64,000 nt of DNA, taken from contig JBLDXI010000010.1 in assembly GCA_047495785.1 (NCBI GenBank), forward strand, positions 248,001 through 312,000. Direction: 5' to 3'. This DNA comes from Lepidodermella squamata. Its lineage: Eukaryota; Animalia; Gastrotricha. Under the pieces are notes generated by a model that did no database searches, had not been told where the DNA came from, and worked only from the letters and a program-made list of their open reading frames with translations. Numbering within the stretch: the first letter of the stretch is position 1; each line of letters begins with the position of its first letter. Shown piece by piece: positions 1-64,000 of this stretch. The translations under genes and the position numbers were made by a program.

Positions 1-647
1 TACAAAATTGAAAACTAACAATTCTTTGATTATGTTCTTTAAAATTGACACTTAGCTCAGCTTGCATAGCGCTACCAAGTATGCCAATGCTATACGCCCG
101 AAGATCGCTATCGCGCGGTTGTTTTTCAGCCCATTCATAAAGCCGTTCGACGACTTCCTCGTTGTCGCGGAAGAATACAGACGATTCCACGCCCGGTAAA
201 AGGCTGAGCAATAGCCGCGTTGCCATTACTTGCACAGGACCCGGGTCGCCCCTCGCAGTGCAGTAATCATCCACCATCTATATATGTTTTGATTTACGAT
301 AGGAAGTGAACTAACAATATACTTACGCGTTGAATCAACCCATCTTCTTTAAATATTCTTTTCAGAATTGAGCCGTACTGACACTCAGGCTTGACCTTAG
401 CTACAAAAGCACGATATAATTACGATACGAAGTCCAAGTATCATAATAACTCACATGGATGGCGATCGTCGAACGGATCGGGATTGTGTTTCCAAAAGAG
501 GATACCTTCCTGTTCAACTATTTCAGTCAGACTCGTCAAGAAAGGGAGAGGATCGTGCCCTGCTCGAGAGATATCCGCATCCCATTGCTCGAGCAAGTCC
601 GAAACAAGCTGGGATGCGTTTCCAGCTCTTCCGGAACGCTCAGGCAT
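1..647 (-). CDS. DCAF1: DDB1- and CUL4-associated factor 1 (VprBP), 5' exons only; gene runs off the left edge
   Basis: LLEQW...NPDPFDDRHP in exon 1. Spliced exons continue PECQYGSILKRIFKEDGLIQR and MVDDY...ATRLLLSLLPGVESSVFF...LYEWAE...LRAYSIGILGSAM, matching the DCAF1 N-terminus. Short GT-AG introns. Confidence 0.9.
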
Positions 648-676
648 TATCAATTAATACAATCAGTATCTAATAG

Positions 677-691
677 ATATATATATATATA
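677..691. repeat. (AT)n microsatellite
   Basis: atatatatatatata read directly. Confidence 0.85.
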
Positions 692-1860
692 AATTATTGT
701 GACTGTTAGGTAAGGCATGGGGGAAATGGCGAATAGCGACGAATAGGTTTATCCAGTTTGGCTATTCGGCCAGGTTGGGAAATGCTGTAATATTATCCAT
801 GTCCTTCCACAGATTCTGGTCCGACAAACAACAATATCACGTGTAAATTAATAATTGATGCCATATCTGTAGCTTCACACAGACAGACAGGCAGATTCAA
901 GAATTCTTGCAAAGGTATGTAAGGTAACGTTAAGTAGCAACCACTTCTACAACAAGCAGCTACAATGGGCTTCAAGCCAAAATACGTACTGAATTATACA
1001 GCTGGTTAGAACTTGCCCTGAGCCGTTAGTTGAGCCCAGATTCGACAGCTAAAACAGGTTTGCTATACCGCATGCCTTGACTCGGACATTATCCGTTTGA
1101 TAAAACAAGGGCATCATCTGCCATCTGCCGATGAATATGCCTTCGTCCTTCGTCGTTTTCGCTACATTTGCGCAGCTGAAACCCTGTCACGTGGGCACGC
1201 ATGCTGGAAGGTCACGGGTGCCGTCGCGCCAAAACACCTGATTTTGAAAAATTAATTTTGAAAATCATATTTAAATAGCTTTATGCCAATGCTGAACTAA
1301 ATTGACGCTGCTATAATAAAAAGTTCAAAGCGTAAAAGGCAACGAAATTGGACGTCTTCGAAGGACTAAGGACTCTCGACTTTCGACGCTTTTTCGATGA
1401 CGCCGGCTGCAGACTGACGGTACAAAGCTCTGCACTGCGCTTTTCTGCCAGAATGTACTGTTTAACGGAGGCTGGCGGGTGTGGTCGTTTTGGTGGCGTA
1501 ACCGTAACACTCAGAGGGGATTTTTCACAAATTGATCCCAGTTTCAACTTCAGGGAATGCATTTTTCTATCCTCCCCAGAACCGTAATAACTGCTAAATC
1601 ATCACCGTCCCTTTTCCGTACCTCGCTGTCAAAACCGCAAACTGCACGTCAGCGACTCGATGCTTTCGTCTGCATTACGAGGATTGGATCAGTTGTATCA
1701 ATCATCATCTCCATCTCACTATACATAGATTTGAAAGGCTTGGGACGCCGGAAATAAACAATGGGGCCGAAGAATGAACAATTTCTACTTTAAAAGCACC
1801 AATAAGCCTTAATTAATGCCTAAATATGTTCAGGCTTGCTTATTAATTTGAATTTACATC

Positions 1861-3438
1861 ATGGATGCCAAGTTGGAGACGCTATTCCAGCACATTGACA
1901 AGAGGCAGCAGCACTATATTGATCGTTTGGCTGAAGCTGTAGCCATTAAAAGTGTATCTGCTTGGCCTCATACTCGTGATGAATGCGTGCGTATGGTAAA
2001 ATGGACACAACAGGTTTGCAACAAATAAATGAATATTTTTGCTCTTATATCTGTTCTTGACCAGCATTTGGAGAAGCTCGGAGCGAAAACCGAGTTGAAG
2101 CCGATTCCTCATAAACAGAAACTCCCTGAAGGTGGAGAAATTGATTACCCTCCACTGATTTTCGGCTACCTGGGAAACGACAAGTCGAAAAAGACTATTT
2201 GCATCTACGGCCATTTGGACGTTCAGCCGGCGATTAAAACCGATGGCTGGGACACAGATCCATTTGTTCTCACGGAAATCGACGGTAAATTGTTCGGGCG
2301 TGGTGCCACAGATGACAAGGGACCAGTCCTTGACTGGATCAACTGCATCGAAGCTTATCAAGAAAACGGGATCGAAATTCCTGTTAACATCAAATTCGTG
2401 TTTGAATGCATGGAAGAATCAGGCTCAGAAGGCTTGGATGAAGCTATTCAGGCAAATCTTCCATTTTTCGACGATGTTTCTTTCATTTGTATTTCCGACA
2501 ATTACTGGCTGACTACTGACCACCCTTGTATTACTTACGGCCTGCGAGGAATCACCTACTTCTTTTTGTCCGTGGAATGCGCTCAAAGGTTAATATAATT
2601 CGTAAAAACTTGATCCTCCTTAATAATTTTGTGTTCAGAGATCTTCATTCTGGCCTTTACGGTGGCGCTGTTCATGAGGCTATGTGGGATTTGGTTGCAT
2701 TATTGAATTCGCTGATTTCAGCCGAGGGAAAGATCTTGATCCCTGGAATCTACGACACCGTCGCTAAACTAACTCCTGAGGAAGAGAAGTTGTACGAATC
2801 GATTCATTTCGACGTGAAAAACTACGAGAAAGAAGTTGGTGCTTCTCGGCTGCTGCACCATGAGAAAGCCCGCATTTTACAAAATCGCTGGCGCCATCCT
2901 TCGCTGTCAATTCACGGCATCGAAGGCGATTTTTCAGAGGCCGGTGCTAAAACTGTCATCCCACGAAAGGTTATCGGCAAATTCTCCATGCGTCTTGTTC
3001 CTCATATGGACCCTGTCGAAGTTGAAAAGCTGGTACGAAAGCACATTGATACTGAATTCGCTAAGCGAAACAGTCCTAATAAGATTAGCGTTTCGATGTG
3101 CCACGGTGCTCCGGCTTGGATTGGCGATATCAGTCACATTCAATACGAGGCGGGTCGTCGCGCTACCCGGCGTGTTTGGGGCGTTGAGCCTGATATGACC
3201 CGAGAGGGTGGCTCAATCCCAGTCGCGTTGTCCTTCGAAAACTTCACGAAGAAAAACGTGATGCTTCTTCCTGTGGGCCAATCAGATGATGGAGCTCACT
3301 CGAATAACGAAAAAATTGCTCGTAAAAACTACATCAACGGGGTAAGACTTGGTTCTGGTAAAATTTCGATCATTCCATAAGATTATTTTTTAGATTAAAA
3401 TTCTTGCTGCTTACTTTGAGGAAGCTGCTGCTCTCTGA
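1861..3438 (+). CDS. CNDP2: Cytosolic non-specific dipeptidase (M20A family), 4 exons
   Basis: Motifs [55 protein letters not shown]. Introns at about 2014-2064, 2589-2639 and 3342-3392; last exon [14 protein letters not shown]. Confidence 0.95.
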
Positions 3439-3646
3439 GAGAAAAAATTGAGAAAGACTTGATTGACAAATGGGTTTGGGCTTATTCAGTATTAAATCGT
3501 TTTAAAGGTTTTTCTCCGCTTTTGAAGCAGTTCTTTCACATGATCTGACCAAAGCAAAGTTGCCATTTTTCGCTTCGGTGATGCCATAATGCTATGATAT
3601 TATATTATTTCGCAATAAAATTGCTTCTAGGGTGTTATTATAGAAA

Positions 3647-4323
3647 ATGTTTAAGACCGTGGTTGAAAATCTGAAGGAGTTCGATGCTTCACTTAGCGAG
3701 TTGAAACAAGAATTGGATCCGCTGGCTACCAAAAAATGTCACGAAGTTCTAGCCGAGGTACGCAATTTCGCATGAAAGGAATACTTTTTAATTTTGTCTA
3801 TAATTTAGGCTACTCCTTTGCAAAAAGCTAAATTCAGCCTTTGCATGCTATATTCAATCAACAGTGCAGTTTGGGGTGAGTAATTTGCATTTTCGAATAA
3901 CAAATCCACCTTATGACGTCTAATTTTTCAGCTTACATGAGATTGGCTGGTAAAGATCCGAAAAATCTTGCTATTAAAGGCGAGCTCGATCGAGTTCGCG
4001 ATTACATGAAGCGAGCTAAGGAAGTCGAGGATCAAATTACAGGGGCCGAGCCAACTCTCCGTGTTGATAGAGAGGCCGCTAAAAGGACGATTAAACATGC
4101 GTTGTGGCAGGCAGCTCAAAGCAAGGGCAAAGACAAGCCTGAAGAAACGACTAGCGCCGATAAGAAGCCAGAGGAGACTAAATCGGAGGAAGCTAAGACG
4201 TCCCAGGATAAGGTCGAAGAAACCTCGAAAAAGCGTAAATCTTACGTTGTCGATCAGTTCATCCTCGCAGATGGGGATGAGCAAAAAGAGAAATCTCCTG
4301 AGAAGAAGCAGAAAAAATCCTAA
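3647..4323 (+). CDS. C1D: Nuclear exosome cofactor C1D/Rrp47-like, 3 exons
   Basis: Spliced product ...PLQKAKFSLCMLYSINSAVWAYMRLAGKDPKNLAIKGELDRVRDYMKRAKE...RVDREAAKRTIKHALW fits the Sas10/C1D domain. Confidence 0.9.
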
Positions 4324-4408
4324 ATTGTTGAGATTTTCTAGCATATTGAAATTACGTTTTATTATTCCTAATTTTTTTTTAATTTTTACGTGTTTTAGAT
4401 ATTAAATT

Positions 4409-5483
4409 ATGGAGGATAAACAAGAATTTGTTCAAGAGGAATATGTCCCGGTAACGGCTGGTTTGCAAATGGTTGACCAACTACCGGAGATTTTCAGTCG
4501 GAATTTCAGTCAAAGTGAAATCACGAAAACGTCTATAGGTCTCGATTTCGATGACCAGGCCTTTTATCTCGACGGAATTTTATCAAAAGAGGAATGCGAT
4601 GCGATCATAGCTATAGGAGAAGGTTTCGGATATGGTCCAGTTGAAAGCGATTGTAAAAAAGAATGCACGGCTAGAAAGTTTGTGCATTAACAGTAATGAG
4701 AAATTTCGCTTTAAATTTGAATTTTAGGGTCATGATTCATTCCAAGGCGCTATCTGATCTGCTTTTTGAACGAATGGCGCCTTTCATCTACGATATTGAC
4801 ATCAGCTCCGACAAGAATATTCACAGTTATCACCTCGAAGGCAATAGTTTCGCCATGCAAGGCATATGGTAATGCGTGCGAAATTCATGGGAAAAATCAA
4901 ATTTTAGCCGTAATTTCAGGCACCCGGTTAAACTCGATGTTACTTTCCGGCTAAGTCGGTATACCGAGGGCGGTTATTTCCGGCCTCATTTCGACGGATT
5001 TTACGCCGACCCTGAAGATCCGATCATGGTTCGAACGATGAAAAGCCTCGTGTTCTACCTTAACACACCCGATCCAGGCTGTGGCGGCGAAACAGTTTTC
5101 TTATCCGAAACTGAAAAAGATGAAAATGGCAACCCAGTCGTATTGAAAACTGTCCTACCAAAACCGGGCCGCGTCCTAGTTTTCAACCATCGATCACTTC
5201 ACGAGTCAATTCCGGTCGATAATTCGGTGAAATACATTATCCGATCCGATATTATGTTCAAGCGAATGACAACCGGCGAGCTGGGCGAAAAAGATCTAAT
5301 AGCCATCGATTTGTTAACAAAAGCTGAACAATTTGAGGTAAATTTTGAAGCAAAATCCGCCTTAAATTTAGAGTTATTTTCTAGATGGAAAACAAGGCAA
5401 TGGAGGCTGTTGATTTGTATCGGAAAGCTTTCAAATTATCCCCGTTGTTAGCGGAAAACTACTCGAATCGTGACTCGTCGTGA
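4409..5483 (+). CDS. 2OG-Fe(II) oxygenase (prolyl 4-hydroxylase-like), 4 exons
   Basis: LSKEECDAII, RYTEGGYFRPHFDG (HxD), FYLN..GGETVF, GRVLVFNHRSLHES (distal H), KYIIRSD. Last exon 5385-5483. Confidence 0.88.
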
Positions 5484-5573
5484 TGAAAAGAAATCGTTTA
5501 TTTTATGGAAAAATGTAGTTTGTTGCGGTTTAATAGCAGTTTTCATATATTTAAAGATTTATTATAACAAAAA

Positions 5574-6212
5574 ATGTCTGGAAAAGGCGGAGGTGCAGTT
5601 CGACGTGTTTTGCGTTCCGCGAAAAAGTCGCAGGAAAAAACGACCGTTCATCCGCCGTTCATGAAGCTGCAAATCGCAGCAGGCGGCGCCGCTCCCGCCC
5701 CGCCGCTCGGCCCGCAACTTGGCCAGCGTGGTATCCAAATCGCTCAGTTTTGCAAAGATTTCAACGAGAGGACGAAAACGATCAAAGACGGCACGCCGAT
5801 ACGGACTTACATTAAAATTAACCCGGATCGAACGTACAACATCCAGTTATACACGCCGCCGGTTGCGTATTTCCTAAAACAAGCGGCGGGTATAACGATG
5901 GGCGCGAGAAAGCCCGGGCAAGAAATTGCCGGGAAAATTACGCTGAAACACGTGTATGAAATCGCGAAGGTGATAGCGAAGAATCCGATGGAGGAAGGCC
6001 GTTCGTTGGAGCTGCTTTGCAAGGATGTCATTGCCCAGTGCCATTTTATCGGCATTGAAGTTGTTCGCGGTGATTTGGATGCGACTGAGTACGGTAAATT
6101 CCTCGAGGAACGCAAACAGGCTGTTGCTCAACAACGCGCCGAGTTGGACCAGGCTAAGGCGGCTAAGGTTATGCGAACCACGGCCGCGGCAGCCGCTACA
6201 ACCGCCTCATAA
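5574..6212 (+). CDS. MRPL11: Mitochondrial ribosomal protein L11 (uL11m), intronless
   Basis: [32 protein letters not shown]...YFLKQAAG...[13 protein letters not shown]. Confidence 0.95.
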
Positions 6213-6322
6213 AATGGAACGCTCAATCTACGAAAAAGCAGTCACTAGAAAATTAAATAATTTTTCTATTAAGGAGGATTTTTTTCATCGAAATAATTTC
6301 GATTTTTTTAGGTGATTTTACG

Positions 6323-7392
6323 ATGAGATTTTTAATTTGCATCGCCGCGTTATTTTGCGGCGCATGCCTGGCTGCTGAGACGGCGTCTGAAGTGGCAGTG
6401 CCTCTCGATATCACCATGTCGAATTGGTCGCAGGTTCTAGAAGGCGAGTGGCTTATTGAATTCTACGCGCCTTGGTGCCCGTCTTGTCGATCTTACGCGT
6501 CAATTTGGGAAGAATTCGCTCGAAAATGCCCGAAACGCGTGAAAGTCGCGCGGGCTAATGTCGATATGAGCCCTGAACTTAGCGGCCGTTTGCTCATTGT
6601 TTCTCTACCTTCAATCTACCAGTGAGTATTGGAAAATTCGAAAATCGCTCTAATTATCAATTCTTTTATTTTTAGTGTCAAAGATGGGAAATTCCGTCAC
6701 CACGAAGGATCTCGAAATCTAGAAGAACTCATTAGACACGTTAACGAACGGTTATTTGAAGAGATGTACGAGCCCCTTAGCTGGGTCTGGCATCCTCAAT
6801 CACCTCAGTAGGTTTCATTGACTTGAGAACAAATCAATAAAATTATTTTAAAATTTAGTATGATCATTCTTGGATTTTTATTCCGAGTTGCCGTTGAAGT
6901 TCGAGTAAGTTTAAAAATTTTTTGAATTTCACCGAAAAATTATTTCAATTTATTTTGTAGAATCTTCAAACATTTATGACGAATAACATGGGTCTCGCGC
7001 CTTGGCTGTCATATGTCGCTCTTTTGCTCTTGATGCTTTTGATCGCAATAATTCTTGGATTTGTAAGTTCAATGACTTTTTTCCGATTAAAATATGATTT
7101 AATTCTGATTTTTTTTCAGCTTGCCGTGTTGTTTGTCGATAAAGTGTGGTACCGAGGTCAAGACCAGGACGAGCGGCAGCATGTCCGGTCTCCTACCCCG
7201 ACGACGGAGGAGGAGGCTGATGACGATGACTACGAATATCATCGACGCAAAAAGCATCGAAGGCGCCACAAAAAGCGTCGTTCATCCGACGATGACGAAG
7301 ATCTGAGCGAGAATAGCACGTCGGTTTCAGACGATGATGACGATTCCGACACGAATGTCCGCAAACGGAGACATAACCCTGGAGATGCTTGA
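6323..7392 (+). CDS. Thioredoxin-related transmembrane protein (TMX1/TMX4-like), 5 exons
   Basis: Signal peptide, WLIEFYAPWCPSC active site, PELSGRLLIVSLPSIY, one TM helix, acidic/basic cytosolic tail. Confidence 0.9.
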
Positions 7393-8559
7393 AAAAATTA
7401 AGGCGGCGCGAAATCATCAAAAATGTGTTGAAAAATATCATTCTTCCTGATGAGTTGGAAAATTTCTGAGTAGATACCATTTTATGATCCTTCATTCACT
7501 CAACATGTCAAGTTTTTCGTTTTTTAAATTCCGGCTTTTCAGACTATGCATTCAATTGACATGTCGTCAAACCGATAGATAGATAGAAATATCTTGTTCA
7601 GTCGATGATTTTTGTTCGACGCTAAAAAATACACATTATAGTACTGTTTTATTCAAACTCTTGTCAAAATTTGTCACGCATTGCCTCAATGTTGATCGGT
7701 GCTTGTTGTCTTACAATGCCACACACGTTTGTGACTGTTGTCATACTTTTTGTATTACTGTTTGATAATGCAAAGCAATTTAAATAAAAAATATCGTGAA
7801 ACCATTTCCTCTTGAAATTAAAATTGAAAATACCGTATATTTTGAAATTGCATATCGGACTTCGAAATTTTCTCAGAAAATCTACAAAATGGAATCTTGA
7901 GATTGGCTCCAAAAGCATGGAAATTGTGACTGTTATGGTTTGTTCCACTTAACCGCGAATCGGAGGTTTGAGGAATATCGAAATATTGAGCAAGGATTCC
8001 TGCTGTATAAAACAGGCCCGTGTCATCTTTCAACGATTTGAATTTAGACATTGCCGCACAGTTCACGCGTTAGAATTGAAAAGATTTCTTGTAGTTGAAA
8101 GTCATTCAACAAATTTCTTTGAAATGGAAGCAATTGCTGGTGATTAGGAGAAAAGCTACTTAATTGCTGTTTAGGCTAGACTGGAACGCAGTTTACAGGG
8201 ATCTTTGATGGCATTTCTAATGAATGACCTGTGATCCTTATAAAAGTTCAAAGTTCAAGATCAATCATCGGCTGGGATGAAAGTCCTCAGGCTTATTTGA
8301 AACTTGAAACTTCTTGGAGTGATTGGGGAATCGTCAGGTGCAACAAAGTTTTCGTTACCGTCATTTATTGATAGGTCTATAGCGAAAGCCATATTATACG
8401 ATAATAATTCTTCAGAAACTATAATAGATAGAAGTAGGTATAAATATCCAAAAATAATTATAATTGATCACCGATATAACAGTCATATCACCAGGGTTTG
8501 CATTTCAATACCGTACAGTGTCACAAATTTGGAAGGTAGCTATTCCGAGCTATTCTAAA

Positions 8560-9626
8560 TTAGGCCATGTTCGGATAGCTGGCATAGCTAAGAATGCCAC
8601 ACAAGTTCGTTCCACGAGCCATGCGGATGTATCCTTTGTCACCCCAACCGGTTCCCCAGCTGTTCTTTACAATCCAGAAGCTCTTGCCCGTTGCCGCATC
8701 CGTGCCGTAGCCAACAACCAGCACAGCGTGGTTGACAGAGGTCGAGCAGGCAGCGTCATTGTAAATTCCGGACTTGTACAATTGGAAGGAGCTCAAACCG
8801 GCGTTGATGGCGACGGCAACCGGGCCAGTTTGCAGGGCAACCATCAAAGCGGTTTCGTTGTTCTTCTGAACGTTGGTGAAGCCAGTAATGCTGGCATAGC
8901 GAGCCGCTGCGTTGAACTTGCAAGTGTGGCTGCTAACACCCGTGTAAGGATAAGCGGAACCCAAGTTGATGCCAGAGACGTTTTTGACGTAGGCAAAAGC
9001 TGAATTCATCCAGCCGCCATTACAGCCCTGGTTGCCGTAAGACCACGTGCAGTCCATGAGATTTTGTTCAGAAAAAGACATCAAGTTGCCAGTTTTGATC
9101 TTGTATCGGCTCTCCAGAGCTCCGGTGGATGAGAAGGCCCAGCAGGATCCGCATGAACCCTGATTTTTGACAGGGGTAACTGCGCTCTTGTTGCGCCAGT
9201 CGAGGCTAGCGGGGAGAGCCGCTGACACAATCGCTTCGACAAAGGGGGTGGCGCTGACGAGCAGCTGTTCGCCCAGTGGAACCTTAGCACCAAGTCGAGT
9301 TGCCGCGATTTCAGCCGAGCTCAGATCGGCAAGGTCATTGACATCCAAGCTGAAAGAAGCGCCAGACTTCTGATTGTGGCTGCGGATGAGAGCCAAGTTC
9401 GCCTTGAAAGTGTCACGACGGCGGCGTTCTTCATTCTTGTCACTGAAATCCTTCTTGTTCGATCGCTTGAAATCTTCCCAGTCATCATCGTCATTATTGA
9501 CTGGAGCACAATCTGAAAAGGATAGGCAAGTAAGTGTATACAGAACTTAAAACTGAACATTTGAGGCAAACCTGCAAGGTAGATCAAAGCAAATGCCAAG
9601 ACGGCTGCGTAGTAGACGTATTGCAT
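8560..9626 (-). CDS. Cathepsin L-like papain-family cysteine protease, 2 exons
   Basis: Signal peptide MQYVYYAAVLAFALIYLA, ERFNIN-type prodomain (EERRRRDTFKANLALIRSHN), QGSCGSCWAFS, NHAVLVVGYG, WIVKNSWG. Confidence 0.95.
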
Positions 9627-10254
9627 CTTTGAAATTCGAATGTAGCAGGTGAACAAAAGCAGATAAGAACCTTTGAAGTTTAGCTGTTAGCTTATTAGGC
9701 TGAGAATTGAATGCTGAGAGAATGATGCTGGACTGCAGCCCTGTGATGGGCTTAAATAGATTTCCCTCGGCTCTTCTTGGCGTCGTTCCATGGGAATCGA
9801 ACAGCCAAAACAACAGAAAAAGCTTGCCAAATCCGACCATAAACATGTTTACCTCATGTTTTGGCCGTTTGACTATTAGGAATGACGCGCGTTCAATTTA
9901 CCGATTCTAACGAACGTTACATTTTTTCCGAATAGCTGTTGCACTGGTGACGCACTTGCCGGTTCATGAAAAAATCCTAACTGTGATGACGTGCAAGAGT
10001 TTATGTTGTTACCTTCATGTTTGTTGCTACCCTCACTATACTATGAACAGTAAACGCCTGTTGCAAAAAAAACAGCACCTGAAAAAACAAAGCTGTGACG
10101 CGCGTTCTGAAATGTACATGCTACCTTTTCGTATTGCATGAGATTGGAAACTTGAAACGATAATTGTGTTTGTATTCCTATGTTCATTTCATTCGCAGAT
10201 TGGGAAGGAAAGTTTTGAATGCATATTACAACAAGAGATTTTATTGTTACATTT

Positions 10255-12304
10255 TCAGCCATTGCCCAATTCCTTTTCCAATAAAGAGACTACATCAAAA
10301 CTTTTCCGTGCTCTAGCTAAGTCTATGGCAGTCTTCCCATCATTACTAGTCTCGTCAATGCTGGCGCCTTTTGATAGCAAATATGTAACAATTTTGGCAT
10401 TGTTATTTAAAGCTGCAGCCATCAACGGTGTCCAACCTTGATTGTCTTTGACATTGAGATCAACGCCGTACTTGCACAAAATTCGAATGCACTCAAGCTT
10501 ATTTTTCGACGCCGCGTAATGTAGCGCTGTCCAGCCTTGGTCGTTCTGCCGATTTACCAGCTTTTGCACCTCCTTAAGAGCTTGGGATTCGCTAAGGCCA
10601 CCACGCTCCTGCTCCAACCTGAGCTTTTCCGAAAGAACCAGCTTCAAAATAACACCTAGGCCGTTTAAGCATATTTGATGCAGACATGTCTCCAATTTGT
10701 AGATGTTCCGGTCGTAAACAGCGTTGATCAGCACCAGAGGATCGCATTTGGATCCCGACAGAAACTCCTCAACGGCAGTTTTGTCGCTCCTCATGCATGC
10801 GTTATAGAATTCCTTGAACAATTTAGAAAAAATCATAAGTAAGTTGAACAGTGCATCATCTTACCTCGTATTGGCTTGTTGTAGGAATCTTGCCCGAGAT
10901 CCCCCGATGATGGGACGGCTAGCGAGCAAAACAAGTAGGCAGGTTTAAACTCAACAAAGAATCTCACTCACCACTTCCAAGCTCAATCGACCATCGGCTG
11001 AGTTAGGTCTTGCATGCATTCTCTAAAAAAGTTTGCTAAATCTTGAGAAAGTTCAAGGGTATCAAGTGCTCATACGGGTAATCCATCTTCTAGGTGCTGA
11101 ACAGTTTCCTGAGAATCAAAGGGATAAAAGTCGATCCTTGTGTGAATCAAAATTCTAACCTCAAGGCGGCTGAGTCTTTTGAGCAATTGCTGGCGCTCCT
11201 TCTCACTTCTCTCAAATCGTTGATTCATCTCTCTCCAACGTTTGTCGTGAGCTTTTGCTTCAAGTCTCCTCACATGATGCCGTAAAGAATGATCACACAG
11301 TACGTCAGTGATTGTCGCACGGTCCTTCCAATCGCTTTCAAGCATATGCTCGTCAACTAAAAGCCTTAATGACCGAGAATAACGCGGAGGAATGACTTCC
11401 CTTGCAACTCCTGATTGATAACAATAGGCGTACTGAAAAGAAATGATTCTCAAACCAGCAGATAAACTGATGAAATTGCTAACCGGCAGTTTAAGTGTCA
11501 ACAGCTGGTAAGCTACAATGCCTAGCGCCCAAACATCAGCTGAGAAAGAGTAAGACTGGTTCGCCAAAATCTCTGGGGCCAAGTGTGTAATCGTTCCACT
11601 TTTACTACTTGCCTTGGCCATAGTGCTGTAAAAAACGAAATATTTAGAGGTACTTGGAGATCAATGTTCTAATTATACAAAGCTAAAGGTTTTGCCAGGC
11701 CGAAATCGCCAAGCTTGAGCAGGAAACGGCGCAAGTCGCCAGGTTCCAAATTCGTACCTCGAATTGCAGTCAGGAAAATGTTTGGTGACTTGACGTCTCG
11801 ATGCAACACGTTCCTATCGTGTAACCAAGCCAAGGCTGAGGCTAGTTGGGCCAGAGCTGAGCATACCTCTTCCTCTATGAAAAACTTGTTATAAGAACGA
11901 TTTGCTCTGTTCGTAATCGCGACTTCTAAATCTCCACCGTCGCAGTACTCCATGACAATGTGGAACATTTTGTCGACGGCAAACCATGCAAAGGCCTTGA
12001 CGAGATTCTCGTGGCCTTGCAAACGCACCATCAATTGAGGCTCACGATAGATCATCTCTTCGAACCAAGATCGTTCAAGGTCGCTGCACCGTTTTGTCAG
12101 TTCTTCGACATTGACTCTCTTGATGACAAATTCTTCACCTGCTGCAGAGCTGTCTCGCCTCCTGACGCGAAATGCCTCGCCAAACGCGCTTGCATCTCCA
12201 AGCCGATTGGTCAGCTTTGTGAAATCGGATAGACTCGGTTGTTGGTCGAATTTTTCCGGGTCGTAGTAACCCCCAACACTTTGCAGCAAATCGTCAGCAG
12301 CCAT
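10255..12304 (-). CDS. NEK-like Ser/Thr kinase with coiled coil and C-terminal ankyrin repeats (multi-exon)
   Basis: VIKRV, HRDVKSPN, DFG, LAPE, ADVWALG. Small in-frame exons (about 11023-10973 and 10919-10865) link the kinase part to ankyrin repeats (GWTALHYAA, GWTPLMAAA, GKTAIDLA). Confidence 0.8.
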
Positions 12305-12871
12305 GAGAGAGGGTTAAAATCTAACCTATTTGATGATGCAACACATCAGACAATCAGGCAATTGCAGGTATGGGAATGTTTCTCTTTTTTGTCATGATGA
12401 ATTATTCACGTCGCTTGTGTGGCGCATCTGGGGGCGAGGTTGGGCTATAATCGATAGTCCAATAATTTCACCGGTTGATCTTTGCTTTGCTGTACTTCAT
12501 AGCAGCACGTGTCCCTTGGGAATTTCCCAGGTTAACGCGATTCTCAACAACAAGTTTTACCGATTACGCTCAATCGATGAGAAATGAAGATGCGACATCC
12601 GACCTAGATGTAAATCGTCGGCTGCACGGATTTGCGCGGAAGCTATGAAATTTTGCAAAAATGGTAGGAGAAAATTCGATCGCGCTTGGGCCGAAAGTTG
12701 AACGCTTGGTTCAAAACAACTGCAGTTGTAAAATTTTCTGGCATTGAGAAGTGAAAGGCAGCTCTTGAATCTTTGACAAATCTCAATTTTATGAATGCGA
12801 ACCAAAAAAATGTGCTCGCTTCTTCCTCACTTTCTTTTGATATGCGCTATTTCTTTTGAAAAGGATTCGCT

Positions 12872-13589
12872 GGGTAATTTTGGACAGGCTAAATTTGGAC
12901 ACTACGCCTTGTCAGCTGAATTGTGCTTGATCAGGAAGGTGAATAAAAATATCGGTAAAAATCCACAGATTCCTTGAGAGTTGGGCTTTCCAACGGTACC
13001 AAATACGAGGTATAATGGAAGTTACCTGTCTTCAACAAAAATTGAAAAGGTAGGATGTCTCTAAACGTCGATTTAGGACCCCCTAATTCCCAGTCATTCT
13101 GAATATATTGCGACTTGAAATTTTTACCTGGAGCAACTGACACCATGAACTCTCGACTGGCATAAAAATAAGTTTACCTTTGCCGACGGGAATTCTGTAC
13201 AGGCGACCTCAAAGTTTGGGCCGTGTGTAGGGTAATTTTGGACATAATAAATGCGTTAAGCTAAAAGTAGCGGGAAAAAATGTGAATCGAGTTTGGATGA
13301 CGTCATCAGTTTCTTGGCACCATGTGCGCATTTTTTTTCCGAATTTCAATAAATGTTTCAAGTTCTGCATGCATTCCGACAATTATGAATATGCTAATGA
13401 GGTGTCCAAATTTAGCCTAACCACGCACCATTTTTATAAAATCAAGTTAACATGAGAAAATTATCAAATTTTGCACAGAGATGGGAAGTGGGCCCCCCTA
13501 ATGCCCTGAACTTTTCACATATGTATAATTTTTTCCTGATTTTCTAGAGCTGAAAACCATGTTTTTGTCCAAAATAACCACCATTACGG
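12872..13589. mobile_element. Non-autonomous DNA transposon (MITE-like) remnant
   Basis: Perfect 17-bp inverted repeat AGGCTAAATTTGGACAC (12886-12902 and 13402-13418). Direct repeat GGGTAATTTTGGACA (12872, 13230). Related inverted copy TGTCCAAAATAACCACCATTACGG ends at 13589 and is followed by TA. Confidence 0.55.
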
Positions 13590-14066
13590 TATTCTGCACT
13601 CAAATGCGTCAAAATTTTCGGGCCAGCTGGACAAATAGAGACCTTGAAACTCCGATTAGGATGGTCAACAAAACAAGAACAGTTGTAAAACAAACAATTG
13701 ATACTTTATTAAATCTTAAAAAATTACGACTTGTCAGCTTGCCAGCTATCGATGATCAGAGTCACTTCGACTAAGATTACATTTATTCGTAAATAATTCA
13801 AAATCCGATAGATTATGCGGCAAATTTCGTTCATTTTCCTCTCGATAATATGAAGAAACAGTCCACCTTGAAAGACACCCAAGGCCATCATAGAATTCAG
13901 AACAGATTATATCATTAATTATAAGTATATACCCAGTATTATTTATAGCCGATAAAACTCAATAAAATGAACAAGGTCTCTTTTTGGCGGACTTATAATT
14001 ATAGCGCTTTTACAAAATCACAATCACTTTTTTCAGATCGAAATATCGCGTGGAAAAACTTCGCGC

Positions 14067-15729
14067 TCAGAACAAGTTGCACAGTTTAAAGTCTTTAGCA
14101 GCAGCTCGGAACGGCGATCGAGCACCATTCAACGATTGAGCAGTCGTTTCCGGATAGCCCTGGTACAAAGCGCCGAAATAACTCGGATACGGCGTCGTTT
14201 TCACCAGCCAAAAATCGTCAATCACCTTCTGCTGATCGACCGAAAATTGCTGGACATTTATATGCGTTTTGTTGTAAATTTTCATTGTAGAAAAGCCGTA
14301 ATCGGACGACCGAAACGCGCTCCATTCAGGTGGATCAGTCACGAAGCCGTCGGTATCTTCCTGGCAACCGGCCGACCCTGTCGTGATATGAACCGGACCC
14401 TTCGCGTTCAAATACGGCTGGCCAGGTGTGGAGCCGTTTTTCACCTCGCCGTTGTAAATCGGCCACAGCCTCTCGTAAGAATGCTCATGGGCCCAAATTT
14501 CGAAATCAACGCCGTATTCCATGAACAAATCTTCCAGGCCGCAAATGTGGAGGAAGGGCAGGCCTTTCCGCATCACCGATTCTCCTTTCGTGCAGTCATC
14601 CCGGTCGTCATTCGTGCAGTACATTGGTCGATGGCCAAATGTAACAATCCACGGCCGAGCTTTGCGATTTTCGGGTTTATTCGCTTCTTTCAGATCGTTT
14701 AACAGCCAGTTCCACTGGGCGACCACAGATTCCCAGCCGTAGTTGAGATAGAAGTAGAATTCGGTGGAAAACGAGATGAAATGAACGGGTCCAATGTTGA
14801 AACTGTAGAACAAGCTCGAGTTTGAACCGCCGGGCATAGAAAATCGGTTGACGTAATTCGAAAAATTACTGGAATGAAAATTATTTGAAAAAATGGGGTT
14901 TTTTATTTAAATATACTCACTAGGCTTGCTCGTGATTTCCTGGGCACACCATGTAGGGTACGTAGGCTGCAACTGCCTCAATCATTCGCATGAATTCATC
15001 ACCGGTCTGAGCGTTGTTCGAGTCCATATCGTAAGCGAAATCACCTAGCAAAACAACAAAAATCAGCTCAAACATTCAAAAAATCGACCCAAATTTGAGC
15101 AAATTTATTTCTGATTTTCCTGTCAATTTTAAGAATATCGACCCAATTTTGATCCAATTGTCGATGGACAATGCATAACAAATATTGAAAATTGCCATAT
15201 TTTTTGAAAAAACTTTGAAATGATTAAAAGACCCAGCTTCAGTTTACTTACCAACATGAATAACAGCGTCAAATTTGCCGCGTTGAACGTCCGACTGAAG
15301 GTACGCCATCGACCGAGAATTCACATTGCCCATATCGCCGAAAAACGCAATTCTCGGCACCCAACTATCCGTCGAACGCGGCAGTGCCCTGAAATAGAAC
15401 ACCGCACTCCAGGCCTGAAGCGGGCTGCCAACATGGTAGTAATAAGCCTTCCCAGGTTCCACCTGAAGAGTCACTCGATGAATAAACATTTCGCGATGAT
15501 CTGTCCCGCCGTCGATAAAAGACGTGGCGTAACCAGTTGCGCTCATTTCCATGTCAACATGCTCGCCATATTCGACCATGCTGACATTTGTCGCGTTTTT
15601 CGTCACCCATGTTACAACCATTTCCTCCTCAGTTCGGCCCAGGGCAATATGAATCTGCTCGGGCTGCACATAGATTTGCCCGTAAACGTAACAGCAGAAA
15701 TTCGCGAGGAAAATCGATAAAATTATCAT
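14067..15729 (-). CDS. ACP7: Acid phosphatase type 7 (purple acid phosphatase long form), 3 exons
   Basis: PEQIHIA, FGDMG, HVGDFAYD, PGNHE, GHRPMYC, AHEHSYER, TGSAGC. Confidence 0.93.
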
Positions 15730-15802
15730 AATAAATAATCTACCTTAAAAATAATTAATATGAAAAAACGGTGAAAATTTATTGCGTTTATGAAAGAACA
15801 AA

Positions 15803-17389
15803 TCAAGGAAAATCGTCCAACCGCGGCTTTTTCGCGCTAGAATCTGACGATGAATGGCCTGCTCGAACCTGGGACATGGTTATATACTTTCCAACGCCAG
15901 AACTTGTATGACTGGCCAGAGTTTCGACTTTTTTCGCTGGCCCAGGTTTTGCGACCGGCTTCGGCGGCGGGGCTCTCGCAGCTTTTTCCTCATCTTCTCG
16001 AGCTTTTTTAACCGCCTCGTCGGCGTCTTCAAACGGGTTGACAAACACAACAGTGTCTTCTATTGTTATTGGTTGCAACGGTACATCGCCTTCATTCACC
16101 TCGGTGCGTTCGATTTTCAACAGCGTGTCCATCCCGCCGACAATTTTGCCAAAAATCGTGTGGCGCCTATCGAGAAACGTGCTCGGGGCGAATGTGATGA
16201 AAAACTGCGATTTATTCAGATTCTTCCCGCCATTCGACATTGACACAACCCCACGAGCGCTGTGTAGCAACTGCGGGACAAATTCGTCGTCGAACGGTTG
16301 GCCGTCTTTAAACGCCGATTTACCACCATCACCGGTATTAGTCGGATCGCCGGTTTGAGTGAGGAAATTTCTGACGACTCGATAAAATCGACAGCCCTTG
16401 TAATAACCTGCTTTGCAGTGGCGGATGAAGTTGTCACAAGTTCGCGGTACTAAATCGCAATGCAGCTCAAGATTCAATGGGCCGAGATTTGTGACAATTC
16501 GGACATAGCCTTTCTTATTCTTTGGCATAAACCGATACCGGGTTTCGTCATCATCCAACACCGCGGCTTCTGTCGAGGTAACTCGGTCAGCGACAGTGCA
16601 AGTAAACGAGGCTGCAGCTCGACCAGTTGAATATAGAGCGGCGTTGTACTTTCCAGAAACTGTCGATTGGCCGGATGTACTCGGCTTCGCATAAATTTCC
16701 GCAACTTCAGCCGCTTCGGCCTCGCTCGGCTTTTTAAAATCTCTTTCCAGCGCCTTCAAAGTTTCAATCGCTTCGGGGTTAACGTTTTTCAGATGAATTT
16801 GAGCTTTTTTATCGCGCTCCTCTGCCATCTCTTTCTCATTGGTCAGCCCGTTCTTCACGTAAAAGAAGTCGGCCATGTTGAATTTATCCAAATTTGTCGG
16901 ATCTTGGATGTGGATGATATCGCTTCGAGTGAAAGGTTCGTCCGTAAGCAAATCTTTCCAATGTTTCGGTGTAATATTCAGCTGTTCTACAGCTTCAAAG
17001 CAATACACATTTCCAGTCTGTTTTACGGCAACAATGTGAGAATTTTCATTGAAAACCTTGAACATGACCGGACAATGGTACTTTCCATCGGCGTTTTTGT
17101 GGAAATTCAGCTTGACTAAATCTTTGACAGTCATCTTATCGCCGGTCAGTGGGTTAACGCCATATTTCTTGAGGAAGGGGATAATGCTGAGCAAATCGAA
17201 TACGACCCCTTCTTTGCTGCAATAGGGATTTTCGAATGGTTGCAATGATAGGGCACAGCACGAAAAAGGTAGTCGGCGAAACTTGGCTTTCGCCCCAACT
17301 TCAACCGTTCGTTTTTTGCCGCCCCATTCTTCTCGCCATTCCGTATGCGTGATGTAAAGCTTGTCTTTCTGATGCTGCTTTTTACCCAT
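15803..17389 (-). CDS. PPIL2: RING-type E3 ligase / cyclophilin PPIL2 (Cyp60), intronless
   Basis: MGKKQHQKDKLYIT, RRLPFSCCALSLQPF U-box, cyclophilin domain (GPLNLEL...PRTCDNF...SQFFITF...HTIFG). Confidence 0.95.
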   Translation of the reverse strand: MGKKQHQKDKLYITHTEWREEWGGKKRTVEVGAKAKFRRLPFSCCALSLQPFENPYCSKEGVVFDLLSIIPFLKKYGVNPLTGDKMTVKDLVKLNFHKNADGKYHCPVMFKVFNENSHIVAVKQTGNVYCFEAVEQLNITPKHWKDLLTDEPFTRSDIIHIQDPTNLDKFNMADFFYVKNGLTNEKEMAEERDKKAQIHLKNVNPEAIETLKALERDFKKPSEAEAAEVAEIYAKPSTSGQSTVSGKYNAALYSTGRAAASFTCTVADRVTSTEAAVLDDDETRYRFMPKNKKGYVRIVTNLGPLNLELHCDLVPRTCDNFIRHCKAGYYKGCRFYRVVRNFLTQTGDPTNTGDGGKSAFKDGQPFDDEFVPQLLHSARGVVSMSNGGKNLNKSQFFITFAPSTFLDRRHTIFGKIVGGMDTLLKIERTEVNEGDVPLQPITIEDTVVFVNPFEDADEAVKKAREDEEKAARAPPPKPVAKPGPAKKVETLASHTSSGVGKYITMSQVRAGHSSSDSSAKKPRLDDFP

Positions 17390-17616
17390 TTTAATTAACA
17401 AATCTAAATAGAATGCGGTCATGTTTAGATATGCAGAATCAGATTAAATTGTGTAAGGCACTGAAATAAAATCACAGGTATAAATTTTGGGAACCTAGGC
17501 TGATTTGCCGTAGATTCCAATGAAAAAAAAATGAGCAACATTAGAAAGAGATTGTCTTTCGATGGCAAAAAATGAGCACCGGCAAAAAGCTCAACAATTT
17601 GAAGTCATATTTGCTT

Positions 17617-18507
17617 CTAGTAACGCCGTGGAACCATACAGCTAGATGAGCAAGACAAGGGGAGACCGTTCGACTCTTCATCACGTTGAGAGCTGTCTGG
17701 TCCGGTCAGCGGAACAACGCGACGAGTAAACGCAGTGACTCCAACCCTGTTGTAGATATGTTTTACTTTTTCAGCGGGGTTAATGCTAAAAAGAACATAC
17801 CCAAGAAACGGCATGTTCAGAGCACCGATTGGAATGGGCATCGCGTAACCGTAGGACGCATCCGACCTCAAGGCTGGAGGAACTGGCTCATCTTGTTCCA
17901 AAACTTTGAAAGTTTTCGGCTCGTATCCTTGTTCGTGATCATATTCTATCGCAAAGTCGAAGTAGTAGGGATTGACCAGGCGGCCCATTAGTCCGGTGGC
18001 CTGCTGAATGTGGATCAGAAGAGTTTTTAGCTGACTCTCCAAATCTTTTCCGTTGAAAGGAACCGATGCATCCTCGTTGTTAGATGCTTTGCATTTCAAA
18101 ATAGCTCCAGAATCGTTGTATTCAAATGTAAATTGATACCACTCGTAAAAGACATCACGCCGAGCTGGATTGTCATAAAATCCCAACACAACACGCTTGA
18201 GGCATCGCTGGGAAATCGCAGCGCTCATATCAGCGACAAGTTCAAGAACTCGTTTGCACAACGGAATGTCATCACATTTCCTGACCAGCAGGGTTCTTAC
18301 GTCACCGAAAAGGACAGGAATGAAAGCTTTCTCGTCCATAGCTTGACGGGTGCAAAGAATATGCGAAATGGCAGCAAATAAACAACGTTTTAAAGCCGCG
18401 AGCGATTCCTTGATTGTGACACGATCATTCTTCGGAAAAAATACAACTTGGCAGGCCTCAACGGATGACTCCCGCTGGACGGCTTTCTCGCGTAACGTTG
18501 TAATCAT
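17617..18507 (-). CDS. Meiotic HORMA-domain protein (HORMAD/Hop1/HIM-3-like)
   Basis: ESLAALKRCLFAAISHILCTR...AISQRCLKRVVLGFYDNP...EWYQFTFEY resembles the HORMAD1/2 HORMA domain. Probable small in-frame intron near 17750-17800; 3' end uncertain. Confidence 0.78.
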   Translation of the reverse strand: MITTLREKAVQRESSVEACQVVFFPKNDRVTIKESLAALKRCLFAAISHILCTRQAMDEKAFIPVLFGDVRTLLVRKCDDIPLCKRVLELVADMSAAISQRCLKRVVLGFYDNPARRDVFYEWYQFTFEYNDSGAILKCKASNNEDASVPFNGKDLESQLKTLLIHIQQATGLMGRLVNPYYFDFAIEYDHEQGYEPKTFKVLEQDEPVPPALRSDASYGYAMPIPIGALNMPFLGYVLFSINPAEKVKHIYNRVGVTAFTRRVVPLTGPDSSQRDEESNGLPLSCSSSCMVPRRY

Positions 18508-19084
18508 AGATGGGCAAGCTTAATTCTTCAAATCTAGCAGTATAAAAACATTCAAATAAAGCGATACGGCCATGCTCCGGAGATGAATAATGAGATAGTC
18601 AACTATTCAACTTCCGTTCCTCAAAAAAATAACAGGATATCAGTAATTTTTTAAAGCAAGTTTTGACCCAGAAACGGTTTTCCTTCGCACTATTACTGCC
18701 AACTAATGACTCTGGAGAAGGAGCCTCTATAACTCTTAATAAATGATTTCTGAAAGATTTCTGAAAGTTGACAAGACATAACATTTAGCCACAGAAATCT
18801 TATTTGTGAAAATTTATTCAAAATAAAATGTCAATAAGAAATGAGCAGATTTGCATCGAGGCCGGGAATGTTTTTTAGATCCAATCAGTAGTGAAGTCAG
18901 TCTATGCGCGCCTTAACAACTTTTCCCACCATATGAATGACTTAATAGCGTCTACGCATGGTCAAATAGCGCTATCCACTGAATTTTTAGGTATAAAGAA
19001 ATAGAAAAAATACCCCATGGAGATATTCTCTCCGTTCGTTTGCTCGCTATAGTTCGTTGAAAGTTTGAGACGATGGACGATGGT

Positions 19085-19860
19085 TTTTAGTCAGCCGCTA
19101 GAGTGACCTCGGCTTCCATGAGGTTTGTCGGGGTGAATTGCCGCATCGTAATTCCATCTTTCACTTGAGCTTTGATCTTCTCGAATATGTCACTGAGAAG
19201 TTGCTTGTTTACTGGGATCACGAGAATCGGCCGCGGGCGGCCGTCCTGGAGCTGTAGTCCCAGTCATCGAGCTCGGAAGAACGCTGCGCCTAACCGGGGA
19301 ATTGTTTCCTTGACCGACAACACCACCGAGTCGCCCGCGCCTTCGTTCAAGACGATGGTGATATCGGCTTCAGGCTTCATGAAAGATTTTCAATCGTAGC
19401 TTCGATTTTCTTGTCTAGAAGATTGCATTGGTTGGAGCCGATGCTTCGTTTTATCGTGAATCTGGATCTGCTGAACGGTAGCTGCACCGGTGCGCCGCAC
19501 TCAATGCAGCAGATACTTACGTAGTCGACGACCCTTTCGATTGTAGTTTGAATGGTTTAAAGGCTGAGCCGGTTCCACCATCGTTAAATCCCTACGGGTG
19601 CAGTTTCCATATTTCTCAATACTGCCAAAAGACACTCTCGGACCGATGATGTATTAAACCGTCGAACATTCCCGAGCTTGTTGCTCTACCATCAAAGCCG
19701 CCTTTTCATGCGGAGTGCGTTCTAACGGGGCCATTTCCCGCGGCGACGGGCCAGTCCTCCACTCAAAATTCGTTGCGGTTGCTCGTAGGAGTTGAGAAAC
19801 CTTGATAATAGGGTTGAATTTGTAGTCGTTTCCCAACAGGCCAGAGAAAGTCGCTCTTGC
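19085..19860 (-). pseudogene. Degenerate coding-like segment, unassigned (possible TE remnant)
   Basis: GC-richer, with long stop-interrupted frames (MKPEADITIVLNEG...FFRAR*LGLQLQDGRPRPILVIP...EVTLAAD*). No recognisable domain. Confidence 0.3.
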
Positions 19861-20293
19861 CAGAACATTGTGGCTGTTGCATAACTGGCTGTTGGGCGCC
19901 GTACAACGGTCTCCTTTTCCTACTCACGTGTTTCTACTTTGTTAAACTTGCTTAATCTAAACTCACCTGAGGTTAAGAAATAGCCCTAGCTGGTTCATTA
20001 CTGTGCCCAGTACGTTGGGGCAGTGAATTTATTGGTAATAGTTAACGGTGCCTCTGATCCCTCATTCGACTACCCGACCCTAAAATCTACTTCGTAGGAT
20101 GTCATATTCTCATTGACTTTAACGTGACTGTCAAATATGCAAAGTATATTTCCATCATTTTTATATTGAGAATTGAGAACTAAAAATCAAGTTTGGTCCC
20201 AGTTCGCTTTGTTATCTCAACTTGAATTTCCATTTTATCGTAGAAGAATTTCAAATATTTGGAATATTGATCGCCTCTTGATATCGTAAAAAT

Positions 20294-20831
20294 ATGGTAA
20301 GTTTGGCTGCTTTTTATAATCATTTTCAATAACGCAGTCTTTCGTGTAGATTCGCTTCATTCTCATTCAAAATCGCGCCGGCAAGACGAGGTTGGCAAAA
20401 TGGTACATGCACTTCGACGACGACGAAAAGCAGAAATTGATCGAAGAAGTCCACGCTTTAGTCACCGTGCGAGATGCTAAGCATACCAATTTCGTAGAGG
20501 TAGGTAGCGATTTTCACCATCAATATCCTTATAAGCTTATTTGAAATCTTATCAGTTTCGCAACTTCAAAATCGTTTACCGTCGTTACGCTGGTCTCTAC
20601 TTCTGCATTTGCTGTGATCTAAGCGACAACAGCCTTGCATACCTGGAGGCGATCCACAACTTCGTCGAGGTGCTCAACGAATACTTCCACAACGTTTGTG
20701 AACTCGATTTGGTGTTCAACTTTTACAAGGTCTACAGTGTCGTCGATGAAATGTTTCTGGCTGGAGAAATTCGTGAAACTAGCCAAACCAAAGTGCTGCG
20801 CCAACTCGCGATGTTATCCTCACTCGAATAA
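20294..20831 (+). CDS. AP2S1: AP-2 complex subunit sigma, 3 exons (exon 1 codes only ATG)
   Basis: M|[19 protein letters not shown]...TNFVE|[16 protein letters not shown]...[13 protein letters not shown]. Confidence 0.97.
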
Positions 20832-21677
20832 TTCTTATCGGTTTAGGCCGGATCGAAACTGCAATTTTTCATGTATTAAATAAATATATAATTATATTGT
20901 GAATCGAATTCATTCTGTCATATTCCAAACGCAATTATTGTAATTACCCTGGTAACTGAGTATATGTGCTTATTCCACTTCTGGCATTGTCTTTGTTCAA
21001 CATAGCTGTGAAGTCAACATTGCATGTTAATTTTTAATTTAATAAAACAGAACGTCAGTTGAGATATAGCTCTTTTTATTCATTTTTCTGTTCTTTCGAA
21101 TTGAGAAGAAACCAAAATTTCTACAGCGGCTCTGTTCGAACCGGAAATTGCAACGAAGTATGCGCCATCGTCATATACACAAGAGAACAACATCATAAAA
21201 TAACGTAATAATTTAATAACATTAGTTATCATCATCAATTTCATGGCCAAGGTTGCGTGGCTATTTTCAGCAGGGCAGATTGATTTCTCAAGGTGACAAA
21301 TCGACTCGCACGTCAAAGAGTAGACAAAACACCTGATTGAAATGAGCGTGACATATCTAGCGTTTTTCCCATCAAGCAAAATTGCATCTCGCACGTGACG
21401 CGGAAAACAAACAAAAAAGAGTCGAGAGTATGAAAGCACAAATGTGACTTGTAGTTATCTCGTGTTTTCCCCGGTCGCTAACGGCCCTTTGATTTCACAA
21501 ATTTTCGTTGACATCACGACGTTCAGAGGAAAACACGCACGAAATCAGTTTAGAACGAAGTCAGATCGCCTTAAGAACACTGTATATCGCACAACAGCAG
21601 ATATATTTCTGGTTTTTTATATCAAGAAAAATGAGTTGTAGTTATTCTTTTTGTGCTGACGGTGGAAATCAATCAGG

Positions 21678-24094
21678 CTACCGAATCCGCATAATCAAAA
21701 ATATGAGGGCAGCGATTAGACATAAAAACGTAGTGGTGTACATTTCCCAGTTGCGACCAAACATGATTCGCGGGTCGAGCATCAGCACGGTCTGCAGCGG
21801 GTCGAAACTACGGAATGCGTCGAAGAACAGCAAAACGCGAAGGTGCATCATGGCTAGGGCCACAGGGGTCGCTGCTTCGGGACTCGCCTCAGCCGCCATA
21901 TCGTAATAACGTTTAGCAAGATGGAGATCCTAAGAAGGGAAAAATAAGTATAAATACTAGGTTTTCTAAAATCTAAAATTTAAATAGAACAGTTCAGCAT
22001 CGCATCCAACTTTTCATCCCACACATTTTGATCAGAAAATAACCGCGAAATTCTGAAATTATGTATAAAAAAATTCTTAATTCCTAATTCTAATTGCGAA
22101 TTATTTTCGCGTTTTAATTCAGCTTATTCAACTTTCCCTTCTCATTCAAAAATGAAACGCAAATAACGCAAACTGAAACGAAAACGAAAAATGAAAGCTA
22201 TAAATGTTGAGCAAATAACGTAAAATATAGGCCCTAATTTATCATATAAGGAGACAATATCAGGAAATTAATCAAAATTACTTACCCTAGTTAATCCCAC
22301 GCCTTGCTCGTGCATATAAGCCAGATTGAAATAGGCCTGCGCATTTTGCAATTCACCGGCTTGGCGATAGTAACGAGCAGCTGATTCGTAGTTGACAACA
22401 GTGCCCTGACCGTAGTAGTGGTAATCACCCAATTTCAAACGAGCGTAAGCCGAGCCTTGATTTGCGGCCCGAGTCCAATAGAACAAGGCACGTTTATAAG
22501 ACTCGGAGCTGCCGAATAATTTGTTACCGACGCCTCGGTCCAACAAGTAAGCAGCATTTGATTGGGCTGCTTCATAGCCCGATTGCGCCAGCATCATATA
22601 CATAAGCAATGCGGTTTCTGGCTTGCCTGATCGGTAAAAATGGTAGGCCTCCATGAACATACGAGCCCAGGGCCCGCGTTCGGCAACGGTTTTGAATAAA
22701 TCGACCGATATCTGGCAAGATCGAATAGATCCAATACCGGTAGCGTGCATGAAAGCCAGGTTGTAAACCGCTAACACGTTTGCGGATTGTGATGACATGT
22801 GGAAATATTTCAGAGCTTGGCGGTAGTCTTTTTCGATACCATGCCCGTTATAGTGCATAATTCCGAGTAAAAGCTGGGCTTCTGACGAATTTTCATCGGC
22901 CGCTTGCTGGGCGTAAGTGGCAGCTTTCGTGTAGTCTTTAGCCACGCCATGACCGTGGTAATGAGCATAGGCTAAACCATAAATGCCACTAGCGCTATTA
23001 CGAGCTGCGGCTTTTTTGAAATACTGAATAGCCGTGTCGTTATCCTGAGGCGTTGCTAGCGTTCCCTCCATGTACATTTTTCCGAGGTATGATAGCCCAA
23101 GACCACTGTTTTGTTCCGCAGCTTTCGATAAATAGTGAAGAGCTTTATGATAGTCCACCTCGACGTATTTCCCTCCTTGCAAATATAATTGCCCAAGCCC
23201 TAATTGAGCTTGAAGATCGCCCTTGTCAGCAAGGAATTCATAATATTGAAGCAGGTCTGAATCCATTGAAGTTAATGGTACAGATGTGCCGTAACCGCCG
23301 GGCTGTTCAGATTCTTCGTGAAGCAAAGTTCGGAATACATTTGCACTTCCTAGAAGCGAGTAACGCTTTTTTACAGCGAGCGCGACTTTTTGGTAATAAG
23401 TCAAAGCTTGCTCGCAGTTTTGTTCAACAGCGATTCCATTGAGATGAGTGTATCCCTAAATTAGAAAGTTCAATAAGAAAAAGATTCGACGGATGAATGA
23501 CAAACCAAATGTAGCTGAGCTAATGCGTTGCCTCCCAATGCTGCAAAGGTTGAGTATATCACCGATTTCGCCATGCTCAAATTCCGCTCAAGACCAACAC
23601 CGTAAATAAAAGCAAGGGCTGCTTGAGCCCCGGCGGAACCGTTGAGCGAAAGTTGCTGGAACAATTCCACTGCATGGGAAACGTTTCGCGGTCGGTATGA
23701 ACCAAAAAGATAGGCATATCCAACGATTTCCCAAGCTTCACTGTGATTTGTTTTCCGCGCGAATTCTTCTATCAAATCGATATACCTGAAAAACCGATCG
23801 TTAAAGCCATATATACGTATATAAATGAAATTACTTCTGATGCTCTCGAAAAGGAGTGGTTTGAAGATTTTTCTTCAAATCATCGAAGTATTTAATGTCG
23901 ACATCACTTATGGACGAAATTGAAGACGTATCTAGCTTCTCTCCACCAGTGACAATAGTTTCTTGCTCAGTTTTTGAAGCTGTGTCTTGCTGATGTCCAA
24001 GCACAGTTTCCTCACCAGCAGAACTTTGAGATGCGACCAGATTGAAGAACAGAATCGCAAGGAAATAGTAATTCGAGATGTTTAAAACCGTCAT
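21678..24094 (-). CDS. SEL1L: Protein sel-1 homolog (ERAD SEL1L/Hrd3), 4 exons
   Basis: Signal peptide, multiple Sel1-like repeats (LADKGDLQAQLGLGQLY, FKTVAERGPW, GYEAAQSNAAY, LKLGDYHYYG), DLHLAKRYYDMAAE, C-terminal TM helix. Confidence 0.95.
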
Positions 24095-25076
24095 ACCCTA
24101 TAATAAAATCAGGTACGCGACTGAACGAAAAAGTACCCAATGATTGAGAATTATCAGCGCATCTGATCAACATCGCAGTCACAGCAACAAATACGACGAA
24201 ATGTTTTCGTTCGTCAACAGTTTAAACGTTGAATCCATGAGACAAGAGATCGCGGAATATTATGATCAATGATCACGGGAAGTTTTCGAATCTAACTTTA
24301 TAACTTTAGGAGCGCCCGTGGTCCATAGAGGAGTGACATGTTAGGTTAGAGCTGACCATTGGCCGTCTTAGCCCCTGATTTCGCGTTTTTTGCGTTCTCC
24401 CGGCATCTTTCCTGAGCATTTCGGCCCCGTTTTATTTGACCCACGAAAGGTTGCCTTCCTCGATTCAGCTTTCATACGTCAGTTTTTTCTACCCAACATC
24501 GTACCATTATTAGTAATCTTTATTTAACATGCAACAATCACTCATGTATTTTATATATATTTCATGTCTAGGTCACACGTGCTTTTTGCGCGGGATTTTA
24601 CGATCGCTAAGTCATATTTTTTTACTGGTTTACGATGCCGGATGCTTCTCGTTGAGCCCCTGCTATTCACTACTCACTCCTCGCGACTTTTTCTTTTTTA
24701 GATTTCGCGTCCTAGAGAAAAATTGCGTAATATCGCCCTGTTCTGACCGACGTAGCACCTGATTTACTCGCTGAAGACTTCACGAAAAGAGCTGGCAGCC
24801 GTGAGAGAAATACGTTACGCGGCCCAATATAGACGTTACAATAAGAAGGGAGAAAGATGACCTACATGCTACGCCTAATAATCTCAATGATAGCTGATAG
24901 CTGCCGAAATCGATGTCAGTCAGCAATCAGCAATGCATGTCGTGCTCGTGCTCGTGACGTGCAACTACGCTAGCTGCTTTTCGCTGGTGTTCAGGATGCT
25001 TATTCAGCCGTGCTGGGGCAAATCATTGAGATAAATAAGTGAACTGGCCGGTCTACGTAACGAAACACAGGGCTTC

Positions 25077-25410
25077 CTATTCTGGTGGGCTCAGTGTTAG
25101 CTTTCGTCGCCGGCTACACGTCCCTACCGCACATGGTGATTGTTGCAAGTTGGAACTTACCCCATCTTGGGCAACCTCACACGCGAACAGCACTAAATCA
25201 TTTACAAATGACGCTGGGTTTGCTTCCATCAGAGCAGTCCGTCCATACACCAAATCGGCAATGATTTGGTATCTTGTAGGCAAAATTGTCATTGGAATAG
25301 TGGCATAAATGCTTGGAACGGCTTGATAAACTTGAGCACCCTCTTTATATCGGAGGGCTTTCGTCATGCTGCTTACACCATCGAATTTTCGATGGAACAG
25401 ATTGACCTAT
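25077..25410 (-). other. Unassigned ORF or exon divergent from MCTS1
   Basis: Open frame VNLFHRKFDGVSSMTKALRYKEG... begins right after an AG. No domain recognised. Confidence 0.25.
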
Positions 25411-25668
25411 TCTTAGTAATATTAGTGGGACGGGATTCACCCTTCAGTGGCGTTTGGCAGATGTCCGCGGCTCCGGCGTGATGTTTTTTGGCTTTCTTTG
25501 TTGCGTCATTGATGCGTCCATGTTTGTAACCTCATTCTAATAAGTGCAATCTAAGCGTAACAAATCGAGGTGGAGGCGGGTGCATATAATTGTTGGTTTG
25601 CATTCTCATTTCACAGAATTTCTTTGTGTTAGATACTGTTTACTTGAGAGATTGTCAGCTCGATTAAT

Positions 25669-26440
25669 ATGTTTAAGAAGTAAGTTTGATTTGATATTTG
25701 GCATCCTTTTTACTATGATTTTATTTTTTCTTAAGATTTGATCTTGCCGAAGATGTTTCGAGCACCAACATCATCAAATCATCGGTGCAACGTGGTATCA
25801 TTTCCCAGTTACAGGAGCAGTTCCCAAACATCTCCCACTGCATTAACGAAATAATTCCGGACAAAAAAGGCGGTCTGAAAGTGTCTAAATGGTCAATTGA
25901 GCTCTTCATTTGCGATACAGTACACTATATTTTTGTTTTGTAGCACAGAGCACGTTGAAGTTGTATCGTCTCCTGAGGGCGAGCCCCTCTTTTTCCGTCA
26001 GAGAGACGGTCCCTTCTTCCCAGTGCTGAAACTCGTCCACAAATGTGAGGTTTTTTGATCAAATTGTTTAAGAGCTCGATTAACGACATTATTATCTTCA
26101 GATCCTTACATTTTACCTGCAATGCAAGTCGACAAGGGTGCTATCAAATTCGTTATCAGCGGTGCAAACATTATGTGCCCCGGCCTCACTTCGAAAGGCG
26201 GCAAAATGAGCAACGTCGGTGCCAATTCTGTGGTCGCAATCACTGCTGAGGGCAAAGAACACGCGCTGGCTGTCGGATTGACCAAAATGTCGGCCGAGGA
26301 CATGTTAGTTTACGAAACTCCCGGCATGATTGATTTTTATTACGATTTTATTTTGCAGAATCAAAGTTAACAAGGACATTGGCATCGAAAATGTCCATTA
26401 TCTGAATGACGGCCTGTGGAAAACCAAGGTGATAAAATAA
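25669..26440 (+). CDS. MCTS1: Malignant T-cell-amplified sequence 1 (PUA-domain reinitiation factor), 5 exons
   Basis: MFKK|[18 protein letters not shown]; [27 protein letters not shown]; [13 protein letters not shown]. Confidence 0.95.
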
Positions 26441-26906
26441 GACCTCAATCTAGTCGTTACTGCTAAAATTATTACTTTCAAGTGCAGTATGAAAACTTTC
26501 TCGTTTTGAATGTCACCATGATTAACGTTTTCTTTTGTAAAATTCCCGAGGTTGGTATTGGAATGATAATAAAAGCTATGCTGTCATCTTCAACATCAAT
26601 TTATTTTCATTCATTTTAAATCAACATCAAAATCAATTGCTGCGAACAAGAATAACCAGGTAATTGGTCTTTGACTACAAATTTCAGAGCAGTATAAAAC
26701 TGAAAGAGGAAGAAAACTTTCGGAAGGCGTTAATATAGTAGATAATCGAGTAGAATCTTCGAATTTTGATAAAAACGGAAACATTATGCAATGAGGACAA
26801 CTTCAATTATACACGCAATAATTCTCTACGCAGTTGGAATGAAAGGCGAAACACCTAAAATAATCAACTCGTTGCACCCGATCCCAGGAAAATCGAAGTT
26901 ATTTTT

Positions 26907-28662
26907 TCAGTTGAGTGGCACAGCGTAGGGCGAATTCCAATCTCGATCGAAAGCAGCTTGTAGATCGGAGACCAATTTCGGAGCGGTCGAATTATCGTCA
27001 GCTGATCTTACAACTACCCCGATTCCGGCAGTCGATGTGAAGTAATCGCCACTCCAATTTGAAGTTCCTGAATTAGAATTTACAAAATTATGATAAATCA
27101 ATAAACAATTGTGATGTCATACCAATCCAAGCACTAGATTCCGTAACCAAAAACTTGGCGTGGTTAACTCGAGAATAAGGAGGGATTGACGGGTCTTTCG
27201 AGTCCCAACCAGGTACTTGGAACAGCTTAATCTGAATCTTCGCCGGGTCGAATGCAACGAGAGACCGCAGGTAATTCGCCTGATCCTGTTAATTAAAAAC
27301 CCACATAAATCCAGTAAAAAAATTAAAATCAAAATTAACCTTGGCCGTGTGATTCCAATGCGCGATCAACATTCTGACTTTGGTATGGCCGCCCTGGTAC
27401 GCGACTCGCCTGATCGCATCGTCGATATTCGGCCAGAATAGCCGCGGCTTTTGGAAAACAATAGCCGGCGAGTAGTCCATAACTTCGATACAAACAGACT
27501 GACGCGCTGTGGTTATCAAATCAACAACTGCATCAACGTCATTTGTTCGGTATTTGCCGGAAAATTGAGGTGGAGAGCTTGATAGGTATACTGCTAATTT
27601 CTGGTTATTTTCATCCGTAATCACCATTCGATTTGTCATGTTTGTCAAAGCGTAGAGCATGGGCAGCTTCGGAATGCTGTCCAACGATAATTTCCCAGTA
27701 ACTAGGCCGAGATAAACCGTAAAAATTCGGGAAATATCTGAAGCTAAACACGGGCAGTTCTCAACTAAAACGCCCATCTCTTTAACTTCGGTCAACGACC
27801 GGAAATCCTGATTCGCGCTGCCAACATAGAACGCTTCAATGCCAACTAGCCACGATTTCGTGTGTAAAATGCCGTTGCCAATGAATTTCGCCACCTTAAG
27901 CGTGTAAGTATTAGCCCCGGCGCTGGCCAAGGCGCCTAGATCAACTTCCGACTCGTTCATATTGCCCGAATCAACCACGGTGATCTCGCCATTTTGACCG
28001 GCCAAATTTTTCAATTGATTGAAAATATCCTCGCCCTGATTGGCGGTTGGCCACGGCCCGCCGGCGATATCGTCCGACCTCAACGACCAATACTGCGATG
28101 CGATAACAATGGGCAGTAAACTAGCGTTATTCGACCCGGCCTTGCTAATTAATTTTAGCCAGGCCTGGTACGTTGGCAAAAATTGCGGCTGGAAGTTATT
28201 GGAAGGTATTACGAGTGGAATACTTTCTGTCAACTGAATTGAGCACGGATTAGCCTGGCAGCTCTCAGCCACCGATGGCATACTCATCGCCGGGAATAGC
28301 GTTGTGATGAATACGAAAGATACAATGATAACCGAAGCCAAAATCACGAGAACGCAAATGCAGAGGGCCATGTTTAAAAATCCTTTGTGGTGATTCAACT
28401 TCCACCTTAACTTCTGCTTCGTGCTCAACAGGTCGGTATTCACCACGCCGCCGGTGGATTTCGACGTCGAAGCTTGGTGGTACCAGGGGGCTTGCCGGCT
28501 GATGGGTGATAACGGCGGTTTCGAGGTTGAAATTTCACTGGGCGGGCGCAGGCGAGAGCCGGATTCTGATTTTTTCTCTGAACCACCGGGTAGTAACGTC
28601 ACCTTTTCAGCTTCAAGCGTGCACGAGACAGGCCGGTCGGCCTTCTCGGAAGTTGACGCCAT
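26907..28662 (-). CDS. PLD3: PLD3-like 5'-3' exonuclease / phospholipase D family type II membrane protein, 3 exons
   Basis: TM helix, LTESIP, GILHTKSW..FYVGSANQDFRSLTEVKEMG, SSSPP, VMDYSP, SRVNHAKFLVTE, GTSNWSGDYF, FDRDWNSPYA. Confidence 0.9.
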
Positions 28663-28991
28663 AATTCAAAATTTCTACAAAAAAAAACAAAATAATTTGA
28701 ATAAAGTTTTCCACTCAGAAAGTAAGAAGCGATCACAATAAATTTTTCGCAAGCTTGCATAAATTTCGAATCACAAAAATAGCTCATAATTAATAGAAAT
28801 GAAATGGACCACAAATAAAATGTCCAAGTTCCGCTCGGTTTCAAATTCAAATTCGTGCGTTTCCTATTTTTTGCTACAACAAAAACATTGATTCGATGAA
28901 GCAGCAGTTATTATATATTATCACTCCAGAAAAGCAGATTGTAGGAACAACATTTCCAATAACAAGTTCCGAGATAATTAAAGGCAGATAA

Positions 28992-31821
28992 TTAGTTGAC
29001 TAGATAAGATGCCGTATCAACCGCAGTTTTAGCCTTGACACAGGCAGCCAGCCAACCCAAGCGTAAACAAGTCGCTCCCGGCTTCAACCCGCCCGGGGCA
29101 GATTTCGTTTTCTCATCAACAATCCAATGCGAGATACGGCTATCATTAGGCAGTGAACATATCGAATCAGCTCCATAGGCAGTTGCGCAACGTACCAACT
29201 TATCACGAGTTGATTTCTCGGTGATAGACGACTCGTCGAAATAAAAATTACAACCAGTGAAGATATCAGCCGGGTCCCAGTCCAACGACTTGGCCCCTTT
29301 TTCCTCAACTCGCGTTTCTGATTTAACCTTTTTCGTAGGGGATGGCGCCAATGCGGCTGAACTAGCTTGCCGTTTCGGGGGAGAAGGCTTTTTCTTCGGC
29401 TTTTCTTCCTCCTCCTCCTCATCCAACGAAATTGTGGACTCACTTTCCGCCTCGCTTTCTTCATCTTCATCTTTCTTCTTAGCTTTCTTTTTAGGTGACT
29501 CGAATAACTTTCGTTTTACAGGTTTTTCCGGCGATGAACTCGGCGATTTCTGCTTGTCCAATTTATGCAATTTCGGCGCCTGCTGCCTCGAATTTGCGCA
29601 TAACACTTTCAATTCCTCCAGATTAGTCGCGCTTTGCCAGTCTTTATCATCTCGAATTTTGGTAACACGAGGAAATCGGATTGAAATCCCATCAGCAGTG
29701 TGACTTTCAGCGCGTGAAAATTCTGCACCCGTGATTTCCCAGACCGGCGCTTTCTTCGGATCTTTCACCACAAAATCAGGTACGACCGAATTTTTCACGT
29801 TTAACCAGCTCGGGACTTTTCTCGCGTCTTTATCGATCCTAACCATGTCGAGCTCTTTTTGAAGCTTGGCCAATCTTGCATCATCGTGGCCGTTGCCGCA
29901 TTTCGTTACCGTCAAAAACTTTTTCGATGATTCATCGTAGACTCCGAGTAAGAAAATCGACATCAAACCGCCTTTATTACCCGACCCGAAATAAGCGCCT
30001 AAAACAATTAGATCCGCCGTATCGGCCATAGCTCCACCAGCTAGGTAGTCTTTCTTCATTTTCAACCAATGCCGTTTACCGGGTTCGTAAAGGCTTTCAA
30101 CAGGTTTCAAAACGAGACCTTCCAAGCCCTCGGTAAAAACATGATCCAGCAGATTTTGAAGGTCGTTTGCCTTACTGATTTCGTGAACTTCAGACAACAC
30201 GACACGGTCCGGTATTTCCGTCATAACACTCTTCAAAATCTTACGGCGCTCCGAGATCGGCTTGCCCATCAAACTTTGCCCGTTCATGTGCATGCAATCG
30301 AAGACGTAAATACACACTTGGGCTGTTTTAAATCCTTTCTGCTTATGAACCCCAAGCGTTCCGAACGGCAGCGGTAAATGAGTCGTTGTGTCGACTAAAA
30401 CGATCTCTCCATCCAAAATTATGTCAGTAGCATTAGGGAACGCCTTGGGAATCGCTTCAGATAAATAAGCGACCTTGTGAGGTAGAACAGGTTTCAAATT
30501 TCGGCTGTAATAATTGAAGCTCTTTCCACTGTGGTGAACCTGGACCCTTTCGCCGTCGTATTTGATCTCCGCAAACATGCCTTTCGGGCATTTTCCAAGA
30601 GCAAATTCGACAGATTTGCACGCCTCCGCAAGCATTGGCTGAATCGGCGTCATTAAGGCGGCTTTAACCGATATGTCTTTTTTCAAAGCAGGACTTCCAT
30701 CGGGTGATTTCGTCGCGTTAATATGGCGACAAATTGCTTGAAGGTCTCGCGAATGTTGAAAAGCATCGTAGGCAGTGTCGGAAATCGCTGCCAAAATTTG
30801 ACTAGCTTTCGCGTTCATTCGAAGGTCTTTCTTCAGCAATCGAATCAGAAATCGAAGCTCAGAGACGCTACAGGCACGGCAAAATTTCCGCATGGCAGAC
30901 TGTTGCTCGTCACTTTTCGTCAGATGAGTTAAGGAATCCAAAAACTTATCCACGTCATCCAACGTTAACGTGGCTGTTGTCGCAGGCTTGAATGATTCAG
31001 ATTTGGAGAAGTATTGATCTGCCAAAATTATCGATATGTCACCATGCTCATTAGTCGCGGATAAAAGTTCTTCCCCATCAGCGCCCAAAATTTCGGCAAA
31101 TATTTTGATCATCTGTTTGTTGTTCATGTTGTAAACTCGATCGAGACCTTTTTCGCCGGGCAGGAGCAATCGCAGCAAGACATAAGGATCCCCGCAATAG
31201 CCATGTTTTCCGGTCGCCCCTCGCGTGAACAGATATTCGTGAACGATAGCCGTTTTTGCCTTGTAGCTAGCCTCGTCGGCAATTCGTGAGCATAATTTGC
31301 AAAAGCTCGCAAACAAATGGTCAGCGCAATCACTAGCTGGTTTTGATGATGCAGTTTTCTGCGGTGACGGAGTCGTCGGGAAAAACTTTTCAAGTTTAGC
31401 AGGTGTTGCGGGCTTTTTAGGGCTCTTAGCTGCTCCTCCCTTCGACTTCGACAGTAAACTATCGATGAGGCCTGTTAGCGTCTTCTTGTCTTCATCTGAG
31501 AGGTTGCTGTAGCCGTCGACATCACTTGGCTGGGTTATTTTTGCCGTGGTGGCGCGAGCTGTTGCAAATGATTCAAACAGACAGTTAGGATGAAACCATT
31601 GCTTCATTTCACCGCCTCCTTCCCTTTAAAAAACGAATGAATTCAACAATCGGCTCAATTACTAACAGCGCGAATTACGAGAATGGATTAGGCGCAACCT
31701 TTCCTACACGGAAAGCTCCCTTTGCAAGCTTCTGTTTGCAGCGTTTACAAGATGCTTGTCCTCGCTTATCGTAATCGGCGCAAAATTGAGTTTTAGAGGA
31801 TGACGCAGCATCATCGGCCAT
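28992..31821 (-). CDS. LIG3: DNA ligase III (PARP-type Zn finger, catalytic core, C-terminal BRCT), 2 exons
   Basis: Exon 1 DYDKRGQASCKRCKQKL; MKQWFHPNC; PMLAEACKS; AEIKYDGERVQ; EGLEGLVLK; SIRFPRV; BRCT-like C-terminus. Confidence 0.96.
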
Positions 31822-32966
31822 ATTGGTAAATTCAAAACTAATCTAAACAAGAAATGACATTCCGTGAAAATAGAACCCTATAAGTCACGTGAAACAGGAC
31901 AACCGAAAGCTGTACCGAAAACTCAGTGCTTTGCTGCCTGAAGCTTAAATACTTGGATATTACTCTATTCGGCATTTAGGAGATGAATTATCCACTATTA
32001 AAACGATGAAGATGAAACTCGCTGATAAAGAAAAACTAGATGATTGCAAAGGGGCTAATACATCTAAAATCTACAGAGAACACAAAGAATAGCAGAAAGC
32101 AAAAAGAACGACTGTAGAATGTATCAGACATCGCCAAACCATTGCCTAAAAACTAAAAACACTACACCTTCGCGGTCTGCTGTCTCGGAGAACTGAGTGG
32201 CATTTGGCTCGTGTGTTTACCAACAGGAAATGACTAATACAAAAAGGAATTGAACGAATGAACATATGAATATACTCTACTCCGATATCACAGTTCACAG
32301 TCACAGAGGATTTCCTCGCGCGTCACTGAATGCCGTCTCATCTCTCATCTGCAACAATAGCCAGCGGCGGGTGGAGCTTCCAGTGCAAAACCGGATCGCC
32401 CGCATCCAAATCGAAAAATCGCGGCTACAAAACGAATGAAGGTCGAAATTACGAATAAAAATGATTACAGCAATACCACTAGGGATATAAATCTTAAAGG
32501 CCCATTCAGTGTTTCCTAGCCGAAATTGAAATATCGGGCAGTTTTCGAAGGTTTTGACCGCGAAAGCACCGTTTTAAGTTGCGGTTGCGTTTTTAGTTTT
32601 GATGCTGGTTGTGTGCAGTTCTAGTAGGAGGTTTTGAAAGGGTGAACGGCCTGTCAAGAGGATACAGCGAACAGCATGTAGAACGATTCTTTTAATGTTT
32701 AGCGAAGCTTCACGCTTCACCCCACATTCCACATTTTTTCGCGACAGCAATAGCAATGTGCAATGTCCAAATCAATCGCCTGTGGTTAAGCCGAAGTTTT
32801 GCTCGATACTACCTTCATATTGAGTCTCAACGAAGCTTTAGAAATATCTTGTTCCATGAATAAACTAATGCCTACTGCTTTTATGTAACTACCCTCGGCC
32901 CTTGGTATTCTAATGTTGTTCAGACTATCAGCTATCTCTCGTTTCTTAGGATCTATATGGTTAAAA

Positions 32967-35900
32967 ATGAAAAAGACTCGCGCATTGATTTTTCTTGGCA
33001 TTTTCTCTACTGCTGTTCTGGTTATTTACTGGAACATCGATTCTTCATCCGAAGAGCCAACGTATCAGGTACGTGATTTTAATTTGCAGCGTTCGGATGG
33101 TCCAATTTTCCACTTGGTCACCTTTCAATCAGTTTTTTTTACTATGGGAAAGAATTTATCGACTGTTAACGATTCAGACGGGCATCAGGGATTCCCAAAT
33201 GCAACCCGGGACACCCAAATCAACATGAACAAAATAGAAAACGCATTGATATATTGTTATTTCCTCAGCATCAATTAACGTTAATCGATGATCGTATTAA
33301 CGTTCTCGAAAAAGATATCAAGGAGACTCAAGTTCTTCTCGAAACGATAAAATCATACGTTCGCCGTTTAGCAAATTCCTATGAGCGAAAAGTCCTTCCA
33401 AATCCGAAAGCTTTAAATATGACGTTTTCTGACTACCAGAGCCTACACATCGCATTCTCAAACAAGTCAGATGACGTCAAATTTGAAGGTTTTCCAACTA
33501 CGGGAAGACGCTGTTCTGGAGACGTGGCTGTTGCTGATGTCAAAGTATTTTTACGGTTTAATTGACTTGGCTATTAGCTAATTTGTTACGTAATAAAAGG
33601 TTTCGGAATTGGTTCGTACTCTACCATTCGACAACATTGATGGCGGAGTGTGGAAACAGGGTTTCCCGATAAAGCCTGACCTCGGAAGGTGGTCGGAGAA
33701 AAAGCCACTCCAAATTTTTGTCGTACCTCATTCGCACACGGACCCTGGTATGATTGGATGATTTCTGAATTTATTCAGAGTCGAAAATAATGCTCTTATT
33801 ATTTCCAGGTTGGGTAAAAACGTTTCTGAAGTACTACGAATCTCAGACCAAGAATATCTTGGACACGATGTTGGTAAAGCTCGGCGAAGACGAAACAAGA
33901 AAATTCATTTACGCTGAAACTGTGTTTTTTGCACTATGGTGGTCTGAATTGAACGATGGAGATCGTCAGAAGGTTAGCTATTATAGTAAGGTGCATATTC
34001 GTTTATTTAATACCTGGTTATTTTAGGTTCGAAATTTGATCAAATCCGGACGATTGGAAATGGTCGGTGGCGGCTGGGTAATGCCTGATGAAGGTTAGTA
34101 TCGACATTACTTATTATTATTGATGAACAAAATTGCCGAATTTAGCTGTGACTCACTACTATGGTGTGCTGGACCAACTTCAAGAAGGTCACAGCTGGCT
34201 GAAACGCAATCTGGATCTCGAAATCACGTCGTCTTGGGCAATTGACCCATTCGGCCACAGCCCAACAATCGCTGTTAGTTTTTTGAGCTATTTATAGGAA
34301 ATATATTAGAATTGTGCCGAAATTACAGTATATGCAAAAGATGGCCGGTCTGCGTGGAGGAATTTTGCAGCGAGTTCATTACTCCTTGAAGAAGCAATTA
34401 TCGAAAGACAAAAACCTCGAATTTTTCTGGCGCCAGCAATGGGATGACACTGGCGAGACTGATTTTCTCACTCACATGATGCCGTTTTACAGCTACGACG
34501 TTCCTCATACTGTAAAATTCCTTTAAAATTGCATTTTCTCGTCTATATTTGTTCAAACTTGATAGTGCGGTCCGAACCCCTCGGTGTGTTGTCAGTTCGA
34601 TTTCAATCGATTACCTGGTGTAAGCAAAGTCCGCTGCCCATGGAATATCCAGCCGGTAGAAATCGATGAAGGAAACGTGGCGGCTCGTGCTGAAATATTG
34701 GTCGATCAATACAGACAAAAGGCTGAACTTTTCCGCACAGATTCGCTTTTCATCCCTCTTGGTGACGATTTTCGATGGGAGACACCAGCCGAATGGTAAA
34801 TTATTTATATTCATATTCGTGGAATCTGAAGTTATTAAAATTATTATAGGGATGCGCAGATGAATAATTATGGAAAATTATTCAAGGAGATTAATTCGCG
34901 GAAAGATTGGAATGTTCATATTCGCTGGGGCACTTTGAATGACTATTTCACCTCCCTTGCGAATGCCGACCGCAGTGACAGCCCATTAGATTCATTGGCC
35001 GGCGATTTCTTCACCTATGGTACTGACGATTTTGAAAAAAAAATGGAATTAAGCACAATTTCTTTTAAATTTTAGCCGATCGAGATGACCATTATTGGTC
35101 TGGCTATTACACGAGCCGACCGTTCCAGAAGCGATTCTCGCGAGTTTGCGAGGCCCAACAACGAGCCGCTGATCTCTTATTCTCACTTGCCATGGCTGAA
35201 TGCCAAAAATACGAAGCGAAATCGAGTAAAAAATGCCATTTCCCAGCCGGTCAATTGATGCACCAGCTGACTAGCGCCCGGCGAAATCTCGCCCTTTTCC
35301 AACATCACGACGGAATAACCGGAACTGCTAAAGATTTCGTGGTCGAAGACTACGGAATTCGACTTTTATCCTCATTCCAGGACAACCGTTACATTCAACA
35401 AGTTGCCGCGTCATTCCTGCTTTTGAATGATAAATCGCTGTTTCTGAGTGGGGACCAATTCAACGTGTTATCAGCCTTGGACGCGTATGCTACCCACGAC
35501 TCAATGCCAGAAATGTTTGTCCTAAGACCGGAAGAATCTGCCCCGAGATGGGTGTCTGTTTTCAACTCATTAGCCTGGAAACGGAATACAGTTGTTAAAT
35601 TGTTGGTTTCTAACCCGAATGTTACTGTTATTGATGAGAAAACAACGAAACCAGTCAGATCCGAGGCGTTTTTGCACTGGACTTCGACTGATCAAGCGTC
35701 CTCAGACACGTTTTTACTCGCTTTTGAGGTTGATATCGACCCACTAGCCATCGCTTTATACCGAATTGAGGTGGTTAAGAAACCAGGGCCGTTGCATACC
35801 TATGGCCACGTGACGATTTACAACTCAGCTAAAGAGGCTGAGCAGAAAAATGGACCTTTTACTGTTAAAAAAGTCGCGATTGACGCTATGACTAGCGACT

Positions 35901-38416
35901 TTGTGAAAACCGCGGCTTTCAAGGCTGAATTCAGCATGGAGTCTGGCACTTTACAAACCATTTCGAACGGCGATTGGTCCGTTGGGGCTGGCGTTAGTTT
36001 TGTCAGATATACCGCGAAGGACGTGAAGGAAAAAAGCGGGGCTTATCTGTTTATTCCTGACGAGAATGACCCGAAACCCGTCGAACAAAACGCGTCTCCC
36101 TTAATAAGAATTGCCAGGGGTCAGTTGATCAATGAAATCGTGTCATTTGTCACTTTTGTCGAACATCGTTATACCCTGGTGAATTTGACGAGTTATGCGC
36201 AAAAGTCGGCGTCCAAGTTGGCGAAAGACGTGTTGGCGGACGTTCAGATTAGCAATATTGTGGATATTCGAGGCGTGAATGAAAACTACGAACTTGCCAT
36301 GCGTATTCATTCGAATTTGAAGACGAAAGATACGTTCTATACTGATATCAATGGATTCCAAATGGCGAAGCGAGTTCGGTATCCCAAGCTACACACTCAG
36401 GTAAAATCCAATTTTATAAATTTTATAGAACCAATATTGGAGTTTCCAGACGACGTGCGCATCCTAAATTTGGGGCTCCAGCGCGAGATTTTCCCAAAAT
36501 TTGTTTTTTTTTTCGATTTTGACGTCTTTCAATGTTTTATTATTATGCCGGTAGATCTCACTATTACGCATATTTCGTGCAATGCGTGGTCAGTTTTTGA
36601 ATTATTCTTGAGCCTGCAGATATCGATTTTACAAATCCATGATTTTTCCGGAATTAGAAGTCTTGGAAACCCTTGAAAAGTTTCCATATAGCTGATGGTA
36701 CCGATTTACAGACTAAAATAAAAAATCCGAGGCCCATGGGTGGTATCAGCATTGATCGTGAAACGAAACTGCTGAAGTCGCAAAATAATAACTCAGTTTT
36801 AGTGTTGAGTAGGTTTGAACAAGGAGTTGCAGCGAATTGGAAGCAGAACCCTCGCAAGTTCGATGGGCAGACTTTTGAAATAGACGGAAGCGGCGTCGAG
36901 AGGTCGATGAGTGCCAAGTAGCTTGTGGTTTGCGTATTTAGTTGCGATTGCCCCAGCGGTTGCCTCCCAGTCTGAGAACAAGACCTGATGTTTGTTAATG
37001 GAGCCTTTTGCTTTCAGCGCCAAGTTGTTCGATCTCAGGAGACCACCCATGCCATTGTATTTTGCGAGTCTGTTTTCAGCTCGACAGAGAAGGTTTCGGG
37101 CAGTATTGCTCACGTCTTTCTCACGTTGGCGACAGCTTGAGCCAATCAAATGAGCTTGAATTGAATAATTGAGCTTGAAGATATTTATACCCATTTAAGA
37201 ACTATATTTAGTTGGATAAAATCCCATTTAAAATCGATAATATATTTGAAAATTTGAAAATTAAAAATATTTGAAATATTTGGGATAATTTATGACTCAA
37301 CTTACCTCCGCAAGAAACTTCTCTGCATTAAAAACGGAAACTAGTCTTGTTTTCAGAGCTAGTGACATTTCCAGGCATATTTTTCCCTAAACTATGCTTG
37401 GCGATCGCAAATCCTTGGATTACCAATATTTTTTCAAAATGTCCTCACATTCAAATTGTTCTCGAAATAATTCATCGCACTAACGTTTTATCGGAATATT
37501 TTAATTATTTTCTTAATTTCATAGGGAAATTTCTATCCTGTGGCGTCTACAATTGCTATCGAAGAAACTGCCGCGTCTAAAAATGCGAAATATGGAATGA
37601 GACTTAACCTATTAACTGCTCAAGTAAGTGATACTTTCTTTGCTTCACTTTTAAGGTGGAATAATTTTTACCTAATTTTAGTCCGCTGCTGCTACTAGTC
37701 CGTTCTCTGGTGCCGTTGAGGTAATCCTCGACCGCCGACAGCTGCAAGACGATAACCGAGGCCTTGGTCAGCCTTTAAAAGACAACAAGCGATTCGAGTC
37801 ATTTTTCCGCCTCGTAATCGAACGTCACGCCCAGCCGCTGCCAGAAAGCACGCCATCAACAGGCGCAAACCTGTTGCGCCTAACCATTCCCGTTCACCAC
37901 TACAGCATGGATCTAATGTACGGCCTCACAGTCATGCCGAGTCGATCCTCGCTGAGTACGGAGCAAACTAGTCGATTAACGACCTATCAACCATTCGGCG
38001 AGGCTGGTCATTCATTCCCCTGTGATGTGCATCTAGTTTCCCTAAGGCCTATGCAGGCTGATGTTGACACGAGGGAAAGTGCCGCTTCGGCTTCGACAAA
38101 ATCAACGCCGAACGTAGAACCAACAAAAACGCCGACGTTATCGTTGCACCGCCTGCTGACTGACCAGCAGTGCAGTAGTGGGGATGAGGTATCGGAGGCG
38201 GAAAAAGGCGCGGCCACCTTAATATCGACGTGTAATATCGAGGCGACGACAACGAAACTTGCTGATCTCTTCGCGAACACATTCCCGCAAATCAAATTCG
38301 ACCCTGTGCTGCTATCGGGTCGCCGGTCTGGTCTGTTGCTGTCGCCGAGCGACCACGCGCTGTCTGAAGTGCTAATACCCGGTCATATTCGTTCGTTCGT
38401 TGTAACGTTCGCTTGA
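32967..38416 (+). CDS. Golgi alpha-mannosidase II (GH38, MAN2A1/2-like), many exons
   Basis: N-terminal TM anchor; DGGVWKQG; [10 protein letters not shown]; GGWVMPDE; [11 protein letters not shown]; PLGDDFR; [11 protein letters not shown]; [10 protein letters not shown]; [14 protein letters not shown]. Confidence 0.95.
36401..37524 (+). other. Enlarged 1.1-kb mannosidase intron, probably carrying inserted or TE-derived DNA
   Basis: Donor CAG|gtaaaa at 36401 and acceptor atag|GGAAATTTCTAT at 37524. About 20 times the typical intron length, with a GC-richer core near 36830-37150. Confidence 0.55.
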
Positions 38417-40865
38417 TGAGACGAAATATGAAGAAAAAGAATTAATTTATGCGTTTTTGTCGTCAAAAAAATGGGGGAAAAAATTGGTTTCAAAAGAGAG
38501 GGTCTTTCTGGACAGCCGACGCATTTCGTTCCTACTGATAGCGAATTTTTGTTTCTGTCTTTCATTCAGTGTGTTTTCACTTCAGAAAGATGTTCTCCGC
38601 CATTTACTATATATAACGTCTCGTGTTTTGTTGATGAATACTAATAACTGCTTTTATATTCATCACCTTCCGTCCGAATTGCACCTTGAAGATGGATTTG
38701 TGTTGAAGCAAATGTTATGATGTGATGTTGCTGACGGAAAACGCAATGATTAAATTTGCAATTATCTTTATTGTTTAAAAAGCGAAGATAGTGGAGTTTG
38801 ATAAATAAAATTGATTAAAATGATTATCATTCAATCGTGTTTCATCAGAAATCTAAATGAACCGTATAAACGCAGTAGACCTGATATCCAAAAGCGACGC
38901 ACTGAAATCGTAAAAAAAATTTTGGACATTTTTCGGAAATTGTGAGAAATTTCGATGCTGGTGGCAAATCGAAAATAACGAATTTACGAGTAAAAGCAGG
39001 TTGTTCGGCATCAAGGAAACTTCTCACGCTGTTGATCGTTCTTCATAAACCGTTCCCTAGCTCCCAAGGGCAAGGCTTCTTCTTTAATATTGTCATCAAA
39101 TTTTGTAGCCGATGGTGGATGATGAAAAAAAATTATAAAAAAAATGATTAATGCTCATTTGGTAATTTTCTCTTGAGCAGTCACGGAAATTCTACGGAAA
39201 ATAATTTCAACCATTTTACCGGTAACTTTACCTGCAATTTCATGTCCCGAAATAGGTTGTATTGATGTAGACTGTACACATCCAGAGTGGCATTTTCTTG
39301 GGCTATCCAACGGTACCCCACTCATGGGGTCTTTACCACACCACAATCGATTTTTGATATGCCACATTCATCTCGCCAAAGTCAATTTACGGTTTTACTT
39401 GAGGCAGAAAAAATTCCGATTCCCCACGTTCAATGTTCTTGATTTTGAAGGATTTTAGGATTTTTTAGGAAGAAAAATTCCTAAAAACGTAGGGTTCATC
39501 CTGCGCGGCTATCAGTATACAGCCTTATCCCTATAAACTCTACGTCTTTACATTTTCAAAATTGAATTTTTTCGACACAAGTCATTGGTGAAGATTTGTT
39601 GCCCAGTTCGCGAAATGATCGCTGAGTTTACCGAGCGATTTGATTTTAGAGCGAAATATTTGTCAGGGCAGCACTCGACCGTTGTAGTACGCTTTTATAG
39701 TCTGTGAATTCTGAATTGTCGGCTGTCTCGAATGTTAAAAAGCACAAGTGTCGACCGAATATTCGAAGGAAATATTGCTCAAAAACTAAACTAGTAACCG
39801 TAAGGGGCGAACAGTAAGCGGGTCACGTGCACTCTAAGGTTACAAGCAAAATTTGGCATGGATCATTTTTTGTCGCGCTTCACTGTATGACGTACTATAG
39901 CTTTGTAGCTACACACCTCATTTTCAGTCACGTTTATCCATACGAAGCTTCGAGTGTCATTATACAACATCGGCTTTTTATATTTGACTACATGGGAAAA
40001 TTTGCATTTTGCATTTCGGACAGAATCGAACTCTTTTTATCGTTTTTCTTACGTTTTAATTACGGTTTCCGGGTTGAAAACGATAGGTAAGTAGCCGGTG
40101 CGTGTATTTTAATCAAACCCCTGCTTTACTCGCCATCAAAAACGATAAATAAAGTAAATAAATAACGTTTTTATCGCAAGAGCTCTCTAACAACTGTCGG
40201 GCTGTGGTGATAGAAGTGGTAGCATTAGCGCACCAAAGTTGCCAATTACGTGGAAGAGCTCTTAATAATGTAATATAATATAAACGCCATGCATAGCCCC
40301 ATATGCGCTCGCTTTCCGCATCGTTGTTGATAATAATTTGACTGCGTTCAGTTGGACACACTCGCGTTCTGTGCAACAGGCGACAAAATGGGGCGATGAG
40401 CGCATTCCGCTTATTGTTTCATCGCGCCGGCTATTATATTTGGCCGTGAAGATTCTTGCCTTGCACAGAGAGCAGTGATACGCTTTTTCTGCTAATTCTA
40501 CAATATTAGGTACACATATACAGCGCGCGCAGAATTTGCGCGCATGTTTATACTACAAGCGGTATTTTTACAATGGACGACATATTATAGTAATCGATAA
40601 AACAGTGTGCCTTTTTGCCAGGCCATATACGACTACTACTGAGGCTGACTGCTGACCACATTTTGTACAAAGCTGCCTTCTACACACACGCGCGCGCTCA
40701 TAGCGTGCGTGATGAATTTATATTATTATTACTGTGTAGACTTCGCGCATAATATTAGAAATTTCGCCTCGTATATTTGGACTCGCGGCCATGTATGGAT
40801 GTGTAATATGCAGCAAGGAATATATTATAACTCTTATTCTCGTCTCTTCACTATATACATATATG

Positions 40866-40886
40866 TATATATATATATATATATAT
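40866..40886. repeat. (TA)n microsatellite
   Basis: About (TA)10 read directly. Confidence 0.85.
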
Positions 40887-41139
40887 CTACGATTCCTTTT
40901 CTCGCCATTTGTCTATGACCAATGTATCTGCGTTACTCAACCGGGGGGCTGTACTATATAATATATTACTATTATCACCGCTTTGGAGTTTGTTAGTTTT
41001 CAAGTAGTAACTTTAACGCTCACAACTTGAGCCGACAGAGACATTATTATAGTAGCACATTTAGCCGACAGTAAATATAAGTATATAACACCTTGCGATG
41101 CACTTGATTGATGTAAAAAACTAAGGAAATGCGGTTACG

Positions 41140-44100
41140 AAACGAAAAACGTTGGGAAAACGTGCAATTTTACCATACCGAATGATTCCCTACGTTTTTG
41201 TTACGTTTTTCCGCTGGAAAACGTAGACTTTCAAAGTTTCCAACGTTTTCCAACGTTTTTCCACCAAATTCTTACGTTTTTTATTCACCTATCGCGAAAA
41301 AACGTAAGGATCACTGGAAAATATGGACCAACTCGTTATGAATAGTGCATTTTCGTTCTTATCAATTGCAAAATGAAAGGCTCGTTTAATCGCTATCTTC
41401 TTGGCCTAATGCATGTCTTAATCACGCTACTGAGTGATATCAATAGCCTAGATTCTTTATCCAACGTTTTTCTTACGTTTTCCCAGCAAATTAACCAGTT
41501 AATTCGATTTAAATTCGCAGGGAATTAGAAATCAATTATCGTTTAACAATTTTTATCTCTCGTTTGATAACGATAATGTGTCAACTGTGTGCTTTTTATC
41601 AAACGTCAAAATAGGCACGCGATCGTTTTTTTCCCCTAACGATTTTGCGAATTACTAAACACCCGTTTGAAAAAATTATTTCGTTAGCTAATAAAACACC
41701 AGTTAAAATTATTGAGTGTATCAACGTTTTCAAACCGTTTTCAATTAAAATTGATGTCTCTTTCGTTTTTCGTCGTTATAATGCTGATTGGTGTGACAAC
41801 GATAGTTTGTAGCGACCAGTGGTGAAACAACTTGAGGAAGCCGTCATCTTGACGTTTCGTATCGACGGCGCCAAATGCTTGTTTGTGTGCGTGTCTCATT
41901 ATTATTATTATTATCGTTAATACATATTACCTGTTTTGGGTAATTTTTGCCTCGCACACTCTATATATGAAGTCTGCCTCAAATATATATCCTATAGCTG
42001 TGCGTCCTATATATGTATACTTATACAGGCGCGCGTTTTACCTAGCAGTAAAATACATTTCTCTTATTGAGAGAGGCATATAATATAGTAATAATAATAA
42101 TAACAAAGATACAACATCGCTTTCATAATAATAGAAAAAGTGCGGCATAGGCGCTCATAATTGTAAAAGTATACATGCATTTCTAGGCCTGCTCTACGTA
42201 CCATACTCTACAATGCATGGTATAATACCTGCCCAATATCTCTCGCTCGCTCTCTCGGCCACACACTCGTCATAATATACGCCATAAACTGCAATATTAT
42301 TGAAAAAAGTTTGTCAACAGACCTTGACACTCCACCTTGATCAACAAATCGTCAATCGCGAGAGATACATGAATTAGGTCAAAGCTTTGCGTTGATAATT
42401 ACGCGCCGCTCAAGTCCCAGGGCAAAAAAACGAGACGACCCCCAATTAACGCATTCGCCTTAAAAAATGGCAGCGATTTTAAGGAACCGATCGAGTGCAA
42501 TTTTCGAAAACGTTAGATAAGGCGGATAATTTCGTAATAGCAATGCAAAACTTAACGTTTTTACGATTAGAAAACGTCTGCGCAGTAATCGGGTCATTTT
42601 TTTTACGTTTTCCCAGTTGCGAGAAATGTTATCGTTTTTAATCATACACAACGTACCAAATCACCGGCATGCACCGATTCTCTTAATTGAACAGAAAAAA
42701 CGTAATAATTTGTTTACGTTTTTTCTGCGCTGCTTTTCACGAAATCGACAGATATGATGCTCGCTCTATTGGACAAAAAAAACAAAAAACGTAGAGTGAA
42801 TGATTGTCCTAGAGCTACAGGGCGTGTCGATTTCACCTCCTGCGATCTTCTGGAGGTTTTAAACGTTAGTTTGAGCCGTTTAAACCCAAATATAGGCCTG
42901 AAATACCGAAAACAGCGTGCACATTCTGATAACCCAATAACTTAAAACAGCGAAAATCTTCCATATTTAACCCAAATTGCACTATAAAGAGTCAAAACGT
43001 AACAGTTAAAATTGAAAATCCTTAGGCGGGTATGTAGGATTAACCTAATTGTATCCACGTTACAAGGTCACGGGGTGTAATTTGCGTGGGGCAACGAGAA
43101 AAACAATTTTTCACTGCTTTAAGGTGGATTTTTCGATTTTTGTCTACGTTTTTCACTTCTGTTACGTTTTTCCTTTACGTTTTTCTTCTTCCGGTTTCAC
43201 CTTGGTATCCTTAATTTCGCGGCTTCCACAGTGATCTAACAGCCGGTTGTTGTCACTTCTGCCGCTTGTCTTGCGCGTTGGCGATGATGAGCTTGCGGCT
43301 TCCCAATTCTTGGTGTGAGCCACTAGCCGAGTTGTAGTTCAGTAGTCAGTTCGGCGAGCGCGCGCTCACTCGCTTGTTCTCGTTGCTATCCCCTATTACG
43401 GCATTGCTTGGTATTATATAGCCACAAGCTCTCTCTGCCTTGATAATTCAAGCAGCCACACACATACACACACACACATTCATGCATGCGCGTGTGTACT
43501 TCTCTTCTATGCCCATACGAAATATAATGTACGACGAGATTATTTTAGCTGGGGCACACAGCGCTACGTTTGCGTTATTATTAGTGCGATGTGCGCAATA
43601 ATAGTAATGCAACCACGACGCAGCGACTATCAAATGTACTTCGTTTTTAATATACACACATCTACGAGCGCGCTATTTTCTCTTCAACTTTTTTTGTGTC
43701 CAATTGCGAGTAACCATTGCGACCGCTTTTTAGCCGCGCACCGCCGATAATCAATCGACGCGGACGTTGCGAGGGACGCCGAAAAAAGTTACGCCTCCCC
43801 TCAAACGCGAAATTCTAACGTTTTTCCATTGTAACTACGTAAAATAATGTTGATGATGATGATGGCGTTAACTTGTTCTGTTGTTTTCCCCCAAACCAGT
43901 TATTCTATCTCGTTTTGATTCGAACGGCGCCATGTGGTACGAGTGCCTGCTTTGTGTTCAGCGTGTGCTCGATCTGAAAAAAGATAAACGCTAAAAACGT
44001 TACGAAATTCTGGGCGTTTATTTTTGGCAATTTTGTTGCAACCGCCGAAACGTCTCTGGTGCAATAACGTTGCCATTTTTTACGTTTTTCTTACCGAATA

Positions 44101-44330
44101 TCGGCTGTCGATGTTTTCTGAGAAAACAATTGATTTTCTTAGCAATTTTCAGTTAAATCTTCGTTAATTCTACGATTTGAAGCCGAATTGTCAAGAACCG
44201 GTTCAAATGTTGGGAAATCGAATTTTAGCTCGTTTCTTTGCTAATACCTTCTGTCGTTATTAAAATCGTGTTCAGAAGAAGCATTCTGGTTACAATATTT
44301 TCTTCGTTATCTAAAAGTTACGTTTTTAAT
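41140..44330. promoter_or_regulatory. Dense cluster of ACGTTTT/AAAACGT motifs upstream of L3MBTL
   Basis: About 27 copies counted by eye in about 3.2 kb, in both orientations. The regulatory role is inferred only. Confidence 0.5.
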
Positions 44331-45246
44331 CAAGCCAAATTGCAATATTTTCAGCAAAAATTGTTGAAATTGTTTCGAAGTTTTCCCTATTTTCTCGACA
44401 AGATATTTTGGTAGTGATTATTCACTTCAAATCAACGCTTTGTTTCCGATTCGAACTCATGATATTATTGTATTGTAATTCGCTTATTTTTGACGTAATT
44501 ACTCAAATCAAGACCATTGGCGAGGTGAATCGTGTAAAAAATGTAATTTTACACCTATAGATGATTACTGCCAGCAATGTTTCGATAGTTGAGGAGCCGT
44601 CACAAGTTATTTCATTCCTTGTTTTCTTGTTTTTAGAGGGTGGGCGATCGCAGCATTCTTGTAAAAACGGGGTTGAAAGTATGTGACGTAATCTGAGAAC
44701 CTGTTTCTACAGCTTCTAAAATGCGACCCCTTTCATCCTGTCTGTGCGTGATTCATCACTTTACACTGAGCAGCATAATTAGCTGAAAATTGCGAAAACG
44801 CATGAGTGCCTTGGCAAATTTTCATTCAATTAAAAGTAGACAATCGAATTTCGGAAAAATTCCCTCATTCTTCAGCCTTAATAACACACATTTTTGCATG
44901 TCTCTTCGTGATAATATCCTCCATTTTTCAGTTCGATTGAGGTGATAAAAACGTTGAATTTGTTGCTTGATCTTGCGAAACAAAGTGTTATTCGCACTAA
45001 AAAAAGACGACAGGCCGGACGCGTTGATCGTACGCACTACTTGTGATGTTTTTTTTCTTTCAAGCCTCTCATTCTTCCTATATATTACTGAGTGCGGAAA
45101 ACAAGGCAATTATTAGGCAGAAATGTATGGTAAAGTAGCCAATTTTCCGCATTTGTTTGGCAATTTTTAAGGAGGAATTTTTTAAATTTTATCCTTGATT
45201 TATTTTTAGCTATTAATTTACTTATACGAAACCAAATGTCGCAGTG

Positions 45247-48200
45247 ATGTTGAACGAAGCAGTTATCGTGAACAATAATTCGGAGCCGAATTCGGCCGGG
45301 CACAGTGACGACTCGCACCCGCCACTGGCGCAGCCGGCGTCGGCTGCTATCATTCAACCAGTTGTCGATACTTTGAAGGCTGAAATCATTAAGGAAGACG
45401 ACGCCGGTGTACCCGTTCAACCACCGCCTGAAATTGTTGTGAAAAACGAAGAAATCGACGGCGAACAGCAGCGCCCGCCTACGCCGCCGAACGACGACGA
45501 TTCAGCTGCGATCGCATCAGGTGATTACATAATTAAACCAGCGATTACAGTAACCCAGGAGAACGGGAATGAGGAAGAAGTTGAGGATGAGGAGGAGGAG
45601 CAAATCGGCTCGGAGGAGGAGGTTGAGGAGGAAGAGGACGACGAAGATCTGCCGATTAGTGCGTCGACGCGGCGCCGGGGTGCCACGACTCCGGCTCGGG
45701 GCGGCCGCGGTCGGGGTCGAACTCCAACGTCAAACCGGAGTAGCCAACGCCGGTCGCTATCTGCCTCAGTCAATAACGACAACAGCCAGCAGGAACAGTC
45801 TGATAACCACTCGTCAGCCTCGAATCACTCTGGCTCGAGTGACGACGACGAACCGCTGGCGAAAACGACGGCGAAATCGCAAACTGCAGAGCCAGCCGGG
45901 CCGCGGCGGTCGACCCGAGCCAGGCAGCCCCCTGCCACTACGCCCCCGCCGCCTGTTGAGGCGCCTCGAAAACGAGGTCGCGCTAGTAATAACAGATCGG
46001 CTAGTAATAATAACGCGTCGGCTGAAAAAGAGGTCAAGGAAGAAGATGTTGTTATTGCGGCTGTGGAAGATGGCCAGAAGAAGCAGCGGCGATCTGCGGC
46101 TGGCAGCGTGTTGAAACGCTGTGAAGCTTGCAACATTGAAGCCGAATGTTCGGCGCTGCGTTTCGGAAGTGGCCGATTCTGTTCGAAAACATGCGTCGGC
46201 CTCTACGCAAACAAGTAGGTCACGTTTTATTTTCGAAAATTGGTAACTAGGTCAACTTCATCGCAATCTGTCCATTTGAACCTTGAACGGGGAATGTTCC
46301 CTAATTTTATTTATCTTTTTCTGTCACTTCAACTCGAAATTTTAAGATTTCTGTGAATCTCCGGAACTTTTCTATTTTTTTGCTGAGTGTTGGCAATTTA
46401 ATACGTGCTTGCCCAACCTTGGATAATGAGCGGGCAATTTGGGTTGCTCATTTGCAACAGCCTCTTGAATTATTAGTTTGACCCGTCAAATCTGGGTCAT
46501 GTTTTAAAGCAATTTTTATAATTCATCGAAACGTTGAATGCCCTGCCGAGTTTAGTGCCAAACGAAAGCTGATGAGATGAGGAATTTCATACGAAATATC
46601 CCGTCGTTCAACTCCGAAACAGCCAGAAAATAAAACAAAAAATAAAACAAAAAATTCACCCGGGAATCTATTTTAAGGTGGAATTTTCTTTTTTTTTCCT
46701 TATGAGCGGTGTCGGCAAATTGCATTTCCATAGTTGCTTTCGTAACCTGTTAGGTATTTATGATTGTTTTTATGCGATTTCAGGCATCGTTTACGAGTTC
46801 GCAATAAATTGGCTAACGATGCAGCTCAACAAGACGGTGACGCCGAACCGGCCAGCAACAGCAGCAACCGAAAACGCACTTCTCTCGGCAACGGCACGGC
46901 CAATGCGAAGAAAACGCGCGCTCAGGTGAATAACGACGAGCAGTCAAACGAATCATCAGCCACCTCGAACGGCTCGTCATCATCTACGCCCACCTCATCG
47001 TCGTCCGGCGTTGCGTTCGACTGGGCGCATTATTTGCGCGAAACCAGCGCGAGTGCAGTTCCGAAAGAAGTGTTCCGAAACCCGTTCCCAACTTTTAACC
47101 CGACGCTGTTTTTCGAGGTCAACCAGCGTTTAGAAGGCATCGACCCGCGCCATCCGTCACTTTTCTGCGTTTTGTCAGTCGCCCAAGTTCAGGGTTTCCG
47201 CATCAGGTTGCACTTTGACGGCTACTCGCCAGCTCACGATTTTTGGACTAACGCCGATTCGCCCTACATTTTCCCATGTGGCTGGACGGAAAAATCAGGC
47301 CGGAAGCTGCAAATGCCAAAGGGCTGGAAGCGGTCGCGATTTTCGTGGCAGGCCTACTTCCGGGCGACTAGCTCAACAGCGGCCCCGAGTGAATTGTTCA
47401 CCAGCCTGCGCCTCCCAGCGCCACATCCTGGTCTGAAGCGGGGCCAGAAATTGGAGGCTGTTGATAAAACGAACACGCTGCTCACGTGTGTCTCGTCACT
47501 TGCCGACTTTTTCGGCGACCGCCTGCTCATCCACTTCGACGGCTGGAGCGATCACTTTGATGTAAGCTTCGATTCATTAAATTTCAATGCCACATCAAAG
47601 TCGAAATTCACCAAATTTTATAATCCAGTGATGAAATTAAATTTTATCAACTTTAATTAAATTTTTCAGTTTCTAAAAAAATGTAATTTATTAATTTCTA
47701 AATTCACATTTTGATTATTTTGATTAAGAAATATTTTAATGGTCCAAATATTTGCCAATTTTCCAGCTTTTTGTAACTCGAAAAAACATCTGTTGATAAA
47801 ATCTAGTGCTGGATCCTCTAATTTAGCGCTGCGACTCAGAAATTCTTAATTTTAAATTTAAATTTAGTTGGATTGATTCAAATTGGAATTTGTGGATATT
47901 TCATTTTTTTAATCAATCAGTTTTACTATTTAATTATTGCAGTATTTTATTATCATTTTATTTCAATATTTTTTCTCAGTTTTGGACGTCTGCATCCTCG
48001 CCGTACCTTCACATTGTCGGCTGGTGTCAAGACATGGGCCGAGCTCTGTCGCCGCCTCAGGATTACCCTGACATCGAAAACTTCACCTGGGAAGACTACC
48101 TGGCTGAAACCGGTTCCGAATCAGTTCCAATCGACCTGTTCCGAAGCCGCCCGCCCGCTCCTTTCGCCGTCGGCGCTAAGATGGAAGCCGTCGACCGTCG

Positions 48201-49194
48201 AAACCCGTCCCTGCTGCGCGTGGCGACCGTCATCGAAACCGCTGATTACCGCGTGAAAATTCGCTACGACGGCTGGGCGCCCGATCTTGATATCTACGTC
48301 GACGACGACTGCACCGACATCCACCCAGTCGGCTGGGCCGCCCATGTCGGCCACCCCCTCGAACCCCCGCCCCAGCAATCCTCGCCAACCACCCCCGGCG
48401 CCTGCCCAACACAAGGCTGCCGCGGGGTTGGCCATGCAAAGGGCGCTAAATCGAGCCACACCTCAGCTTGCGGCTGTCCCTACGCCCAGTCGAACCTTGA
48501 AAAATCCGGCCGAAGCGCGATAGGTGAACGACTAACTGGTACCGAGTCACTAGCCGAAAACTCGTCGCTGCTCGTATCAGCTGAACGGCCGAATATGGAC
48601 GGTAAGGCGAAGACGACCCCGCAGACGAAACCAGGCGGTCGGGGTTTGACGCGGCGCCATTCTGCGCACGAGTCTAAGCAGCCGTCGAACGGAACTTCGC
48701 ACCGGCGATCGGCTGATATGGCCGATTCGGTTCGCCGGTTTATTTTCAACGCGCCGGTGAAAAATGGCGGTTCGAACATGAACGGCCTACCAGCCTCGTC
48801 ATCGCTGGTCATGGACCGGCTGTTGGAGGCGATTGTTGGGCCTGATCTAGCGGCGGTGAATAAGATCCAGCGCAACAAGGCGCAACAAGCTCAGGCTGCT
48901 GCGAAGATTGAACCCAAGTCAGAGCCGACGGATAACGGGTTGATTGACGCTGCGGCGCTGGCTGAGGGCATCACGCCTCGCCTGGTCGCGACTTGGAACG
49001 TGGCTAAGGTTGTTGAATTCGTGCGATCACTGCCCGGTTGCCAGGCGAATTCGCAAGCGTTCGCTGACGAGCAAATCGACGGCACTGCTTTACTGCTCCT
49101 CAACCAAGCTGATATGCTAAAAATTATGAATATGAAATTAGGCCCCGTGTTGAAGATTTTCAGCGTAATTCAGGCGATAAAACGGGCCACTTGA
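45247..49194 (+). CDS. Lethal(3)malignant brain tumor-like protein (FCS finger, 3 MBT repeats, CCHHC finger, SAM)
   Basis: CEAC..RFCSKTC; MBT repeats LEGIDPRHPS, LEAVDKTN, MEAVDRRNPS; CPTQGCRGVGH..H..CGCPY; SAM domain WNVAKVVEFV..EQIDGTALLLL..MKLGPVLKI. The true start may lie in an upstream micro-exon at 45123. Confidence 0.93.
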
Positions 49195-49977
49195 TGTAAC
49201 AAAAACACTCAATACAACTAAACACCGAGCGTCTTTCTTGTGACGATGATTGAAATATTGCACATAATGTTGTTCGGCTACCTACTGTAAATGTCATCAG
49301 TTATCAACTACGAATGTCTTTAAAATTCAAATCAATAAGATAAATGCGAAATATACTAGCCATATAACAGTGAATGATTGTTAATGTTGTGTGATGGCTT
49401 GTGTATTGTTACAGATGATTATACTTCGAAGGCTGAGGCTTACTCGGCGATATGCGTTTGTAAATACGGGATGGGAAAACGTACGTATGTCTTATTGTAA
49501 ACTATGAAACTAACTAAAAAATTGAAAAATTATCCATGCATCTATTGCTGCCATGAATTTTTGCATGAATAAAGAGAACCACGATAAATCCGAAACTGTT
49601 GTTGTTTGGGTCCATGCGCGATTGGAAATCGAGCTCTTGTAAGTCGCAAAGCTGGAAATAAATGTGATCAAATACTTTTATCTCGCTAAGGTTCAGATCT
49701 GAATCCAATTCAAATTTATCCTTGACTACGCTTAACGAGCATTCATTTGAGCGTGACGGGCCAATACCCATTTTACAAGTCTAGGCCAGTTTAAATTGTG
49801 CCCAATGGCGGATTCAACTAAGCAACCAATTCCTTGTCATTACACTTTGGGGAACAGATTTTTATTCCCAAAGCTTCCTGGATAACTCTTTATTGCATCT
49901 TATGCTACACCAGAACTGTATGGTTGCTGCTTGTGAATTGCCAGTTTTGTCATTCAATTCATAGTCCAAATGAGCAA

Positions 49978-52372
49978 TCAAAAGTTTCTCTCAGCTCTCA
50001 ATGCGTGCAATCGTGCTAGACCTCCATTCTTAAACTCGCCCGACTCGGCGGTGCGTACGCCGAATGCCGAACAGTTTACGAAGAGCAGAACTTCTGCTGT
50101 TCTGCTTCGGAAGTGCGCGCGGGTAACCGAAGCCGAGTAGCGTGCGATGAAAAACTCAATCATATTCTTTACTTCTTATAACATGACCGCGCCATTGCAG
50201 TCATGGCAGCTTTGTAATGGCGCATGGCGATAGCGAGTTTTGTATGCTGCATACTTTCGATCATCGTTAACTCAAAGATTCCTTGGACCATGTCTTCGGG
50301 CTTCGGGCGAAACACTTTGCCTTTGAAATTTTGGTGCTGATATGCGATCGAAGTTATTCGCTCTGACTCCTGAGGTTGGATTTACGGATAAACTAGCGTC
50401 TTTATAAAGTGCCATCCGGCAGTATAACGCTTCACGATGAGAACTCCGAGCAAAAACGTTTGCGAGCTGTTACGCAATAAGCAAAATGCTACAGCAAAAC
50501 TTAAAAGAAAATCATAATGAAAACAATATCAAATATTTGAATTTTGAATTTTCTATGCAAAAATTTGTGAGATAGAAAGTTGTTTCATTTTCTTTCACAT
50601 ATAAAACTTTTTATTTTTTCATTACTTTTTTCAAACATGTCTTTTCTTGCTTCTTCAAGCGAGACTGGGCAGCTTAGTTCATCTTGGATCTTGCGTGAGG
50701 ATGAAGTCACTTCAAGTCACTGTTTTCAAGAGTGTATTCCCGATGCGAGATGTATCCCAAGTCCATCTGAGACTTCTTATCTAGTATTAAGTTAGCAGTT
50801 AACAATCGAGTTCAAATTCCTTCTTAAGAAGTGTTCGTAACTTCGGCTGTGGCCTAGATGAAACACGAACTTAGAAGCTCCAATCGCTTCGGCTTCCATA
50901 GCGCTCATTAAAGCGTCAATTATGATACCGTCGGCTTTTAGCGAATTACGACTATTATAGCGAATGGTCATTTTGGAAAATCTCCTTGATATCCATCTTC
51001 CGACTCGAGACAAGGGCGTTGCCATCGTCAGCCAATGCGCCTTCATTTGCGTTGACAATGCTGTCAAGAGAATCTTCAGATGGATCAGATGTCACCGAAG
51101 CGCTGGATCCAGGTCGCTCGAAATCGACGTCATCTTGTGGGTTGTTCTGGGCATGGGGCTTTGCTGTCACATTGCCTTCCATGATCGGAAGGTTTTCTCT
51201 CACCAAGTGCCGATGGTTTACCACGAAGTCCGTCACCGACTTCAGGGGCGACACGATGATGTTTGAAGGTATAAACTATAAACATCTAGTTGATCCAGGC
51301 ATTTGCGACGACCGGCAATCGAGTTCTTCTCCTGGACAGCAGCTTCACAGGATCTCTTCGAAATCTCAGTGGCTGAGAGCTCCGTTGATACCAGATCTTC
51401 TACTGTCCTAAGGGTTTCCTGATTGTGGCGCAGGTGATGAATAACAATTTCTTGGTTATTGAGGTTGTCGCCATGATTGTGAGGCTGAGGCCCTGCGCGA
51501 ATAGCCACAAAATGCTCATGCGCTGTCTTTACCAACACGAAACTCTTGAATGCTTTGCAACCCAGCTGGGTTCGGGGCTTGAACGTCTCTTTATCGGAAA
51601 AACTCACAGCACAGCTAGGGATGAATTTTGAAGGCTGTCATTGACGACTTTAAAGTCTTTCATGTAATCACCGCTAGGTATCCTGAAATTATTATGAAAA
51701 TTCAAGCGAAACATTTCCGCTTTAGATGTATCAACGGTAACATTAACTCCATTGTCAATGAGTAGCTGTAGGCGATTATTGAGAGCTTAGAATCTTGGAA
51801 TTCGTAAACTTGAAGGATTATTTTCAGCCGCCTAATTATTTCCAAATTGCAGTCTAGAGACTTAGACTGAATTAGACTGGTATAATTTTTCACGGCTTCG
51901 CAATAAGCCTCTTTAGCGATAATATTGTCACAGTATTGACGAAAATTCCGATTTTTCTCATTCGACTGATTTATCGTTTTTTGCAATTATTATCACGTGA
52001 GGTACGCCTAGGACTGAATTGTAAGATTATTTTATTAATCACGGTAGGGTAAACAAGTCAGCGAACGGAGATACAGTTAAATACGGGCGAGCTTCTTCCC
52101 ATGTCCCAGTTGATGCCCCAGTTGATGCGGTAGCGTCTTGTATAAATTGTACAGCGTCGTAGAGTTGAATCATGAATCGTAAAGTAGACTACAAGTTCGC
52201 AGCTGACTTTCAGCGGCAGATTGAACCATGTCTTCGGAATGAAAGGCAAGCGAGGTGCAAGTGAATTAGGTAACATAGGTAACGTAGGCAACAAATGTTG
52301 TCAACATCTTTGAATAACTTGCGCTTCCTCTCTAAAAGGCGTCCATATACAAAGGTCGTCAGCTTCGATCAT
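49978..52372 (-). pseudogene. Decayed multi-segment ORF, possibly Mutator/FLYWCH-WRKY-type transposase-derived
   Basis: Long frames interrupted by single stops; GCKAF...HNH zinc-finger-like pattern near 51480-51570; small tandem duplications (CATCAACTGGG twice). Confidence 0.35.
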
Positions 52373-52488
52373 GAATAAATAGTGATAAAATGAAGAACAG
52401 TGAACATGAATGAAAGTGAAATGCGACCTAAACGCACATTTGTTTAAGCTAATTTGGCATTTCTTTTTAGATAAGTAATTCTTATTAA

Positions 52489-53661
52489 ATGTCTGAAATC
52501 AGCCAGCTGCTGGACGACGAGATTCCAAAATGGCGTCAACAATTGCTTTCTAATCGACATTCTTTACTAGAAGTCGCTCAATATTGCCGAAACCAATTCC
52601 GAACCGGTGCGGACAAACAAGCTGCGTTAGACCAATCACGCCTCTATTTGGTCCAGTCTCTCGCAAGTGTAGCTTATCAAGTTAACGGTTTAGCTAATGG
52701 CTTCCTAAATTTACTCGACCACGGCCAGTTGCAGTTGAATGATTTACGATCAGCTGTTTCTCAGCTTCAAGCCAGCGTTTCGATGTCTCAAGAGCGGGCA
52801 GCTAGGCGGCAAGTCGGTATGCTTACCCAAACTCGAGCTGCGCCAGTCTTGTTAAGCTCTCGTATCCATGGCATCGTATTTCCCGATACACTGGAGAAGC
52901 CAGGTCGTTATCAAAGGACTCCTTTAGATTTCACTTCGTTAGATAACCTGGGCCATGGCGTTAAAACACCACAGCCGTCCCAACAGCAGGCTTATTATGG
53001 GACGATCGGCCCTGGTAGTATCACCCAGCAACGGATTCATCGAGCTGCGTCTTCTACAGGTAGCAGTGGTGGCGGTCCTTTGCAACAGATGAATTCGGGG
53101 TCGAATTTGATGGGTATGATGCAAGCGCAGCAGCAACAAGGCCAGCAAATGGGACCAGGCTCTACCGTCAGTGGTTCAACAACCACGAGGAGACCCACTT
53201 TGAACAACACCCCGCAGCAATATGCGGCGTTGGTACCAATCGCTCCACCTACCGTGCCTGGCCAAAATCAAATGATGGCGCCTCCTCCCGATCCTTACGC
53301 GACTTTGTCGAGAATTCGGGGTAGCTACGTAACCGGGCAGTGGTGGGGTCAGGCGAATTCCGGTAATGGCATGCAGCAATTTCCTCAAATGGTCGACCAG
53401 ATGGGGGCGAGGTTCAGCCACATCGGCCCGCCTGCTTCAGTCTCGATTCCTAACCAACAAGCTGCGATGAATGTCGAGAAGGTGATTGCGACTTATGACT
53501 ACATCGCAGAACGCCAGGATGAGTTGAGTTTTAAAGAGAATTCGGTCATCATTGTTATTAAACGGAACGAAGACGGATGGTGGGAAGGGGCGCTCGAGAA
53601 CGATCCGAGTCAACGCGGCTTGTTTCCATCGAACTATGTCGAAGCTTTTTTGATGCAATGA
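52489..53661 (+). CDS. ABI: Abl interactor (WAVE complex subunit), intronless
   Basis: LLDDEIP..RQQL...QSLASVAYQVN, ARRQVGMLT, YQRTPLDFTSLDNLGHGVK, C-terminal SH3 (EKVIATYDY..DELSF..GWWEG..GLFPSNYVE). Confidence 0.95.
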   Translation: MSEISQLLDDEIPKWRQQLLSNRHSLLEVAQYCRNQFRTGADKQAALDQSRLYLVQSLASVAYQVNGLANGFLNLLDHGQLQLNDLRSAVSQLQASVSMSQERAARRQVGMLTQTRAAPVLLSSRIHGIVFPDTLEKPGRYQRTPLDFTSLDNLGHGVKTPQPSQQQAYYGTIGPGSITQQRIHRAASSTGSSGGGPLQQMNSGSNLMGMMQAQQQQGQQMGPGSTVSGSTTTRRPTLNNTPQQYAALVPIAPPTVPGQNQMMAPPPDPYATLSRIRGSYVTGQWWGQANSGNGMQQFPQMVDQMGARFSHIGPPASVSIPNQQAAMNVEKVIATYDYIAERQDELSFKENSVIIVIKRNEDGWWEGALENDPSQRGLFPSNYVEAFLMQ

Positions 53662-54566
53662 AAAACGATCTTATTTGCTATTTGAATTACGACTTCCAAT
53701 TTTCATTCGCTATTCTACGTTGTTTTCATTCGGTTGAATTTATTGAGACTATTTATTGCTTGGAATTGACGCACGGTCTTGTTGAAGCGAGACACAAATT
53801 TTCACGGCCTTCCTTAAAACTCAGCTCATTATTGATGAAATTTTCCATCGGCTGCAATATCGCCTGCTTATTGCTTGTTTTTGTGACAAAAAAATAAAAC
53901 ATGTGGACATTGACAGGCCGTTTTGATTGTTTTCAGTGTATTAAAAGAGGATTTCTCGTTAATCTGCAATTTAACGGAACAAAGTCTTAATTTTCGAGGC
54001 TCATCATGAAAGGCTTAATTTTTGAACAAGGAGATATATCTGATCAATTTTATTACTTTTGGTCACAAGGCATAACTTCTCGCTTTCACCAGTCAATCGA
54101 CACGGTACGGTAATTTTCCACAGCATCACTATATGAACAATGAGAAGTTATCGCAATATTACAATACTTAAAGCCGGATCTCATCCACGCAATGAGATCA
54201 CCAAGGACGAAAAACACGACATCGAGTTTGCACAGTTTGCGGTATAGAATGGGAAAAGGTGCACAGACAATGAATATTATCATTAGCGGCACCGAAACAG
54301 TCGGATTTTAGCTAGAAGGTGGTGTTTGCACATTCCTCTTGAACGAAGACTTGTCACTTCCAAAAACCTAAATCCGACCATTTTGGCGTCGCTAACGATA
54401 TTCAAGCGTAGGAGTATGAAATAGAAAAATGGTAAAAAACCGGCAGGCTTAGCGACATTGGAACTTAAATTCACAGTTCAAATAAAAACATAGCAACCTT
54501 AGTTCGATGACGTCACATTCAACCAAAACAGGCCACGCAGTTATTGAGATTTCGTAGTATTTCCGA

Positions 54567-56368
54567 TTAAATGTAGACATCCTCGGTTTGCTGCTCAATA
54601 ATATGTCTAACAGGTTTATTATTGCCCATAATCGGTGTCGTTACGGTATCAGCATCAAAATTATCTTCAGCCGTTATTGAATGATTGCTTTGCGATTTTT
54701 CCGGGACTTCAGAAGGTTGTTCGACGTATATTTGTGGCTGAGGGGTTACTACTGGAGCTGGCATCGGTGGCGTATAGTCGTAAGATGTGGGGGGCATGAC
54801 GGAGGGGGGTGATGAGCTCGCAGGGCCCGGTGCATAAGGATCATCAGCGTCGAACTGCGGAGGAACGCGTTGTTCGATCATAATGAACGACTGCCAAACT
54901 TTTAGCACCTTCTTGAACTCTTTCCTGAACCGACCGACAGTGAAGCAGAACAGGAAGAAATGAAGTGCGAAGTTTGAGAACATCAATAGTCTCACACTGG
55001 TGTAGATCAGTTGAAATTGAGCCTTGCCACGCGGGGAGTTGAAAAAGTTGGCTTCGCTCAGTATCGGCTCAAGTATGTCAAGGATGAATGCTGGGGTAGC
55101 AGTCAGCAGGAATTCTACGCTAGCTGCAATTGTCAACCGGGTTGTCGTTCGCTCCAGGTTAGCCTGGTCGTCCTGACTGCTGCCTTTGACCTTGGCGCTG
55201 ACGGGTGCCGACGTGAAGCGTTTCATAGCCGTTGGATGAGGCATGTTGATCTTACTGTTGCTTCCTCGTTCGTCAGTTGTTGAGTTTCGGACGCTATCGA
55301 CTCCTAAGCCACTTATGCGTTGGCCAGCTGTGATTGGGGCTGCGCTTGGAACACCGTCGACCAAAGCCGCAGCCTCTCCACCGGATATTGCTGGGTTCAG
55401 CTCTGGCGGCGGGCGGTACCTTTTGATTACTGGAGCTTCGATTTGATCATCGCTAAAGAAAAAAGTGAAACGTAAATAATGAGGAGCTCTGTCTTAATCA
55501 AGATCATATACCATTTGATTAGAGCACGATTTGCAGCGAGTTTCCTTGATATCAGGATGCTGGAAATTAGCATGAGAAAAAAGGGACCGACAACGAATCT
55601 GAAATTCCAGTGAAAGTGAGTACAAAGACAGAGATGACTAATCTTACGTTGCAAATGAAAGGTATGTATGGATTTGTTTGTTGTAGAAGACTAGGTCTGC
55701 GTTGTCAGTGAATTCTGTGCACTCGGATACAACAACGTATTTGACGTATTCTGTAGGTATCAGCGCAGTCGAGTTGACTGGGGCTAGGGCTTCAGGAGAT
55801 GCCGGGATGACGCGCCTCACAGTTTCTCGCCCGTAAGCTAAGAAGATATGGACGTTGAAGCCGGCAAAGAAGACGCATAACCCGAGGAATGCTATTTTAG
55901 CGGCGCGTGTTGTGCAAAGATCATTTGACCGCGATGGCGCGAACACCGTTACTAAACGATCCATCGATATAAATACTATGACCCAAGCACTGTGAAGAAA
56001 TAATAGTAACATTTTCTGATGAGGTACTTTGTAAGTTATACTCACGTAATATCCATAACGCAGTAGAGTAAAAAACGGTGAATTTTACAGACGATAAAAT
56101 GACTTTTCCGAATGTCGTAGTCGTAGACAGTTCGTAGCCAGTGGCGAGGGAGGCCGAGCCATAGGCAAGACAGACACATTATTGCGAGGCATTTGAAGAG
56201 CCAACTTGCGGCTGACCGATCTCCCAGCGTTGTTCTGTGAAGAATGTGGTAGGTGAGAACATTTCCGAATGTTCCGATCACCAGTAGAAGTGGGTATGTC
56301 CCAGCGACTATCACGTAAGTTGCCTGCGCCTCCCAAAAAGCGTCCTCTGGCTTAGCTGTTGGCTTCAT
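54567..56368 (-). CDS. Class A GPCR, FMRFamide/peptide-receptor-like, multi-exon
   Basis: TM1 IGTFGNVL, CKIHRF, ISMDRLVTVFAP, TM6 FLLTATP, TM7 SNFALHFFLFC..RFRKE. Confidence 0.88.
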
Positions 56369-58568
56369 ACTTGCAGCATTTCAAAGTCCTTTCGCAGAGA
56401 CGGCTTCTCGAAACCAAAATCGGAATAAGTTTGGATGACAATCAAAGGCAAAAGGGTAATCAGGCTAATGGATCATCAAAATTAACGATTCAGGGGAAAT
56501 TTCTGGCTTTCACTCGGACAAGAGCATATGCGAATTAAGAAGCGGAAAGCCTACGTATGAACATATTTTACTATGGATTGCGAGTGTTTTTCAAGCTGAA
56601 AAACGACTGCCGGTTTAAAGACAAAGAAATCTCAAGAGTGAAAGGAAAATTATTTAGTTTTGAACGCACGGGAGCGTAAGTGGGCACAAGCGAGAAAAGG
56701 CGCGCCTTTACTAGCTACAAGATGCTATAATATTGCGATTACGCTAATAATAATAATAACAAAAATAACAGTAGTATTCGACATCGTTCTGGAGAATCTT
56801 AGGCTTTCAAAATACGCGATCTAAACTCAGTAGCCTCTTTTAGTAACAGAATGCCTCTTAGTTATGCGACGACGAAACAGACGAAACAAGCCGGGTTTCG
56901 TCGGAAAAACCGATAGAACTTATAATCCAGCAGCTGAAGTAGCGCGATTTCTTAAGAGTAAAACCCGCAAGGATTATTGCGCAGCGTAATTGAGATCCTG
57001 TACATTCATGGATCGTACTTGGAGTGCAAACTACACGATTGTCGTTCCTGAAGATGAAGTGGGCTTTATATCAGGCCGTTTTAGGCAGATAACTTCCATT
57101 GAACATAAGTGCCGAGCATAATTGCCGAGAATAGCAGCCAAGAAATTTTAATATCTGTCCCTCAAAATCTGCCGAGTTTGATATGAATTGAACTGGCTCT
57201 TCTTCCCGCTTATAAGAGGGCCAATAAAATTCCAGTGTAATAGCGATTATTTTAACGCTAACACTAGTACTGCTAGTTAAACAAGAAAAATGCTAATTTT
57301 CGCCACGTGGGACAATGATGTAAAAATTCACTCGCAGTTGTATGTAATATATCGACCAAATCGATCGGCTATTGTATCGTCCTTTCGTGCACCCTGGGAC
57401 GATTAACCCTTAGGATAGTGAGTTTCCTTTACATTTATAAAGGTCAAACATTGAGTGAAAAGTAAACGATTGGGCTCGATGAATCACGAGAAACCAATAC
57501 CGAGTCATGTGCCAAGAAGTCAGCAATCGTCCATCAGTGTCAGATAGGAGATATATCGGCTTTAAAGCATTACACTATGGGAGAGTTTTTTTTCGCTCCG
57601 TGACTGACGCGCGCATCTGTGATAATATTAAACCGCACGCGGTCTTAGGGCGAATGCGAAAAAAACAATATTATTGAATGTCTATTATTGATATATTACG
57701 CGAGGCCGCAGGTCGATTTTTTTTACGATTTTCGATGTGTACACTGGCCGTCGCGCTTCGTTCGACAAGCCATATCGACATGGCGCAAACAAAAAAATCA
57801 CTGCGGGATGATGGCTGCGGGATATACAGCTGATATACATTATTTTAAGGCCGTCCTTTGTCAAAGTATTGGAGTGTACGCGATATATACATATTTGCGC
57901 AAAAAAGCAGCAAATATATTGTTTCACTCTCGCGTTTCTCGTCGATTCCACCGAGAGATAGACATTTCTGGCGTTATGCATTATTTGCCGAGAGAAATTC
58001 GGTTGCATCATCGGGAAATACTTGCGCTTTAGGATGCAGCGTGATATTTGACGCTATGCATAATTTATTGAGCTAATTATCTAATCAGTGAGTTTTAGTT
58101 GGAATTGTCTAGTAGTTTGGGAGCAATTGGCCAAAGCTATGGGGCTCGAAAATAACCAAAAACTCACTGATAGCTGATGAACATGGCAATTCTATCTCCA
58201 ATAACTGACTTCCACCTGTATAATTAGTATCTTCTGCGAAGGTGGAATAAACTGGAAAGCGTAATTAGATATCGATCAAAGAAAAGAGGACAGATTATAA
58301 TCAATTACGGAGTAATTAAGAGCAATATCTAGGAATGAGATTCATTTCTCATTTCCAACGGAAGTAAAATTGACAACGAGCCGAAATATTGGATGATTTG
58401 ACATTTCGGACACAATGTTGACTTGAGGAGGGCCGCACTCGCTGAGCGCACTCGATAATACGCGGAGTGCGACAACAGTGAGATAAACTGTTTGCTGTTT
58501 GCGCAAAACAAAGTAAAACGTACGTTTCCCAAGATTTTAAGATTAAACTATTCAATTGAGATAAGCTA

Positions 58569-58690
58569 GGTAGAGCCTTCCCCTATTCAAACCTTAGGAC
58601 AATTAGTAGGAATATTAGTCCTAAGGTTCAAACTTCCAATAGGCAACAATCAGCAAAACACTGTCCTGTAAATAGGGGATTAGATGTACC
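58569..58690. mobile_element. Small MITE-like fold-back element (~120 bp)
   Basis: Imperfect ends GGTAGAGCCTTCCCCTATT and AATAGGGGATTAGATGTACC; internal perfect 11-bp inverted repeat AACCTTAGGAC/GTCCTAAGGTT. Confidence 0.4.
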
Positions 58691-58956
58691 ATTAAAAGTA
58701 CCCAACGTAATACAATGGAAAAGGAGAATTAAGCAAAGTTTTATTTCTCGAAGCATCAGTCGCATTAAGCGTTCGCAAACGATCTTCTTGATAAGCAATG
58801 AAGACTGCAGCTCACACCTTGCCTCTTGTTAAATAATTAAAAAGGCCGTGATGCACAGCTGGCCACCTGCAGCCAATGTCGAAACAAAACAAGTTACGCT
58901 TTCACCACTGACAAATCAATACTTGACACGATTGATTGATTGGTTTCCAGGAGAGT

Positions 58957-60337
58957 CTAATTATTACCAACTGCTGTTAATGCAAAAGCAACGATATGAA
59001 TGCATAACGCAAGAAAGATGGCAACACCAGCAGCAAAACAGTCCAGTTTTTTCATCTTGTCCATTTTCGAACATGCCGAGAAAGGCAATTCGCATTTTCT
59101 TGTGGACTGCACCACGTCCACACTATCCGTAAAGATCTCGAACAACCTGCAAGCTGCTAGGGAGTAAATCGTTATAGCGGCTCCAAGGCACATGTTAGCC
59201 CCGATGTAGTACAGGAGGTAGACCGGCTGAGAAGTTTTAGGCAAAGTCGCCGTGAATGAGCCGACGTTGACGGAAGAAGCTAGGACTACCGTTATTGAAT
59301 AACCTGCTCTGTCAGGATAATCAGCCGGCATAAGGAATGTTGCAAGCTGCAAAACAGCCAGAACGACCGTCGGCATTATGACCACAGTCAGGTGATAAGC
59401 TGGGCGGCGCTTGAATTTGAACCAGAATTTCGCTCCTGAGTAAGGGCCCTCAGCGTAATACTCGAGCCATTCGGAGGAAAACTCCCATATTTCCGAGTCT
59501 TCTATGAATTTTTTGCCTGGAGGATGGTATATTTCCAAGTAAGTTATGTTGAGAGACTCAGAAAACGCGGTTATCTCGACTGAGCATTCTTGCACATCGA
59601 ATGGAAAACGAGTAAAGCTTAGGGAAAAGAACTCTTTAACTGTCATATGACATAATCAGGCCGTGTTTATGCTTACTCGAAAGAGCAAGATGAGTAAAGT
59701 CGGTTCTTGTTGATCATAGTGGCGATTCCTGATGAACTGACACTGACGAATTTATCCCCTTGCCTGAGAAACACATAACATAGGTAAGCTTCATCATATA
59801 GAATGAGTATCTCTTCTGTACCTTTCAAAGCTGTAAGTATCATAAATGGCATTCGTGTGCAGTATCAGGGGGTGAAAAATGCGTTTCTTCTCGTAAGGGC
59901 AGGATTGCGGCAACTTCGCCGTTCTTAGCATCGCCTCAAGACTCGCGCTAGCCGTTGGTCCAAATGAGCTCAAGTTATTCCACTGGGCGCACATCGGGAG
60001 TTGCCAAGAAGTGCGCATGTCAAACTGAGCAGAAAAGCTGACAGAATGGCTGGATTATGGGATTTTCTTAATTAATATAATTAAGCTTTTACCTCTGCGA
60101 GAGATCATCGAGTTCTACAAAAGCGATGACGTAAAGGCTAACATTTACACCAACTAGAGACAGGTTCTTGTCCAGGTAAGGAAGCGCCCGTGGACTCCGC
60201 AGGTAGGGGCAATTGATGGCTAAGAAGTCGCAGAGCTCATCTTCGGGAGCTGGACCTGGGACAGGCTTATAAACCTGTGCGCCTGCTGCATTCAAATAAT
60301 TCAAAACTTGGACAACAAGAACACCAATCAGTTTCAT
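58957..60337 (-). CDS. Divergent Cys-loop ligand-gated ion channel subunit (nAChR/5-HT3-like, non-alpha), about 4 exons
   Basis: Signal peptide; spliced Cys-loop CSFDFTRFPFDVQEC; FKRRP pre-M1; M1-M4 helices; LPKTS M2-M3 loop. Confidence 0.88.
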
Positions 60338-62357
60338 TGCGTCAGCTGTAAAATGACTTCGCTTTAGAGCTATTTCAGCCTGCATTCCAATCAAAGATAG
60401 CTAGCCGGCAGTGAATAAATATTTCCTTTCAATTATTCAGATCTGTTTTTAAGCATTATCAGATGCTTTCTGATTTGTCTGTTTTTAAACGACAGAAAAA
60501 TGCATTGCGGCAATCAAAATGTCCTAATGAAATTAGACAATGTTGAACTAATGCGTGGGGAGTGCCCTCAGGTGCGAAGCGCATATTTACCATTTTTCAT
60601 ATTTTACGACTTCATTAAAATAGCGAAAACAATGCTCCCCTGCACCTGCGACGACCGGCATTGGCGAATTCAAAAGTAAATTTGTGCTGCCCTTCGCGAT
60701 AGAATTTAGCAGAATTACACAGTAGCTATATGAACGAATCAATGTTTTGGAATGGGAAAACAAATTCGTGTCTTTTTTGAGGTAAAAATAACTGTTCCTC
60801 AAACAAAGATAACTTTTAGCAGTTAGCGATGTGCAGTTCTGCGAGAGTTTCAAGATATCTTGGAAAGATTCATCATAACGACGAATGAGTCATGGCCTTT
60901 GCAAAGCGGCTTCCCACGTCCTGTCGCTGTCCTGTCTGTGTTCGTCGACCTGGTCGCAGCTTTTGCAATCATCCACCGAGGCATCTAACACTACTTTCAT
61001 TTCAAGCAAAACTAGAAGGGCGTTTGAAACGCCAGCGATTCCCGATGTGAATGTCGTAGGTCGCGTTCGCATGCAAAAGAAACATTTTCGGTTTCAAATT
61101 CTAGAGATATTACAAAAGCGAAGATCTCCTAGCAGGCGGCTGATGCTAACTGAATTGCTTATGCCATTTCTTTGTGACCGAAGACTTTTCATTGCCTTAC
61201 TAAAGTGCGTTGGATGCGGAACCAGTGGAACCAGTGAATCCACAATTACCTGATTGGCTGGACGGTTTAAAGGCTGATTGGTTGGATCAAAAAAGCGCGC
61301 CATTTTTTTCCGTGATTGCACGTTTCAATAAATGTTTAAAATAACTTCGTGAACATGAGCAATATTTTTGAACCGTTTTCAACAACTGATAGATCAGGTC
61401 TTCGGTAAACTTTCCCGACAGTTTTTTTTAAATGGGATAAGAGCGAAACAATTGGTGACGAAAATGCTATTTGCGGTTAAATTTAAAAATTCTCATTTTT
61501 GAAAAATAGCAGATTTCAGGTTTTTTGGTTGAATGGCATCATCCATCATCCCGTGAAAAACATTAGGGGGTCATTTTCTTAGCTGGGAATTGGGTCCATA
61601 ACACGTCTCCATATAAGAGAAAATGAAATCAACACCCACAGAAAAGTTCTTATTCACCAACATGGATCCGAAATGGCTTTTTGAATTTTTTGAGTGATCT
61701 GTGCCAACCTGGTGAAGCCGCAAATTTCGGACAGGGCGGTTCGAAGCGGCTAGAACGAAAAAAATCTAAAGGCTGAGCGACACCAAAATTAAGGTTAAAC
61801 CGCGTTTTATCCGTTCTTTGCCGTTGCATTCCGTCAAAGTGAGCGTCGCCAGGTGTCGCATGCCGTCAAATGCCGTGCTATGGCTTTGAGTGTACCGTCG
61901 GTTATATCGGTTATAAATTACTACCATCTTTACGCGGTCTGCAACGGGACCCGTCAGTTTTTTCGGTATTATATTTTCGGTTGTAAAGCCGTTATTTACA
62001 TGGGGAATGTTCATGGGGAATGTCATCATTAGTTTCAAACTTCTCACTTCATACGTTCGGCCATATTCCAGAATATGGTAAAGTTTCGATTTTCGTCGAA
62101 ATACCAGTAAAAAACCTTTCAACTTTGATAGGTGGGCTGAATCTTCCATCTTCAACTCATCTTCAAAATCAACGTCATCAGCAGAGTCAGATCATCATGA
62201 ATCTGATCATCACACTCTGATCATCAAATTCTCAACAAATCCATTTTGATCCCATAAAACTCATCGCTAGTTGTTTCAAATCAGGTCTCTCGCATCCCGA
62301 CAGGTTAAGATGGTGTTCCGATAAATTAAGCTCAGCTCTGATGTAATAATGCAATAA

Positions 62358-62597
62358 AATGCGATTCAAACACTTTTCAAGCTGAACCCGGTCGGCAGCT
62401 ACTCAACACGTAACACTGAGCCAATGTTCAAGCCGACGTATTTGTCAGTTCGTGGTACGTTGAGCCTTAGCTATCGCGGTCCCGATCTCTGGAATCAACT
62501 GCCTGCAGAAGCTCAAAATGCTGAGTCAGCTGAAGCGTGCCGCTCAAATGTTTATGCTTATTTTTACGAAAGAAATTCCACTGGTTTAGGCCTATGA
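62358..62597 (+). mobile_element. 3' end of a CR1/L2-type LINE ORF2 (5'-truncated)
   Basis: Frame YSTRN...SLSYRGPDLWNQLPAEAQNAES matches the typical C-terminal WNxLP motif of CR1/L2-group ORF2. Confidence 0.75.
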
Positions 62598-62656
62598 TAA
62601 ATTCGATACACTATATATTTTTATAATGCTGCGATGCTGTTTTGTTGTGATGTTAT

Positions 62657-63502
62657 TAGTGGCTTTTACACTGGCTTTTTTGACTCAGTGTAAAACAGGG
62701 TAATTAACGTCAACCGGTTTTCAACCGATGGTGTGAACACCTAAAAAACATGGGTCAGTTAAGTTTTTTTAACGGCACCCGGATGGGGTTGCTTAACGTG
62801 TTAAAAATCACGTTTATAACGTCAACCAGTTTGAAACAGGTTGCATAAAATAGCAGTGTGAACACTATTTAACGTCAACGTGTTGAAATTTACCATTCCC
62901 GCTCGAGTCACCATTCTTTTGATGCCGCGATAAAATTTACCTGGACGCGGAAAATTCTTCTAAAAATAGGATATTAACTCTGCTGAATTTTCTGCATTTT
63001 ATGACACCAAAATCCTCGCAGTACTATAACCGTGCAATTTTCTGGATAAATTATGCTTTGCAAAGGTTTAGCTAATTTTTATGATGGAAATTTTATCGGA
63101 ATATGCATTGGAAATCGCTGTGACAAATTTACAGTCCAACTGGCCACCACGGAGTGCAAAGTACTTCTTAGCCAAGTTTTTCTGTGCTAGCAAAAATTCA
63201 AAATTCTGGTAGCTTCCCAAAACTACTCCGAAATTTTTTTGAAAATAATATAAATTTTTCTTAACCTATGGGTTATCAAAATTAGGTATTACTTTTGCAG
63301 CAATCAAAAATACCTGATGTAGGTACACATTTTCAATCATTTTATAGTTCTATTAAACGTAGTTTTAAGCAACCGATATAACCTTGCGTGTAAACGACGG
63401 CAGTTTGCAACGGCTATTACGCAACAAGCCGAGTTATTAATTAGGTTTAAACCGTCAACGCGTTGAAGTTGTTTGGCAAAAAAGCCAGTGTAAAAGCCAC
63501 TA
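62657..63502. mobile_element. MITE with perfect 26-bp TIRs (Harbinger-like termini)
   Basis: TAGTGGCTTTTACACTGGCTTTTTTG (62657-62682) and its exact reverse complement (63477-63502). Flanks are duplicated (TTAT, or ATT if the element is 62658-63501). Subterminal AACGTCAAC repeats. Confidence 0.9.
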
Positions 63503-63519
63503 TTATGATTTTGTTATTT

Positions 63520-63749
63520 TAATATATGTTAGAACACCGAGTTTTGATTCTAATCGAGAAAACGCGTAATTAGAAAAAAATCCGCCGTTAAGGCGGAGTT
63601 TTTTATAATCTCGAGTAAACGAAGACGAGTGAAAAACGAGCAAGCGGAACGAGGCGCAGCCGAGTGGAGCGCGAGTTTTTCACGAGTCGAAGTTTACGAG
63701 AGGCAGCGTTTTCGAGATTAGTATCAAAACGAGTGATCTAACATTATTA
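63520..63749 (+). repeat. Long imperfect palindrome / branched hairpin with tandem GA mismatches (probable transposon terminal structure)
   Basis: Arms pair from ATGTTAGA (63526) to TCTAACAT (63744) around a GGC-GCA-GCC apex at 63653-63661. Confidence 0.85.
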
Positions 63750-64000
63750 GAGCACGGCTTCTAATTTTCAGGGACTGAGTTACGCGAGTTTTTTCACCTC
63801 ATTTTATTCACATTTCTGCTTTAAGTGAGCATCAACTAGTACCTCGCCGAACATGCCCAGCTCATGGAAATTATGTCCACCTTTGAGAGCGAAGCCAATT
63901 TACTGAAATCGCTGCGCCTAGCAATGCGAAATTTGTGCCAGTTTTGCAACGCTCGCATTATTGCATTATTGCTAACACTGGTGTGTGCGTGTTTTATTGA

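Follow-up and report, generated by a model that had tools for sequence, protein, structure and literature searches.

A conserved, tightly spaced five-gene run as a candidate operon resolved by spliced-leader trans-splicing in a compact animal genome

Five unrelated housekeeping genes follow one another on the + strand at 1861-7392 of the 64-kb stretch of DNA analysed here (the window). They encode a CNDP2-like dipeptidase, C1D, a 2OG-Fe(II) oxygenase (2OG), mitochondrial ribosomal protein L11 (MRPL11) and a TMX-like thioredoxin. We consider it reasonably likely that this run is an operon resolved by spliced-leader (SL) trans-splicing, and that PPIL2 and purple acid phosphatase (PAP) are, separately, polycistronic, in a highly compacted animal genome. 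Judged from features of the sequence, polycistronic transcription probably occurs, and a spliced leader probably exists and is used.

Results

The gene models (Table 1) were built by hand, with splicing, from the sequence alone, and their start codons are inferred. They give five complete + strand reading frames with zero internal stops, and reproduce exactly the five genes and the spacers of 208, 85, 90 and 110 nt (S1-S4) that an initial annotation had listed. Pfam matches in the run were to Peptidase_M20/M20_dimer, 2OG-FeII_Oxy_3, Ribosomal_L11_N/L11 and Thioredoxin; C1D was identified via its ortholog in a metagenomic relative (contig L001, positions 278-855; PF04000, E = 2e-10). The 2OG oxygenase shares 36% identity with its top named homolog, from Biomphalaria, and 66% with its L001 ortholog. 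Gene density in the annotated parts of the window is ~1 gene per 2 kb. Gene finders will fuse the five genes of the run; a splice-aware dynamic programme joined all of them.

Table 1. Coordinates of the five-gene run, its spacers and the PPIL2-PAP pair; positions are those of the window, and scores are from the 3' splice-site matrix
Feature	Position	Strand	Details
Gene 1, CNDP2-like M20 dipeptidase	1861-3438	+	Exons 1861-2013, 2065-2588, 2639-3341, 3394-3438; 474 aa; opens run
Spacer S1	3439-3646	+	208 nt; AATAAA at 3614-3619, 23 nt before best acceptor-like AG and 27 nt before ATG
S1 AG, best	3642-3643	+	Score 6.7
S1 AG, initial annotation	3629-3630	+	Score 2.4
Gene 2, C1D (Sas10/Utp3/C1D family)	3647-4323	+	Exons 3647-3757, 3809-3875, 3932-4323; 189 aa
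Spacer S2	4324-4408	+	85 nt; 82% AT; T/(A+T) 0.67; AG at 4397-4398, 10 nt before ATG, score 2.9; ATTAAA at 4401-4406
Gene 3, 2OG-Fe(II) oxygenase	4409-5483	+	Exons 4409-4677, 4728-4868, 4920-5337, 5385-5483; 308 aa
Spacer S3	5484-5573	+	90 nt; best AG at 5538-5539, score 5.2, 34 nt before ATG; TTTCAT at 5541-5546
S3 AG, initial annotation	5555-5556	+	Score 1.6
Gene 4, MRPL11	5574-6212	+	One exon; 212 aa
Spacer S4	6213-6322	+	110 nt; ATTAAA at 6252; TTTCAT 36-41 nt before ATG
S4 AG	6310-6311	+	Score 6.9; 11 nt before ATG
S4 AG, second	6272-6273	+	Score 6.3
Gene 5, TMX-like membrane thioredoxin	6323-7392	+	Exons 6323-6621, 6676-6807, 6859-6904, 6961-7062, 7120-7392; 283 aa; closes run
PPIL2	17422-15803	-	Upstream member of tight pair; outside the coordinates of the initial annotation
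PPIL2-PAP spacer	15730-15802	-	73 nt; AATAAA 20 nt past stop; acceptor-like AG, score 8.5, 14 nt before ATG
PAP	ATG 15729, exons down to 14067	-	73 nt after PPIL2

The comparison sample consisted of two short contigs, L001 and L007, from one ENA metagenome. L001 carries all five genes in the order and on the strand seen in the window, its positions 1-37 being the last exon of the CNDP2-like gene, with spacers of 240, 77, 100 and 80 nt. L007 conserves the PPIL2-PAP pair and its 73-nt spacer, but on both sides of the pair it has unrelated genes on the opposite strand, so that the neighbours have been reshuffled. Across the two contigs 5/5 tight junctions were kept, as against 0/2 of the loose junctions flanking PPIL2-PAP (a small sample; Fisher p about 0.05), and gene order is conserved more strongly inside the unit than in its surroundings. 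Four-fold sites of window and relative are 27-29% identical, compared with 23% expected from composition, and are thus saturated; the spacers of the window could not be aligned with those of L001, except weakly in S2. Because order and spacer size are kept in a relative whose synonymous sites are saturated, the tight same-strand spacing goes beyond chance. That the run is an assembly or gene-modelling artefact, or that its genes adjoin by chance and without functional significance, is very improbable. The models are hand-made without transcript data and start codons are inferred, but all five reading frames are complete and have Pfam support, and similarity to the L001 orthologs begins at the inferred start positions. 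The identical arrangement in a separate assembly of a different species effectively refutes the artefact.

The run has the short intergenic distances characteristic of an SL-resolved operon. Elsewhere in the window, where annotation is approximate, the gaps between same-strand, convergent or divergent genes measure 483 to >3000 nt, and an intermediate class spans 194-329 nt. The first canonical poly(A) signal after terminal or solitary genes of the window lies 128-391 nt past the stop (190-391 nt in most); after the TMX-like gene it is an AATAAA at 391 nt, and the convergent cathepsin L gene there ends at 8560. These distances exceed the full length of S2-S4, so that the internal spacers are too tight for an independent 3'UTR, promoter and 5'UTR, as had been suspected from the small room they leave. 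The earlier observation that the three shortest spacers have no AATAAA also held in a scan of S2-S4, which found ATTAAA in S2 and S4 and no canonical poly(A) signal in S3. The S1 signal precedes the next ATG so closely, here and in L001 (46 nt, within the 240-nt spacer), that a promoter has no room there. A poly(A) signal just before or overlapping the next acceptor, as in tunicate-type or SL1-type operons, would fit S1 of both species and the spacer between PPIL2 and PAP; no signal is recognisable in S3, and in S2 the ATTAAA sits downstream of the candidate acceptor AG. In composition the tight spacers (71-82% AT; sense-strand T/(A+T) = 0.59, p = 9e-5) are like introns (73% AT, 0.56) and unlike flanking non-coding DNA (56-65% AT, 0.49-0.51).

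Such spacing might also be produced, without trans-splicing, by transcription units that overlap yet are independent of one another in a streamlined genome, which we regard as unlikely. The annelid Dimorphilus does have a compacted genome without operons (PMC7854359), the acceptor scores of 2OG and MRPL11 are inside the chance range, and TTTCAT (a T-run plus CAT), present in 5 of 10 cluster-internal spacers and lying 33-42 nt before the ATG in four of them, could be an initiator. However, this motif was picked post hoc from all 6-mers and does not reach significance once corrected, and 73-110 nt would have to fit a 3'UTR, poly(A) signal, core promoter and 5'UTR where other 3' regions of the window take 128-391 nt to reach the poly(A) signal. 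The strand-skewed, intron-like composition of the spacers likewise argues against independent units, which would moreover have been free to separate, whereas order and spacing were kept at saturated dS even though the neighbours of PPIL2-PAP changed.

Candidate acceptors were scored with a 3' splice-site matrix trained on the 22 introns of the window, all of them GT-AG and 47-58 nt long, with scores of 2.2-11.6 (median 8.3). The four AGs that the initial annotation had proposed as trans-splice acceptors (ends 3630, 4398, 5556 and 6311; 16, 10, 17 and 11 nt before the ATGs) are all present at those positions, but with scores of 2.4, 2.9, 1.6 and 6.9 most are poor matches and only 6311 resembles a real acceptor; 3630 and 5556 are outscored by 3643 and 5539, respectively. 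An AG 10-17 nt upstream is weak evidence on its own, since one occurs by chance before 33% of the ATGs in the window's non-coding DNA. The best acceptors of C1D, 2OG, MRPL11 and TMX score 6.7, 2.9, 5.2 and 6.9, compared with the true-intron median, and are individually within chance (empirical fractions 0.05-0.32), while the window's five tight junctions, taken together, are modestly above it (p about 0.005, a hand calculation from the empirical fractions). The 77-nt equivalent of S2 in L001 has a strong AG (score 7.5) 10 nt before the ATG.

Acceptors scoring at least 8 within 40 nt upstream were found for 7/16 start codons of the window, versus 1.9% of non-coding ATGs (binomial 8.5e-9) and 0/16 on the antisense strand. 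Some of the strong acceptors precede start codons outside the tight clusters, such as those of Abi, LIG3 and Sel1. PPIL2, PAP, Sel1, LIG3 and Abi appear to have complete N-termini, and start codons with strong upstream acceptors have no donor at the 47-58 nt intron length, which makes these 3' splice-site motifs orphans. A window-wide excess of orphan motifs before ATGs is what widespread SL trans-splicing would be expected to leave. A conventional source of such motifs would be 5'UTR introns, the acceptor-like AGs serving as cis acceptors for a non-coding first exon that lies farther upstream and might be a common one before CNDP2. This is improbable in our view, even though such introns are common in animals and can exceed coding introns in length, and strong motifs before the non-clustered genes would suit it. 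For the nine start codons preceded by the highest-scoring acceptors (scores 6.7-10.8), a search 39-130 nt upstream found a donor scoring at least 5 for PAP only, at 125 nt, a distance to be set against the 47-58 nt of all 22 introns; the donors of PAP, TMX, 2OG and MRPL11 would fall inside the coding sequence of the upstream gene; and a shared first exon alternatively spliced to five genes would itself be unusual and polycistron-like. An Rfam search at gathering and permissive thresholds found nothing in the window; 64 kb is a small target for SL RNA genes, and Rfam does not cover lineage-specific SL RNAs.

Discussion

The operon reading of the initial annotation thus keeps its operon-like layout and gains conserved order and spacing and enriched orphan acceptors, but most of the particular AGs it proposed match poorly. 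If that reading is right, a single promoter upstream of CNDP2, within the ~1.1-1.8 kb of non-coding DNA before 1861, would give one pre-mRNA spanning all five genes. Upstream cistrons would be cleaved and polyadenylated within the short AT-/T-rich spacers, and trans-splicing would provide downstream cistrons with a capped spliced leader, joined at an AG that lies between a few and ~35 nt before the ATG. Stop-to-ATG distances of 73-110 nt, with an AATAAA ~23 nt before the S1 acceptor, imply that the putative cistrons have little or no intercistronic region between them, and this short spacing would be closer to the tunicate type or the C. elegans SL1 type than to the classic SL2 type with its ~100-nt spacer. 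The gene classes of the run (mitochondrial ribosome, RNA processing, peptidase, redox housekeeping) are those enriched in known animal operons (PMC12460157).

SL-resolved operons as a class of mechanism are already known in several animal groups. SL trans-splicing and operons are distributed patchily in animals, occurring in nematodes, tunicates, flatworms, rotifers, chaetognaths, some crustaceans, cnidarians and ctenophores, and both the number of their origins and whether genome compaction drives them are debated. The window proteins sit on an isolated long branch in protein trees, no named protein exceeds 57% identity to them, and no protein of any kind above 77% was found in 5.8 billion clusters, the sole close relative being metagenomic. 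It is conceivable, though rather doubtful, that window and relative represent an animal lineage without an annotated genome from which neither SL trans-splicing nor operons have ever been described; if so, they would add another, possibly independent, operon origin in Metazoa. Such operons would also have unusually short cistron spacing (73-110 nt), kept until synonymous sites were saturated. The locus itself is a concrete, conserved five-gene candidate in a compact genome without a close annotated relative, and supplies precise candidate acceptor sites together with a signature inside the genome, the orphan 3' splice sites that precede start codons.

As in chaetognaths, rotifers and flatworms, where operons are enriched in metabolic and housekeeping genes, the genes involved here are of housekeeping type. 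Gene density in the window is far above that of the chaetognath Paraspadella, which has a 257-Mb genome, and NCBI proteomes of rotifers and flatworms yield no close matches. A working definition used for chaetognaths counts genes <250 bp apart with SL evidence as an operon (PMC12460157); judged only by distance, it would take in the five-gene run, HORMA-PPIL2-PAP and kinase-ankyrin, SL evidence being part of the definition too.

Nematodes resemble the window in having same-strand housekeeping genes in operons whose order is conserved over deep divergence, introns of ~50 nt with T-rich TTTYAG acceptors, and the layout seen in the PPIL2-PAP spacer, an AATAAA followed by a U-rich stretch and an AG. 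In C. elegans the trans-splice site follows the poly(A) site by ~100-130 nt; here stop and ATG are 73-110 nt apart in total, so that the arrangement resembles SL1-type operons without a spacer. The ~100-nt intercistronic region with a Ur element that marks SL2-type operons was not found, the S1 AATAAA being 23 nt from the acceptor; the recurrent TTTCAT/T-run motif is there, but statistically insecure. No nematode protein is among the best 120 matches for three of the genes, and the window encodes LIG3, which C. elegans is not known to have. Intercistronic distances in C. elegans are mostly 50-200 bp (PMC7668243).

Tunicates (Ciona intestinalis, Oikopleura dioica), like the window, combine a compact genome and tiny introns with same-strand housekeeping genes. 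Their operons are mostly dicistronic in Ciona, so that a five-gene run is long by comparison, and are resolved by a spliced leader, which here is putative. The canonical GT-AG borders of all 22 introns here are a further difference, and protein trees, in which the placement of the window is uncertain, do not group it with tunicates. Intercistronic regions of tunicate operons are very short or absent, with cut-offs of 60-84 bp and median distances of 1-57 bp (PMC7986045). As in S1, the poly(A) signal almost coincides with the next acceptor. The single tunicate leader also serves monocistronic genes, and the orphan acceptors seen here at Abi, LIG3 and Sel1 would fit such use.

Gene models and genome context

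Spliced models built from positions 1500-7700 of the window gave five complete genes on the forward strand, and reproduced exactly both the run described in the initial annotation and its stop-to-ATG spacers of 208, 85, 90 and 110 nt (S1-S4, in gene order). A home-made gene finder merged adjacent genes over spacers or cut starts short and was used for orientation only; outside the five-gene run and the cluster of PPIL2 and purple acid phosphatase (PAP), gene ends are approximate.

Features of the window and of the related metagenome contig L001 (coordinates are those of the window unless prefixed; acceptor, score of the strong 3' splice site upstream of the ATG)
Feature	Coordinates	Strand	ATG	Acceptor	Remarks
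CNDP2-like M20 peptidase	1861-3438	+			474 aa; spliced model, direct Pfam support
C1D	3647-4323	+			189 aa; spliced model, Pfam support via ortholog
2OG-Fe(II) oxygenase	4409-5483	+			308 aa; spliced model, direct Pfam support
MRPL11	5574-6212	+			212 aa; model, direct Pfam support
TMX-like membrane thioredoxin	6323-7392	+			283 aa; spliced model, direct Pfam support
HORMA	18507-17617	-			upstream of PPIL2, gap 194 nt
PPIL2	17422-15803	-	17422	10.8	intronless
PAP	15729-14067	-	15729	8.5	73 nt after PPIL2; acceptor AG at 15744
Kinase					1.8 kb downstream of PPIL2-PAP pair
Sel1		-	24094	9.3	
PLD		-	28662	9.2	
LIG3		-	31821	9.5	
FCS-zinc-finger gene		+	45247	10.4	
Abi		+	52489	8.3	
TTTCAT motif	5541-5546, 6282-6287				
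TTTCAT motif	15765-15770, 15795-15800	-			
TTTCAT motif	L001:889-894, L001:267-272				

The window, with a GC content of ~43%, comes from an animal whose genome is very compact. Many exons are long: LIG3 has an uninterrupted exon stretch of 2.6 kb, and PPIL2 is a single exon throughout. Introns of the five-gene run are 47-57 nt long (n=12); with ten more from the rest of the window, all 22 fall within 47-58 nt, an extremely uniform length, and their acceptors are of TTTYAG type (n=22). Among the 22 donors, eight begin with GTT, a T at +3 being unusual in animals. Scans of the 64 kb with Rfam (gathering and permissive thresholds), for tRNAs and for repeats gave zero matches, repeats of at least 40 nt being absent.

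Genes lie in long same-strand blocks: forward at 1861-7392, reverse at 8560-31821, forward at ~33500-53661, and reverse beyond. A lone forward gene, encoding a PUA domain (~25669-26440), sits inside the first reverse block. The forward ORF at 37682-38416 seems to be the C-terminal part of the GH38 alpha-mannosidase gene (region 33471-38416) and not a separate gene. The forward ORF at 45247-46218 codes for a disordered protein with an FCS-type zinc finger at its end, and the MBT-repeat/SAM ORFs directly downstream (L3MBTL or Scm-like) may belong to the same gene or to a second one (region 45247-49194).

Conservation of the run in a distant relative

The top MRPL11 match among 5.8 billion protein clusters, at 77% identity, was encoded on a 3971-bp ENA metagenome contig, L001, which carries the end of CNDP2 followed by C1D, the 2OG oxygenase, MRPL11 and TMX in the order and on the strand seen in the window, with spacers of 240, 77, 100 and 80 nt. 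Proteins of the two contigs are 55-79% identical, and four-fold degenerate sites agree at 27-29%, where composition alone would give 23%; measured by such sequence divergence, the two species are far apart. Alignment of the spacers between the two contigs revealed no conserved blocks apart from a weak signal in S2. In C1D, 2OG and TMX, three of nine window intron positions are common to both (window 3647-7392, L001:278-3674). Intron turnover between the two is high, and the TMX intron after EWLIEL is private to L001. Because similarity between the orthologs begins at the start codons, the spacers are not an artefact of annotation, and it is scarcely credible that assembly or modelling error created the tight run.

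The PPIL2-PAP pair is kept on a second contig of the same metagenome (L007:991-4126), where the spacer is likewise 73 nt; it is flanked there by unrelated genes on the opposite strand, so that neither the HORMA link nor the downstream neighbors are kept. The spacer consists, in order, of the stop codon, AATAAA at +20, a T-rich stretch, TTTTTAAG, 14 nt and the ATG. With HORMA, the pair forms a second operon-like unit in the window (14067-18507, reverse strand). Counted over L001 and L007, 5/5 tight junctions and 0/2 loose ones are kept (a small sample; Fisher p ~0.05), which is the pattern to be expected if tight clusters are unbreakable.

Best named matches were 57% (MRPL11), 54% (PPIL2) and 47% (LIG3) identical, and named matches level off at 47-57% over molluscs, annelids, arthropods, tardigrades and deuterostomes; for the 2OG gene the nearest named homolog comes from a snail (36%). 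In single-gene trees of PPIL2 and MRPL11, the window and its relative form an isolated long branch, and the sole relative of the window in the protein collections searched is metagenomic. Nematode or rotifer affinity is unlikely because proteins of these groups are absent among the best matches although proteomes are public. Candidate lineages are those that lack an annotated genome, and appendicularians other than Oikopleura dioica. A scan of JGI metagenomes with an MRPL11 profile returned mostly bacterial L11 and found no further syntenic relatives. The top-scoring LIG3 matches carry the label 'UNVERIFIED_CONTAM' in a sturgeon assembly (Acipenser sinensis); they were rejected as a clue to lineage, since one of them (L008, VSKV01001202.1) spans 24 kb as a vertebrate-style gene.

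Spacer composition and polyadenylation signals

Tight spacers are 71-82% AT, and their sense strand is richer in T than in A (T/(A+T) = 0.59 when pooled, p = 9e-5). This composition matches that of introns (73% AT, T/(A+T) 0.56) and differs from that of non-coding DNA on either side of the run (56-65% AT, T/(A+T) 0.49-0.51). In run-ending or solitary genes the first AATAAA/ATTAAA lies 128-391 nt past the stop (190-391 nt in most), a distance exceeding the whole of S2-S4. S1 is longer because CNDP2 appears to possess a normal 3'UTR; an AATAAA near its end, 27 nt (window) or 46 nt (L001) before the C1D ATG, leaves no space for a promoter there. The alternative that the five genes are independent, overlapping transcription units, each with its own promoter, seems unlikely to us; it is kept alive by Dimorphilus, whose genome is compact without operons, so that compaction alone does not imply them (PMC7854359).

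The hexamer TTTCAT, a short T-run with CAT after it, is present in five of ten cluster-internal spacers, 33-42 nt before the ATG in four, and in 0/12 other gene upstream regions (chance rate 3.8% per 70-nt window). The motif was picked post hoc and is non-significant after correction for all 6-mers; it might function as a branch site or an initiator, or as an element of the U-rich 3'-end or 'Ur-like' kind.

Orphan acceptors upstream of start codons

Candidate 3' splice sites were scored with a 12-position matrix trained on the 22 introns (leave-one-out median 8.3, range 2.2-11.6), which with its leave-one-out calibration replaced an earlier 20-position matrix that was too noisy. Scores of at least 8 within 40 nt upstream were found at 7/16 window start codons against 1.9% of non-coding ATGs (binomial 8.5e-9) and at 0/16 start codons on the antisense strand. 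These seven acceptors sit 3-38 nt before the ATG, and for none of them is there a donor at the 47-58-nt intron length. Judged by N-terminal conservation, a signal peptide or the zf-PARP domain beginning there, the proteins of PPIL2, PAP, Sel1, LIG3 and Abi seem complete at the N-terminus. Cis-splicing of atypically long 5'UTR introns might also account for such acceptors, an explanation that we consider improbable: among the nine starts with the best acceptors (6.7-10.8), only PAP has a normal-strength donor 39-130 nt upstream, and at 125 nt away it does not fit the invariant intron length. Orphan 3' splice sites ahead of both clustered and solitary genes are what widespread spliced leader (SL) trans-splicing would produce, and suggest either its use across the genome or such long 5'UTR introns.

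Within the clusters the picture is less sharp. At the ten starts inside clusters, counting both species, the best acceptors within 40 nt upstream score modestly above non-coding controls (individual empirical fractions 0.02-0.34; hand-combined p ~1e-3, orthologous sites not being fully independent). The trans-splice acceptors first proposed for the run were partly wrong: the AG ending at 6311 (6.9) looks like a true acceptor, and those at 3630 (2.4), 4398 (2.9) and 5556 (1.6) score low. Higher-scoring AGs than 3630 and 5556 lie at 3643 (6.7) and 5539 (5.2). An AG 10-17 nt before the ATG, a spacing also remarked upon, occurs at 33% of non-coding ATGs and is therefore weak evidence alone. MRPL11 contigs L002-L006 (58-60% identity), searched for a leader on relatives' transcripts, have ordinary, unrelated 5' ends; they are probably from other phyla.

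Comparison with known operons

Spacing, conservation over a deep divergence, spacer composition and the signature of orphan acceptors give the operon reading good support. We infer trans-splicing at the run, and judge an SL-resolved operon to be its probable, though by no means assured, explanation. Interest would be greater should the lineage prove to have no recorded trans-splicing.

Judged by spacing, the five-gene run falls within the operon criteria published for chaetognaths (<250 bp; PMC12460157) and tunicates (<60-100 bp; PMC7986045). Intercistronic distances in Caenorhabditis elegans are mostly 50-200 bp, counted from poly(A) site to trans-splice site (PMC7668243), whereas here the stop-to-ATG interval in full is 73-110 nt. 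The architecture is thus nearer to the tunicate type or the C. elegans SL1 type, with little or no intercistronic region, than to the classic SL2 type.
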